Part shown: positions 1-64,000 of the stretch, piece by piece | Numbering within the stretch: the stretch's first letter is position 1 | Layout: the number at the start of each line of letters is the position of its first letter | Source of the DNA: Macrostomum lignano | Taxonomy: Eukaryota | Direction of reading: 5' to 3' | Length of the DNA stretch: 64,000 nt | NCBI GenBank assembly: GCA_002269645.1 | Contig: NIVC01000808.1 | Span: forward strand, 186,001-250,000 | Notes under the pieces: model-generated | What the model was told of the DNA's origin: nothing | Database searches by the model: none | Seen by the model: only the letters and a program-made list of their open reading frames with translations | Made by a program: the position numbers and the translations under genes

Positions 1-521
1 CATAGGGACACCTACTTTAGGCGGTTTTAAAATCACGGTGTCATTTGGCATCCCGGGCTCGAATTCCTAGGATGGCAGACGCCATTATTATAAAATTATT
101 GACACTCCAAATGAAATATGAGTGACAGAAAATGTGGAACTTGAATGTGTACTTCGGATGCCTAATCGGAATCCTGTTTTTTCCAAAGCTGGATATCATT
201 TAATTCGAGAATGCCAAAGTTAACCCGTTGAAAACGTTACCGTGACAAGAATCGCTAATGAGTCATTGTGAACAACTCGCTTGAGTCACGTGAGTTGCAG
301 AATCGTAAAAGAGTCGCGAAAAAGTCGTCCAAGACTTGGTGCTTAACTTTCTTAACCAAATCGATTTGTTATACGACTCGTAAATTGGAAGTGCGATTTT
401 TAATTCATCAAGTGACGCAGATGCGTTTTAGACGCAACTCGGTAATTCTACAGTGACTCTGGCATTACAGATCTAGCAGATAAACCTGAACCTGACCCTC
501 TTCACTCTGAATCCCCCCCAG

Positions 522-911
522 GTGCTGTGCGTATTGTCCTGCATAGCCAACGTTAGCTTGCTGTTATCGTGCGCCTGCGGCCTGTACCATTTTGCAACCG
601 GATATTACTCTGGCAGTAGCGCAATGGCCCTATCAGACCTGATTGTCAGCATTCTTCTATTGCTAATTGGCTTACTGGACTTAGGCGTGGCCATCGCCTG
701 CGGTGTACTATGCGGCCGTCAGGTCTGTCGGCACGATCCGCGCATCGGCTTGCATCCGGGCGGACGCGGCCTCGTCGTGTTGACCCCGACGCCGCCGCCA
801 GCCTACGACGTGCACCCGCCTCTGATGCCGGCATTGTTGCTCTATCAGCCAGCTGGCTTTGCGTCGCCTTTGCCGCCGCGGTACTCCAGCTCAGACAGTT
901 TGCATAATTGA
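522..911 (+). CDS. Terminal exon of a small multi-pass membrane protein with C-terminal PY motifs; 5' exons not located
   Basis: Acceptor CCCCCCCAG at 521; two hydrophobic stretches, then PPPAY and LPPRY; stop at 911. Confidence 0.6.
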   Translation: MLCVLSCIANVSLLLSCACGLYHFATGYYSGSSAMALSDLIVSILLLLIGLLDLGVAIACGVLCGRQVCRHDPRIGLHPGGRGLVVLTPTPPPAYDVHPPLMPALLLYQPAGFASPLPPRYSSSDSLHN

Positions 912-2188
912 ACTGTTGCTTACAGAGTTCATGCTTTTCTAATTACCAAATATAGCAAACTAATCTAGTAATAATTCCTGAGGGTGTACAGCGGCCCTGA
1001 CTTTCTAATTGTCGGGCATGTACACTCTCTGCGCCTTGGGGAGCTGGCCCTCGTAGCTTTGAATCATCTGGTGCCACCTGTTGAAGGTCCAGAAGCTCCG
1101 CCTGGGTGAAGGCCAGGCTGCAACTTACTTGGCAAGGCTGCACTGATTTGCAGTGCTGATTGGTGCACAGGGCTGTATTGATTACACTGGCGCTCATTGA
1201 AAAAATCCAACCTTCTAGCAGAATCGTTGAATATCTCGACGGTCCGCAGGGCTAGCGACGACTTGATTCTTGTTTGAGAAGGTGCGCAACAAAAACTTGG
1301 TCCATGGATTACCACCGATCTATACTCAGACTCATCTGATAAGAATCCCTCACCTACTCATCTCTTTACTAAAGCCATCTACTAGTATACTTAGAATAAA
1401 AGCATAAATCACCGCTATTAAGTAGTATATTGATTGTAAGTAGTACAAGTGCAGCAGCTGGTCTCCATCTGTCATTCCTATCTTTACCTGTAGTTTCTCC
1501 TACCTAACTTTCGCTTAAAGTCAAATCATAGTTTAATTTTTTCAAAAAGACATCGAATTTTTATATTAAGAATAGCAAAACTGTTTGGTGCTTAAAACGT
1601 ACATTTTTCTGCTTTTTTTGCTGGTCAACTATTTGCTTGTGTGATTTTTATAGCAAATCTGTGTTTTCCCAAGTATTTGTGTTTTCTGCCGTGTTCTAAC
1701 AGATGTCTTAGCTTCCTATTTACTGTACACGGAGTCTACACTCCCCAAGTATGTATTTTTAGTTTATGGTTTTATTAAAAGTTCTTTTACATTTGAAATT
1801 AGCATGCCTACTATAATTAACAACTTGCCAATTATAATAATAATATTGACGCGGTTCACATTTTTATGACTGAATACTTCTATCTAAATGATTTCATTCT
1901 TTTGCGTATTGACGCTGTTTAAATTTTGATGACTGATTTTATTTATATATTTATGTTTTGCTTTGATTTAACATCTATACAACAATTAAACAAATAGCAG
2001 TTTGCTTTTTTGAGTGCTGTTTAATTAATTTTTTAAGACTCATTTAATTTAAAGCTTTGTCACATGCTATTTATACTACTTATTGTGTCGATATTAAGTA
2101 GAAAAATGCACATTTTTCTGTTTTTTGCATGTCTAATACATATTACCTCTAAATCAGCCAATAAATAATTGATAAATAAAGAGACGCG

Positions 2189-3592
2189 ATGGAGCTGCCA
2201 GACGTGACCTATAATAAGCCCGAGTACATCGAGACCGCTTCTGGCAATAAGGTCTGCCGATTAACGGCCCTCTGTGGCAGTCAGAATATTGTACTTTCTG
2301 GCAAGGTCATCATCCAAACCGAAGCCGTGATCCGCGGCGACCTCGCCAATGTGCGAATCGGCCGCAGCACCGTCATCAGCCGGGGCGCCGTCATCCGGCC
2401 TCCGTTTAAAAAGTTTAGCAAGGGCGTCGCATTCTTCCCCTTGTACATTGGCGATCACGTGTTCATTGGCGAGAATTCCGTTATCAATGCTGCGCAGGTG
2501 CGTCTCGCCTCTGGGTGTAATGGCTTTTTGTTCTCTGTTGCTGGCCCGCACCAGCCTCCCAGATCCTCAGTTGCTGGGCCAGCCTCCCAGATTCTCAGTT
2601 GCTGGGCCAGCCTCCCAGATTCTCAGTTTCTGGGCCAGCCTCCCAGATCCTCAGTTGCTGGGCCAGCCTCCCAGATCCTCAGTTGCTGGGCCACTGCCGC
2701 CCTCCCAGGTCCCCAGTTGCTGGGCCAGCCTCCCAGATCCTCAGTTGCTGGGCCAGCCTCCCAGATCCTCAGTTGCTGGGCCACTGCCGCCCTCCCAGGT
2801 CCCCAGTTGCTTGGCTGGCCTCCTAAATCCTCAGTTGTTGGGCCAGCCTCCCAGATCCTCAGTTGCTGGGCCAGCCTCCCAGATCCTCAGCTGCTGGGCC
2901 AGCCTCCTAGATCCTCAGTTGCTAGGCCAGCCTCCCAGATCCTTAGTTGCTGGGCCAGCCTCCCAGATCCTCAGTTGCTGGGCCAGCCTCCCAGATCCTC
3001 AGCTGCTGAGCCAGCCTCCCAGATCCTCAGTTGCTGGGCCAGCCTCCCAGATCCTCAGTTGCTGGGTCAGCCTCCCAGATCCTCAGTTGCTGGGCCAGCC
3101 TCCCAGATCTTCAGTTGCTGGGCCAGCCTCCCAGATCCTCAGTTGCTGGGCCAGCCTCCCAGATCCTCAGTTGCTGGGCCAGCCTCCCAGATCATCAGTT
3201 GCTGGGCCAGCCTCCCAGATCCTCAGTTGCTGGGCCACAGCCAGCCTCCCAGATTCCCATTGGCTGGACCGCGGTGGCTGCCCTCCCATATTCTAGGCAA
3301 GCACTAGCACAAAGGTACTCTCACCGCCCATTACCAGGTGGGCTCCTACGTCCACGTAGGCAACAACTGCGTGATTGGCAGGCGCTGCGTTCTCAAAGAC
3401 TGCAGCGCAGTGGCCGACGGCTCAGTCCTGCCAGCGGAGACCGTGGTGCCACCCTTCACCATATTCAGCGGCTCGCCAGGACAGCTGGTTGGCTCGCTGC
3501 CAGACTGCACACCGGAGCTCATGACTCACCTCACCGAGAGCTACTATCAGCACTTCGTGCCTGCAGCCGCGGCGGCTCCCAAAGCTAACTAA
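2189..3592 (+). CDS. DCTN5: Dynactin subunit 5 (p25); exons 2189-2497 and 3338-3592, 187 aa
   Basis: Contains [34 protein letters not shown] and [23 protein letters not shown] at 2498 and AG at 3337 join AAQ|VGSY in phase 0. Confidence 0.95.
2553..3255 (+). repeat. 28-nt minisatellite CCTCCCAGATCCTCAGTTGCTGGGCCAG in the DCTN5 intron
   Basis: Direct tandem array; same unit at 10385-11385 and inverted at 4125-4260. Confidence 0.95.
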
Positions 3593-4124
3593 GTGAACGG
3601 AGACCAAGCAGCTTACTGTGTAACAACTATTCGGTGATGCGGTATCTTTTCATCTGGTTAGTATCTAAGGTCTAGGCTTGATAGAGGTGATGCAATCAAT
3701 ATACATGACGGTCTTCGGCTAGGCTGGGCCAGTTGGTTATCAAACGTATCTTAAATCTCTATTGTACTGCATATATACACATCTTTGTTGAATTCATTTT
3801 TTTGCTTTGTATTGCGATGTTATAACAATAAATGTTATAAATTTATGTTATAAATTGTTAATGCTTATTATATTTGCTTGCTAGAATCATAAGCTTTCAT
3901 GAATTATACTCTCTTATTGTGGCAGTTTTGCGTCTTCTAAAACTGTCCTAAGATATTGTCAGATATGTTCAAAACATTGCCCCTTATAGTTCATTTTTCT
4001 TGTGCGTCTCTTGTTTGTTTATTAATGCATTAGACAGCAAACCTGACTGTGTTAGTGCCTCTCAAATCGACTCCCTCGGAGTGACGGCCCTGTCTGAGGA
4101 TTTGGGAAAGTGGCAGGTGGACTA

Positions 4125-4260
4125 GCAACTGAGGATCTGGGAGGCTGGCCCAGAAACTGAGGATCTGGGAGACTGGCCCAGCAACTGAGGATCTGGGAGG
4201 GTAACCTGGTGGCCCAGCAACTGAAGATCTGGGAGGCTGGCCCAGCAACTAAGGATCTGA
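4125..4260 (-). repeat. Short inverted copy of the 28-nt minisatellite
   Basis: CTGAGGATCTGGGAGGCTGGCCCAGCAA units, the reverse complement of the DCTN5 intron unit. Confidence 0.9.
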
Positions 4261-4264
4261 GACA

Positions 4265-4463
4265 TGCCCACGGGCCACCATCGATAAAAACTGTAAAAAA
4301 AGTATTTAAAACATTGGTAGCCCTAGCATTCTGGGGCCGCTACGGCTATCCCACACCTGACTATTTAGAAAGCTTACAGAGACCGGATTCTAGGCTCCAA
4401 GGGGGTGGTGAAGCGAGCCGTCCCAGAAGTGAACTCAACAATAGACTTCATGATAGACTCTAA
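4265..4463 (+). mobile_element. Possible decayed CR1/L2-type LINE RT C-terminal fragment
   Basis: KKVFKTLVALAF...YLESLQR loosely resembles the LYKTLVRP..EY..LE.VQR motif. Confidence 0.3.
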
Positions 4464-4585
4464 TCCTAGAGACACACTTTGACACTAGTCCTGACATCTA
4501 CAAAAAGTACAACAAAACGCTCTTATTCTCTACTTTCAGGCTGGCGTCCGGCCAATTTTTAGTTGCAGGCAAAAATCCAGCCGCC

Positions 4586-8624
<4,039 letters not shown>

Positions 8625-8838
8625 CTCTGAATAGCATGGTAGCCAGCTATCAGCTTCCACTAGGGTCCTGGTCGGGTATCTGCGAGCTTTGTTAACTAGT
8701 CAAGGCTTTGTTATTCTGGGTTTTGTGTGCGATTTTTTAATTTTTAAGCTTCTCCTGCCAGGGTGGCTGGCTTGTTTTTCAGTTAGCGTGGCAAACCAGA
8801 TGGTAGGCTTTTCTTTCCTTGTTGACGCTTCTTGGCAA

Positions 8839-8936
8839 TGTCTGTCTGTCTGTGTGTGTGCTGTCTGTCTGTCTGTGTGTGTGTCTGTGTGTGTGTCTGT
8901 CTGTGTCTGTGTCTGTCTGTCTGTCTGTGTGTGTGC

Positions 8937-8967
<31 letters not shown>

Positions 8968-8975
8968 GTGTGTGC

Positions 8976-9010
<35 letters not shown>

Positions 9011-9283
9011 GTCTGTGTCTGTCTGTCTGTGTGTGTGTCTGTCTGTGTGTGTGCTGTCTGTCTGTCTGTCTGTCTATCTGTGTGTGTGCTGTCTGTGTGT
9101 CTCTGTGTCTGTGTCTGTCTGTGTGTCTGTCTGTGTCTGTGGCTGTCTGTCTGTCTGTCTGTCTGTGTCTGTCTGTGTCTGTGTGTGTCTGTCTGTCTAT
9201 GTGTCTGTCTGTCTGTCTGTCTGTCTGTGTGTCTGTCTGTGTCTGTCTGTGTCTGTCTGTCTGTCTGTGTGTCTGTCTGTCTG
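8839..9283 (+). repeat. Mixed (TCTG)/(TG)n microsatellite downstream of the PPP6R stop
   Basis: Direct read. Confidence 0.95.
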
Positions 9284-10384
9284 CCTTCTTATTTGTGCAG
9301 CTACCGGTAAATATCCAAAAGTTTATAATAGTCAATAAAGCGGCTTTCTAACAATTATATTGATGATAAATAAACCATTTCAGCTGAAAAACATTACTAG
9401 ATAATTATCAGTGATTTGTACTCTAACCGAAAACGCCAGGAGTTTACATAAGCAGCCATGGAAATGGAAATCTATGAAATATATTTCAGATTTAGCATTG
9501 ATTATTATGAAGCTGTGGCGTCAGCATCTAGCTAATAGCATTGGGTTTTGATGTTCAGTAAGCCTCTGTGTATTCGGTGTTGTTCCACTTGCTTAATTGA
9601 TTTTCGACTTAATCAAAGCTACCGGTAATCATATTTAGTCATAATTATAATTATTTTTAAGATGATTTCAAGTGCCAATTCCCTTGAATCACCGGTATTG
9701 TTTTAAACAGTAATAATTTATTTATTTATAGTGCCACATTTCTCTTCAGTTTTACCTTGTCTCTTGTTCATTTTAGGTAGTTATATTTTTTAACTCTTTT
9801 CTTAATTCGGTTTCTTTCAATTTGAATTATTGCTGTCAGGATACTAAGTAGGTTAAACATATTTTCGCGTGCTAAGCTAAGATTCTTAGTTATTTTTATC
9901 TTATTAAGCGCGACTTTTTTCCCTTAATGTTCAGTCAGTAGCAGTGTTGGAAGTTCGTGTTAATTCTTATTGATAATCTGCTTCAATCATAACCCGAATT
10001 TCACTGGTAGAGCATCAGAATTTCACTGCTCGCTTGCATAATAAATGCAAAACTGCACCCGGCAACGATTGCTTTTAGAAGATATATGGCACTATTTACA
10101 TATACTTTGCGTCAAAATGGATGTAGTCTGAGCCTCGCTGCATGCCAATTTAATCGGTTGTAGTATGATTACATGCATTATTAACCAATGCCTTGCCATT
10201 GCGCTGTACGAATTATGCGGTTTTTTTAACAAAATAAATGCAAACATTTTGCCAATATTGTTTTCCAAGTCAATTAATCTGTGCCTGCTTGCCTGGCCGT
10301 GCTGTCAATGTTGCTGTCTGCATCACTGCTGCTTTTTATTTTGCGATGCTCAGAACATATTTGTTCATAGAGCGTCTACTACAG

Positions 10385-11385
10385 ATTCTCAGTTGCTGGG
10401 CCAGCCTCCCAGATCCTCAGTTGCTGGGCCAGCCTTCCATATCCTCAGTTGCTGGGCCAGCCTCCCAGATCCTCAGCTGCTGGACCAGCCTCCCAGATCC
10501 TCAGTTGCTGGGCCAGCCTCCCAGATCCTCAGTTGCTGGGCCAGCCTCCCAGATCCTCAGCTGCTGGGCCAGCCTCCCAGATCCAGATCCTCAGTTGCTG
10601 GACCAGCCTCCCAGATCCTCAGTTGCTGGGCCAGCCTCCCAGATCCTCAGTTGCTGGACCAGCCTCCCAGATCCTCAGTTGCTGGGCCAGCCTCCCAGAT
10701 CCTCAGTTGCTGGGCCAGCCTCCCAGATCCTCAGCTGCTGGGCCAGCCTCCCAGATCCAGATCCTCAGTTGCTGGACCAGCCTCCCAGATCCTCAGTTGC
10801 TGGGCCAGCCTCCCAGATCCTCAGCTGCTGGGCCAGCCTCCCAGATCCAGATCCTCAGTTGCTGGACCAGCCTCCCAGATCCTCAGTTGCTGGGCCAGCC
10901 TCCCAGATCCTTAGTTGCTGGACCAGCCTCCCAGATCCTCAGTTGCTGGGCCGACCTCCCAGATCCTAAGCTGCTGTGCCAGCCTCCAAGATCCTCAGTT
11001 GCTGGGCCAGCCTCCCAGATCCTCAGCTGCTGGGCCAGCCTCCCAGATCCTCAGTTGCTGGACCAGCCTCCCAGATCCTTAGTTGCTGGACAAGCCTCCC
11101 AGATCCTCAGCTGCTGGACCAGCCTCCCAGATCCTCAGTTGCTGGGCCAGCCTCCCAGATCCTCAGCTGCTGGGCCAGCCTCCCAGATCCAGATCCTCAG
11201 TTGCTGGGCCAGCCTCCCAGATCCTTAGTTGCCGGACCAGTCTCCCAGATCCTCAGCTGCTGGGCCAGCCTCCCAGATCCTCAGTTGCTGGGCCAGCCTC
11301 CCAGATCCAGATCCTCAGTTGCTGGACCAGCCTCCCAGATCCTCAGTTGCTGGACCAGCCTCCCAGATCCTCAGCTGCTAGACCA
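10385..11385 (+). repeat. About 1 kb array of the 28-nt minisatellite
   Basis: Same unit as the DCTN5 intron, with GGGCC/GGACC and CAGATCCAGATC variants. Confidence 0.95.
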
Positions 11386-12279
11386 CATTTTACTTCAGCT
11401 GCTGAAGTAAAATGTACAATATCTACCATTCATAATTTTAGAATAGCACGAGCTAAGCGTACTTCAGCAGTGAATCTTTTACACGATTGCGTTTAGCTTG
11501 TATTGGATGATAAATTTACGTTACTGGACGGAAGGTGATGTTGGTTTGAGTTGCAGTAAATATCGCTCGATTGTGCGCGACAGTGGTTACACTTGAGCCC
11601 CAGACTTCATGAAGCCTCTGTAAATCTATCTGATACACACTGGAGGAGCAACTGAGCCAGCAAAGCTGTATATAGTTTTTTTCTTTTGGTGCTTAATTCT
11701 GAGACAATGTCAATCAAAAGGCAATCAATTGATGGGTTTCGGCCTTTTCGGCTTCTTGGAGAGAAAGCCTTCGGGCCTCAGGTCTCAGAAATGAATCAAT
11801 TAGAGTCCTGCCCCCTACTCCTGTCAGATGGTCAGCCCCAAACATGTAGTTTGATCTATGGCGAGCAGTCTAGGTCCTATAGCTAAGAGAGGGACAGCGA
11901 TAGACGAGCAGGGATAATTTTGAAGGTAGAGATCAGCTAATCCGCAGATTAACTAACCCACTGCCACCAGCCCGTGCGTCCTGGCTCACCAAACCGGAAC
12001 TTTCGAAATCGGGCTTCCAACTAGAAGGGGCTTAGCACTTACCTGCCAACTAGTGTCTTTTTGCTGTCAATCTCGAAGTCATAGCCGATGATAAGGGACA
12101 CTGCTGGGACTTGATCGCATTGGCCATGCAGGGACAGAGGGGACTTGTGCGGTGGTGAGCCTATGGGGATCAAGAGACGACGGTCGAGTCCCGGGAGCCA
12201 GAAGTTGTGTGCTGGATCCGAGGAGGTCCCAAGTTAGGCCAAGGTCCCAGGAGGTTGAGTTCGAGCGGGCCAAAAACTT

Positions 12280-12395
12280 GGTTTAAATAGCCGCCAACTG
12301 GACCGCAATTTGTTATAATGAAACACCTCGACGCTGATTGGCTGAGCTGATTTGTTATAACTGACGTCGAATTTTCTGATTGGCTGAGCTTGTTG
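12280..12395 (-). promoter_or_regulatory. Candidate Pol II promoter: two CCAAT boxes, CRE-like site and TATA-like box
   Basis: CTGATTGGCTGAG occurs twice (about 12333 and 12376), TGACGTCG at 12362, TTTAAATA at about 12282 (TATTTAAA on the minus strand). Confidence 0.4.
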
Positions 12396-13282
12396 CCACC
12401 CAAACTCACGTGACCAAAAGATCCTATCAGTTCCCTCGTGGCCATAAAAATACGCCAGGTGCAGTCATAAATCATTCAAAATCGTTACATTATGATTTAT
12501 GACCTTTCGCGTAGGAATTACAAAAATTAATGAAAAAATATGCGTTAGAAAGTGAAGATGGTGAAGAGAAATGGATAATCGCTAATCCCAAAGTCACTTT
12601 TAGGGGTAAAACGCATAGCTGTCAAAGCTGTCACACGCTTGAATGAACACGAACAATAGGCCCTGACCTCATAAATCTTGATGGCCTGTCAAAAATGATG
12701 AGAAAAAAGCTACCGCCCGCATCTTCTCAGACCATCTGGCGCCAGCCTCAACACTGAGTGAGGCGCAGGTGGCTGTCAGACCAGCTCACAAGCAATGATT
12801 TATGACCCCAAAAGTAGCGAACCGCGCCTATGTTATTACTCTTGGAAGTGACTGTTAATACAGTAGAGCAGCTGTAGGAATTAAAATTGATGCGGGGAAA
12901 GAGTTGCAAAGCACACGCCCCTGCGTGCAGGGATGGCTCTGCAGCTATGGTTCACTTAATGCAACAGCACTTTAAGTTTCTCTGAATTGAACTGAAAGGC
13001 TAAATGAGTGCTAGACGCTATTTCGCTTCCCAAGAAAAGCGTAAAATCTAAATCTAAATCTAAAGAGCGTAAAATCTAAATAACGAGAATACTTTAATAA
13101 GTTTTCAACAAGGATTTTGACTTTTTTCTCGATCGAATCTCGATTTAAAAAAGTGCCGAGAATCCGAGATATAAAATAAAGTTAAATAAAGAGCCCTAGG
13201 TTGAATACCAATCTTCTTAATATAGCCTAGACATCAAAATAAACACATTGAATTCAAAATAAATCAAATTAGCGCAAAAAAA

Positions 13283-15900
13283 TCAACTCATTTTATTGTC
13301 ACCCGTATTAAGGGATTTAGTTAAGTGTTTGGAAAATGATGCCGCATGCAGGCTAAAGAGCAACAGCCAACGAAAAGATTCAACTCCATCCACGTCACCG
13401 CGGGAGAATGCTGCTTTGACGACTACGCCGGCCATTAGGCTGCCCAAGCTGCCGCCACCAGCATTCAATGGAGATCGGACGCAATGGACTGCATTCTGGG
13501 ACCGCTTCAACTCCAGCAGCCACGACAACCCGAGCCTCAGCGTCATCGACAAGTTCAGCTACCTGCAATCGTGCCTTTCAGGAGAAGCCTTGAGACTGGA
13601 TCGTGTTCGTTGGTCGAGATTCCTCGTCTTCTTCAAGCATTCCGGTTTCATCCGGTCGCTCTTACAGCTGATATTGAGAAGGCGTTTCTTCAGATTCGCA
13701 TTGCTGAAGAAGATCGGGGTGCACTGCGGTATCTCTGGCCACAGGATCCAAGTCGAGCTGAATCGCCACTCGTTGTTCTTCGTTACGCCACTTTGGTGTT
13801 CGGACTCACCTGCTCACCTGCAATTCTTGAGACGGTCATTCAACATCATTTAGCATCTCATCGGGACCAGGATGCGCAGTTCGTGGACAAAGTATCGAAA
13901 GAGATCTATATGTAGACAATCTAATCTCTGAGTGTGCAAGCGAACGGCAAGCCATGGAACTCATCCAAAAATCTCGTCACCTCTTCCGTCAGGCAGGTAT
14001 GAATCTACGCCATTGGCAGTCCAACAGTAAAGCGGTTTTGTCCGCAGTTCGAGCTAGCACTACAGACCAGGACATTCTGGCTCCAGCCCTGTCAGTAGAG
14101 ACTCTCAGAATGACGGAAGACCACAGGAGCTATTCCTCCGCCTCATTGGGTGAGGAGGGCGTGTTGTCGAAGGTCCTTGGGTTGCACTAAGAAATCTGAT
14201 CGGACGTGTTCGTGCTTCGGTTCTCACCACCAGAGGAGTTACTCAGAGGTACGCAATCCAAGCGAGTCATGCTACAGCTTCTGGCTCGTGTCTATGATCC
14301 TCTCGGCTTCCTAGTTCCACTGCTGACTTGGCCGAAAACAATGTTTCGGACGCTCTGTGTTCGCAAAGTTGCTTGGGATTGCCCGCTGGATGAGCCGACT
14401 GAACAACTGTGGCAGAAGTGGCTGCAGGACATGCTGAAAGCACGATTCCAAGTACCGCGGCTAGTGCTTTTCGCGACACGGGTGGTCCAAGAGATGCAGC
14501 TTCATGGCTTCTGTGACGCATCCGCAAAGTGCTTGTCTCTACCTACGATTTCAGTACACCGACGGTTCCGTCAGCTGTACCCTGGTGGCGGCGAAGGCCA
14601 GAATGGCTCCACTATCGGCCCTGTCGATTCCTCGGCTGGAACTGGTGCACTGATACTGGCCAGACTAGTGATTTCAGCCGAGTGAGCGAGTGAGCGAGCG
14701 AGTGACGAGTGCGAGCATCCTCAAGTCTGCCAAGTTTTCTGCTGGACAGATAGTGCCGATAATCTCTACTGGATACGACAGCACAAGCCCTGGAAGCTCT
14801 TTGTTCACAACCGAGTCGAGTCTCTGAGATCCGCCGGCTGCTTCCGGAGGAATCATGGCGACACGTGCCAGGCAATGAGAACCCTGCCGATGTTGCATCT
14901 CGCGGCACTTCGGTCGACAAGCTGAAGACTGATACCAGCTGGTGGCATGGTCCTGATTGGCTGACTCGACCTCCAGAAGGCTGGCCTGACCAATCCTTTC
15001 TCAATCTAACCTCAGCAACGGAAGACGAGGAGCAGAAGGCATCAGCAGACAAATCAATCGTTCTACTCACTGATGTTGTTCCGGACTTGGGACTGCATTG
15101 AGTTATACCAGATTCGGATTTCTAAGCTCATTAGGGTGACAGCTTACGTCTTTCGATTTGTCAAGAACCTACAAGTTCGAACTTCCAGAAGCACGAGTAT
15201 AAACAGAAGCAGAGGAGCGTTGGCTGAAAGAGGTACAACGAAGGAGTTTCCCTGCTGAGATTGCTCACTTTGAAATGTCGACAGCATCTGCGGACCTCGC
15301 AAAGCAGCTGAATCTCTTCCTCGACAGCAAAGGTCTGCTCCGAAGTCGGGGTCGATTGAGAGAATCAAACGTTGGTTCAGCTGCTGATTGCCCCATCCTC
15401 ATCCCGAACAAGACGCATCTAGAAGTTCTCCTCATCCGAGACGTGGACAGCAAAGTTCTGCACGGGGGAGTTCCAAGCACCCTTTGCAAACTGCGTGAGA
15501 AGTTTTGGCTGATCCGTGGCAGGCAGCGAGTGAAGGCAATTCTTGGAAAATGCGTCGTCTGCAGGCGTCTTCAGGGACTCCCGTTCGCTGTAAAGCAAGT
15601 TCCTGCGTTGCCAGAATCTCCCGTGAAAGCAATGAGAGCTTTCGAGTGGAGCGGGCTCGACTACTGTGGTCCGGTCAAGCTGAGAGACGACACTGCTGTC
15701 GAGAAGGGCTACATCTTAGTGTTCCCCTGCGCAGCAACGCGAGCGTTTCATCTAGAACTGGTGAAAGATCTAACAACTGAGCCCTAAGGAGATTCTGTGC
15801 AAGGAGAGGTATTCCTAGTCTCATCAGCGATAACGCTAAGACATTCACCAAAGCCGTGCGGAAATTGCAAGCATCGGAGAGGTAAAAGGTATTACTAGCA
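13283..15900 (+). mobile_element. Decayed BEL/Pao LTR retrotransposon: gag remnant fused by internal deletion to RT, RNase H and integrase
   Basis: Gag LPKL..F.GD..QW.AFWD.F..DKFSYL; RT ALTADIEKAFLQI and YVDN; YDPLGFL; LHGFCDAS; NPADVASRG; WWHGPDWL; HGG...C..C; GLDYCGP. Multiple stops and frameshifts. Confidence 0.92.
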
Positions 15901-15932
15901 CTAGGTAAAAGGTACTGGCATTATCGAGGCGG

Positions 15933-16322
15933 TGCATCCGGGACGAGACGGAGCAGTGAGATCGGCAACAGTTCGAGTCGCGCAAAGGCCAGGCCGCGGA
16001 CCCAGGAGATGCTTGATTCGCCGGCCGGTTGAGAACCTGATTTTGCTAGAAGCCGTGACTGAATGAACCGTTATTGACTTTTCTAAAGCTGACAGTGACT
16101 ATTGACATCTGACTTCTCAGTCTTTATCTCTCCTTAGTTTCAATCTTCAGTTCTTATCCTATTGTGCTCGTGCTCTGTGAGTAAATTTTTCAACGCGACC
16201 TTTGGTTTTCTCTTTACAGTACGCTGGTAACGCTGCTTACATTTTAGGGGTTAGTTGTGCGCCTGCCTAGCACCCTCTGGTTTGTGTGTGCGCTTGGCGC
16301 CCCCCCCCCTCCTCTGTGCGCA
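15933..16322 (+). mobile_element. Candidate 3' LTR of the BEL/Pao element
   Basis: TGCA...GCGCA termini after a purine-rich GAGGCGG; internal GTGAGT...TTTACAG. No second copy available to confirm. Confidence 0.4.
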
Positions 16323-17086
16323 TGGTGGGGTGGTTGTTGCGAGAGACTGAGCTAAATATATGATTAGGTATTGCAGGCCTCTCAGTGAGCTCTTAATTGT
16401 TGATTTTTTTCTTGTTAGCTAAACTGACGGCCCTCTGACTTGTTCAATTTCTACAACATTTGTGTTTTACATATACGAGTATAAAAGGTTATACAAACAG
16501 AACTGCTATTTTTAGTTTATAGCTTTGTCATATTTAAATTAAATATCTCGAAGTCTTGATCAAATCTCGTATTGTATCGTCAAAAAATATGGGATCTCGA
16601 AAATCTCGAAAATTCAATATTGACTCTCAATCAATCAAAAGTTTTAAGTTTCGTGCTAAGTTTTTATTTTTTGGTCGTTTCTCAGTTGCAAAATTATTAC
16701 AAAAAATTGCAATAGTTGTTTCAAAAACATCACATTTGTCTTGGGGATTAAAAGTCACATTGTGCAATAATAAATAATTTATTAGATTAAATTAGATTTT
16801 GAGTTAACTCTCATACAAATACTCGTAATAAAATTCTTTTTGATGCTCGTGAGAGTCCGTGGGCGACTCAAGGTTTTTAAAACAACGCGACAACCCGAAA
16901 TTCAACGCAGATAAACTATTTAATGATGCAATAAAATAAAAGAGTCAACTGATGTAAAATAATTCATAAATTTAACTTAATTTAACTTGAATTTTACTGA
17001 CAGAAAAACAAACTTTTGTCCCGGGATTCGGAACGTTAAATCCCTTGATCACCAATCCTAGGATTGCTATTCCTAGTTTAATTCAA

Positions 17087-17728
17087 TCAATTCAAAAGTG
17101 GAACTGATATCCTTATTTTGGATGCCACAAAGTTGACTAATTTAGAAAGAATTGAAAAAATATTGTCACCGCTGTTCCGCCTCGCTTCCTCCAACAATTT
17201 TTGGATGTCGTTTTCGAGTTTTACCATCGCCCTGTGAGCCTCTTCATTCGACTGTCGCAAGTTTTTCACCTTTTCTCTGAGAGTTGCTACATCACTACGC
17301 AGCTGCGAATGGTCCACTTCCTTCCACTGTCGCAAGTTATTCACCTTTTCTCTGAGAGTTGCTACATCACTACGCAGCTGCGAATGGTCCACTTCCTTCG
17401 ACTGTCGCAAGTTATTCACCTTTTCTCTGAGAGTTGCTACATCACTACGCAGCTGCGAATGGTCCACTTCCTTCGACTGTCGCAAGTTATTCACTTTTTC
17501 TCTGAGAGTTGCTAAATCACTACGCAGCTGGTCCACTTCCTTCGACTGTCGCAAGTTATTCACCTCTTGTCTGAGAGTTGCTAAATCACTACGCAGCTGG
17601 TCCACTTCATTTGACTGTCGCAAGTTTTCCACCTCTTGTCTGAGAGTTGCTACATCACTACGCAGCTGCGAATAGTCCATAGCAACTATTCCCACTATGC
17701 CGCATAGTATGAAACCCAGATACTGCAT
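17087..17728 (-). CDS. Intronless secreted coiled-coil repeat protein, 213 aa, six 23-25 aa units
   Basis: Hydrophobic N-terminus, heptad repeats, RR site and amphipathic tail; paralog at 22461-22736. Confidence 0.8.
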   Translation of the reverse strand: MQYLGFILCGIVGIVAMDYSQLRSDVATLRQEVENLRQSNEVDQLRSDLATLRQEVNNLRQSKEVDQLRSDLATLREKVNNLRQSKEVDHSQLRSDVATLREKVNNLRQSKEVDHSQLRSDVATLREKVNNLRQWKEVDHSQLRSDVATLREKVKNLRQSNEEAHRAMVKLENDIQKLLEEARRNSGDNIFSILSKLVNFVASKIRISVPLLN

Positions 17729-17892
17729 TTCTCACTGTTCAGAGTCTGAAATGGTAGAGAAAAGTGCTGTAGTGGTTTAGCTCGAGATTACGCACTCGAG
17801 TTTATTCATATTATTGTTAAGCATTGCGCCCAGTTTCAGTTAAGAAAAAAGTAAGTTATAGACCGCTCCAGTATATTTATATGTACTTGGCT

Positions 17893-18070
17893 GACAACAA
17901 CAACAACAAAACAACAAAATACGCGGCCCTGAGAGCAAAAGGCCACAGTTAGAGCAGGGCGTGTCAGATGGCGCGCCGCAGAGCCTGGGAGCGAACAAAG
18001 TCCGCTCCGTTGGCAGTGTCGGGCGCCCCAGCGTCGCACAGCAGGCAGTCCACGTATCGACGGGTTCGAC
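17893..18070 (-). repeat. Dispersed repeat with a (TTG)n tail; second copy at 58606-58765
   Basis: Shared GTCAGATGGCGCGCCGCAGAGC...GTTGGCAGTGTCGGGCGC...ATCGACGGGTT next to (AAC)n. Confidence 0.8.
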
Positions 18071-19354
18071 TTGGCTGAACTAATCGTTAGTCACTACGAG
18101 CTACGACATCCACGACACATAGAGCTGTGCACGTAACATATAATGTTGTCATCTAGAAAAAAGTAACTTTTTATTTTGCAAGCCCATTCTCTTCTGCCAA
18201 TCTCCGGCTCCAGCCAGCCTTCTGTCAGTCTCTCTGTCGCTCTCTGTTCCACATCCTGCAATCAGCTTTTCCATTCATTCTTCTGACAGCCAAGGACCTT
18301 GCGGCGATAAAACTCTAAGAGTTAGATAAAAGTTTGTTAGAACTCTGTTTTCATTTCTGGCTAGGCGCAACTGAATTGCTATACTCGTAAGGATATTGTT
18401 TAGACATATACATACTCTATAGACATTTGTGCATATTTTTGCCATCTTGGTCTCAGATTGCTTGAAAGAAGCCTCACTTAGCTCGCAAAACCTACCTTCG
18501 CGCAAAGTGACGCTATTAGCTCGTATACTCTCGTAGTTATATTATAACTCAATATTATCAAAGAAATTCACTTACTCGGGTTACGCCTTGCTTACTCGCA
18601 GTTTTTGTACTTGTAAATTGTAATTATACTGTACTTTAGTCACGGATGATGCTTTTGTAATATAATCTAGCACTGTAGCTTTGGCAACCGTTAACAGCAG
18701 TATGCAGCAGTTCTAAACGAAAAACGAAAATCCTAGGCCAATCACCCTTTATGCACGAAACGGGATTTATTTTTAGCCTGTGCTCTGCGGTCACTTGATT
18801 GGTACACGGGCCTGCTCAACCAAACTGCTCACAGAGAAAAGCTATAGCCTATTATACATGCGCATTACAGGCACGTACTAGCGGGGTAGAGAAGACGCAT
18901 CCCCCCAGTAGACAGGCAAAAATGATGACGCGCCCCTGATTCTGTTTCCCAATTTGGAAGTTCCCCAATTTTCGCTTTCGACTGCCATCGCAACAGAGGT
19001 ACATGCATGCAGTGGCGTAGCTAGGATTTTGAAATGGGGGGATAACTGGAAGGGAAAAACTTGCAATCAAATAAAATAGTTTTTTGTGATTTTTGCTTTA
19101 CATTTGCATTTAAAAAGTACCAGCAGTATTAATATTAATAGGCTAAAAAACCTTTTAATTTGTTAAAATCAGAATAAAAGACATCAGACATCGGGATCGA
19201 GATTCGCGGGATTCGCAGAAACATCGTTTAAAACATTTTAATAATAATTTACTAGTGAAAAACATTTTTATTGCATTTTTTGGTATATTTTTCTAAATCT
19301 GAAGCCGCTTTATTTTGATTTTTTTCAAAAAACCTCACTTTCCTTTCCTATTGC

Positions 19355-19950
19355 TATCTGGGTGGATGCTTGCTATCTTGGTGGATGCTTGCTATCTGGT
19401 GCATGCTTCTACAATATTTGGGGGGGGGTGCTTGCTATCTGCAGATGCTTGCTATCTAGGAGGATGCTTCAACAATATCTGGGGGATGCTTGCTATCTGC
19501 AGATGCTTGCTATCTAGGTGGATGCTTCAACAATATCTGGGGGATGCTTGCTATCTGCAGATGCTTGCTATCTGGGTGGATGCTTGCTATCTGGGTGGAT
19601 GCTTGCTATCTGGGTGGATGCTTGCTATCTGGGTGGATGCTTGCTATCTGCAGATGCTTGCTATCTGGGTGGATGCTTGCTATCTGGGTGGATGCTTGCT
19701 ATCTGGGTGGATGCTTGCTATCTGGGTGGATGCTTGCTATCTGGGTGGATGCTTGCTATCTGGGTGGATGCTTGCTATCTAGGTGGATGCTTCAACAATA
19801 TCTGTGGGATGCTTGCTATCTGCAGATGCTTGCTATCTGCAGATGCTTGCTATCTGGGTGGATGCTTGCTACGAGTATTAGGGGATGCTTGCTATCTGCG
19901 GTTGCTTACTTTTGGAGGGGGATGCTTGCTATCTGAAGGGATGCTTGCTG
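19355..19950 (+). repeat. 19/17-nt minisatellite GATGCTTGCTATCTGGGTG inside the hAT-like element
   Basis: Direct read. Confidence 0.93.
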
Positions 19951-20159
19951 TCTTAGGAATATTTTCTATTTAGGGGAATGTCTGTTATCTTTGTGAAAGC
20001 TATATTTAGTTGTCTGTTTGTTAATCTTAGAAAAAAGAGATTCATAGCAAATATCATTGTCCGTGACAATTTTACATGAATAAGGTGATTTATAAAAGTG
20101 AATAAGGAATTAGTGTTTAAGAAAAAGTGCTTTTTTAATTGTTTTCCATGAACTATTTT

Positions 20160-20210
20160 TGCTCCTTGCTTATTGGGCGCCCCGAAAAGGGGCCGCACTA
20201 GATTGCTAGT
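20160..20210 (+). mobile_element. Helitron-like 3' terminus; second copy on the minus strand at about 58203-58250
   Basis: GC hairpin GCGCCCCGAAAAGGGGCCGC ending 12 nt before CTAG|T; homologous sequence at 58.2 kb. Confidence 0.5.
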
Positions 20211-20814
20211 TTGTTTCCTATAAATCATTAAAATGGGATGATACCCGGTATATATACGTATCCCCCAGCTACGCTACTGTGTACATGCATGCGTGATGAA
20301 GCAAAGCAGAGCTGAAACTGTGTAATGAAATACAGAAGAATTTACGACTAAACGGAACTGCTCACAAAAGGTTTAAAAAATTGATGTCACTTTTTCTATT
20401 CGCTATTGTCTGTTAGTACTTACTTACCTGACGCATCCTGACTGCATGACTTTACTGGGCTGCGTCTTTTGTTCTTGTCATTCCGTTTAAAATACATGTA
20501 CATTTATGTTCTCTCGGCTTTCTAATGCAAGCTGTAGACTTTTCGACTCCCGAACCCATCCCGAAGGTAAACGTCTTAGTCAACCGAGTCCAAGCAGTGA
20601 GTCTCAAAGCTAAAAGGTTTGCTTTGCCTAAGGTTTTGCAGGCCAAAAAAAGTAACATGATTCATTCTACTGCTATAAATAGTATCATGATTCATTCCTC
20701 TGCTATAAATAGTAACATGATTCATCGTTAAGGTTTAGATGCGCATGTGTGCACTAGTCTACTTACAGTAGCATTCTATGATTAACAATTTTACTTCTTT
20801 TTTTGGAGGTAGAA

Positions 20815-21706
20815 CACTCTACAGAACACTCTGTCACTGAATCCTGGACATCTCCCACAGCACGGTGCGTTGCATCCTAACTGAAAACCTAGGCATGCAG
20901 AAGATCTTCGCCAAGTGGGTGCCCCATCTGCTGACACAAGAGCAGATGGAGGAGCGGGTGAGGCTGTCCAGAGAGCAGCTTCGTCAATTTCATCGAGAAG
21001 GCAACGACTTCCTCAGCAGGATTATGACAGGAGATGAGACTTGGATCTACGAATGGGATCCTGAGCTGAAGCGCCAGTCAGCACAGTGACTTCCAATTAA
21101 GGGGATCAGCAAGCCCGGAGAAGGTGCAGCGCAAGCAGAGTTCAATGAAGGTGATGCACATCATCTTCTTCGACGCCCATGGCATTCTGGAGGACTGGCC
21201 TGTGCCAGTCGGTACCAAGGTGAATGCGGAATATTACAAATGAATTCTGCAAGAGAAAGTGCAACCGGCGATCAGAAAGAATCGACCTGGCTTGCTGGAG
21301 AGAGGCGTCATCTCTCATCACGACAATGCGCCTTGTGCACCGCGCCAGAAGAGTGGAAGAGCTTCCTGGAGTCCTGGGACTGAGAAGTTCTTCTTCAGCC
21401 GCGCTATTCGCCTGTCTTGGCTCCGGCGGACTTCTACATTTTCCCAAGGATGAAGAAGGGTCAACTTTTTGCCTCGGTGGAACAAATTAATAACAGTGCT
21501 TCATCAGCTCTCCGGCATCTGACCATTGGCGGTTGCAGCCCTGCCTTTGAGGCGTGGGTGCGCGGCTGGGAGAAGTGCGTTGACCTCGGCGGCAAATTTG
21601 TACAGTAACTATGAGTTCATTTTGCAGTTGCAAAGTTTTGTTGATTGTTGGGTCACTAGTTAGTCTTTTATAGCATAAGCGAAACTTACTTTTGGGATAG
21701 CCTTAA
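20815..21706 (+). mobile_element. 5'-truncated mariner (DD34D-type) transposase pseudogene with 3' TIR
   Basis: WVPHLL, TGDETW, HHDNAP and YSP.LAP.DF motifs across a stop and frameshifts; ends ACTTTTGGGATAGCC. Confidence 0.9.
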
Positions 21707-22460
21707 ATACCAATTTGCCAAATGAATCTGAATTAATTGGGTCCATCAGCTACTGCCCCCCCTCTACAACTGCAAAATTGCAGCCGCCCTCTGTTGTAAA
21801 AAAAAAGAACACAAAACAAGATCAGAGCAATTTAGGGGGTCGATGAAAAAGGCTCCGTTTTGTCCTTCGTGTTGCTTTCCGAGACAACTAAAATCCAAAG
21901 ACGAACTTTAATTTTTAATAAATCTAGATTCTAGAGTTCTAAATTTCGTGTTTAGCTTTTCAATTTATTTTTATTTTGGCAAAATCACGCAGCAATATTT
22001 TTGTTTCGAAAACATCATATTGGTCTTGGTGATTAAATGATGCATAATTCACAACTGTAAAGTATTAATTAATCAATAAAAATTATCTCGATCTACTACA
22101 GATCATGAGTTTACTCTCTCAAACAAAAAATAACTAACAGAATACTACTAATAAAAAACTATGAACGGATCGAATTAATTCATCAAGTATGCAAAAGCGT
22201 TAGCAAAAATTCTGTGTGAGCGGGAGAATCCGAGCGATTTAATGTTTAAAGCGAAATTTATAGCGAAAATTTATACGGTTTGACGCCGTACGAGCTATAA
22301 AGTATGAATGATGCACCAATATGAAGAAACAAATGATGTAAAAAATATCAAATCCAGTTCAATTTTTTTTGATTTTTCGTGAAACTATAACAAAATTTCG
22401 TCCCCGGACCTCAAATAATCCTTGATTTCCTAGTATCGGATTGCGATCCTTAATTCATAA

Positions 22461-22736
22461 TCAGCTCAAAAGTGGAACCCATTTTTTGATTTTCGACGCC
22501 ACAGCATTGACTACTTTAAAAAGAAAGGGAAAGCCGTTCCAGCCGTTTCGCCTCGCTTCCTTCAACTCCAACAATTTGTTGTTTTGAAGTTTTATCATCG
22601 CCCTGTAAGCCTGTTCATTTGACTGTCGCAAGTTTTTCACCTCTTCTCTGAGAGTTTCTATATCACTGCGCATGTGCAGATAGTCCATAGCAACCATTCC
22701 CACTATGACGCACAGTATGTAGCCCAGATATTGCAT
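22461..22736 (-). CDS. Short paralog (91 aa, one repeat unit) of the secreted coiled-coil protein
   Basis: MQYLGYILCVIVGMVAMDY...LRQSNEQAYRAMIKL..EARRNGWNGFPFLFKVVNAVASKIKKWVPLLS. Confidence 0.78.
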   Translation of the reverse strand: MQYLGYILCVIVGMVAMDYLHMRSDIETLREEVKNLRQSNEQAYRAMIKLQNNKLLELKEARRNGWNGFPFLFKVVNAVASKIKKWVPLLS

Positions 22737-22913
22737 TGCTCACTATTTAGAGTCTGAAATGGTAGAGAAAAAGTGAAAGTGGTTTAAGCTAGAGATTACG
22801 CACTCGATTTTATTCATATTGCTGAGTATTGCAGTTGCAGTTGAGAAGAAAGTGAGTTATAAACTGCTCCAGTAAATTGCATTGATATGCACTTGGCTGG
22901 ACAGCCACGAGAT

Positions 22914-25134
22914 GGGTCACCGTCTTTTCACTGCCACAATTTAACTCCTGGCCTTTTGACTGCCGGCGACTTTTGACTGCCGGCGACTTTTGACTGCCGG
23001 CGACTTTTGACTGCCAGACTTTTGACTGCCAGACTTTTGACTGCCAGACTTTTGACTGCCAGACTTTTGACTGCCGGACTTTTGACTGCCAGACTTTTGA
23101 CTGCCGGACTTTTGACTGCCAGCGACTTTTGACTGCCAGACTTTTGACTGCCAGACTTTTGACTGCCAGACTTTTGACTGCCAGCGACTTTTGACTGCCA
23201 GACTTTTGACTGCCAGACTTTTGACTGCCAGACTTTTGACTGCCAGACTTTTGACTGCCAGACTTTTGACTGCCAGACTTTTGACTGCCAGACTTTTGAC
23301 TGCCGGACTTTTGACTGCCGGACTTTTGACTGCCGGCGACTTTTGACTGCCAGACTTTTGACTGCCGGTATTTTAACTGCTAGACTTTTGAATGCCGGTA
23401 TTTTAACTGCCAGACTTTTGACTGCCGGACTTTTGACTGCCAGACTTTTGACTGCCAAACTTTTGACTGCCGGTATTTTAACTGCCAGACTTTTGAATGC
23501 CGGTATTTTAACTGCCAGACTTTTAACTGCCAGACTTTTGACTGCCTGACTTTTGACAGCCAGACTTTTGACTGCCAGACTTTCGACTGTCTAGTCATCT
23601 TTTCATTTTACATTTGGGCTGGGAGGAGAATCTACAGAACGGAGCCAGAGGGCAGTTAGTTTACTTGGGTGAAGCAGGAGATTCTTGAATAGGTGGAAGG
23701 AGATCTTTTTACGAGGGAGGCACAGAAACAGCATGTAGTGATAGCGAGTGAATATAGTGAATTAGTAAATATGAGGCGTCAGCCCATGAAATGGCTTCAG
23801 AAGATATTTCAATCCCTGAATAATTCTGAGTATGAATTTAGTAGGTTTAATTTCCCCAATCCAAAGGTTTTTGGAGCATCTCAACAATAATAAACAAGTC
23901 TTATTTCTAAGACTTTTGTTATTGTTAACTTATAATTACTAATTGACAGATACGACTAATGATGACTGAGTTAGCGAATTCGTATTCATTTATCGCATGC
24001 TAATTGATTAAAAGTACTAACTAATCATAAATAAGAACAAGTATAATGTGGTATTTCCGGCTGTCAAAAGTCTGGCAGCCAAAAGTCGCCGGCAGTCAAA
24101 AGTCCGACAGTCAAAAGTCTGGCAGTCAAAAGTCGCTGGCAGTCAAAAGTCTGGCAGTCAAAAGTCTGGCAGTCAAAAGTCGCCAGCAGTCAAAAGTCCG
24201 GCAGTCAAAAGTCGCCGGCAGTCAAAAGTCCGACAGTCAAAAGTCTGGCAGTCAAAAGTCGCTGGCAGTCAAAAGTCTGGCAGTCAAAAGTCGCCGGCAG
24301 TCAAAAGTCCGGCAATCAAAAGTCTGGCAGTCAAAAGTCCGGCTGTCAAAAGTCAGGCAGTCAAAAGTCGCCGGCAGTCAAAAGTCCGACAGTCAAAAGT
24401 CTGGCAGTCAAAAGTCGCTGGCAGTCAAAAGTCTGGCAGTCAAAAGTCTGGCAGTCAAAAGTCGCCGGCAGTCAAAAGTCCGACAGTCAAAAGTCTGGCA
24501 GTCAAAAGTCGCCGGCAGTCAAAAGTCCGGCAGTCAAAAGTCTGGCAGTCAAAATCGCTGGCAGTCAAAAGCCTGGCAGTCAAAAGTCCGGCAGTCAAAA
24601 TCGCTGGCAGTCAAAAGTCCGGCAGTCAAAAGTCTGGCAGTCAAAAGTCTGACAGTCAAAATCGCTGGCAGTCAAAAGTCCAGAAGTCAAATTGTGGCAG
24701 TCAAAAGTCGCCAGCAGTCAAAAGTCCGGCAGTCAAAAGTCGCCAGCAGTCAAAAGTCCGGCAGTCAAAAGTCTGGCAGTCAAAAGTCGCCGGCAGTCAA
24801 AAGTCCGGCAGTCAAAAGTCTGGCAGTCAAAATCGCTGGCAGTCAAAAGTCCGGCAGTCAAAAGTACGGCAGTCAAAATCGCTGGCAGTCAAAAGTCTGG
24901 CAGTCAAAAGTCTGACAGTCAAAAGTCTGACAGTCAAAATCGCTGGCAGTCAAAAGTCCAGAAGTCAAATTGTGGCAGTCAAAAGTCGCCAGCAGTCAAA
25001 AGTCCAGAAGTCATTGTGGCAGTCAAAATCGCCGGCAGTCAAAAGTCGCCGGCAGTCAAAATCGCCGGCAGTCAAAAGTCGCCGGCAGTCAAAAGTCCAG
25101 AAGTCAAATTGTGGCAGTCAAAAGTCGGTGACCC
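22914..25134. mobile_element. Foldback-type element: inverted arms of 15/17-nt GACTGCCAGACTTTT repeats around an AT-rich spacer
   Basis: Left terminus GGGTCACCGTCTTTTCACTGCCACAATTT matches the reverse complement of the right terminus; arrays at about 22930-23590 and 24050-25130; no TSD found. Confidence 0.8.
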
Positions 25135-27126
25135 GTGAAAACTCGTTGTCTTTTGTCAAAATCTATGGCTCCACAAGGCGACGCTTGATTTCGCTCTTTA
25201 ACGCACTGTGCGCCACTACTACACGGGATTTAGAAATGGCAAGTAATAGTGCCAAGATGAGCCAGCCAGCCGCCACGAGGTAACTGCATTCATGTTGCCA
25301 AGTCTCGCTGTATCTGCGTTTTTATTTATTCTTAATCTAGTTACAGTACATGTACAGCGATTTTGTGTAGGATATCAAATGTTTCAGACCCAATCGCAGT
25401 AATGTCACTCCTTTTATGATTTTCGACATGACTTAAAAACAAAAAGTTTCCATTTTCCTCTATCGATGACTTAATTAAAGAGTGAGACAACTAATCCTCC
25501 ACCGCTTGAAACAGACACTCCGTTTTCATTGCTGGCTAGGCGCAACTGAATTGCTATGAGGATATAATTGTTTGACTCGATGTCTGAGTTTGAGCAACTG
25601 CTCACTTTATTCATACGGTCTAATATTATCAAAGAAGTTTACTTACCCTTGTTTACTCGCAGTGTTTGTACTTGTAAATTGTAATTGTACTTTTTCATGG
25701 ATGATGCTTCGGAACAGTCTAGCACTGCAGCTTTGGCATTTGGCAACCGTTAACAGCAGTTATGCAGCAGTTATAAACGAAAAACGAAAAACGAAAATCT
25801 AACCTTTTTGAAGTGCAAATCAGCCTTTATGCACGAAACGGAATTTATTTTTAGCCTGTGCTCTGCGGTCACTTGATTGCTACACGGGCCTGCTCAACCA
25901 AACTGCTCATTCAGAAAAGCTATTATACATGCGCATTGCAGGCACGAAGGTAGGGGGGGGGGGGTTGAGACGCTCCCCCAAGTAGACAGGCAAAAATTAT
26001 TTTCCCCAATTCTCGCTTTTAACTGCCATAGCTACGAGTGTACATGCGTGTGTGATCAAACAAAGCAGAGCTGAAACTGTGTACTAAAGTGCAGAAGAAT
26101 TTACGACTACGAGTAAGCGGAACTGCTCACAAAAGGTTTAAAAAATTGAAGTAACTTTCTCTATTCGCTATTGTCTGTTAGTACTTACTTACCTGACGCA
26201 TGACTTTACTTTTATGGGCTGCGTCTTTTGTTCTTGTTATTCCGTTTAAAGTACATGTATGTTTTCTCGGCTTTTAAATTCGAACTACACTTTTCTAGGT
26301 CTAAGGCCCAGTAGGAAGTCCAGACTTTGACGAGGGAATAATAGGGAATACAATTCCCCCTAAGCAAATTCCCCGGGGATGGATTCCCTAGAGTAATGTT
26401 AGAGAAAGTTCTCGGACACGCCTGCGAAGCATGAAGAGCAGTGCTCAGTGGGGCAGACTTCGTGTAATGGATGCAAGTTCTTGGCGATGGACAAAACCAC
26501 CTGTCAGAATTCCGATTACGGAAGTAGGAAGTCAATCCTGTGTTCCCGGGATTAACCTTCGGTATAACCCTCTTTAGAACTCCAGTTTTGTTAAAATAAA
26601 GACAAGCACACAGGGTGGCAAAAGTTTGTATCAGACCTCGCAAGTAAATAATTATAAAACTATTATTCTATTGATGCAAGTTGAAAATTCGGCCGCACTT
26701 TAATAAAAACTGTTTATTAAATAACTTTTATCAGTTTCATAATTAATTCAGGTAAGAAGAAAATGATACACGTTTCAAATTAGCAATTTGAAAAGCATTT
26801 TATATGCGGGAAATGAAATATAGCGTATTGAAACAATTTTTTAAACAGTAAATTTTATTCTTATCTTATCTATAAGCGAGGTTATACTGGTAATTTAAGA
26901 TAAGAGGAAAATTTATTTCATCAAGCAATTAGCGTCATATTATAAGCTGAATATTAATTATTGGCCAGGTTTGGCATTGATTATGCCAATACAAAACAGA
27001 ACCACGGTGTGTTTATTCGCTCGTTTTTTTAATTACTAAATTTATATACGCAATTCGTGTGAACTTTAAATAAACAAATAAACATATATATTGACACAGT
27101 CTAGCGCGCAATAGTAAAATAATATG

Positions 27127-30100
27127 CCCGGTTGAAAAAAATACTGGATTAGCCCATTGAAATTGGCCCGCTCATCGGCCACTTCGTGTCAGAAAAGCCC
27201 GCTCTAAAAGCCCGCTCATTTTTCCAAATCAACGAGTCTCAAATCGGCCCGTTCCACGGCCCGCTTCTGGGCCCGCTGGCTGGCCCGCTGGTTGGCCCGT
27301 TCTAAACCGGCCCGCTGGCTGGCCCGTTGTTTGGCCCGGTGGCTGGCCCGTTGGTTGGCCCGCTCACTGGCCCACTCATTGACCCGTTCTAAACCGGCCT
27401 ACTGGCTGGCCCGCTGATTGGCCCCCTCATTGGCCCGTTCTAAACCGGCCCGCTGGTTGGCCCGTTGGTTGGCCCGCTGATTGGCCCGTTCTTAACCGGC
27501 CCGCTGGTTGGCCCGTTGGTTGGCCCGCTCATTGGCCCACTCATTGACCCGTTGTAAACCGGCCTGCTGGCTGGCCCGCTCATTGGCCCGTTCTAAACCG
27601 GCCTACTGGCTGGCCCGCTGATTGGCCCCCTCATTGGCCCGTTCTAAACCGGCCCGCTGGTTGGCCCGTTGGTTGGCCCGCTGATTGGCCCGTTCTTAAC
27701 CGGCCCGCTGGTTGGCCCGTTGGTTGGCCCGCTCATTGGCCCACTCATTGACCCGTTGTAAACCGGCCTGCTGGCTGGCCCGCTCATTGGCCCGTTCTAA
27801 ACCAGCCCGCTCATTGGCCCGTTCTAAACCGGCCCGCTCATTGGCCCGTTCTAAACCGGCCCGCTGGCTGGCCAGTTGGTTGGCCCGCTGGTTGGCCCGT
27901 TCTAAACCGGCCCGCTGGTTGGCCCGTTGGTTGGCCCGCTGGCTGGCCCGCTCACTGGCCCGTTCTAAACCGGCCCGCTGGCTGGCCCGTTGTTTGGCCC
28001 GGTGGCTGGCCCGTTGGTTGGCCCGCTCACTGGCCCACTCATTGACCCGTTCTAAACCGGCCTGCTGGCTGGCCCGCTCATTGGCCCGTTCTAAACCAGC
28101 CCGCTGGCTGGCCCGTTGGTTGGCCCGCTGGTTGGCCCGTTCTAAACCGGCCCGCTGGTTGGCCCGTTGGTTGGCCCGCTGGTTGGCCCGCTCACTGGCC
28201 CACTCATTGACCCGTTGTAAACCGGCCTGCTGGCTGGCCCGCTCATTGGCCCGTTCTAAACCGGCCCGCTGGTTGGCCCGCTGAACGAACAAAAAAAATA
28301 AGTAAAGAAGCAAAATAAGCATGAGATTTCTAAGTCAGACCGATGAGCCGTACAATTAGCTTTTTTATAAAAACCGGGAATATACTTCATCGGATCTGGT
28401 AAAAACAAAGAGATGTTAAGGTTAAAATTGAATACTAGTATTTTTTCATGGTGGCACGAATAGCTAAAAGAGCTAATATAGCTAATAGAGCTATCTGAGC
28501 TAAAAGAGCTAATATATAAAAGAGCAACCCTAGCCTCAGAGTCTATTCTCAACCCAAAGTAATGTTTGTCAGCATAGTGAAAAATTGTCACCACAATCGA
28601 GGCCTAGTCTCTACTACTCGCTTTCCTCTTCATTTTCTGCGCAGGCGCCACTTTTCGCAGACGAACTCTCCCGATCCCGTACGGTCCTGACTGTAGGGCG
28701 GAAGACCTCGCCGAGTTCGGCGTCTGTGAATAGTTTTTTGTCCTCCTCTGAGACCAGTTTACTGGCCAGGTAGGACCGTATGGCCGCCTTCTTGGAGCTA
28801 TCCAGCTCAACCCGGTTGGCCGCTTTCTCTCCTTTCACCTGTCGACCAGCCCAAGATGCGGTTCGCAGGTCTTGCTCAGGGCACACAGCAAGTATGACTA
28901 GCCGAATGGCTCGTCTGCGAATCTTGTTATTGTTTGCGGCTTTTCGCATTTCAACTGCTGCGGCTTCCAATTTTGTCAGGGCCAACGGACAAACCGTGAC
29001 ACCGGGAAATGCAGCTATCAGCGGCACACGTTTCGACGACTGGTTGCCCATCATGGAGGTCGATATATTTGCGATTGCCGTCGCAATGGCGTGGCTCACA
29101 AATCCACTGGTAAGCTGCGATGACGTCGAGCCACTTGGCTCGGCATCGATGCCGATATCGGCAGCAGCTGATGACGACTCTCCGGGTGCAGTACTCGAAC
29201 CAGCGACCAACGTTTCGTAGTCACTAATAGAGCGCACCAGACTTTCGAGGTGGCTGCATGATTCTGTAGTTCTACGTGCCACCTCGTTGGCCGACCGCGC
29301 CTGCGCCGTGACGAACCGTAGCGTCTCAAGTATCTGAGAATTCGCATGCATGGAACTTGCAAGACGGGTGTCATACTTTTGCAGCACGTCATCTTTCTGT
29401 GCCAGTTCCTGTTTCAGCTGCTCATTCTCAGACCGAATGGCCTCATTCTCAATCTTCAGGTTGGCTGCATCAGTTTCAGCAGCCCCCCGCTTGTCCGTCT
29501 CTTCTCGATTTGCCTCACGTAGGTCACGACATTCGATGTCGAGGTTCCGGCAGCGCGGGCATCCGGCATCAGGGTGATTTATAACGGGTTGCACGCGCCT
29601 ATAGGCGCCTGCAGAGCCCCACCCCATTAAAGTTGCCGATTTGGCCAGGTTGTCCCGGGCAGCGTAGGTGGACTTCCTATCCGGAAAAGGCCCGGCTGTC
29701 AGGAAAGCGTCGAAAGTTTTTGCACTCGGGCTATGGCCAGTCCGTACTTGTACTTTAACGCCGACTGTTCGTGTTACGGGGTCCGGGTCGACGATGCACT
29801 TTTGGTCGATGGCCATAACTTTGCCGGTGTTAGTGTACGTGAGCACCCACCAAATAGCTTTGTGGATGACCATGACACGGGGCGCCTTAGCCTTTGGTGG
29901 TCCACCGGCCCTATTGCGATGCCGCATCTCCTTTCTCGACTCTAGATCTGGCTCGCTCGATGAGTCAGATAGAGATTCGCGATGCCGATGCCTATCGGCA
30001 TTGGCTTCGGCTTTCCGTTTTGTAGTAGAGCCGGTCGGCTCCGCGGACACGGCCGTGCTCATATCGGAGCCGATTAGCGCCGTTGAAGTGGCGTCGTGGG

Positions 30101-31878
30101 CTTTAGGGAGCGTCCTCACAATCGTCGCACTGCTCGATGGCGTCCAACGCCATTGGAGCGCCACTCCAATAGTCGTCATCTGGAGCTTCTTCGCCTGGTT
30201 CCTCAACGATAGATCTAGAAGATACGTCCTCATCGTCGTTGTCTGAATACTGCGAGCCGGTAGGCTCGACGACCATGGGAGTCTGGACGCCACTGCTACA
30301 TCCACCTGTTGCCAATGCTGGCTGCCAGCTGCTGCCAACACTGGCTACACTGTTGCTTGTTTGCGCGTCATGAGTGGTTGGTACGTCATGAGTGGTCCGA
30401 GTTGCAGTTAGTAAATGGCTCACTGAAGCTTCTGCTCGTGTCGGACGGGCTGTCGCCGCAACTGTCTGTCTGAGTGATTCTTTGAGTCGACTGAAGCGCC
30501 GTGCGATGGCAACTGACTTCTTGTCGAGCTCTTTTAGTCGTTCAAGTGACTGAAAATGAAGAAATTGAATACCTGTGTGACTAGGAGAGAATCCGTACTA
30601 AAATTGTTAATTAACAAATACCATCATTCTACTATCAGTTTGAATCAGTTTGCTATCTTAGCCCAAGAGCCAACAAAGGGCGAAGCAATGGTTTCACACT
30701 AAACTGGGTGATATCTGAAGTACATACGTCACAACGTAGCGCGATATACAAATTGCTGTGGGCGTATGAGGCGATAAAAATAAATAAAATTGACACACTC
30801 ATTGTACATGTCATCATGAAATTTGTGTATGCACAGTTTATTGGACAGCATTAGTGCTCTACAAATCAAATAATTGCCCGAGCGCCAAGACACCGCAAAA
30901 GTTTACACGTACAAGTTTATACACCATTTGATAAGATTATCACGTTCACAACAAGTCAGCGGGCCGGTTTAGAACGGGTCAGTGAGCGGGCCAACCAGCG
31001 GGCCGTGCAGCGGGCCGGTTTAGAACGGACCATTGAGCGGGCCAACCAGCGGGCCGGTTTAGAACGGGCCAACCAGCGGGCCAACCAGCGGGCCAACCAG
31101 CGGGCCGGTTTAGAACGGGCCAACCAGCGGGCCAACCAGCGGGCCAACTAGTGGGCCGAGCAGCGGGCCGGTTTAGATCGGGCCAGTGAGCGGGCCAACC
31201 AGCGGGCCGTGCAGCGGGCCGGTTTAGAACGGACCATTGAGCGGGCCAACCAGCGGGCCAACCAGCGGGCCGGTTTAGAACGGGCCAGTGAGCGGGCCAA
31301 CTAGTGGGCCGAGCAGCTGGCCGGTTTAGAACGGACCATTGAGCGGGCCAACCAGCGGGCCAACCAGCGGGCCGGTTTAGAACGGGCCAACCAGCGGGCC
31401 AGTGAGCGGGCCAACTAGTGGGCCGAGCAGCTGGCCGGTTTAGAACGGACCATTGAGCGGGCCAACCAGCGGGCCAACCAGCGGGCCGGTTTAGAACGGG
31501 CCAACCAGCGGGCCAGTGAGCGGGCCAACTAGTGGGCCGAGCAGCTGGCCGGTTTAGAACGGGCCATTGAGCGGGCCAACCAACGGGCCAACCAGCGGGC
31601 CGGTTTAGAACGGGCCAACCAGCGGGCCAACCAGTGGGCCGCGCAGCGGGCCGGTTTAGAACGGGCCAGTGAGCGGGCCAACCAGCGGGCTAATCAGCGG
31701 GCCGATCTGCGGATCGGTTTCGAGCGGGCCATTAGCGGGCTAATCAGCGGGCTTCAGAGCAGGCCGGGTTTCAGCGGGCCAATTTGTTGTAAAAGGCCTG
31801 TAATACGGGCCGATTCGCTTCGGCCCGCTAATGGCCCGCTCAAAAGCCCACTGAGGCCCGCTAAGTTTTTCAACCGGG
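27127..31878 (-). mobile_element. CACTA/CMC-like non-autonomous DNA transposon, 4752 bp
   Basis: Perfect 13-bp TIR CCCGGTTGAAAAA, 3-bp TSD ATG on both sides, and opposed subterminal GGCCCG arrays (27165-28282 and 30957-31860). Confidence 0.8.
28614..30627 (-). CDS. Coiled-coil plus putative C-terminal BEN-domain protein inside the element; exons 30627-30622 and 30549-28614, with a +1 break at 30105
   Basis: ATGATG|GTATTT, 72-nt intron, TTTTCAG acceptor. C-terminal AIRLVILAVCPEQDLRTASWAG...LDSSKKAAIRSY fits the BEN pattern by eye. Confidence 0.65.
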
Positions 31879-32929
31879 ATGTAGCTAATTATAATAATTT
31901 AATTTAATATCAAGAACGGAGAAATCTGATCTGACCAAACCAGACAATGTCCGTGCCTTTGGGATGCCCAGCTGTTTTGCTGCAGTGACTTTGGTGAATT
32001 TTGAAACTATGTATGTATTGAAAATACAGAACACATTACAGAACAGACAAGTTCATGAATTCCATAAAATGAGTAGCGCAATGCAAGCTCCGGCATCGTA
32101 GGCTCAAAAGCTAAGGACCTTAATTTATGCTTACAACAATACCGTCGCATTTACTAAATTCCTGCACTGACTACTTTTAGTAGAGACTGATTCCTGCCGA
32201 CAATGCTGGTTTTTAAACAGTAATAATAGTAATAATAATTAAGATTTTGGATTCACAGGTAGCGTAGAGTTAAATTGTTAGTGGCAAATTGGGAGAAAAG
32301 GAAGGCTGTGAACTGTCTCTTGTCTCGAGACAGGAGGGAGAGAGAAGACAGCAGGAGGACATCAAAGATAAAATTTCACACCTAGAACTAAAATGTAGCA
32401 CAAAAACTCGCTTACTACTACTACTACTGGCCAGATTAGAGTATAAGTAAGTAGTTCGGCACATAGACGCCCTCGCAGATTATAAAAAATGGAGTTAATT
32501 CATATTAAAGCAACTATTGATGGCAAAACAGCAAGTTTACAACAGCAACAACCCGAGAGCCTGGATTATATCGAATATAAAAACGCATACGAGTTTAAAA
32601 GAGAAATTGCTAAGCGCGAAAATATATTTTAAAAAAATAAACACGGTGGCAAAAGGAAGCGGAAGGCAGCTTTAGGAGTAGCACAATTCATATCTATTGA
32701 TAAGTCTATCCTATTAGCAAACAAAAAGGACCAGCGCGCTAAAAGCAAATATATTGCGGCACAGAGCGAGGAGGGGGCGTGAAAACGCCGCAAAAATTGA
32801 GTTTTGAGTCGAACACAACAGGATAACTACATAATCGGATACAATCCATCTCGATTCGCGCGGTATCCCAACGTTTTTTAAGGGCCACGGAACGTGATAA
32901 TGGGGAAATTCGGAATTCTATAATATTCG

Positions 32930-33475
32930 GGGTCCTGTGGGATGCGGAATTCTATGGGATTTGGGATTCTGCAGGATTTGGGATTCTATGGGATTTGGGA
33001 TCCTGTGGGATTCGGGATTCAATGGGATTTGGGATCCTTTAGGATTTGGGATTCTATGGGATTTGGGATCCTGTGGGATTCGAGATTCAATGGGATTTGG
33101 GATCCTTTAGGATTTGGAATTCTATGGGATTTGGGATTCTGTAGGATTCGGGATTCTATGGGATTTGGGATTCGATGGGATTTGGGATTCTATGTGATTT
33201 GGGATCCTTTGGGATACGGGATTCATTAGGATTTGGGATAATGCAGGATTCGAGATTCAATGGGATTTGGGATCCTGTGGGATTCGCGACTCGATGGGAT
33301 TTGGGATCCTGTAGGACTGGGGATTCTATGTGATTTGGGATCCTGTGGGATTCGGGATTCATTGGGATTTGGGATCCTGCAGGATTTGGGATTCTGCAGA
33401 GTTTGGTATTCTATGGGATTTGGGATTCTATTGAATTATGGATATCGCAGGATTCCAGATGCAACAGGATACTTA
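32930..33475 (+). repeat. GGGATT-core minisatellite downstream of the MARK stop
   Basis: Direct read. Confidence 0.9.
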
Positions 33476-34094
33476 AGGATTGTGTTAAAAATTGGGATCT
33501 TATAAAATTTCAAATCACTGGATCACACGCAGCTCCAGATAGAGTCCAAAATTCAAACGACGACAAGGAAAGGCAAGCTGAATTTTATGAAACTGTTCGC
33601 AACCGAAAGCAAGCGACTGTTTTCTGTTGTACAATACGCGTCCGCAATGTACAGTAAGGGGCGCAGTGAAGGCACAGCCATATATGGAGAGAGCAAGTCT
33701 ACTGCTACACATACTGTACGCTATTAAATATACTTGTGCAATAATATATCAATAGATCAACAGAAACTAAAGACGCAAGTTAAATAATATTTATGAATAC
33801 AGTAAGTATTCGTATTTATATAGGCGAAGTAAGCACAAGCGAGATGAGTAGTATAGTATGAAGTAGTAGTAGTAGCACTAGACCAGTGACGATGAATTGA
33901 AACGAAAAAATGATTTGCTCGAACACAGAAGTAAGTCAGAACAGAGCTGCTATGACACCCAGCAGCAATTACAGATGGACTTCGAAATTGACAAAATTAT
34001 TTACAGAGAAACTGTACTCATATTTATCTACTCGATCAGGTAGCTTACGGCTTTGCGAAGGTGCACAGGCTTAGGATCGGGATTCAGGAAGTAG

Positions 34095-34420
34095 ACATCG
34101 GGATCTCGGGGATTAAGCATGGGGATTTTGGGACAAAACACAGGGATCTCGGGGATTAAGCGTGGGGATTTTGGGACTTAACATCGGGATCTCGGAAATT
34201 AAACACGGGGATTTTGGGACTAAACATCGGGATCTCGGAAATTAAGCGTAAGGATTCTGGGACTTAACATCGGGATCTCGGGGATTAAGCATGGGGATTT
34301 TGGGACTTAACATCGGGATCTCGGGAATTAAGCGTGGGGATTTTGGGACTCAACATCGCGATCTCTGGGATTAAGCGTGGGGATTTTGGGACTAAACATC
34401 GGCATCTCGAAATCGGGATA
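34095..34420 (+). repeat. 43-nt minisatellite CATCGGGATCTCGGGGATTAAGCGTGGGGATTTTGGGACTTAA
   Basis: About 7-8 direct units. Confidence 0.92.
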
Positions 34421-34510
34421 TAATCTAACGGGCACCAATTGAAAAGACAAACCAACGGAGCGAACAGGTACTCAACTCTTACAGGCAAAAGACAGGCAGT
34501 GAATAAAAAA

Positions 34511-44560
<10,050 letters not shown>

Positions 44561-45379
44561 TGCTGGGTGGTGTTTGACTTGGATGGCATTTAAGTCAGGT
44601 TAGTTCATGGATGAGGTGAAAAGCTGCAGTGAACTGTGTCTTTATGAATAACTAATTCATAAGGTGATCAAAATGTGAACTAGTTTAACTCACTGTAGGG
44701 AAGCCTTCCTGTACAGTCGTCAACATTTTTGTACCAGATGACATTGCAATAGAATTTGCTTTAGAATAGAATGTCCACCCAATTTTTTAATGGTGGACTG
44801 GTGGGCTACCCAGGAAGCAACATCTGCAAATGTTAAATAAACATTTTGTACTTGAATATCAGTTGAATAATATCAACCAGTTTGCCTATGCTTAAGATCT
44901 ATATTTTATAGCTAAGCCTCATTGTCATTCTTTCAAGCTCATAGTGTATAGCTAAAGGGTATAGAAATATTGTTATATATTCCTACTATATTCTGAAAAT
45001 GACTATTCATTAAAAACTGTTAACTTCCAGTTTTAGCTTTTTAAACTATTTTTACTAGTTAAATAACCACAAATAAAGAATATTGCATTCAAAACCTTTG
45101 AAAAAAAGTGACAAAACATATTAGAAACCTAAAAATGCTATAGCTAGTTGCAAACAGCAAGGGTTTTCTGATATATTTTAATTTTTTTTATATTTTTACC
45201 TAGCCATGCATCTAGCTAAGAAAAACAAAGTGCTGATTTGGCATGTAGGGTCCAAATTTAGGATAGATGTATTAAAATAAAAGTTGATATGCTAAACCTA
45301 TAAAAATAGTAAATAAAAATATAAAAAACTAGAGCATATATAATTCTAACAATATTTAATTTATAGTATCTATAGCCAT

Positions 45380-46035
45380 TAGACTAGCATCAATAGGTCA
45401 AGGGTGCAACTTAGACTAGCATCAATAGGTCAAGGTCAAGCTTAGGCTAGCATCAATAGGTCAAGGGTCAATCTTAGACTAGCATCAACAGGTCAAGGGT
45501 CAATCTTAGACTAGCAGCAACATCAATAGGTCAAGGGTCAATCTTAGACTAGCATCAACAGGTCAAGGGTCAATCTTAGACTAGCATCAATAGGTCAAGG
45601 GTCAATCTTAGACTAGCATCAATAGGTCAAGGGTCAAGCTTAGACTAGCATCAAGATCAACAGGTCAAGGGTCAATCTTAGACTAGCATCAATAGGTCAA
45701 GGGTCAATCTTAGACTAGCATCAACATCAATAGGTCAAGGGTCAATCTTAGACTAGCATCAATAGGTCAAGGATCAAGCTTAGACTAGCATCAATAGGTC
45801 AAGGGTGCAACTAAGACTAGCATCAATAGGTCAAAGATGCAGCTTAGACTAGTATCAATATGTCAAAGGTGCAACTAAGACTAGTATCAATAGGTCAAAG
45901 ATGCAGCTTAGACTAGTATCAATAGGTCAAAGGTGCAACTAAGACTAGTATCAATAGGTCAAAGATGCAGCTTAGACTAGTATCAATAGGTCAAAGGTGC
46001 AACTAAGACTAGTATCAATAGGTCAAGGGTCTAGC
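45380..46035 (+). repeat. 32-nt minisatellite TTAGACTAGCATCAATAGGTCAAGGGTCAATC
   Basis: Direct read; unit variants change along the array. Confidence 0.93.
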
Positions 46036-46613
46036 TTAGGCTTAGACTTAATAAGTTTAGACTATCCACTCCTGCCTATATTATAATTTATTAAAAAACA
46101 TTTATTAGATTTACATTAATCAAAAGTTCAAACTCTTGGCTATAAGCATACTTCAACTGATTGTATTTTTATGTAACTTATGCCAGAGACCAATTAAATG
46201 CTTAATTAGATTAATATAAAAATGTTTTTTAAAATTATTTAAAATAATTTTAGGGCTTATATAAAATCAATTTGATTTTTATATATTTTTAAAGAATTAG
46301 AAGAATACAATGCTAAAATCTTTTTAAAAAGTATATAACAATAACAAGTTCATAATAAAATTATAATGGGTCACCCCATAGAGGGATAAAAGGGTAATTA
46401 TCCTTTAAGGGCTAGGATAGTTACCTGGGTACAATCAGCCCTTTCTGCTTCTAGCCTATATTTGCAGGGGCCCTCTTGATTCTTTTACAAAATTGATAAT
46501 TGTATAACTCATTTTGAATGCATGCCAAATCTAGGAAAACACATTTGTTATAATACACATATTTTTCATAATATTTTATGTGAACTAATTTTTGATTAAA
46601 CTAGCAGTAAATG

Positions 46614-47435
46614 TAGTGTTGGGCAAGTTACTCAAAAAAAGTAACTTGCGTTACTGTAAGTTAAGTTACCAATTTTTAAAAAGTAACTTACATTAGCCTA
46701 GTAACTTTAGACAAAAACCTTGTAACTTTTAAGTTACTGTCTGTTACTCACTTCCGTTACCCATGTTATTAACAAAATTTTCTGCTTTTTTCACATTGTT
46801 GTTATCAAAATTTGCCATTGGGCATTGGGATTAACCAATTAACAGACAGAGACAGGAATTGGCGACACAATGTGAGGCAAGTAGAAGGACCAATGGGCAA
46901 TGACAATCAATAATTAAAATTATAAATGATAAAATAAACAAATATCAATAATTCAATAGAGTAAAATAAATAGAACTGTATAAAATGGTCTAGTGTACTG
47001 CAGTGCCAGTGGAGGGACTTGTGGAGGCTACAGATGAATTTCTGTCTTTGGTTGTTTGTTTGAATCAAACTTGAAAATTTTTAGTAATGAAAATGAAAGG
47101 CGAAAATATTTTACCAAAATTAACAAAGTAAGACATATTTCAAGTATTTCTTCATTAATTAAGCGCAATACCATATGATACTATTCACTTAATTTTGAAT
47201 TTAGGAATGAAAAATGCAAAAACATATGACAACTGGAGTACTAGCTAAGCATTTCAGTTTTAAATTTAAATATTGCAATTGTTGCAAAGTAACTATAATG
47301 GACTTCCGAAATTTGAGTAACTTACCGTTATTCCATTACTAAAATAAAAAAGTAACTTGCGTAAAGAACGCTTTACAAAAAAGTAACTTGCGTTACCATT
47401 TGCAAGTTACTCGGTAACGGAAGTGCCCAACACTG
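46614..47435. mobile_element. hAT-type MITE, 822 bp
   Basis: TIR (T/C)AGTGTTGGGCA, exact 8-bp TSD AGTAAATG (46606-46613 and 47436-47443), subterminal AAGTAACTT repeats. Confidence 0.9.
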
Positions 47436-48469
47436 AGTAAATGTTAGTATAAATAGAAGCATTTTTGGCGGAGGAGAGACCAACCTCGCACATTGCAGTT
47501 CCTTAAGAAAGAAAGCTAGTATCAAATAATAAGAGTTCCAAGTAAATATTATTGAAGATTGTTTTCTGAGTTATTTATTTGCAGAAGTGAAGTGGTAGAG
47601 AATACATACAGTAAAATTGATGAAAATTTGCATCAATTTTGAGTGATTGTGCCACAACTTTTTCCTATCTTGGCAGTGCATTTTCTCTCTAGTGGGGGAT
47701 GGGGGCATTCTAAGTGGCTACGTATATACACTTGGACCCTTGCTATCTGGCAGACAATGAAATTCAATGCATAAACTTGCGAGCCTCTCACTGTAGCAGA
47801 CACTAAATGTACACTAAAAAATCAATGCTTTAAACTGGGAAATTTCAAACAAAAACTGCTACTTGAGTTTTGAACTTTGAGAGAAGAGACTTATATTGCT
47901 AGAAAGTTCTTTCAATGTTGATATAAGTTGTTTGCTTTAAGTATGAAAACTAAAAGCACAGCATTCAGAAAACAATTTCCATACTTTTAACTTTCTGCAA
48001 AGATTGTACTCATTTTTGCGAGACGCAATACATAAATTTGGGGGCTTCAACTTCTAACTGCCATTGTGTATTGGAGGGTTGATTTAGATTGCATAATCAT
48101 TTTGTTAACTTTAACTAAGACTGATACTGACTGACTGAAAAATCGATTTCACAATTAATTGGTTCAATTGGTTAATTTTTTTTATTATTGGCACCTTTCA
48201 AAGAGGCAGCACTATGCAGCTCTAACCCTAATCCTAACTAATGAATCCTTTTCTTTGCAGATATTTAAGCCAAACAATAATGGAATTCCAGTGATAGGAT
48301 TTCTTCCCCTTTCTTGTCTAACAGAAGAGTTGGCCTCATATTTTTATAAAAGTAGACCTAAATAAGACCTAGGCCTAATTAATATATAGCATAGGCCTTA
48401 ATGTTTTTTAATAATAAATTAAGACAAAATAAGCTAGGCCTAGCATAGCCTTGTATAGCTTATTATGGT

Positions 48470-48760
48470 GACATTGATTCTATTGTCATATAGGCTATTG
48501 ATTTTAGAGCTATATTGATCCTATTGTCATATAGGCTATTGATTTTAGAGCTGTATTAATTCTATTATCATATTGGCTATTGATTTTAGAGCTATATTGA
48601 TTCTATTATCATATTGGCTATTGATTTTAGAGCTATATTGATTCTATTGTCATATAGGCTATTGATTTTAGAGCTATATTGATTTTATTGTCATATTGGC
48701 TATTGATTTTAGAGCTATATTGATTCTATTGTCATATAGGCTATTGATTTTAGAGCTATA
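48470..48760 (+). repeat. 41-nt AT-rich minisatellite
   Basis: TATTGATTTTAGAGCTATATTGATTCTATTGTCATATAGGC, about 7 units. Confidence 0.92.
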
Positions 48761-50490
48761 AGGATATTTGTACATTGCCTTTTTATTTAATCTCATATCA
48801 TGCTTGTCTATACTTAGCATATATTACTTATATATGCATGCTACTTATCATTACAAATTGATATACATCATTGCTATATTACGAATACTAGTATATCCTA
48901 ATTGAGAAGGGGGTAGGCCTAATCTTTTTTTTACTTATTGAAAAATCTTAGTCTAGATCTGAGTCATTTTAAAAATATTGCAAGGTCCAAATCATGGACT
49001 TTTTATAACTGCCTCCCATAGGAACCTTTAGTAGTAAAGGCAATCATTCTATTATAATTAATATTAGCAAGCATTAACAAAAGTGATCAATAAATCTATA
49101 TTACTTGGCAATTTTAGACATTACAAATCAAGCATAAAAGAGAGAGATTTATTTTATACTATTGCCATTAGCAAAGTTATAAAAACTATATAATATAGGC
49201 CTTAGTAAGCCTAAGATTAATGTTCTTACAATGGCTTTTGAGTGATAGCAAACCCAAGCTTAAAATGAGCTAGTTAATTAGCATAATTCAAAGACAAAGA
49301 GAAACAATGTGGCATTTATTTGCTTGCCCATCATTTTTAGACCTATTAGAGCCACTAAGAAGAAAGCATAGACCCTATTCTCTATGCATTATATTATCAT
49401 TAATACCTTTTAAAGTTATATTGATTAGGCCCTAGGGCCTAGACAAAAAAGCTATTAAAAATTTTGACTAGGCCTATCTTATAGAATTGTTTGTTAAATT
49501 CACTATACATATTTTTTTAGCTATTGATATGAAAATTTCCAAAAATGAGTGTTTTTTAGACATATTGTTGCACTAGGCCCTAAAATATTTTTAGATCATA
49601 GTAGGCCTATTCTTATAAGTTATAGGGCCTACCATGCTATCACATATTACTATGTTTATTTGATAGATTTTTAGCACTCTATGAAGCTCATGGTGTCTAT
49701 TACAAAACAGGAAGCACTTAAATCATTATGGCCATAACATAGATTTTTCCAAACAAAATTAAGTACCTAGGCGCACTTGTACTAACATAGTTGTAAACAT
49801 TCTCTTTGAAACAGCAACTAGGCTATTGTAATTGTATAAGTAAACAATTTTGGGCCTAAAAAGTCACTTGGCAATACAAATTATCATGTCTCAAAAAAGA
49901 CCATAAAAATGAAGTATATGGTAGCCAAAAAATAAAAAACTTCAAAAACAAAAAAACTTATGCCAAACTAGTATAGGACATAAATTGAGTCCGAAAGTTT
50001 GTTTCCATACATGTTTACTTGAAAAAAATACTTGTACCAGTTGAAATACAAAAAAAATTTTTGTCAAATTTGTCCAAGTTATGTTGAATGAGCCACTAGG
50101 CCTATTATTTGCATTAAAATTTTCTGCATTAGCAAATAAAGTACATTAGATTTTCTACACCATGTTATAGAAGGAGCTAAAATTTAAATTTAAATTCTAA
50201 ACTATACTAGTAGATTATGTAAATGTAATATGTAGATGGCCTAGTATCTACAAAAAGGGCTAATGTCAGTAATGAGTCTAATAGCCTAATAGGTCCAAGC
50301 CTAACAATTTGAATATATAAAATAATATAAAAAAGAAAAGAAAGAAATACATATATAGGACTATCCTATCTAACTAGGCCTAACTATATTATTTAATATA
50401 GTATAATAGGGCCTAGTCATATGGAAACAATTTTGAGCGGATTTTTTTACTTTTGCTCAAATCAAGCTTCAAATATACAAGAAACACATA

Positions 50491-50752
50491 GGGCCTTTTC
50501 ATATTGCTTGTTCTGGTTCCAGAACCAGAACCAATTTGTGAAGTATAACTTTTTGTCTCCATAACTAGAGGGAGATACGTACTATAAAGTTTTTATTATT
50601 GAATGACAATCACCAAGAAGAAAGTGAAAAATTGTGCTAAGTGAGGTTGTTAAGGCAGTCAAACATTCAACAGAATTAAATAGTTATACTGCTGTTTTTC
50701 TAGGAAGATCCGAACCGATTCTGATTCTGGAATTGGTAATATGAAAAGCTTC
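50491..50752. mobile_element. Candidate MITE
   Basis: Imperfect TIR CTTTTCATATT / AATATGAAAAG with TTCCAGAA(C/T)CAGAA subterminal similarity. Confidence 0.45.
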
Positions 50753-50771
50753 AACAAAGAGGGCCTATAAA

Positions 50772-50910
50772 GTGGGTTTCCGGAAATATTAATTCAGACA
50801 CGAAAACGGAAAAGAAGTCAGAATATAGTCAGTAAATCTTGAAAAATAAAATTCCAACTTTACAAGCGATTGGATTAAATGTATGCCCAAATATCTGTCT
50901 GGAAACCCAC
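50772..50910. mobile_element. Candidate short MITE
   Basis: GTGGGTTTCC / GGAAACCCAC inverted termini. Confidence 0.35.
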
Positions 50911-52449
50911 GCATTACTTACATAGTCCTATTAGTAAAAAAGTATATAAATGTTGTAAGTTTACTGACCAGCCGAGCCAAGCCAAGCGATTGTAGACAGG
51001 ATGACGACTGGTGCCCTGTTTTTTTTATATATTTTTACTATTATTCACTATAAATGCAAAAAACCGACTTAATTTCAAATAGCTACGTCTTTTATTGCAA
51101 CTTTTTTCTTAAAATTAAACTTGTTGTTTTATTCACTTCAATTTTTTAAAGATTTAACAATTGTATTTTTCTTGGAACTTGCTTTCATAAAAAATAGTAC
51201 GCAATATAGGCCCCTATAAAAATCAGGTTTCAGAGTCTGCAATTTTATTTAACGCAAAGTAAAGTAAGTATTCTATTGCCTTATAATTTTTAAGTGAGCA
51301 GGTATTCTAATGTAAAATATATTTTATATTTCTATTCGGCATTTTTACTATACTTTGATACCGAATATAGTTGTTAGGCCTACTTATGACTAGATGTCTT
51401 ATGTCAAGTGTTGTTACTTATTTTTTATTAACACAATTAAATATATACATGTTTGCTGAGTATAGAAATAGTCATTGTTTCTAGAAATTTCACCATATTG
51501 CATAAAAAAGATGCCCTTATAAAATGAGTTGGGCCCACCAAATTTGTCAACTGGTAGAAAATGTAAGCAATTGATGCCCCACTCCCAAATCTTACATGTA
51601 TGCCAGAAAATTCTGGTGAGTGGTGTGCAACAGACCTTAAAAATGGTTGGCATAAAGTATCCTTCTTCATAGTAGAATTCTAATAGAGTAGCTTGCTTAA
51701 TAAATAGGTATAAAATGAATGCCAGAACAAACATTAACTTGTTTTTATTTACTTTAATTTAATTGCCAATGCATTTCAACCCATGTAGGTCACCGCCAGG
51801 GCAGTAATGAGATTGAAAATTTTAATAAACAGTTGAATAAATATACCTGTAATAATTTAAATATACAATGACAATATCAATTAATATATATAGTTTTCAA
51901 TTCAAACAAGTTCTAACACATAGTGCAGTAGTGTATACTCTAAGCTTAAACACGCTGAGTTGGTGGTTGGCACCCCCCATAGCTAGCTGGTAGTTTGGGC
52001 TTAGGTTTTGATCTTTGATGTACATAGCCTCTAAGATGTTCAAAGTGTGCTCATGGCGGCAACAATCAATAATCTTAAATAAGATTATTCTTTAGAAGGA
52101 AAATTACATTAAAAAAGAGAAAAATGCCCATAGCCTATTAGTAGGCTAATAAGTTCAGAATCAATATTTTCTGACTTTGGAATTCATACTAGTAGCATTT
52201 TTGTAACTATATGATTTTGCCATACTTGTAGGCCTAGTAATAATAATATAGGCATGGTTTTTGCTATATTTAGGATCATAAATCATTGTTTATGAGCTTG
52301 TCTGAGCCATCTGCACAATTTAAATTAACATCTATATCCGCTTTTATAATTTAGGAAAATATTCCATATTCCATATTTTTGCAAACAAGCTGCTTTCACA
52401 TCTGCATCCACTTCCACATCTGTATCTGCTTCCAAATTTTAGTAGATGC

Positions 52450-52560
52450 CCAGAGCAAGCATATGGCGTAGGTATAGGCATACAAAAGACTAAAATGTTA
52501 TAATCCAAAAAGGGTCTTACATTATTGCAACACAATTTAATGGTATTAAAGGTCATTTTT
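52450..52560 (-). mobile_element. Possible CR1/L2 LINE RT remnant
   Basis: NVRPFLDYNILVF resembles the VRP.L[ED]Y motif. Confidence 0.3.
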
Positions 52561-54074
52561 CTGGCATACTATATAATAGATTTAAGAATGTAGAATTGAT
52601 AAAAGTCAAATTTATCAAGTAATAATAGTTCAAACAAGCTGAGCAAATTTGTCAACAATAAAATAGACTTAAAGTTGTTCCTGGCTTAGTTCAATAACAT
52701 ATCTTTTAATTTAATTAGTCAATTAAAAGTAAAATTAGGCGACGATGAAGTTTGTTTTATCTAATCTTTATCTTATGCTTTTCAAATATACTTTTTAAAA
52801 AATTTATCATTATTAAATATGCATGTTTATCTAATTTCTTTTGATTAAATATATATTTCTATCAAATATCATATGGGCTTTAGTATAAAATCACTAAATA
52901 GGTAAACTAATTGGTCATTTGGCCAAAGAGTGTTATGTTCATTGATTATGTGTGGCAAGAACTATTGAATTAAAAATGAGCTAAGATAGGCTTAGTAGGC
53001 ATTTGACTTGTCATTGTGTCATTTGCATAGTTCTTTACAATGGCTTTAAAAATAATTTAAAAATGCAAAGCAAAATTTTGGGAAAAATGAAACTTTTACA
53101 AGCATTTAGGAAAGCCTTGCATATAATTTGCTTTAATTCATCTATGTAAAAAGACTTTATACCAAATTTATCTAGATTGTTGCTAAATTTGCTTTTGTTG
53201 AATTTCTCTACATTATATTTTTGTTGCCAAATTTTTATCTCTGTTGTAAAAGTTGAATAAGGCTAAGGACCATTAATTAAATTAGTAAATAAGAAATAAG
53301 AATTAAAGTGTTCACTAGGACACCTGCTATATAAAGTATATATTTATTTGACTCAATGTCCCACACTCTACAATGCAATAACCACCCTACAATTCACACT
53401 GAGGGGGAATGCCAAGTATACACCTGATGCCTTACAAACCAGAAGGTATAAGTATATACAACTAACCATGGAAATTGCTAAAGTTGCTAAATAATGAAAG
53501 CAGAATAAAAAAAAGAATAGCTAAGACCCCAATTGTTGATTTAATTGATTGAATCTTTCATAGATATTGTCTTCTAGGTATATAAAACTAAAATCTTGGT
53601 ACTCTAACCCATTATTTGTAATATGATTATTCTTTACTTGTGTTTTGTTTCGTGTTCTATATAACAAACAACTTTGGTTAAGGCATTATATTAGAACAAG
53701 TTATTAGAGGAGAATTATTTAATTGATTTGTCTACAAAAAGATAATTCAAAGTTTAAATGCTAAACTAAACTGGTCATATATAAAAATGCAATGCATTTT
53801 TTTCACAATCTTCTCAACTAACTAGAAAAAAATCTATCCTTTGAACTTTTAAAAATATGTTTTTTATGTCCAACTAATTAACAATTGGTAGCCTACTATA
53901 CTTAAACTCAGCCTTTTGACATTAACAAACCATAAGGTGTAGTCAATTTATTGTCTAAAACATTATGAACAATAATAGTGGCATTATCTAAATTTTAATT
54001 CTTGTCTTTTATGCTCATGGATAATATTTGTGTCTGAAATGTTAATTAAAAGGTGGCCTTTCCTGATTTCAGTC

Positions 54075-57000
54075 ATGGATGATGTACCCTACCTAGTGGT
54101 AGGGACTGAAGTGAGTGCAAAGTACAGAGGTGCATTCTGTGAAGCCAAAGTGAAGCGAATTGATGAAAAGAAGGTGCAATGCAAGGTAAAACGCTTTTCT
54201 TTTGTAGCGTTTTCTCATTCTCATTCCGATTTTTAAACATTCTATGACATTTTTTCTTCACTTTTTCAACATGCTTACTAGTAGTAGCATAATTAATAAA
54301 ATCAAATTAATGATCCACCGCTCAGGTGTACATGAAGTCCACCCTGACCAGCGCTGTGGTTAGTCTAGACCAAATTGTTGCCGGTTCAGTTCGCGTCGGC
54401 GGCTCCGTCACCGTCCGGTTGAAAGAGTCCAACGAGCCGGCCAGCGCCGAGGTGCAGAAGGTGCTGGACCAGAGCACCTACACCGTAGTGTTTAACGACG
54501 GCGACCAGCGTACGCTCAAGCGAACCCAGCTGGTGCTGAAAGGCGCCAGGCACTTTCAAGAGGACGAATCATTGGACCGGCTGCCCCTCACTCATCCTGA
54601 GCACTTCGGCACTCCGGTTGGCGCCAAGTTGAGCGCTAAAAAGCGCCGACGCCGTGGTCGCCGCAACGACGACGATGGCGAGGAGGAGGAGGACGACGAC
54701 GACGATGATGATGACGAAGAAGATGACGACAACGACGGCGAGACCTCTTCGTCCGTCGACGCCGCCAAAAACGGTCAAGCTTCGCCGCCTAGGACGCGAA
54801 AATCCGCTGTCGGCTCCTTGTCAACGACGTCGTCGGCTGCGGCGGCGGCGGCGGTTGCTGCTGCGGCGGCAGCGGCGACTCCGACTAATCGAGTCGGCCG
54901 GCCGCCGAGCCTCATCGACAAGCTGATCGGCCGGGTGATGATCGCGCAGCAGGGCGAGCAGCGGCGCCCCTGCCCTGTGCTGGCCTGCCTGCCGTCTGCT
55001 AATCCTGATCTGCCGGCCGGCCGGAAGTCCCTGCTAGTGCGCAGCTTCCGGGATAATAAATTCAGTCTGGCCGTTAAGAAAGATTTGAAACCGTTCACTC
55101 GCGAGAGGGCGATTAAATCCGATGATAAGGCGTTAAAAGCCGCTTTTGAGAAGGCGCTGCAGTGGGTGAGTACTCTGTTCACTGTTGGGACTCTGGTTTC
55201 CGATCTTCTACTGCTTGCTTCGAACTAATCCCGAATCTTCAGATATTCCTCACTGATCCCAAATCCTCAGATTCATTCCTCACTGATCCCAAATCCTCAG
55301 ATTCATTCCTCACTGATCCCAAATCCTCAGATTCATTCCTCACTGATCCCAAATCCTCAGATTCATTCCTCACTGATCCCAAATCCTCAGATTCATTCCT
55401 CACTGATCCCAAATCCTCAGATTCATTCCTCACTTATCCCAAATCCTCAGATTCATTCCTCACTGATCCCAAATCCTCAGATTCATTCCTCACTGATCCC
55501 AAATCCTCAGATTCATTCCTCACTGATCCCAAATCCTCAGATTCATTCCTCACTTATCCCAAATCCTCAGATTCATTCCTCACTTATCCCAAATCCTCAG
55601 ATTCATTCCTCACTTATCCCAAATCCTCAGATTCATTCCTCACTTATCCCAAATCCTCAGATTCATTCCTCACTTATCCCAAATCCTCAGATTCATTCCT
55701 CACTGATCCCAAATCCTCAGATTCATTCCTCACTTATCCCAAATCCTCAGATTCATTCCTCACTTATCTCAAATGCGGCGTGTATTAGTATAGTTTTGTA
55801 ACAAACTCAAACTACGTTACTGTTAGTAGAAAAAGAGGAGTATTTTTGTCAAATTATAATATACAGTTGGAGACTCGCGAGCTGCCCTACAACTGGTCTC
55901 GCTCCGACCTGATTGGCGAAGAGTCCGACTCCTCTGGCGAAGAATCCGAAGCTAGCAGCGTTGACGATCCCATCGAGCAGGAGGCTCAAGACCACTGGAT
56001 TGCGCAACTGTACGGCTTTATGGACGATCGCAGCACGCCTATAGGCAAAACGCCGGCAGTTGGTAATAAAGATTTGAATCTGTTCCGGCTGTACCACCTG
56101 GTGAAGCGATTCGGCGGCTACAATCGGGTTACTAGCCAGCTGAAGTGGCGCATTGTGCACAGCAAGCTGGGTTTGCCAGCTACCAGTTCCACTACTAAGC
56201 TCAAATCCGCTTATCAACGCTACCTGCTACCGTTTGAGGAGTTCGACAAGAAGCTCGGCTCTTCGTTCACCACCGGCATTGGCGGCGGCCTGCGCGGTCG
56301 ATCGTCAATGTCGGCATCAGCGTCGGGCTCCGCGGCTGCATCCGCTGGCGCCTCTGCCGGTTCAGCGTCTGGCGCTGGCGCCGCCTCGTCCGGTATGGCG
56401 TCGCAGCACCTGGCTGGCGCGCCGGGCTCCTCCAGCGGCAGCAGCGGCCGCAACTTCTTGTCCGCCCGCGAGAAGCGCCAGTCCGGCCTGACTCCGGTGA
56501 AACGGCCGCGAGTTCAAGCCGCCGCTGCTAAGGCTAATAAGGAGGCCAAAGCTGCTAAGGAGGCTGGGAAAGACAAGGATGCCGCGTCGGTGTCTGCTGA
56601 ATCGAACTCTACCGTGGCTTCCTCGTCGACTGCCGCCGCTACCGCCACTGCCAATCCTGCAGCTGCCGACTGCGCGTCATCCACTTCAACAGCAACTGCC
56701 GCCGGCCTACTGGATGACCAAGCTCCGCCTAGTCTGTCCAGGTAGTGCTAGTAGCTTTTTAATACATTTCTGAACTATATGGTATCTGTTGCATTAGCGA
56801 CATCTTCGATATTTTAGAATATACCCCCAGTGAATATACTTGAAAATATCCGCCTCTAAACTACCGTCACATATTCAACAGAATAGGCCTTTACTTATCT
56901 TTAAAAAATCTCCGAGAATCGCCCTCAAAGTCCTGAGCATCGCCTTCAAATCAGAGAATCAGCCTCTTTAAATCTCAGAGCATCAGCCTCAAGATCTTCT

Positions 57001-60000
57001 TAGAGAATCGCCCTCAAATATTTTCAGAGAGTTGTCATCAAATCTCAGAGAACGCCCTCAAATCTCTTCAGAGAATTGCCCTCAGATCTCAGAGAATCGC
57101 CCTCAAATCTCAGAGCATCAGCCTCAAATCTCCTTAGAAAATCGCCCTCAAATATTTTCTGAGAATCGCCCTCAGATCTCCTCAGAGAATCGCCCTCAAA
57201 TCTCCTCAGAGAATCGCCCTCAGATCTCAGAGAATCGCCCTCAGATCACCTCAGAAAATCGCCCTCAAATCTCCTCAGATAATCGCCCTCAGATCTCAGA
57301 GAATCGCCCTCAGATCTCCTCAGCGAATCGCCATCAAATCTCCTCAGAGTATCGCCCTCAAATATTTTCAGAGAATCGCTCTCAAATATTTTCCGAGAAT
57401 CGCTCTCAAATCTCGGAGAATCGCCCTCAAATATCCTCAGAGAAACGCATTCATGGCTAAAATTTATCCTGAATAACCAACCCCCCAGGTCCAGCAGCGT
57501 GTTCGAACGTGTCGAAGCGCCATCAAACGCCTCGGATGTCGCCGCCGCTGCCAACGCAGCCAACAAACTTGCCGATGCTGTTGAAAGTAAGGACAACGAC
57601 GATGAAGGCAACTCGTCGGCTGGCAGCGGCGCAGGCGACGCCTACCAAGTAGACGACAAGGTGCGGGTCCGCTACGGCGAGCCCGGCCGCTACAAAGTCT
57701 ACGACGGTAGAATTGTAAAGAGATCCTGGCGCGCCAATCGGGTCAGCTATCACGTGCACTATTTCGGCTGGAATCAACGCTACGACGAGATTGTGACGCC
57801 CGATCGGATTCTCGGTCGCTGCCACCGCGGCCACGCTGTTGGCAGGCTCAACCACGGCCAGCCGCTGTCTTCGCTGCCGCCGCCGCCACCGCCGCCGCCG
57901 CCGCTTGCCGCCTCGGCTTCGAAGGCGAAATCAACGTCGAAATCGCCAGCCAGACTGCGGTCGGAGAGCGAGTCGCTGAGCAGTCCCAGCCCTGTGCAGG
58001 CGGATGTGCAGAAGGCCAGGCGAAGAAAGGTTGGTTTTGCTAGATGTATTGTTTTACGAGCTAATTTACTCAATTATAAGACTAAAAAGTTGATGCTTTA
58101 AAAAACGGTACAACCGTATCAGAAATTGGAACTTAGCTTTGGATTTCAGACATTTGAGTGTGTGAGAAAATGTGACAAGAAACCTTTTTTTTAGACCCTA
58201 AAACTACAATCTAGTGCCCCCCCTTCGGGGCGCCGAATAAGCAAGGGACGAAAATTATTAATGTGAATCCTTTAAAATGAAAGCACAATGCTCACAATGG
58301 CTATAAAGTAAATTTTCTGCTTGGCTTTAGCAAAAAGCGTATTTCTGCATTTGCTTTGCCAACAAGATTTTTCATTAGTTTCAATCTTACTACTTGTTGG
58401 CTTGCTTTACTCTGCATAGCTGGTCGGAGGCATTCACGGAGCATGTAAATTTTATGCATTATTACTAATGAGCATGTAGAAACAGTTATAACCCTCCTCC
58501 TTTTGCAACCGGGCTTGGGCCCGGCTTTGGCGGAGTACAAGAGACTGACTATCTGGGGTTTGCAAAGGCTGCTTCAAACCCCCCTCTGGCAGCATTTTTG
58601 AAATTGATAACAACAACAACAACAAAATAGGCAGCCCTGCATTCAAGGTCACAGGCTAGGCGGGTCAGATGGCGCGCCGCAGAGCTTGAGAGCGCACAAA
58701 GTCCGCCCCGTTGGCAGTGTCGGGCGCTCCAGCGTTGAATCGAAGGCAGTCCATGCATCGACGGGTTGCCTGAACGGGCCCTGCAAGGTCAGTAGCCCTC
58801 GGCACGGATCACGTGGCCCGCCAGTTGAAGTCGCAGCCGGCGCAGGATGATGGACGGGCGCTGCAGCTGGAAAGTAAAGCAGATTACTGTAGCCGCCTTC
58901 ACTGTTTGACCGCGATAGAACATTTGCACCATCACAAAAAAAGAATATCTATGTCCCTCAGCTACTGAACTTAAACTTTCAGCGACTGTGATCGGCCTAA
59001 ATGATTTCTATCTAAACTTGGACACGCCAGTTTGCCCCTATAGCCAAATAAAGCTTCAATCTTGACATGTGATCGCTGAAGTTGATGTCCCGGATGAAAT
59101 TGACCGCGCATTCTATAAACGTAAACCACCGCTTGGGTTGGACAGAATCGTCGTTTTCATCATCAGAGTCGAATTAAGCACAGTAAAGCTTGAGCAAAAG
59201 AAGACGACTCTTTAACAACTTGTCAACCACTACGAGTGTGTGTTAATTATTACTACTAGTAGGCTAACATGTACTCGTAGCTACTTAATCGAACGTTCCT
59301 CTATCGGTCTTCCAAATTGACTTTCCCAACGCCAAGCAGGTGTCGCACTCCTACGTTCAACAGCACGGCCCGAATTCGTCGCCGACAAGCTGCTCCTCGG
59401 CCGACGGTCGGGCATCGGCGGCGGCAGCGGCCGCGGCGGACACAACAGCGGCTCAGACAGCCGCCCCCGACTCTGCCGCCGTCAATCTTGACATTTTATC
59501 TTCGCCGGCGCGCCAGACGTCCAACGCTGGCGACGCCGACGACGACTGGCAGAGCGGTAAAACATCGGCCGCCGTGATGGATGAAGAAGATGACGTTGAA
59601 GACGACGACGATGAACGATGCGGAGCCGCCTCCGAGACAGCCTCGGCGACAGTTGCCTCCGCTGCTGCCGCTCGTGCCGACGCCGCGGAAAGCAGCGACG
59701 GCGGCAAAAGCTCCCTAGCCGTCAGCAGCGTCGGCGGGCGTCGTCACCGTAACGATTCCGGCTCCCGCATCGACGAAGCCGATGACGACGGCGACGTTGA
59801 GGATGAAGTTGAAGAGGAGGACGACGACGACGGCAAGTCCCGGGCAAATGGCGCCAGCGCCGCCGCTGCCGCCGGCCCCGCCAATCGTCGGAGGCCTGGT
59901 CGACGCGGACGCGCAAAAAATCAACATCAGCAGCAGCAGCGTCCGTCGTCGGCGGTGCCGCCTTCGCCGACGCCGTCGTCAGTTGCTGGCGTCGGGCAGC

Positions 60001-60488
60001 AGCAGCAGCCGGACGACGATGAGGAAGCTGACGACGACGGCGAAGACGAGGCAGCTTCGGTCACCACCGCTGCTACTGCACAGTCAACTGTGGCCTCCAC
60101 CCCGACGCCCGGCTCAGCCGGTGGTCGCCCGGCTCCGGGGTCCAAGCGACGCGCTCGTCGCAGCGTCGGCTCCTCCTTGTCGAACTCAACCGTCGCCGCA
60201 TCGGCCGGACAAACGCCCGGTCGCCGTCAGCCGGACAGGCCGAAGTATGTCCGGCCAGCCGATCAGCCGTTTGTGAGCAAATACGGCAGCTTCATGCCGC
60301 CAGACTTGGACGCTCACGATCACGCCACTCGTGTCCGGATGCTGTCCGAAGCGATCGCTCGGGTGCGCGAAGCCTGGCGCTCGGAGAAGCAGGCGCTATC
60401 GGAGCTGGACAAGCGCTACAGGCTGCAGAGGAAGCGGGCCAGGCTCGAGTCCGAGCGAGCGGCGGGTGCCGGCGGTCAGGCCAATTAG
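54075..60488 (+). CDS. ARID4: ARID4 (RBBP1-like) chromatin protein; exons 54075-54185, 54326-55165, 55867-56741, 57489-58029, 59340-60488, 1171 aa
   Basis: [21 protein letters not shown] Tudor, ARID ([15 protein letters not shown]), chromobarrel ([12 protein letters not shown]) and a C-terminal coiled coil. Junction phases are consistent (3516 nt). Confidence 0.93.
55247..55772 (+). repeat. 30-nt minisatellite TCCTCACTGATCCCAAATCCTCAGATTCAT in ARID4 intron 2
   Basis: About 17 units with CTGAT/CTTAT variants. Confidence 0.95.
56910..57445 (+). repeat. 21/24-nt minisatellite CAGAGAATCGCCCTCAAATCTCCT in ARID4 intron 3
   Basis: Direct read. Confidence 0.92.
58606..58765 (-). repeat. Second copy of the (TTG)n-tailed dispersed repeat, in ARID4 intron 4
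   Basis: Homologous to 17893-18070. Confidence 0.8.
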
Positions 60489-61914
60489 CGGTAGCAGGAA
60501 TTGGCCGGGGCATTTTCAATTTCTCGTTATCAGCATGGCAACACAGGGGTAGTTTCGGTCAACTATCACATTTGCGCCAATAGTCTGTCTGATTTGGTTA
60601 TAGTGTCTGTTTTAAGTAGTAGCTTCATTGACCGAACTGACTCCGTCTGGAGACTGCATTATAACAAACTAGTGTGCTCATTTATTGTTGCCTTTTCTAT
60701 GAAATGAAAGACGTCTCTTTATATGGCAATTAAAAAAGGCAAGTTTTCGACCGAATAATAATAAATGAACGATTCACTTAGTTTTCTACTTTCAACTCAG
60801 TAGTAAGCGACAATGTGTAAGCTATTTTATGAAAAGAATGACCAAAGTTGGAGTGACTGGTAGACAGGGCATTGTGAACGACTCACTAGTGACTCTAGCA
60901 ACGGTTCAAGCGACTCTAATACGACGAAGAGGCGACTGTTGAGTCACGAGCGCGTCGCGTGAGCTGCAGAATCAAAGCAAAAAAATTATTTCTTTCCAAT
61001 TTTACCTGTGCTACCTGCAAGGAATCTGGAATAAATCTGACGCGACGCAAAAGTGATTCTGGGACGCCGTAATGTACATTAGTCTGCGCCAAAAAAAGAA
61101 TGTACATTGCGTGAGGTATTATTTGTTTATCTGTTGCATTGCTCATATCGGTGCATACTGTGGCTAGCGATGAGCATGCATCAGCGATGTCCCCTGCTGA
61201 TTACTTCTGTCTGGCGCTATTTATGCGTTCGCTACTTGTCAAGCTCTGCTTTTCCACTGCCTGTAGATAATTATAATCACCGTACTTATTAACTTTGCTT
61301 TTCTCATGCGCGCTCTCCACTAAATTGAAAGTTTTCCGTTATTGCTTATTAATTATTAATAAATTGATTGAATTCTATATTGTGCCTGCTAGCCGTACTA
61401 GTGCAGTATTCTCTCCGCTCTCTCAGTTTCGCATCTCCAGCTGCCCCCCCCCCTGGCACGTCGGATGAACTTCCATTCAGTTTAGTCAGTTTTTATACGA
61501 AATAACAGTTGGTCTACTCCTCTATTGGCCCTCATTAATTGTATATAAGTTCATATATGGAAGCCACTTCTGGTTTGTTTCGTTTGCATTCTCCGTGTGT
61601 GTTTTTTTTTACTTTTTAATTTATTAACTGAATTATAATATAAAAGGTGGCTTAACTAAAAGCTAATTGACAAGCTTCAAATTACTGATAAAATTTTAAC
61701 TGAATGTTTATTTATTTAATTATTTATAATATTAGTAGGAAGATTGTACTTTTCTTTTTTGTTCAATTATCAGTAAGAAAACACGATTAATGATTTAGTT
61801 GGATAGCAAACAAATTACAATGACCTCATTATCCCACCTTATGACCTCACAATTCCATTCTATGATCATTTTGTTTCATTGTATGATTCTTCTATCCTTT
61901 GTCTTCACAGCTCC

Positions 61915-62360
61915 ATCGTATGACCTTACAGCTCTATCATATGATCCCACAGCTTTTCCTTATGACCCCACAGCTCCTTATAAACCCACAGCCTTTTGAC
62001 CCCACAGCTCTGCCTTATGACACCACACCTCCTTTTTATGACCCTACATTTCCTTTTTATGACCCCACAGCTCTACCTTATGACCCCACAGCTCTACCTT
62101 ATGACCCCACAGCTCTACCTTATGACCCCACAGCTCTACCTTATGACCCCACAGCTCTACCTTATGACCCCACAGCTCTACCTTATGACCCCACAGCTCT
62201 ACCTTATGACCCCACAGCTCTACCTTATGACCCCACAGCTCTACCTTATGACCCCACAGCTCTACCTTATGACCCCACAGCTCTACGTGATGACCCCACA
62301 GCTCCACCTTATGACCCCACACCTCCTTATGACCCCACAGCTCCACTTTATGACCTTACA
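61915..62360 (+). repeat. 21-nt minisatellite TTATGACCCCACAGCTCTACC upstream of the Rab9 exon
   Basis: Direct read. Confidence 0.93.
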
Positions 62361-62466
62361 CGTCTATTCTATGATTGCATAGTTTCCATTACCCCATAGT
62401 TTGATTTAGTGTACACATAGCCAAAACACGCTCTGACCATTTAGACTGAATTCCCCATTGCCGCAG

Positions 62467-63129
62467 CCGCGCTCCCAGCTACTCAAAGTGATCCTACTCG
62501 GAGACGGCGGCGTTGGCAAGTCGTCGTTAATGACTCGCTACGTGCAGCAGCGCTTCGATCCGCACCAGCATCACACCATCGGGGTGGAATTCCTAGTTAA
62601 AGAGGTCAGCCTGTCTGACGGGTCCCGGTACACCCTGCAGATCTGGGACACCGCCGGCCAGGAGAGATTCCGATCGCTGCGCACCCCGTTCTACCGCGGC
62701 GCCGACGCGTGCATGCTGGTGTACAGCCTGGAGGATTCGAAATCGTTTGCTAATTTAAACATCTGGCGTCAGGAGTTCTTTCATTATTCCGGCGTGGAAT
62801 CAGGCGAATTTCCATTTCTTCTAGTTGGCAATAAGAGCGACTCGGAGCGGGCCGCGGTGCCAGCTGATCAGGCCGAGGCCTGGGCTACAGAGCTGGATAT
62901 GCCGCACTTATTAACCTCGGCTAAGAGTGCTCACAATGTTGACCAAGCGTTTGAGCAGTTGACTAGTCTATGGGCTAAGCGTCAACTGATTGGCTTAGCG
63001 CGCGGCGGATCCGCGGATCAGGATAATGATAATGAGGTTCGCGATGTGGGCACCGTGCGAATTAGGCGAGGCGGCGGCGAAAGTGCCGCTGGCAGTGTTG
63101 GCGGCTACCGTCGTCGGTGCTGTAATTGA
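62467..63129 (+). CDS. RAB9: Rab9 GTPase, single coding exon lacking its own initiator ATG
   Basis: KVILLGDGGVGKSSLM, HTIGVEFL, WDTAGQERFRSLRTPFYRG, GNKSD, TSAK and C-terminal CCN; acceptor GCCGCAG at 62466. Confidence 0.93.
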   Translation, partial: PRSQLLKVILLGDGGVGKSSLMTRYVQQRFDPHQHHTIGVEFLVKEVSLSDGSRYTLQIWDTAGQERFRSLRTPFYRGADACMLVYSLEDSKSFANLNIWRQEFFHYSGVESGEFPFLLVGNKSDSERAAVPADQAEAWATELDMPHLLTSAKSAHNVDQAFEQLTSLWAKRQLIGLARGGSADQDNDNEVRDVGTVRIRRGGGESAAGSVGGYRRRCCN

Positions 63130-63178
63130 GACGTTCTCGGCCTTCTAACAGTAGCTTAACTTTGTTGAAAGTGAAGCT

Positions 63179-63930
63179 AATATAGCTATTTGCAGCCCAG
63201 TTGGGCTTAAGCGCATTGAATTGAATCCAAGATAGGTTTGCCAAAGTACTGGAGCTTTCGTCTATGGTAGCAGGGCTGGCACGGCGGCATTTAATTTGGT
63301 CCAACAAGCATCAATTTGGTCCGTAACTTCATTTGCAACTGCTGTGGTGGAGCAAGATCAGCCCCAGTATTGTGGGCCATATGCTAGGCTGCCGAACGAA
63401 TGTCAATTGGCTTGTGATCGAAGCGCTCAACAGAGATGAACACCCAAAGGACATTGCAAGGTTGCTGAATGTAAAAAAATAATGGTTTACAGCATCCATC
63501 AGCGCGTTGAAACCACTGCCGGCAGAAATAGCCTGCAAATGGGTGGCAATCGCCAAGGCAAGTTGCTCAAGAACGTCAAGTCCAACTGCTACTCAATGCA
63601 GTTGAGACGAACCCTTTGTTTTTCGGTGCAGAAAATGCAGCAGAAGTTGAAGGCACAGTTTCAGTTGGTTATCAGATTTTGACTATCAGCAGACCTCTGG
63701 AAAAGCGACTGAAAATTTTTGGTAGAGACGCTGACATTCCAGCGGTACGCAACAACCCACAGGTTGTGAGAAGGCAAGGAGTTTGCCTGATGGCTCACGA
63801 GCGTTTGGACCAAATTGAATGCCGCTGTGCCAGCCTTGCTGCCATAGACAGGAGCTCCAGTACATTGGCAAACCTATCTTAGAGTAAATTCAATACGCGT
63901 AGGCCCAAATGGGCTGCAAAAAGCTATATT
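63179..63930. repeat. Inverted repeat, 126-bp arms (63179-63304 and 63805-63930)
   Basis: Arms align without gaps at roughly 85% identity by manual count. Confidence 0.9.
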
Positions 63931-64000
63931 CATACCGGATTCGCTCATTCAATTCAACTTAGAAAAACTTGAACGCCAACACATTCTTAGTGGCATAAAA

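Follow-up and report, generated by a model that had tools for sequence, protein, structure and literature searches.

Do the two related open reading frames p1 and p2 of Macrostomum lignano belong to genuine genes, and if so, do these encode precursors from which a membrane-active peptide is released? Both lie in the window, the stretch of 64,000 nucleotides of contig NIVC01000808.1 (assembly Mlig_3_7, GCA_002269645.1) that was analysed. The original prediction had described in each of them a leader, a heptad region, an EARR motif and a tail, and all four were confirmed on the minus strand (Table 1). p1 and p2 are tandem paralogs within a duplication of approximately 5.7 kb that carries one gene per unit; their proteins align with 63-76% identity, and no further copies were found in the window. 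Both genes are also present at a second locus. GenBank annotates p2 as a protein at two loci under the name "hypothetical protein", the exact protein is present in NCBI/UniRef, and the M. lignano annotation, p2 included, was built from RNA-seq transcripts (PMC5730564). p1 is not among GenBank's proteins, likely because the submitted annotation left out repeat-overlapping transcripts. Between the paralogs, dN/dS (omega) in the true frame is 0.39 overall and 0.36 without the ambiguous linker (Fisher P=0.002), and 0.84 and 1.39 in the shifted frames. As this frame-specific constraint and the transcript-derived annotation of p2 indicate, p1 and p2 are genuine paralogous protein-coding genes.

Alignment of the flanks of the two genes extends over about 165 nt on the upstream side, at 83% identity, and over about 175 nt on the downstream side, at 69-71%. 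It had been claimed that the tails diverge at many residues while the flanking DNA stays alignable; this holds for the flanks, but the divergence of the tails is not strong, as 17 of 28 aligned residues are identical. The acceptor in the upstream block, TTTCAG, matches the spliced-leader acceptor motif [T/C]TNCAG of M. lignano (PMC8629364), and acceptor and donor-like sites are kept in all four gene copies. The start context and the upstream stop, which in p1 is an in-frame TGA two codons 5' of the ATG, are conserved in all four as well.

Table 1. Coordinates of p1, p2 and associated features in the window.
Feature	Position	Strand	Description
p1, long paralog	17087..17728	-	Complete single-exon CDS, 213 aa; from ORF and translation
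p1 predicted signal peptide, residues 1-16	17681..17728	-	MQYLGFILCGIVGIVA, MD next; hydrophobic core
p1 stalk	17240..17677	-	Six tandem heptad units, 23/25 aa (75 nt)
p1 RR, residues 183-184	17177..17182	-	Candidate dibasic processing site; invariant EARRN junction
p1 tail, 29 aa	17090..17176	-	NSGDN linker, amphipathic helix, VPLLN
p1 conserved 5' block	17729..17893	-	Putative promoter and 5'UTR; 83% identity to p2 upstream block
p1 TTTCAG acceptor	17746-17751	-	Donor-like GTAAT 46 nt 5' of the acceptor
p1 conserved 3' block	16911..17086	-	Putative 3'UTR; ATTAAA 165 nt past stop
p2, short paralog, one stalk unit	22461..22736	-	Complete single-exon CDS, 91 aa; from ORF
p2 predicted signal peptide, residues 1-16	22689..22736	-	Basis as for p1; predicted helix 2-16
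p2 RR, residues 62-63	22548..22553	-	Invariant E60 A61 R62 R63 N64 G65
p2 tail, 28 aa	22464..22547	-	NGWNG linker, amphipathic helix, VPLLS
p2 conserved 5' block	22737..22899	-	TTTCAG acceptor at 22754-22759
p2 conserved 3' block	22297..22460	-	Putative 3'UTR; nearest ATTAAA 220 nt past stop
Extra tandem-duplication segment	18551..18926, paralogous to 25622-26000	.	78%, direct blastn between halves
Second paralogous segment pair	20279-20544 / 26038-26295		Inferred from cross-matches of the window locus to the second locus (L002)

The leaders of p1 and p2, MQYLGFILCGIVGIVAM and MQYLGYILCVIVGMVAM, are hydrophobic and comprise 16-17 residues, with a hydrophobic core of 15 residues in each (Kyte-Doolittle mean 2.3-2.4). 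In p1, positions -1 and -3 of the leader are occupied by small residues and position -4 by Gly, and we infer that it would be cleaved as a signal peptide. In the paralog comparison the constraint is strongest on the leader, with an omega of 0.26, and on the tail.

The stalk that follows has a net charge of +2. In p1, Tandem Repeats Finder reports a period of 75, 6.0 copies and 92% matches, and the number of units varies between one in p2 (25 aa), six in p1 and eight in p1 at the second locus. Omega of the stalk units between the paralogs is 0.8-1.35. In the alignment of the p1 units the L/V core positions are retained and variation falls mostly on the surface positions, and this pattern of variation fits a putative role of the stalk as a mere helical spacer. 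Many coiled-coil Pfam families match the p1 stalk (p1 as a whole matches 83 families with E no higher than 1, most of them coiled coils), and AlphaFold2 predicts helices only for both proteins, at low confidence (pLDDT 56-58). The 75-nt repeats, the coiled-coil matches and the all-helix prediction thus bear out the heptad region that had been proposed. As the carrier of one 29-residue peptide, a repeat-expanding stalk of 167 residues would be costly, which speaks against a precursor.

At the transition from stalk to tail, the EARRN junction is invariant in all four copies and contains one synonymous CGG/CGA change. In p1 and p2 a long predicted helix precedes it and a break of Gly/Asn follows; in p2, the RR is located at the end of the predicted helix 40-63, ahead of the NGWNG break. 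The RR of p1 is the sole K/R-K/R pair of the mature protein, compared with a mean of 6.05 in shuffled sequences, and because dibasic pairs are depleted outside the junction, a processing site explains it better than a mere hinge.

The tails, NSGDNIFSILSKLVNFVASKIRISVPLLN and NGWNGFPFLFKVVNAVASKIKKWVPLLS, are cationic, have 28-29 residues and are each directly preceded by EARR. The p1 tail has a net charge of +2, a best 18-residue hydrophobic moment of 0.55 and a predicted helix at residues 188-208, and the p2 tail a net charge of +4, a hydrophobic moment of 0.51 and a predicted helix at residues 69-86. For the 20-residue tail core the hydrophobic moment is 0.45-0.51, a value that was reached by 460 (p1) and 52 (p2) of 10000 shuffles, so that the cationic amphipathic helix of the original prediction was upheld. 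In hydrophobic moment and charge the tails resemble magainin 2 and melittin; the charge of only +2 in p1 counts against a precursor of this kind. With an omega of 0.23 between the paralogs (Fisher P=0.009) the tail is the most constrained module, and the idea that it diversifies was not borne out.

Homologs of p1 or p2 were found neither among 5.8 billion proteins nor among 1.84 billion representative proteins, and profile searches gave only coiled-coil-type matches. The family was indeed undescribed, as had been suspected, also in view of its GenBank name, and is so far known from M. lignano only.

We tentatively favour, as the best of the explanations though by no means an assured one, that p1 and p2 are lineage-restricted precursors of a secreted membrane-active peptide. 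The protein would be small, all-helical and composed of four modules, namely a cleavable signal peptide of 16 residues, a coiled-coil stalk of amphipathic heptads with a single 25-aa unit in p2 and six 23/25-aa units in p1, an invariant E-A-R-R-N-x-G hinge and a cationic amphipathic helix of about 20 residues with a VPLL end. It would enter the secretory pathway, its stalk would oligomerise, and the tail would be released at the RR, probably by a dibasic-specific convertase of the kexin/PC2 type, and act as the effector that binds or perturbs lipid membranes. The genes would then be precursors of a linear amphipathic peptide of host-defence or cytolytic type. The predicted layout of signal-like leader, stalk, RR and amphipathic helix stood; the propieces of classical antimicrobial peptide precursors, however, are acidic, and the net charge of +2 on the stalk speaks against a precursor of this type. 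According to reviews, flatworms lack the canonical antimicrobial peptide families (PMC12466427), which makes a lineage-specific family plausible.

The same modules can be read without any release of a peptide. The whole protein of 75-197 residues could function unprocessed, as a secreted oligomer of helices with affinity for lipids or hydrophobic ligands, in the manner of apolipoprotein, the helminth defence molecules (HDMs) of trematodes or cestode antigen B, and the RR would then be just a hinge. Constraint indeed extends to the linker that joins stalk and tail (omega 0.5), but the scarcity of dibasic pairs outside the junction fits a processing site better, no similarity to FhHDM-1 residues 51-89 could be detected, no Pfam match to such families was obtained, and HDM genes have four exons (PMC7373315) in contrast to the one coding exon here, so that we regard this possibility as somewhat unlikely. 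Alternatively, the leader could be kept as a signal anchor from which the coiled coil projects the tail to a second membrane or surface, as a tether or ruler analogous to the stalks of type II lectin receptors, tetherin or bacterial Lpp. Such an anchor would agree with the variable stalk length of one, six or eight units, with a 19-residue Kyte-Doolittle window of 1.68-1.73, borderline for a membrane helix, and with the profile matches. Against Pfam Lectin_N (PF03954, cutoff 28.3 bits) p1 scores 45.2 bits and p2 16.6 bits, with p2 residues 6-47 aligned to profile positions 46-87, which we take to cover the membrane anchor and the beginning of the neck, and p1 scores 30.9 bits against the LPP profile PF04728 of Pfam and 50.2 bits against PRK15396 of NCBIfam (cutoff 108). 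However, p2 stays far under the Lectin_N cutoff and has no Lpp profile match, PDB yielded no Lpp match at E<=0.001, and the p1 scores reflect composition, since dozens of unrelated coiled-coil families match p1; the resemblance to Lpp is judged to be convergent coiled-coil similarity. Moreover, the hydrophobic core spans only about 15 residues and is followed by a G-I-V-A cleavage motif, there are no cytoplasmic residues ahead of it and an Asp stands directly behind, and the genes have neither lectin domain nor lipobox nor downstream exon, the tail being coding and ending in a stop. We therefore consider a retained anchor distinctly improbable. The Lectin_N match could likewise be cited for a larger gene, such as one for a C-type lectin, whose first exons the ORFs would form and in which the "tail" would be intron read-through. 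This is scarcely credible given the in-frame purifying selection on the tail, a GT donor at the junction that is not conserved and missing altogether in p2, and the transcript-based GenBank model of p2, which stops at the same codon after 91 aa.

A further view is that p1 and p2 are transcribed ORFs of recent, lineage-specific origin which have little or no present function and drift towards pseudogenes. In favour of it, one can cite the lack of homologs in both protein searches, the missing annotation of p1 and the comparison with the second locus, where the genes show 10 nonsynonymous and 2 synonymous differences, ORF divergence (2.5%) is not below that of the flanks (1.3-2.4%), and a 1-nt deletion in p1 frameshifts the tail, whose last 9 residues (last third) are lost. 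These changes and the deletion reflect either a relaxation of constraint, or positive selection, or an error in the assembly, and they also speak against the precursor reading; the 12 substitutions are, by a binomial estimate (P about 0.08), too few to separate an omega of 0.4 from 1. Given the frame-specific omega between the paralogs, three of four copies fully intact, and start context, upstream stop, acceptor and RR kept in all four, drift appears quite unlikely. A role as seminal-fluid protein of the prostate gland that is passed at mating could be combined with any of the molecular readings. Proteins from M. lignano prostate transcripts are typically small, secreted in appearance, restricted to the lineage and furnished with repeats, with numerous nonsynonymous differences; 38 of 65 of these transcripts have signal peptides (PMC5977470). 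However, the complete table of transcripts characterised in situ (PMC7336406, file 16), in which the sets of Weber 2018 and Lengerer 2018 are included, lists no id that begins with Mlig0207 and thus not that of p2, and no sequence motif was found in the Weber supplements. This speaks weakly against the seminal-fluid option of the original prediction, which gained no support and which we hold to be very unlikely.

Among known systems, Braun's lipoprotein Lpp resembles p1 and p2 in its short length, N-terminal signal, coiled-coil motif of the DQLxSDVxTL type and functional C-terminal end, but here the host is eukaryotic, there is a splice acceptor, the neighbouring genes are those of an animal, and there is no lipobox, as FILC has Leu at -1. 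The necks of type II C-type lectin receptors (PF03954; DC-SIGN/CD23-type) likewise combine a hydrophobic N-terminal segment with a coiled-coil stalk of tandem units (23/25 residues in p1/p2) in variable copy number, whereas p1 and p2 lack a cytoplasmic tail and a lectin domain. The MEG proteins of schistosomes are assembled from micro-exons, unlike p1 and p2, which have a single coding exon, no sequence similarity to MEGs and a free-living host. MEGs, for example MEG-8.2, are small, secreted and lineage-restricted, and their amphipathic helices lyse cells (PMC12998952). The trematode HDMs (FhHDM-1/MF6p, Sm16) belong to the same phylum, have a signal peptide, are mostly alpha-helical and with 90 aa are nearly as long as p2 (91 aa); their C-terminal amphipathic helix is freed by cleavage after an Arg (PMC3093369). 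HDMs are, however, reported to be exclusive to trematodes (PMC7373315), are freed by cathepsin L and not at a dibasic site, and have no tandem repeats. From the precursors of host-defence peptides, p1 and p2 differ in that they share no sequence homology with them, have no amidation signal and possess a propiece of net charge +2 that is a tandem-repeat coiled coil in one, six or eight copies; the hydrophobic face of the p1 tail is broad, its charge is low (+2), and activity is putative here. The order of signal, propiece, basic cleavage site and C-terminal cationic helix is nevertheless that of frog dermaseptin and magainin prepropeptides, Hydra arminins and hCAP18/LL-37, whose amphipathic cationic helices have 20-37 residues, and the p1 and p2 tails fall within the magainin/melittin range of hydrophobic moment and charge. 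Hydra arminins are taxon-restricted, as the p1/p2 genes are.

The two open reading frames are confirmed as a real and previously uncharacterised gene pair, consisting of a long paralog (p1) and a short paralog (p2). Translation bore out the layout given in the original prediction, in which the coordinates, leaders, EARR motifs and tails were all exact. In BLASTP, p1 and p2 match at 76% across the first 41 residues and at 63% from the last stalk unit up to and including the tail, and their main difference is a 75-nt tandem array in p1, which comprises six copies (92% matches) and encodes units of 23 or 25 residues. The antisense strand of this array (17201-17515, plus strand) is open for 104 codons, which results from the 75-nt periodicity and is no evidence for a second gene. 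The alignment of the paralogs extends beyond the reading frames by about 165 nt on the upstream side (83%) and about 175 nt on the downstream side (69-71%). More distant segments correspond as well, 18551-18926 directly with 25622-26000, and 20279-20544 with 26038-26295 via cross-matches to a second locus described below. The region is a tandem duplication with a unit of roughly 5.7 kb and one gene in each unit, which later received insertions of minisatellites and a mariner-like remnant. The family size was determined for the window by tblastn with p1 and p2 against its whole length, which yielded these two copies and no third. Contig NIVC01000808.1 of GCA_002269645.1 encodes a protein identical to p2, whose cluster mate is PAA89220.1 with 93% identity; the window thus belongs to the free-living flatworm M. 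lignano (assembly Mlig_3_7).

Gene pair and neighbouring features, in window positions
Feature	Position	Strand	Remark
p1 ORF (long paralog)	17087-17728	-	213 aa; leader, EARR and tail present
p2 ORF (short paralog)	22461-22736	-	91 aa; leader, EARR and tail present
Dynactin subunit 5 (DCTN5) exon	2189-2500	+	
Retrotransposon gag (DUF1759)	13296-13850	+	
MARK/Par-1 kinase KA1 domain	34514-34801	-	
ARID4-like gene	54326-58098	+	RBB1NT, ARID, chromo/Tudor-knot
Rab-type small GTPase	62458-63126	+	

The second locus, on contig NIVC01000158.1 (L002), shares 96-98% identity with the window region as well as the MARK neighbour, and it represents an allele or else a copy that arose in the recent genome duplication. 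Its short paralog (p2') is intact and differs from p2 by six amino acids. Its long paralog (p1') has eight stalk units compared to six in p1, and the repeat number is therefore unstable on a very short timescale. In addition, a 1-nt deletion in p1' turns the tail ending in ...NFVASKIRISVPLLN into ...NFMAPK-stop, which could also be a long-read assembly error. This long paralog with the truncated tail lies at 16417-17181 of L002, and a 1.3-kb insertion with a 115-aa ORF, absent from the window, is found at 14420-15719.

The ATG that starts each reading frame is preceded by an A at -3 and, two codons upstream, by a TGA in frame, so the ORFs have no N-terminal extension. All four known copies have a TTTCAG 17 nt ahead of the ATG, in agreement with the spliced-leader acceptor motif [T/C]TNCAG of M. 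lignano (PMC8629364), and a GTAAT donor-like site 46 nt upstream of this acceptor is also conserved. Two roles are thus possible for TTTCAG, that of a trans-splice acceptor and that of the 3' boundary of a short intron in the 5'UTR. As the spliced leader terminates in ATG, its addition at this site would create an upstream ORF of 17 codons in another frame. For this assembly, the GenBank annotation was built on a genome-guided transcriptome from which repeat-overlapping transcripts were removed (PMC5730564). Because the annotation is transcriptome-derived, we infer that p2 is RNA-supported at both loci, and the removal of repeat-overlapping transcripts likely explains the lack of a GenBank protein for p1, whose sequence includes the 75-nt array. 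Mlig020770, the gene identifier looked up for the short gene, was not found in the full-text literature and the supplementary tables that were searched. Absence from the Logan run assemblies was discarded as evidence against expression: the DCTN5 exon of the window, taken as a control, likewise had no M. lignano match of at least 90% identity there, and Logan therefore barely covers the transcripts of this species.

The leader consists of MQY, a hydrophobic core of about 15 residues with a glycine at -4, isoleucine or methionine at -3 and alanine at -1, and then Met-Asp. It is followed by the stalk, in which the heptad pattern is interrupted by an 11-residue insertion in each unit. The net charge of the stalk is +2 in both paralogs, and the anionic propiece that is a feature of antimicrobial precursors, the class whose layout the original prediction had compared with the pair, is absent. 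AlphaFold2 models of low confidence (pLDDT 56-58) predict p1 as all-helical with a tail helix at 188-208, and p2 with helices at 2-16, 23-63 and 69-86 and a break at NGWNG. The junction E-A-R-R-N-x-G between stalk and tail is invariant in four of four copies, and the CGG/CGA change that falls within it is synonymous. Mature p1 has no dibasic pair other than this RR, where 6.05 would be expected (shuffling P=0.0065, a value inflated by the non-independence of the repeats), and p2 has an additional KK within the tail. A basic site directly before the C-terminal peptide, as had been proposed, is therefore present as a candidate cleavage site. As a glutamate occupies P4, RR is no furin site, and the candidate protease is presumably a dibasic convertase of the PC2/kexin type.

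The claim of a cationic amphipathic helical C-terminal peptide held as well, by charge, hydrophobic moment and the predicted tail helices. The tail carries a net charge of +2 in p1 and +4 in p2, and its hydrophobic moment of 0.45-0.55 lies above 95.4% (p1) and 99.5% (p2) of shuffled sequences and is akin to that of magainin 2 and melittin in the same computation. It has a broad hydrophobic face and a narrow polar one that is rich in Lys, Ser and Asn. A GPI-anchor signal, with small residues (NSGD/NGWNG) before a hydrophobic end, was rejected by inspection, as the tail contains three to four Lys/Arg and is amphipathic rather than uniformly hydrophobic.

Between p1 and p2, the dN/dS in the annotated frame is 0.39, or 0.36 without the ambiguously aligned linker, and change was significantly more frequent at synonymous than at nonsynonymous sites (Fisher P=0.002); read in the two shifted frames, this alignment gives 0.84 and 1.39. 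Resolved by module, the ratio is 0.26 in the leader, 0.8-1.35 in the stalk unit, 0.5 in the linker and 0.23 in the tail (Fisher P=0.009 for the latter). Positive selection on the tail, the point to which the original prediction had directed a dN/dS check, is thus unsupported between the paralogs. All 16 stalk units from all copies keep their L/V core, and variation is almost wholly confined to the surface (Q/E, E/K, E/N/K, N/K), so that, together with the ratios of the modules, the selection signal is placed on the leader, the junction and the tail, as one would expect of a protein whose tail is the functional end. The stalk, judging from this variation, would need only to remain helical. The recent changes between the loci run opposite to this paralog pattern and could reflect relaxed constraint after duplication or positive selection: p2 and p2' differ by six nonsynonymous and one synonymous change, and p1 and p1' by four and one plus the frameshift, although these 12 substitutions are too few to tell an omega (dN/dS) of 0.4 from 1 (binomial estimate, P about 0.08). 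At 2.5%, the divergence of the ORFs between the loci is no lower than that of the flanks (1.3-2.4%).

A word-seeded profile search of 5.8 billion proteins and an exhaustive phmmer search of 1.84 billion representatives both returned only the window's own p2. Pfam and NCBIfam gave nothing beyond matches of the coiled-coil type, and a sequence search of the PDB gave only weak repeat or coiled-coil matches. Macrostomum is poorly covered in the searched libraries, in which even DCTN5 of the window has no near-identical match, so that "orphan" here means that no relative was found outside the genus, and congeners may have one.

The ORFs around the pair are ordinary animal genes plus repeats. Minisatellites are very dense across the window (22953-25000, 19351-19953, 44000-44557, 45379-46039 and 48473-48760, with periods of 15, 19, 16, 32 and 41 nt), and the 15-nt array comes within about 220 nt of the p2 start codon, on its upstream side. 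Other arrays yield long spurious multi-frame ORFs, for example at 2.2-3.6, 6.4-7.1, 8.7-9.4, 36.4-37.3 and 41.2-42.2 kb. The mariner-like transposase remnant, recognised by eye from its ETWIYEWDPELK... motif, lies between the paralogs at about 20865-21600; a 74-aa fragment of it had no Pfam match at E≤0.001, and the same ORF is also present in L002 (11253-11519). A 575-aa ORF at 28614-30341 on the minus strand has a coiled-coil-looking middle and no Pfam family at E≤0.001. The GC content falls sharply to 0.28-0.31 at 46000-54000, compared to 0.40-0.62 elsewhere in the window, and this block contains just one ORF of at least 90 aa.

We tentatively prefer, at somewhat less than an even chance, the reading that p1 and p2 are secreted precursors: the protein would enter secretion, the conserved C-terminal amphipathic helix would be the part that acts on membranes, and the tail would be released, probably by cleavage at RR. 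All functional steps of this reading are inferred. Rather unlikely is an unprocessed helical oligomer resembling the helminth defence molecules (HDM) or apolipoproteins. That the pair are young ORFs in decay appears improbable; the frameshift in p1' and the changes between the loci have to be set beside the excess of synonymous change between the paralogs. A membrane-anchored stalk is slightly less probable still. A 19-residue Kyte-Doolittle window of the leader is borderline for a membrane helix, and the core is short for an anchor and has a length typical of signal peptides. A role in the seminal fluid, which would overlap with the other readings, is very improbable. The complete table of in-situ-characterised transcripts (PMC7336406) contains no identifier beginning with Mlig0207, and the other published supplementary tables that were searched gave no match.

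A more far-reaching version of the preferred membrane-acting precursor, which we consider unlikely, is that the pair represents a free-living flatworm's own host-defence or cytolytic peptide family, in which the peptide ends an expanding and contracting coiled-coil stalk (1, 6 or 8 units) that would pre-assemble the tails into an oligomer before release by a convertase. If true, this oligomer-stalk delivery would be a design not described for any antimicrobial peptide family, and the pair would be among the first such effectors open to experiment in free-living flatworms, in which the study of antimicrobial peptides is still young. Flatworms have been reported to lack canonical antimicrobial peptide families, with free-living species barely explored (PMC12466427). 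Stable transgenesis has been described for M. lignano (PMC7053086), and in situ hybridisation screens are established, so that a two-gene candidate effector family is directly testable. Membrane-active tails would mean a new lineage-specific effector family with an unusual precursor, in which a coiled-coil repeat stalk replaces the acidic propiece. If the tails are not membrane-active, there is still a young orphan gene pair with measurable coding constraint and repeat-number variation, at a locus where loss after genome duplication may have begun.

Among known systems, the profile matches of the stalk are to unrelated coiled-coil families (in Pfam, Lectin_N with 45 bits, BicD, LPP with 31 bits, DivIC and others; in NCBIfam, Lpp with 50 bits against a cutoff of 108) and are read as compositional. 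For Lectin_N, the hepatic lectin N-terminal domain (PF03954, cutoff 28.3), p1 reaches 45.2 bits over five repeat stretches and p2 16.6. Unlike Lectin_N proteins, p1 and p2 have no residues before the hydrophobic segment, no lectin domain and no downstream exon, and a lectin-receptor first exon was ruled out by the coding tail and the lack of a conserved donor site. Horizontal transfer of Lpp (PF04728/PRK15396) was ruled out by flanks consisting of animal genes, a score (50.2) below the NCBIfam cutoff and the lack of a lipobox. Leucine-rich repeats have an LxxLxLxxN motif and a beta-strand per 22-25-residue repeat, whereas the stalk units lack LxL-N and the model is all-helical; the matches to such proteins in the PDB are weak (E 2e-6 to 2e-4) and include no individually significant stretch, and this reading of the 23/25-residue units was ruled out on these grounds.

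[quoted passage not shown] HDM genes comprise four exons and reportedly occur only in trematodes (PMC7373315), whereas the coding sequences of p1 and p2 are each one uninterrupted ORF. To look for similarity within the C-terminal stretch of about 35 residues that HDMs conserve, p2 was compared by BLASTP with residues 51-89 of FhHDM-1, and no alignment resulted at E≤100; membership was ruled out on this fragment and the different exon structure. MEG-8.2 of schistosomes is an example of a small, lineage-specific, secreted flatworm protein that can lyse cells through amphipathic helices. The layout of p1 and p2 agrees with that of the precursors of linear amphipathic host-defence and cytolytic peptides, which are a functional class and no homology family, except that the propiece of p1 and p2 is a non-acidic, repeat-built coiled coil.

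Follow-up and report, generated by a model that had tools for sequence, protein, structure and literature searches.

The locus considered here raises two questions: whether the 4.75 kb at positions 27127–31878 of a 64-kb stretch of the Macrostomum lignano genome (NIVC01000808.1:186001-250000, hereafter "the window") constitute a DNA transposon, and what the gene that they carry might do for it. An exact protein match to M. lignano identifies the host as a flatworm and led to the rejection of an initial impression of insect DNA. The ends of this segment are marked by CCCGGTTGAAAAA, a 13-bp terminal inverted repeat (TIR) that begins with CCC, not CACTA, and matches perfectly (13/13) between the left end (27127–27139, plus strand) and the right end (31866–31878, minus strand), these being the only perfect copies in the window. 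The trinucleotide ATG adjoins both ends (27124–27126 and 31879–31881). A second TIR-like pair, at 54414 and 58501, was rejected as lying within chance expectation.

The boundaries were established by comparison with NIVC01000158.1, a paralogous contig from the same genome, which is collinear with both flanks and from which exactly 27127–31878 is absent. Its empty site reads AATAATATGTAGCTAAT, with ATG present once. The two flank matches (L005rc 11164–13219 to window 25067–27126, and L005rc 13217–15799 to window 31879–34409) overlap by exactly 3 bp, ATG, with 60 bp of identical sequence to either side; the start of the left TIR is the first base absent from the empty site, and the right TIR ends at its other boundary. 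Because the paralogue lacks exactly this interval and retains a single ATG, the boundaries and the 3-bp duplication are real rather than a product of chance. In other words, the comparison proves an insertion together with a 3-bp ATG target-site duplication (TSD). An earlier note on this DNA, written from the sequence, had described the 13-bp CCC-starting TIRs and the ATG TSD, both of which are confirmed, and had set beforehand the question of whether they could be reproduced at another locus, which the perfect empty site answers. The element is a mobile, recently inserted class II cut-and-paste TIR transposon. It inserted between genes, in AT-rich DNA, at a distance of 2.6 kb from the stop codon of a gene for a MARK/par-1-type kinase.

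Just inside the ends lie two strictly polar, mutually inverted arrays, approximately 1.0 kb long on the left and 0.8 kb on the right. The left array (27241–28283, plus strand), delimited with TRF, a unit catalogue, unit spacing, and 18-mer enrichment, is composed of two kinds of unit with a GGCCCG core, one of 12 nt (GGCCCGCTGGTT with its variants) and one of 15 nt (GGCCCGTTCTAAACC); the right array (30957–31752, minus strand) is composed of 12- and 15-nt GGCCCG-core units inverted relative to the left, with higher-order repeats of 51, 114, and 165 nt. The higher-order unit of the arrays is 51 nt (12+12+12+15). The left end region (27127–28300) contains 66 GCCCG cores, all in the plus orientation (the first at 27166 and the last at 28276), and the right end region (30901–31878) contains 51 CGGGC cores and three reversed ones, with only 60 cores in the remaining 59 kb of the window. 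The cores are spaced by 12 nt in 40 instances on the left and 30 on the right, and by 15 nt in 13 and 8 instances, respectively, and an array 18-mer had 70 matches against 0 expected. The two arms are complementary at 83–90% over up to 249 nt. Opposed arrays of about 1 kb with GGCCCG every 12–15 nt, as previously claimed, are present.

Outside the left array, the (G/A)GCCCGCT motifs of the subterminal region (27140–27240, plus strand) are degenerate and scattered, and every one of them has the plus orientation. In the right subterminal region (31753–31865), the three motif copies nearest the end (cores at 31823, 31834, and 31856, all within the outermost 60 bp) run opposite to those of the right array, so that the two ends of the element are asymmetric beyond the 13-bp TIR. 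Of the two-end structure first proposed, the TIRs and opposed arrays stand, corrected by this asymmetry. Comparison of the TIR with the array units revealed no ungapped match at ≤3 mismatches. The observed/expected CpG ratio is 0.95 inside the element and 0.81 outside it, giving no sign of methylation-driven CpG loss, and the suggestion that CpG methylation might affect binding to the repeats is, judged from base composition, probably moot. Minisatellite arrays are abundant throughout the window.

The closest described group is the animal branch of the CACTA/CMC superfamily, and from its sequence features the element can reasonably be regarded as CACTA-like and non-autonomous. CCC-starting TIRs have been reported for CACTA-superfamily elements of Schistosoma mansoni, Aedes, and Tribolium (PMC1636069), and the CCC start of CCCGGTTGAAAAA is shared with animal TRC elements, three bases being weak evidence. 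The empty site shows a 3-bp ATG duplication, within the 2–3 bp expected of CACTA/CMC elements, and the Transposase_21 (Tnp2) DDE domain, which a non-autonomous member may lack, is absent from all internal ORFs. The original label "CACTA-like" is reasonable in view of this CCC start, with the qualification that the ends do not begin with CACTA. Compatibility with other superfamilies that make 3-bp duplications is also possible. The arms themselves recall a different kind of element: long inverted arms of tandem subrepeats, which the element has, are described as the hallmark of the Foldback and Galileo groups. PIF/Harbinger elements duplicate 3 bp at the target and depend on a second, DNA-binding protein. 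Nevertheless, we consider it very unlikely that the element is of the Foldback type (MULE/FB or P/Galileo-like) or the PIF/Harbinger type instead of CACTA-like, because its TSD is 3 bp rather than 7–9 bp and is ATG rather than TWA, its ORFs contain neither a Myb/SANT domain nor a transposase of the MULE, P/THAP, or Harbinger kind, and its TIR begins with CCC as in animal CACTA-type elements.

The CACTA-like element contains one gene, on the minus strand, the longest ORF of which (28614–30341) has 575 codons. No internal ORF matched any transposase family in a Pfam search, in agreement with the earlier description of a single internal gene and no DDE transposase. The main ORF specifies a basic patch, a beta-rich/CPRC module (29550–29879, minus strand; pI 9.7), a coiled coil of approximately 115 residues (29205–29549, minus strand), a Ser/Ala-rich linker, a basic helical C-terminal domain that was termed "BEN-like" (28674–29033, minus strand; pI 9.9), and an acidic tail. 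AF2 modeled the coiled coil as a single long helix (pLDDT up to 95) within an overall poor model (pLDDT 51.5), and the coiled coil also gave weak matches to coiled-coil Pfam families; most of the protein is predicted by AF2 to be disordered or coiled coil. Beyond the stop codon, 28284–28613 (minus strand) is a probable 3′ UTR with a small repeat (AGCTAAAAG/18 nt) at 28460–28525, and no canonical AATAAA was seen there when the sequence was read directly.

The gene extends upstream of what was first recognized. Codon-usage log-likelihood favors the main frame below 30105, from approximately where it appears to be in use, and favors another frame for 30549–30106. This N-terminal coding part (30103–30549, minus strand; SLERLKELDKK...CEDAP, with the stop codon TAA at 30105–30103) opens exactly at a splice acceptor. 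At a CCC run (30106–30108, minus strand), deletion of a single base joins the two frames into one that encodes a protein of 646 aa. An intron was rejected as the cause of the frame change, since none of the 299 GT-AG candidates of the right phase had a credible acceptor, and a 1-nt indel at the CCC run is therefore preferred; this break is either a real frameshift or an assembly error in the homopolymer. Unless it is an assembly error, the most that this copy could make is two separate products, an N-terminal one of 150 aa and a C-terminal one of ≤482 aa that would start at an internal ATG. Direct reading of the sequence upstream of the acceptor suggests a 72-nt intron (GT...TTTCAG; 30550–30621, minus strand), or else, should the acceptor be SL trans-spliced, the end of an outron, preceded by ATGATG (30622–30627, minus strand), a possible mini first coding exon that is in frame with exon 2 once the 72 nt are removed. 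The region 30628–30956 (minus strand) is a putative promoter and 5′ UTR, with a TATA-like TATAT (30748–30744) and an Inr-like TCAGAT (30718–30713). The trans-splice acceptor motif of M. lignano is [T/C]TNCAG, and its SL ends in ATG (PMC8629364). The TTTCAG acceptor fits both the cis- and the SL trans-splice motifs of this species, and either mode would give an ATG in frame with SLERL. The original gene model was correct in having a single gene, and it missed the splice acceptor, the 150-codon N-terminus in the other frame, and the broken frame of this copy.

As this is the only gene within a recently moved element, its product might be supposed to be a new kind of transposase or recombinase that makes the element autonomous. 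We regard this as highly improbable: no catalytic domain or motif was recognized, the protein is for the most part predicted to be disordered or coiled coil, and the gene is frame-broken in this copy. Relatives of the protein were sought in several collections. No homologue was found with a word-indexed search of the whole ORF and the C-terminal domain at E≤10, or with a full HMMER scan of 1.84 billion representatives, and nothing significant was found with phmmer against the PDB or with Pfam, for which all fragments and, in addition, the frame-repaired N-terminal 352 aa were used. Exact-product look-ups in protein collections from five alternative start codons, and of ten product variants (seven of them frame-repaired), were also negative. 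Because every protein retrieved by a BEN-seeded search was shorter than 185 aa, long eukaryotic proteins may be under-represented in the collection, and the lack of a homologue is therefore weaker than it appears. Protein-pattern scans of viral and metagenome contigs, and a search with an array 30-mer in metagenome, viral, and prokaryotic genome contigs, revealed no other copy of the element; two matches to the 30-mer (L001 and L002) were coincidental short coding repeats. No second copy occurs in the window or the paralogous loci retrieved, which leaves a single copy to define the family, and no transposase partner was seen in these same sequences. Our literature searches turned up neither a BEN-carrying transposon nor an account of this element.

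The C-terminal domain had been called a putative BEN domain, which would identify the protein as a sequence-specific DNA binder, and this call was not sustained. Pfam BEN (PF10523) gave no match even at E≤10, and no BEN chain was among the PDB phmmer matches. When all 341 ORFs of the window were searched by hmmsearch with a BEN profile built from 27 sequences, the ORF scored 2.2 bits (E=3.4), which is not significant, and its hhalign score to BEN, 13.2, falls inside the range of shuffled sequences (median 10.8, maximum 22.8; the controls were 200 shuffles and 300 decoy fragments). The sole HMM/hhalign alignment has the register that the BEN core would be expected to show. A single-sequence AF2 model of the domain (pLDDT 51.5) has the order helix, helix, long loop, helix, helix, and the top Foldseek match of this low-confidence model among 350,542 PDB chains was 8yzs_A, a NACC1 BEN-DNA complex (E=0.63, probability 0.30, TM 0.29, model pLDDT 51), a similarity below significance and accompanied by no significant sequence or profile match. 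A structure search of BFVD found nothing and was uninformative, and a Foldseek search with a 438-aa model was set aside as meaningless. The build of the protein resembles that of the BEN-solo proteins (Insensitive, Elba1/Bsg25A, and BEND5/6) and NACC1, in which a coiled coil is likewise followed by a C-terminal helical domain of approximately 100 residues, and there is a local likeness of IRRRAIRLVILAV...TASWAGR...VELDSSKKAAIRSYL to the BEN motif TRKLL..IFD...LA.HS.TGK...LD..K...I. The BEN identity of the domain is unproven, and the modeled structure gives a weak hint of it.

Taken as a whole, the reading that we put a little above even is that of a CACTA-like element, itself non-autonomous, whose protein would bind the arrays in the manner of TnpA. 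According to this reading, a transposase from an autonomous relative elsewhere in the genome would cut at the TIRs, and the element protein of approximately 646 aa would act like TnpA of En/Spm or the Myb-like protein of Harbinger. It would dimerize or oligomerize through its coiled coil of approximately 115 residues, and the array units would be bound by one or both of the basic modules, that is, the C-terminal helical (possibly BEN-like) domain and the beta-rich/CPRC module. The bound protein might then coat and pair both arms, regulate the element's promoter, or do both. The array binding and the "anti-silencing" role, both suggested previously, are purely inferential.

The same observations can be read without any role in transposition, with the gene as a captured or orphan passenger (Pack-TIR style) and the arrays as expanded subterminal minisatellites. 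The protein is unlike any known transposon protein, the arrays of a neighboring element differ several-fold between paralogous contigs, which indicates that this genome readily expands and contracts arrays, and minisatellites occur everywhere in the window; in a genome so full of them, array formation may be a genome-wide property rather than a sign of selected binding sites. We nevertheless think a passenger gene unlikely, because no host homologue was found in collections that include the annotated M. lignano proteins, the element encloses the gene in full, together with an upstream region and a splice acceptor of its own, and dimeric DNA binders typically combine a coiled coil with basic domains. 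This build, a binding module and a coiled coil with no catalytic domain, is also that of truncated DNA-binding repressors, and both En/Spm and P have known derivatives that retain nothing but the binding factor. A protein that binds the arrays as a repressor or competitor of transposition (similar to the KP or type II repressors of the P element), or as a regulator of a host response, seems less probable still, and it would predict the same sequence features as a TnpA-like helper.

If the TnpA-like helper is the correct reading, it has a bolder form, to which we give little credence: the element would represent an undescribed flatworm family in which a fast-evolving, BEN-like coiled-coil factor recognizes over 100 phased sites within inverted arrays of kilobase length, as a new solution to the task of TnpA- or Myb-like accessory proteins and possibly as a source of host BEN-type chromatin proteins. 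If the protein does bind its own arrays, non-catalytic, sequence-specific binders other than the TnpA and Myb-like proteins can serve transposon ends, and if its C-terminal domain is truly BEN, a chromatin-factor domain would be linked to a mobile element. A clean, recently mobile DNA transposon with exact boundaries and TSD is in itself useful for annotation and possibly for tool building in M. lignano, a regeneration model with reported transgenesis. Furthermore, the paralogous locus provides a natural before/after pair for a 4.75-kb palindrome-like insertion near a kinase gene.

Among the known systems, En/Spm of maize encodes TnpA, has approximately 14 dispersed copies of 12-bp subterminal motifs, and gives rise to deletion derivatives that make only TnpA. 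The Macrostomum element resembles it in the 3-bp TSD, in the many motifs of approximately 12 bp opposed in both ends, in the asymmetry of the ends, and in encoding a non-catalytic protein, the array binding of which is putative and proposed by analogy; it differs in that its ends are not CACTA, its motif copies number approximately 120 in tandem, and its protein has no similarity to TnpA. PIF/Harbinger elements have a 3-bp TWA TSD, a DDE transposase, and a separate Myb-like protein that recognizes subterminal sites; the length of the TSD is shared, whereas its sequence (ATG), the lack of a Myb/SANT domain, and the lack of a Harbinger transposase set the Macrostomum element apart. With the Foldback-like elements (Drosophila FB, Galileo, and Tetris) it shares kilobase inverted arms of tandem subrepeats around a unique center, and one report describes multiple binding sites for Galileo's own THAP domain in its long arms (PMC3688188); those elements belong to the MULE or P superfamilies and have 7–9-bp TSDs, in contrast to the 3 bp found here. 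SmTRC1 of the flatworm Schistosoma mansoni has a Transposase_21 transposase, 54-bp TIRs, and 2-bp duplications (PMC1636069). It shares with the Macrostomum element a flatworm host, CCC-starting TIRs, a short (2–3 bp) TSD, and tandem repeats (internal or terminal) as well as repeated motifs in the ends (PMC1636069), whereas the Macrostomum element lacks a transposase and has 13-bp TIRs, a 3-bp TSD, and far larger arrays.

The element at positions 27127–31878 (4,752 bp) begins and ends with the 13-mer CCCGGTTGAAAAA as perfect inverted repeats; in a scan of the 64-kb window this 13-mer occurred without mismatch only at these two ends, in opposite orientation. ATG directly flanks the element on both sides. 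For the 91-aa gene to its left (22464–22736, minus strand), contig NIVC01000158.1 of the same genome carries a paralogue, PAA89220.1, which gave access to the corresponding locus (L005, read here as the reverse complement, in the orientation of the window). L005 11164–13219 aligned with window 25067–27126 at 95.7% identity, and 13217–15799 with 31879–34409 at 92.2% identity. The two alignments join with a 3-bp overlap, the paralogue reading ...GCGCAATAGTAAAATAATATGTAGCTAATTATAATAATTT..., and the 60 bp on either side of this empty site are identical to the flanks of the element. The empty site has a single ATG, and 27127–31878 is therefore a true insertion with exact ends and a 3-bp target duplication. 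The perfect terminal inverted repeats (TIRs), the intact target duplication, and the paralogous copy without the element point to an insertion that postdates the duplication of the host region.

An array of short units lies inside each end (left, 27241–28283; right, 30957–31752). GGCCCG is the invariant core of the units, the commonest of which are GGCCCGCTGGTT, GGCCCGTTGGTT, and GGCCCGCTCATT (12 nt) and GGCCCGTTCTAAACC (15 nt). A higher-order unit of 51 nt (12+12+12+15) groups them, and the right array has additional 114- and 165-nt units; cores were spaced by 12 nt in 40 cases on the left and 30 on the right, and by 15 nt in 13 and 8 cases, respectively. The left end contains 66 GCCCG cores on the plus strand and none reversed, and the right end contains 51 CGGGC cores. 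Only three copies, all within the last 60 bp of the right end, are flipped and break this polarity, and they make the two ends differ beyond the 13-bp repeat. An array 18-mer had 70 matches against none expected, and the two arms are 83–90% complementary over stretches of up to 249 nt, along which they can pair. The TIRs, the ATG duplication, and the opposed arrays of 12–15-nt units were thus all found as the earlier note had described them, with the empty site now added. An exact search with an array 30-mer in metagenome and prokaryotic genome collections matched only L001 (3596–3700) and L002 (4897–4926), in short coding repeats unrelated to the element (a TSGP-type repeat and a bacterial gene).

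The internal 2.7 kb contains one long ORF (28614–30341, minus strand, 575 codons), and no internal ORF on either strand matched a transposase family, in agreement with the proposed single gene without a transposase. A further reading frame upstream of it stays open from 30549 exactly, immediately after ...ttcattttcag, down to a stop at 30103. An ATGATG at 30627–30622 is followed by GT, giving a possible 72-nt intron, the removal of which would put the ATGs in frame with SLERLKELDKK.... In M. lignano, the trans-splice acceptor motif is [T/C]TNCAG and ATG closes the spliced leader of 35 nt (PMC8629364); as an alternative to the 72-nt intron, the TTTCAG of the element gene fits this motif, and the spliced-leader ATG would likewise be in frame. 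A codon-usage model trained on the downstream ORF favoured the upstream frame for 30549–30106 and the main frame below 30105. None of the 299 phase-compatible GT–AG pairs examined for an intron explaining the frame change was intron-like. Because dropping a single C within the CCC at 30106–30108 restores a continuous 646-aa protein, this copy carries either a 1-nt frameshift or an assembly homopolymer error at that run. The deduced protein has an acidic, low-complexity N-terminus, a basic, NLS-like stretch (KRKAE..., RNRAGGPPKAKAPR), a basic beta-rich module with CPRC at its end (29550–29879), a coiled coil (29205–29549) predicted as a helix of approximately 115 residues with a pLDDT as high as 95, a Ser/Ala-rich linker, a basic helical domain of approximately 110 residues with a pI of 9.9 (28674–29033), and an acidic tail. 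A small tandem repeat, AGCTAAAAG, with 9- and 18-nt periods, occupies 28460–28525 in the probable 3′ UTR.

The earlier note had called the C-terminal domain a BEN domain, which remains unproven. The protein had no match to Pfam BEN even at E ≤10 and none in a PDB sequence search. A BEN profile made from relatives of Insensitive, Bsg25A, BEND6, and NACC1 gave a non-significant 2.2 bits (E = 3.4) against the main ORF, ranking second of the 341 window ORFs, and the hhalign score of 13.2 was not exceptional, shuffled sequences scoring a median of 10.8 and a maximum of 22.8. The only profile alignment, also non-significant in score, places RRRAIRLVILAVCPEQDLRTASWAGRQ...VELDSSKKAAIRSY opposite the BEN core, in the expected register. 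In a single-sequence AlphaFold model of the domain (pLDDT 51.5), the helices follow an order that would suit BEN. Foldseek gave a weak hint: of 350,542 PDB chains, the best match to this model was the NACC1 BEN–DNA complex (E = 0.63, TM 0.29). The model matched nothing in a viral structure library. The chances of a BEN-like fold are about even. Protein searches found no relatives, exact look-ups of the predicted products found none in public protein sets, and contig scans of the viral, metagenome, and prokaryotic collections found no other copies. A BEN-seeded profile search of the protein collection returned only proteins of <185 aa, with full-length Insensitive, BEND6, and NACC1 missing; long eukaryotic proteins may be under-represented there, which weakens the lack of homologues for a protein of 575–646 aa.

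The host is the free-living flatworm Macrostomum lignano rather than an insect. The element's neighbours, DCTN5 and genes for a SAPS-domain protein, a KA1-domain kinase, and an ARID4-like protein, are those of an animal. The spliced DCTN5 exons (2189–2497 and 3338–3598) encode 187 aa identical to M. lignano PAA75464.1, PAA76607.1, and PAA89218.1, and the window shows 100% identity to NIVC01000808.1:186001–250000 of assembly GCA_002269645.1. The 8 kb between the kinase and the ARID4-like gene (46000–54000) has approximately 30% G+C, versus a 45–55% average elsewhere in the window. Two paralogous small genes on the minus strand, 17087–17728, with six internal 75-nt (25-aa) repeats, and 22461–22736, the annotated 91-aa protein that led to the paralogous contig, start with MQYLG(F/Y)ILC.IVG.VAMDY followed by a coiled coil. 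A degraded BEL/Pao-type LTR retrotransposon (13484–15787, plus strand) retains fragments matching reverse transcriptase, Pao peptidase A17, and an integrase zinc-binding domain. Minisatellite arrays of 0.1–1.1 kb with 15–75-nt units, together with (CTGT)n-type runs, crowd the whole window (for example, 2551–3237, 4124–4259, 10382–11379, 17242–17679, 19351–19953, 32908–33431, 34076–34409, 35074–35529, 36389–37213, 41434–42106, 43892–44557, 45379–46039, 55224–55774, 56906–57448, and 61906–62355), and many long ORFs are read-through of such arrays. One 28-nt unit lies in the DCTN5 intron and recurs inverted at 4124–4259 and again at 10382–11379. Another element with a foldback-like structure (22913–25135; termini GGGTCACCG / CGGTGACCC) is found 2 kb to the left of the 4,752-bp insertion, with inverted arrays of 15–17-nt GGCAGTCAAAAGTC units (22953–23589 and 24059–25126) around a 470-bp unique centre and no clear target duplication. 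Its copy in L005 (10455–11235) has arrays several-fold shorter and an inverted centre (minus-strand match, 93% over 480 bp) between collinear flanks, an arrangement suggestive of a flip through recombination of the two inverted arrays.

A role for the coiled-coil protein is suggested by En/Spm TnpA, the Harbinger Myb-like protein, and the THAP sites in the long arms of Galileo: on these analogies it would, with its basic folded modules, bind the approximately 120 phased, polar array sites and bridge or regulate the element ends, which is the most economical reading of its function. Alternatively, the gene is possibly a passenger or its product a repressor; a new kind of transposase is the least likely of these readings. 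A methylation-dependent scenario, as suggested in the earlier note, is unlikely to apply, because CpG is depleted neither in the element (observed/expected 0.95) nor in its surroundings (0.81). The interest of the element lies mainly in its being young, precisely delimited, and hosted by an experimentally tractable flatworm.

Target duplications are 9 bp in Foldback/MULE, 7–8 bp in P/Galileo, and 8 bp in hAT elements, and membership in these groups is ruled out by the 3-bp duplication, despite the foldback-like arms. This length fits CACTA-type and PIF/Harbinger elements; however, Harbinger targets TWA, whereas the element is flanked by ATG and encodes no Myb-like protein. On its 3-bp duplication and its CCC-starting TIRs, the latter as in animal CACTA-superfamily elements, it is read here as a non-autonomous transposon of CACTA-like type, presumably mobilised in trans. 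TIRs beginning with CCC are found in animal CACTA-superfamily elements including SmTRC1 of the flatworm Schistosoma mansoni (DeMarco et al., PMC1636069). SmTRC1 differs, however, in that its target duplications are 2 bp long and it codes for a Transposase_21 protein (PMC1636069); the present element duplicates 3 bp and has no transposase. The earlier description of a CACTA-like, transposase-less, array-flanked element is reasonable.

What the first reader, a model, noticed from the sequence alone, without database searches (positions are those of the whole stretch)
62440..62540. Rab9 lacks an initiator codon; a spliced-leader AUG would supply it exactly
Seen: the acceptor at 62466 is followed in phase 0 by CCG CGC TCC CAG CTA CTC AAA GTG, and the first in-frame ATG comes after the P-loop. 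No convincing upstream ATG exon was found. Established: flatworm spliced leaders end in AUG, which can serve as the initiator Met. Inference: trans-splicing yields MPRSQLLKVILLGDGGVGKS, close in length to the canonical Rab9 N-terminus, making this gene dependent on the SL for translation.
Basis: partly seen in the sequence, partly recalled or inferred. Interest (0 to 1): 0.7.

Follow-up and report, generated by a model that had tools for sequence, protein, structure and literature searches.

The report
Rab9 gene started by spliced leader
A Rab9 GTPase gene of the flatworm Macrostomum lignano has no start codon of its own and most likely gets it from the AUG at the end of the trans-spliced leader RNA, a mechanism known in flatworms since 2006, so this is one ordinary new example.

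Summary
The window is Macrostomum lignano (assembly Mlig_3_7, contig NIVC01000808.1). A splice acceptor ends at 62466. An intronless 220-codon Rab9 reading frame begins at 62467 (CCG), with an in-frame stop at 62434-62436. The first in-frame ATG (62530) lies after the P-loop.

The M. lignano spliced leader (SL) is published and ends in ATG. Joining it gives MPRSQLLKVILLGDGGVGKS, a normal Rab9 N-terminal length.

The strongest support is comparative. An old paralogue (dS about 1.9, dN/dS 0.12) begins at exactly the same codon behind an unrelated acceptor and also lacks an ATG. GenBank models of both genes are 5'-partial and start at the acceptor. That annotation cut transcripts at peaks of SL-read mapping.

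I could reach no RNA reads, so trans-splicing at this site is inferred, not shown.

One complication: on the sister contig, a GenBank model splices an exon of the upstream ARID4-like gene in frame onto the same acceptor. That model skips an exon which I show to be coding, so it is probably a read-through by-product.

Use of the SL AUG as initiator is established in flatworms (Cheng et al. 2006), so interest is low.

The parts
62434..62436 (+). In-frame TGA that closes the Rab9 frame upstream of the acceptor
   Evidence: the translation reads ...NTL*PFRLNSPLPQ|PRSQLL.
62445..62466 (+). 3' splice acceptor region (actgaattccccattgccgcAG). It is the inferred SL trans-splice site. It is also the acceptor used by the cis-spliced fusion model on the sister contig.
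   Evidence: One search gives the sequence. One search shows that homology to the paralogue starts exactly after the AG. Searches show the P0121 junction ...ARRRK|PRSQLL.
62467..63129 (+). Single coding exon of the Rab9-like GTPase: 220 codons plus TGA, with no ATG of its own before the P-loop. GenBank model P0001 is partial and starts at 62470.
   Evidence: It is 100% identical to the sister copy over 663 nt. dN/dS against the paralogue is 0.116.
62500..62523 (+). P-loop (G1) GDGGVGKS
62530..62532 (+). First in-frame genomic ATG (residue 22). Starting here would delete the P-loop.
61906..62355 (+). 21-bp tandem repeat, 22 copies (CACAGCTCTACCTTATGACCC), in the presumed outron. Each unit carries an ATG and a CAG.
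54067..58029 (+). Upstream same-strand ARID4-like gene (RBB1NT, ARID and chromo-like domains). Its acceptor tttcAG ends at 54072 and its own ATG is at 54075. The last exon shown here ends ...AGG CGA AGA AAG|GT, a phase-0 donor at 58029/58030.
59340..60488 (+). Terminal coding exon of the ARID4-like gene: 382 codons, stop TAG at 60486-60488. Fusion model P0121 skips it. AATAAA lies at 60760-60765.
   Evidence: Comparing the window with L001 gives 7 substitutions, 6 of them at codon position 3, plus one 30-nt in-frame indel.

Best explanation
This is a functional Rab9-family GTPase gene of Macrostomum lignano. Its single coding exon begins at codon 2, directly behind a 3' splice acceptor (AG at 62465-62466).

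Inferred mechanism: the pre-mRNA is trans-spliced at this acceptor to the 35-nt spliced leader. The pre-mRNA comes either from the gene's own promoter or from read-through of the upstream ARID4-like gene. The leader's last three bases, AUG, fall in phase 0 with CCG CGC..., so the mature mRNA reads ...UUGC AUG CCG CGC UCC CAG. It would be translated from the leader's AUG into MPRSQLLKVILLGDGGVGKS... (221 aa).

The outron, with its many ATG-bearing repeats, would be discarded. The in-frame join of the upstream gene's exon to the same acceptor is most likely a minor by-product of read-through transcription.

What is shown: the gene anatomy, the organism, the SL sequence (from the literature), the conservation of the arrangement, and purifying selection. 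What is inferred: that SL trans-splicing occurs at this site and that translation starts at the SL AUG.
For: 1. Organism and leader. The window is M. lignano Mlig_3_7, contig NIVC01000808.1. The SL ends in ATG and is followed by a GTAAG donor in the SL RNA gene. About 30% of genes are trans-spliced (PMC8629364).

2. Anatomy. The acceptor is in phase 0, an upstream in-frame stop is present, and no ATG precedes the P-loop.

3. N-terminal length. With the SL Met, the P-loop offset is 12 residues. Among 118 Rab9 homologues, 13 have offset 12 and 35 have offset 13.

4. Paralogue. Three contig copies (L002-L004) begin at the same CCGCGCTCCCAGCT, right after a TTACAG acceptor. Their upstream sequence and their upstream neighbour (Tim17) are unrelated. 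dS is 1.89 and dN/dS is 0.116. The ATG-less, acceptor-at-codon-2 layout has therefore been kept in two genes under purifying selection since an old duplication.

5. Annotation. The GenBank models of all these copies are 'partial' and start 0-3 nt from the acceptor. Five partial models in the fetched loci all start 0-5 nt after an AG. The annotation pipeline (TBONE) cut transcripts at peaks of trimmed SL reads (PMC5730564).

6. Selection between copies. The Rab9 CDS is 100% identical between the two sister contigs, while the flanks are 97-98.4% identical.

7. Precedent. SL AUG use as initiator is established in flatworms (Cheng et al. 2006, cited in PMC12582326, PMC9851317 and PMC3510090). It is noted as the likely start codon in Macrostomum (PMC10468722).
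Against: I could reach no RNA-seq read, cDNA or peptide for this gene. No transcript-derived protein beginning MPRSQ... exists in the protein collection. No gene-level list of trans-spliced genes was found in the literature held.

The acceptor CCGCAG only partly fits the enriched trans-splice motif [T/C]TNCAG.

The window model starts at 62470, not 62467, so its 5' end is 1-3 nt off the exon boundary.

On the sister contig, a GenBank model (P0121) uses the same acceptor for an in-frame cis-splice from the ARID4-like gene. The acceptor is therefore not exclusively a trans-splice site.

Sequence alone leaves hypothetical phase-0 ATG mini-exons upstream: 2 with a GT[AG]AG donor and 26 with GT[AG].
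Confidence: 0.8

Rival explanations
1. Rab9 is made mainly as the C-terminal part of a cis-spliced ARID4-like-Rab9 fusion. The donor after ...VQKARRRK (58029) joins the acceptor at 62466 in frame, and the ARID4-like ATG at 54075 starts translation.
For: GenBank model PAA89222.1 (P0121, 1009 aa) on sister contig NIVC01000158.1 has exactly this junction. The same donor and acceptor exist in the window, both in phase 0.
Against: The model skips a 382-codon exon (59340-60488) that is in phase with the same donor. That exon evolves as coding sequence: 6 of 7 substitutions are at codon position 3, and its one indel is 30 nt and in frame. It has its own stop and an AATAAA signal.

The paralogue keeps the same acceptor position behind a different upstream gene, Tim17. 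The window contig's own model is a stand-alone Rab9. An in-frame join has a 1 in 3 chance of arising. In parasitic flatworms, acceptors are widely shared between cis- and trans-splicing (PMC12582326).
Confidence: 0.07
2. A small, unannotated cis-spliced 5' exon lies in the 1.7 kb between the ARID4-like poly(A) signal and 62466, and it supplies an in-frame ATG.
For: Sequence alone allows it. Two ATG...|GT[AG]AG phase-0 candidates exist (61072-61110 and 61704-61772), plus 26 with weaker donors. One is ATGACCCCACAGCTCTAC|GTGATG at 62269-62286, inside the tandem repeat.
Against: None of the four annotated stand-alone copies includes such an exon. The repeat-borne donor variant is absent from the sister contig. 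The upstream regions of the two paralogues are unrelated. The extensions would add 6-23 residues that resemble no Rab9 N-terminus.
Confidence: 0.08
3. The copy is an untranslated retro-pseudogene, or it is translated from a near-cognate codon (CTG 62446 or TTG 62458) on an unspliced transcript.
For: The window copy has no intron, whereas the paralogue has an 881-nt phase-2 intron in codon 76. Near-cognate codons lie in frame between the stop and 62467.
Against: All G motifs and the C-terminal CC motif are intact. dN/dS is 0.116. The CDS is identical in the two sister contigs although the flanks differ. The codons upstream of 62467 are not shared with the paralogue. Similarity of the upstream 50 nt to the SL is at chance level (score 15, empirical p about 0.05).
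Confidence: 0.04

Closest known systems
Schistosoma mansoni and S. japonicum mRNAs that need the SL 3'-terminal AUG as initiator (Cheng, Cohen, Ndegwa and Davis, J Biol Chem 2006; known here only through citing papers)
   Same: The flatworm SL ends in AUG. The acceptor abuts codon 2 of a conserved ORF in phase 0. No other AUG would preserve the conserved N-terminus.
   Different: The species is a free-living macrostomorph and the gene is Rab9. Here there is no experimental proof of SL addition or of initiation at the SL AUG.
Echinococcus granulosus SL-bearing cDNAs in which the SL AUG is required (PMC3510090)
   Same: In that study the SL ATG was taken as the putative start codon and 143 of 187 SL-bearing clusters were predicted full length. 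Some need it to match orthologue N-termini. Use of the SL AUG is conserved between species, as it is here between paralogues.
   Different: Those cases rest on cDNA sequences that carry the SL. This one rests on genome anatomy plus annotation.
slORFs: ORFs created by start codons donated by spliced leaders (PMC9851317)
   Same: The start codon is supplied in trans by the leader.
   Different: slORFfinder cases are mostly novel or alternative ORFs in nematodes, Oikopleura and trypanosomes. Here the main conserved ORF depends on the leader.
Downstream genes of SL-resolved operons in M. lignano (PMC8629364) and C. elegans
   Same: A same-strand upstream gene, an acceptor at the 5' end, and an annotated read-through transcript that joins the two genes.
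   Different: The spacing is about 1.7-2.0 kb. Even after removing the 450-nt tandem repeat it exceeds the 1-kb criterion used for M. lignano operons. A separate promoter is not excluded.

Membership tests
Flatworm mRNAs that use the SL 3'-terminal AUG as initiator | The organism has an SL RNA whose leader ends in AUG, followed directly by the donor GU | tested here: met
   The organism is identified as M. lignano. The published SL is ...TTATTGCATG with a GTAAG donor (PMC8629364).
Flatworm mRNAs that use the SL 3'-terminal AUG as initiator | The SL is actually added at the acceptor in front of the ORF (SL-bearing reads or cDNA) | not testable with these tools
   No RNA data were reachable. Indirect support: 5'-partial GenBank models start 0-3 nt from the acceptor in an annotation that was cut at SL-read peaks.
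Flatworm mRNAs that use the SL 3'-terminal AUG as initiator | The SL AUG is in frame with the main ORF | tested here: met
   AG|CCG is in phase 0 and the frame is open to the stop at 63127-63129.
Flatworm mRNAs that use the SL 3'-terminal AUG as initiator | No genomic AUG could give the conserved N-terminus | tested here: met
   An in-frame stop lies at 62434-62436. The first ATG at 62530 comes after the P-loop. With the SL Met the N-terminal length matches 118 homologues.
Flatworm mRNAs that use the SL 3'-terminal AUG as initiator | Translation starts at the SL AUG (protein N-terminus) | not testable with these tools
   This needs N-terminal proteomics or a reporter assay.
Rab9 subfamily of small GTPases | A Ras-fold G domain with G1-G5 motifs, best similarity to Rab9A/B, and a C-terminal double-Cys prenylation motif | tested here: met
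   Pfam Ras 2.8e-51. The motifs GDGGVGKS, WDTAGQE, NKSD and SAK are present and the C-terminus is ...RRRCCN. The top 120 hits carry Rab-9A/B names at 47-70% identity.
SL-resolved operon (M. lignano criterion of PMC8629364) | Adjacent same-strand genes with a trans-spliced downstream gene and a repeat-adjusted intergenic distance under 1 kb | tested here: inconclusive
   The genes are on the same strand. The sister-contig model joins them. From stop 60488 to 62466 is 1978 nt. From AATAAA it is about 1700 nt. Removing the 450-nt tandem repeat leaves about 1.25-1.5 kb.
Processed retrogene carrying a relic spliced leader | An intronless copy with recognisable SL sequence directly upstream of the former trans-splice junction | tested here: not met
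   The copy is intronless. The best local alignment of the SL to the upstream 50 nt scores 15, which is the top 5% of 18,272 background windows, so not significant.

The most novel reading that the evidence does not exclude
The acceptor at 62466 might be a deliberately dual-use site. SL trans-splicing there would give a stand-alone Rab9 that starts at the leader's AUG. In-frame cis-splicing from the ARID4-like exon, skipping that gene's own terminal exon and poly(A) site, would give a translated Tudor/ARID/chromo-Rab9 chimera with a function or regulatory role of its own.
Probability: 0.08. Interest if true: 0.45.

Novelty: new member of a known kind. Interest (0 to 1): 0.2.

Why it matters
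It adds one clean, conserved example, in two old paralogues, of a housekeeping gene in a free-living model flatworm that appears unable to be translated correctly without the leader's AUG.

In practice it explains why GenBank and UniProt list the M. lignano Rab9 proteins as 'partial' or Met-less. Annotation pipelines for Macrostomum should add back the SL ATG.

It also matters for transgene design in M. lignano. A construct that copies this gene's 5' region will need either the acceptor or an added ATG.

It opens no new question, because the mechanism has been established since 2006.

Tried and rejected
1. SL relic or retrogene idea. The upstream agactgaatt...attgc looks like the SL's agactcaattt attgc, but the local alignment score of 15 has an empirical p of about 0.05 against 18,272 window segments. 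Rejected.

2. Special nucleotide constraint right after the junction. The first 4 codons are identical between the paralogues, but 46% of conserved-residue codons are identical overall, so p is about 0.047, and other runs of 4 occur. Rejected.

3. SL RNA gene in the window. There was no match to the last 16 nt of the SL with up to 3 mismatches and no Rfam hit.

4. Transcript-derived proteins starting MPRSQ... None exist in the protein collection. The 90% cluster holds only the two GenBank models.

5. Gene-level lists of trans-spliced genes. Nothing was found for Mlig008114, RAB9 or ARID4 in the full text or the held supplements. Wasik 2015 and Cheng 2006 are not held.

6. Annotation support for the ARID4-like terminal exon. 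A homology search found only two fragmentary M. lignano ARID proteins, neither covering it, and there was no Pfam hit. Its coding status was instead shown by the substitution pattern between sister contigs.

7. I did not scan the metagenome, prokaryote or viral collections for the SL-Rab9 junction. A negative result there would say nothing about a flatworm transcript.

Full report
**What is in the sequence**

At 62440-62540 the + strand reads ...tttagactgaattccccattgccgcAG|CCG CGC TCC CAG CTA CTC AAA GTG.... The AG is at 62465-62466. The frame that begins at 62467 is open for 220 codons to TGA at 63127-63129 and has no intron. It encodes PRSQLLKVILLGDGGVGKSSLMTRY...RRRCCN.

Upstream, the frame is closed by TGA at 62434-62436. 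No ATG lies between that stop and the P-loop (62500-62523). The first in-frame ATG is at 62530, residue 22, so starting there would remove the P-loop. Only near-cognate codons, CTG at 62446 and TTG at 62458, lie in between.

**What the gene is and where it comes from**

The product has a Ras-family G domain (Pfam Ras 2.8e-51, starting at residue 7). All G motifs are intact and the C-terminus carries a CC motif. All named best hits are Rab9A/B.

The exact protein is a GenBank entry of Macrostomum lignano assembly GCA_002269645.1 (Mlig_3_7), contig NIVC01000808.1. There it is annotated as a 5'-partial CDS starting at RSQ..., window position 62470. The organism is thus a free-living flatworm.

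**The spliced leader**

M. lignano has a single published 35-nt spliced leader (SL): CGGTCTCTTACTGCGAAGACTCAATTTATTGCATG. In the SL RNA gene it is followed by a GTAAG donor. About 30% of genes are trans-spliced, and the enriched acceptor motif is [T/C]TNCAG (PMC8629364).

The leader ends in ATG. Joined at 62466/62467 it gives ATG CCG CGC..., that is MPRSQLLKVILLGDGGVGKS. The P-loop then starts 12 residues from the Met. Among 118 Rab9 homologues, the commonest offsets are 13 (35 proteins) and 12 (13 proteins). The N-terminus would therefore be of canonical length.

**Comparative evidence**

M. lignano has a second Rab9 gene, present as three near-identical contig copies (P0122-P0124, loci L002-L004). 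It lies downstream of a Tim17 gene, not of the ARID4-like gene.

Its annotated, again 5'-partial, CDS begins at CCGCGCTCCCAGCT, the same codon, directly after ...aaattatatttacAG. Upstream of the AG the two genes share nothing.

The two genes differ by dS = 1.89 and dN = 0.22, so dN/dS = 0.116 over 169 codons. The duplication is therefore old and both copies are under purifying selection. The paralogue has an 881-nt phase-2 intron in codon 76 that the window copy lacks.

The window CDS is also 100% identical over 663 nt to the copy on sister contig NIVC01000158.1 (L001). The flanks are only 97-98.4% identical.

Two functional genes have kept an ATG-less first codon exactly at an acceptor for this long. 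That is what dependence on a trans-supplied AUG predicts.

**Annotation evidence**

The Mlig_3_7 annotation was made by trimming SL sequences from RNA-seq reads, mapping the reads, and cutting transcriptional units at the resulting peaks (TBONE). ORFs were then called with TransDecoder (PMC5730564).

I assume a 5'-partial TransDecoder ORF starts at the first complete codon of its transcript. On that assumption the transcript models start at 62468-62470 in the window copy, and within 0-2 nt of the exon boundary in the paralogue copies.

All five 5'-partial models in the fetched loci start 0-5 nt after an AG. This is indirect evidence that SL reads map here. I could not see the reads themselves.

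**The complication: an in-frame cis-spliced model**

Upstream on the same strand lies an ARID4-like gene with RBB1NT, ARID and chromo-like domains. Its acceptor tttcAG ends at 54072 and its own ATG is at 54075.

On the sister contig, GenBank model PAA89222.1 (P0121, 1009 aa) joins the exon ending ...VQKARRRK (window 58029|GT) in frame to PRSQLL... at this very acceptor.

I judge it a by-product for four reasons.
- The same donor is in phase with a 382-codon exon at 59340-60488, which ends in TAG and is followed by AATAAA at 60760-60765.
- Between the two sister contigs that exon shows 7 substitutions, 6 of them at codon position 3 (my own binomial estimate, not a tool result, gives p about 0.007). 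Its one indel is 30 nt and in frame. It is therefore real coding sequence, and the fusion model skips it.
- The paralogue has the same acceptor position behind a different upstream gene.
- The window contig's own model is a stand-alone Rab9.

The fusion model does show that the acceptor is used and that transcription can run from the ARID4-like gene into Rab9. In parasitic flatworms, sharing of acceptors between cis- and trans-splicing is reported to be extensive (PMC12582326).

The pair does not clearly meet the published operon criterion for M. lignano, which is under 1 kb after subtracting repeats. The distance is 1978 nt from the stop and about 1.25-1.5 kb after removing the 450-nt tandem repeat.

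**Other rivals**

Sequence alone permits hypothetical phase-0 ATG mini-exons in 60800-62466: 2 with GT[AG]AG donors and 26 with GT[AG]. None is annotated in any copy, and the one inside the tandem repeat is absent from the sister contig.

A retro-pseudogene reading is contradicted by the selection signatures. The apparent similarity of the upstream sequence to the SL is at chance level (p about 0.05).

**Comparison with what is known**

All reported flatworm SLs end in AUG. Cheng et al. (J Biol Chem 2006) showed that this AUG can serve as initiator. According to PMC9851317, that study found it in frame in 28% of trans-spliced S. mansoni transcripts and required by more than 40 cDNAs (see also PMC12582326).

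In E. granulosus, with the SL ATG taken as the putative start codon, 143 of 187 SL-bearing clusters were predicted full length. Use of the SL AUG is conserved among Neodermata (PMC3510090).

This Rab9 gene is thus a new, well-conserved member of a known class, not a new mechanism.

**Verdict**

It rests on anatomy, conservation and annotation, not on reads. Novelty: new member of a known kind. Interest: about 0.2.

Noticed in passing
L002 18062-18070 and L003 14188-14196, compared with L004 19102-19110 (M. lignano contigs NIVC01000751.1, NIVC01003828.1, NIVC01001267.1): An Acinus-like gene (RSB motif) has a 5'-partial model starting SSFCASEEDD..., with no Met for about 52 residues. In L004 it follows ...catttgcAG|TCT. 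In the other two copies the assembly reads ...cATTGCATG|TCT, which is the last 8 nt of the spliced leader, with no AG. Mlig_3_7 was polished with Pilon using RNA-seq reads (PMC5730564). This may therefore be SL sequence written into the assembly at a trans-splice site, or it may be a real variant. An 8-mer alone is not significant.
   Followed up: partly
window 54067-54100: The ARID4-like gene has tttcAG|TC ATG GAT GAT. If it is trans-spliced at 54072, the SL AUG is out of frame and opens a short ORF (ATG TCA TGG ATG ATG TAC CCT ACC TAG) that overlaps the gene's own ATG. This is the opposite situation to Rab9. The sister-contig model P0121 starts at D, just after this ATG.
   Followed up: partly
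window 54075-60488: The ARID4-like gene is intact in the window. No gene is called in the 10 kb upstream of Rab9 on this contig. Its 382-codon terminal exon (59340-60488) is absent from every protein the homology search returned. The gene therefore appears to be un-annotated or mis-annotated in public records.
   Followed up: partly
window 55224-55774, compared with L001 about 11150-17579: A 30-bp minisatellite (ACTGATCCCAAATCCTCAGATTCATTCCTC) in an intron of the ARID4-like gene has 18 copies in the window. On the sister contig it spans about 6.4 kb. A second 24-bp array lies at 56906-57448.
   Followed up: partly
window 61906-62355: A 21-bp tandem repeat of 22 copies lies just upstream of the Rab9 acceptor. 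Every unit carries an ATG and a CACAG, so an unspliced 5' region would be full of upstream AUGs and cryptic acceptors.
   Followed up: no
window 63179-63930: An element of about 750 bp is bounded by 126-nt inverted repeats that are 87% complementary. It starts 50 nt after the Rab9 stop codon and is also present on the sister contig. It looks like a non-autonomous DNA transposon in or next to the 3' UTR.
   Followed up: no
window 46001-54000: An 8-kb block has 28-31% G+C, between regions of 45-62% G+C. Its content was not examined.
   Followed up: no
window 2189-3304 (+) and 34514-35545 (-): Other genes are present in the window. One ORF has a dynactin subunit 5 domain (4e-46). Another, on the minus strand, is the KA1-domain end of a MARK/SIK-type kinase (9.8e-20). 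The latter matches the kinase called upstream on the sister contig.
   Followed up: no
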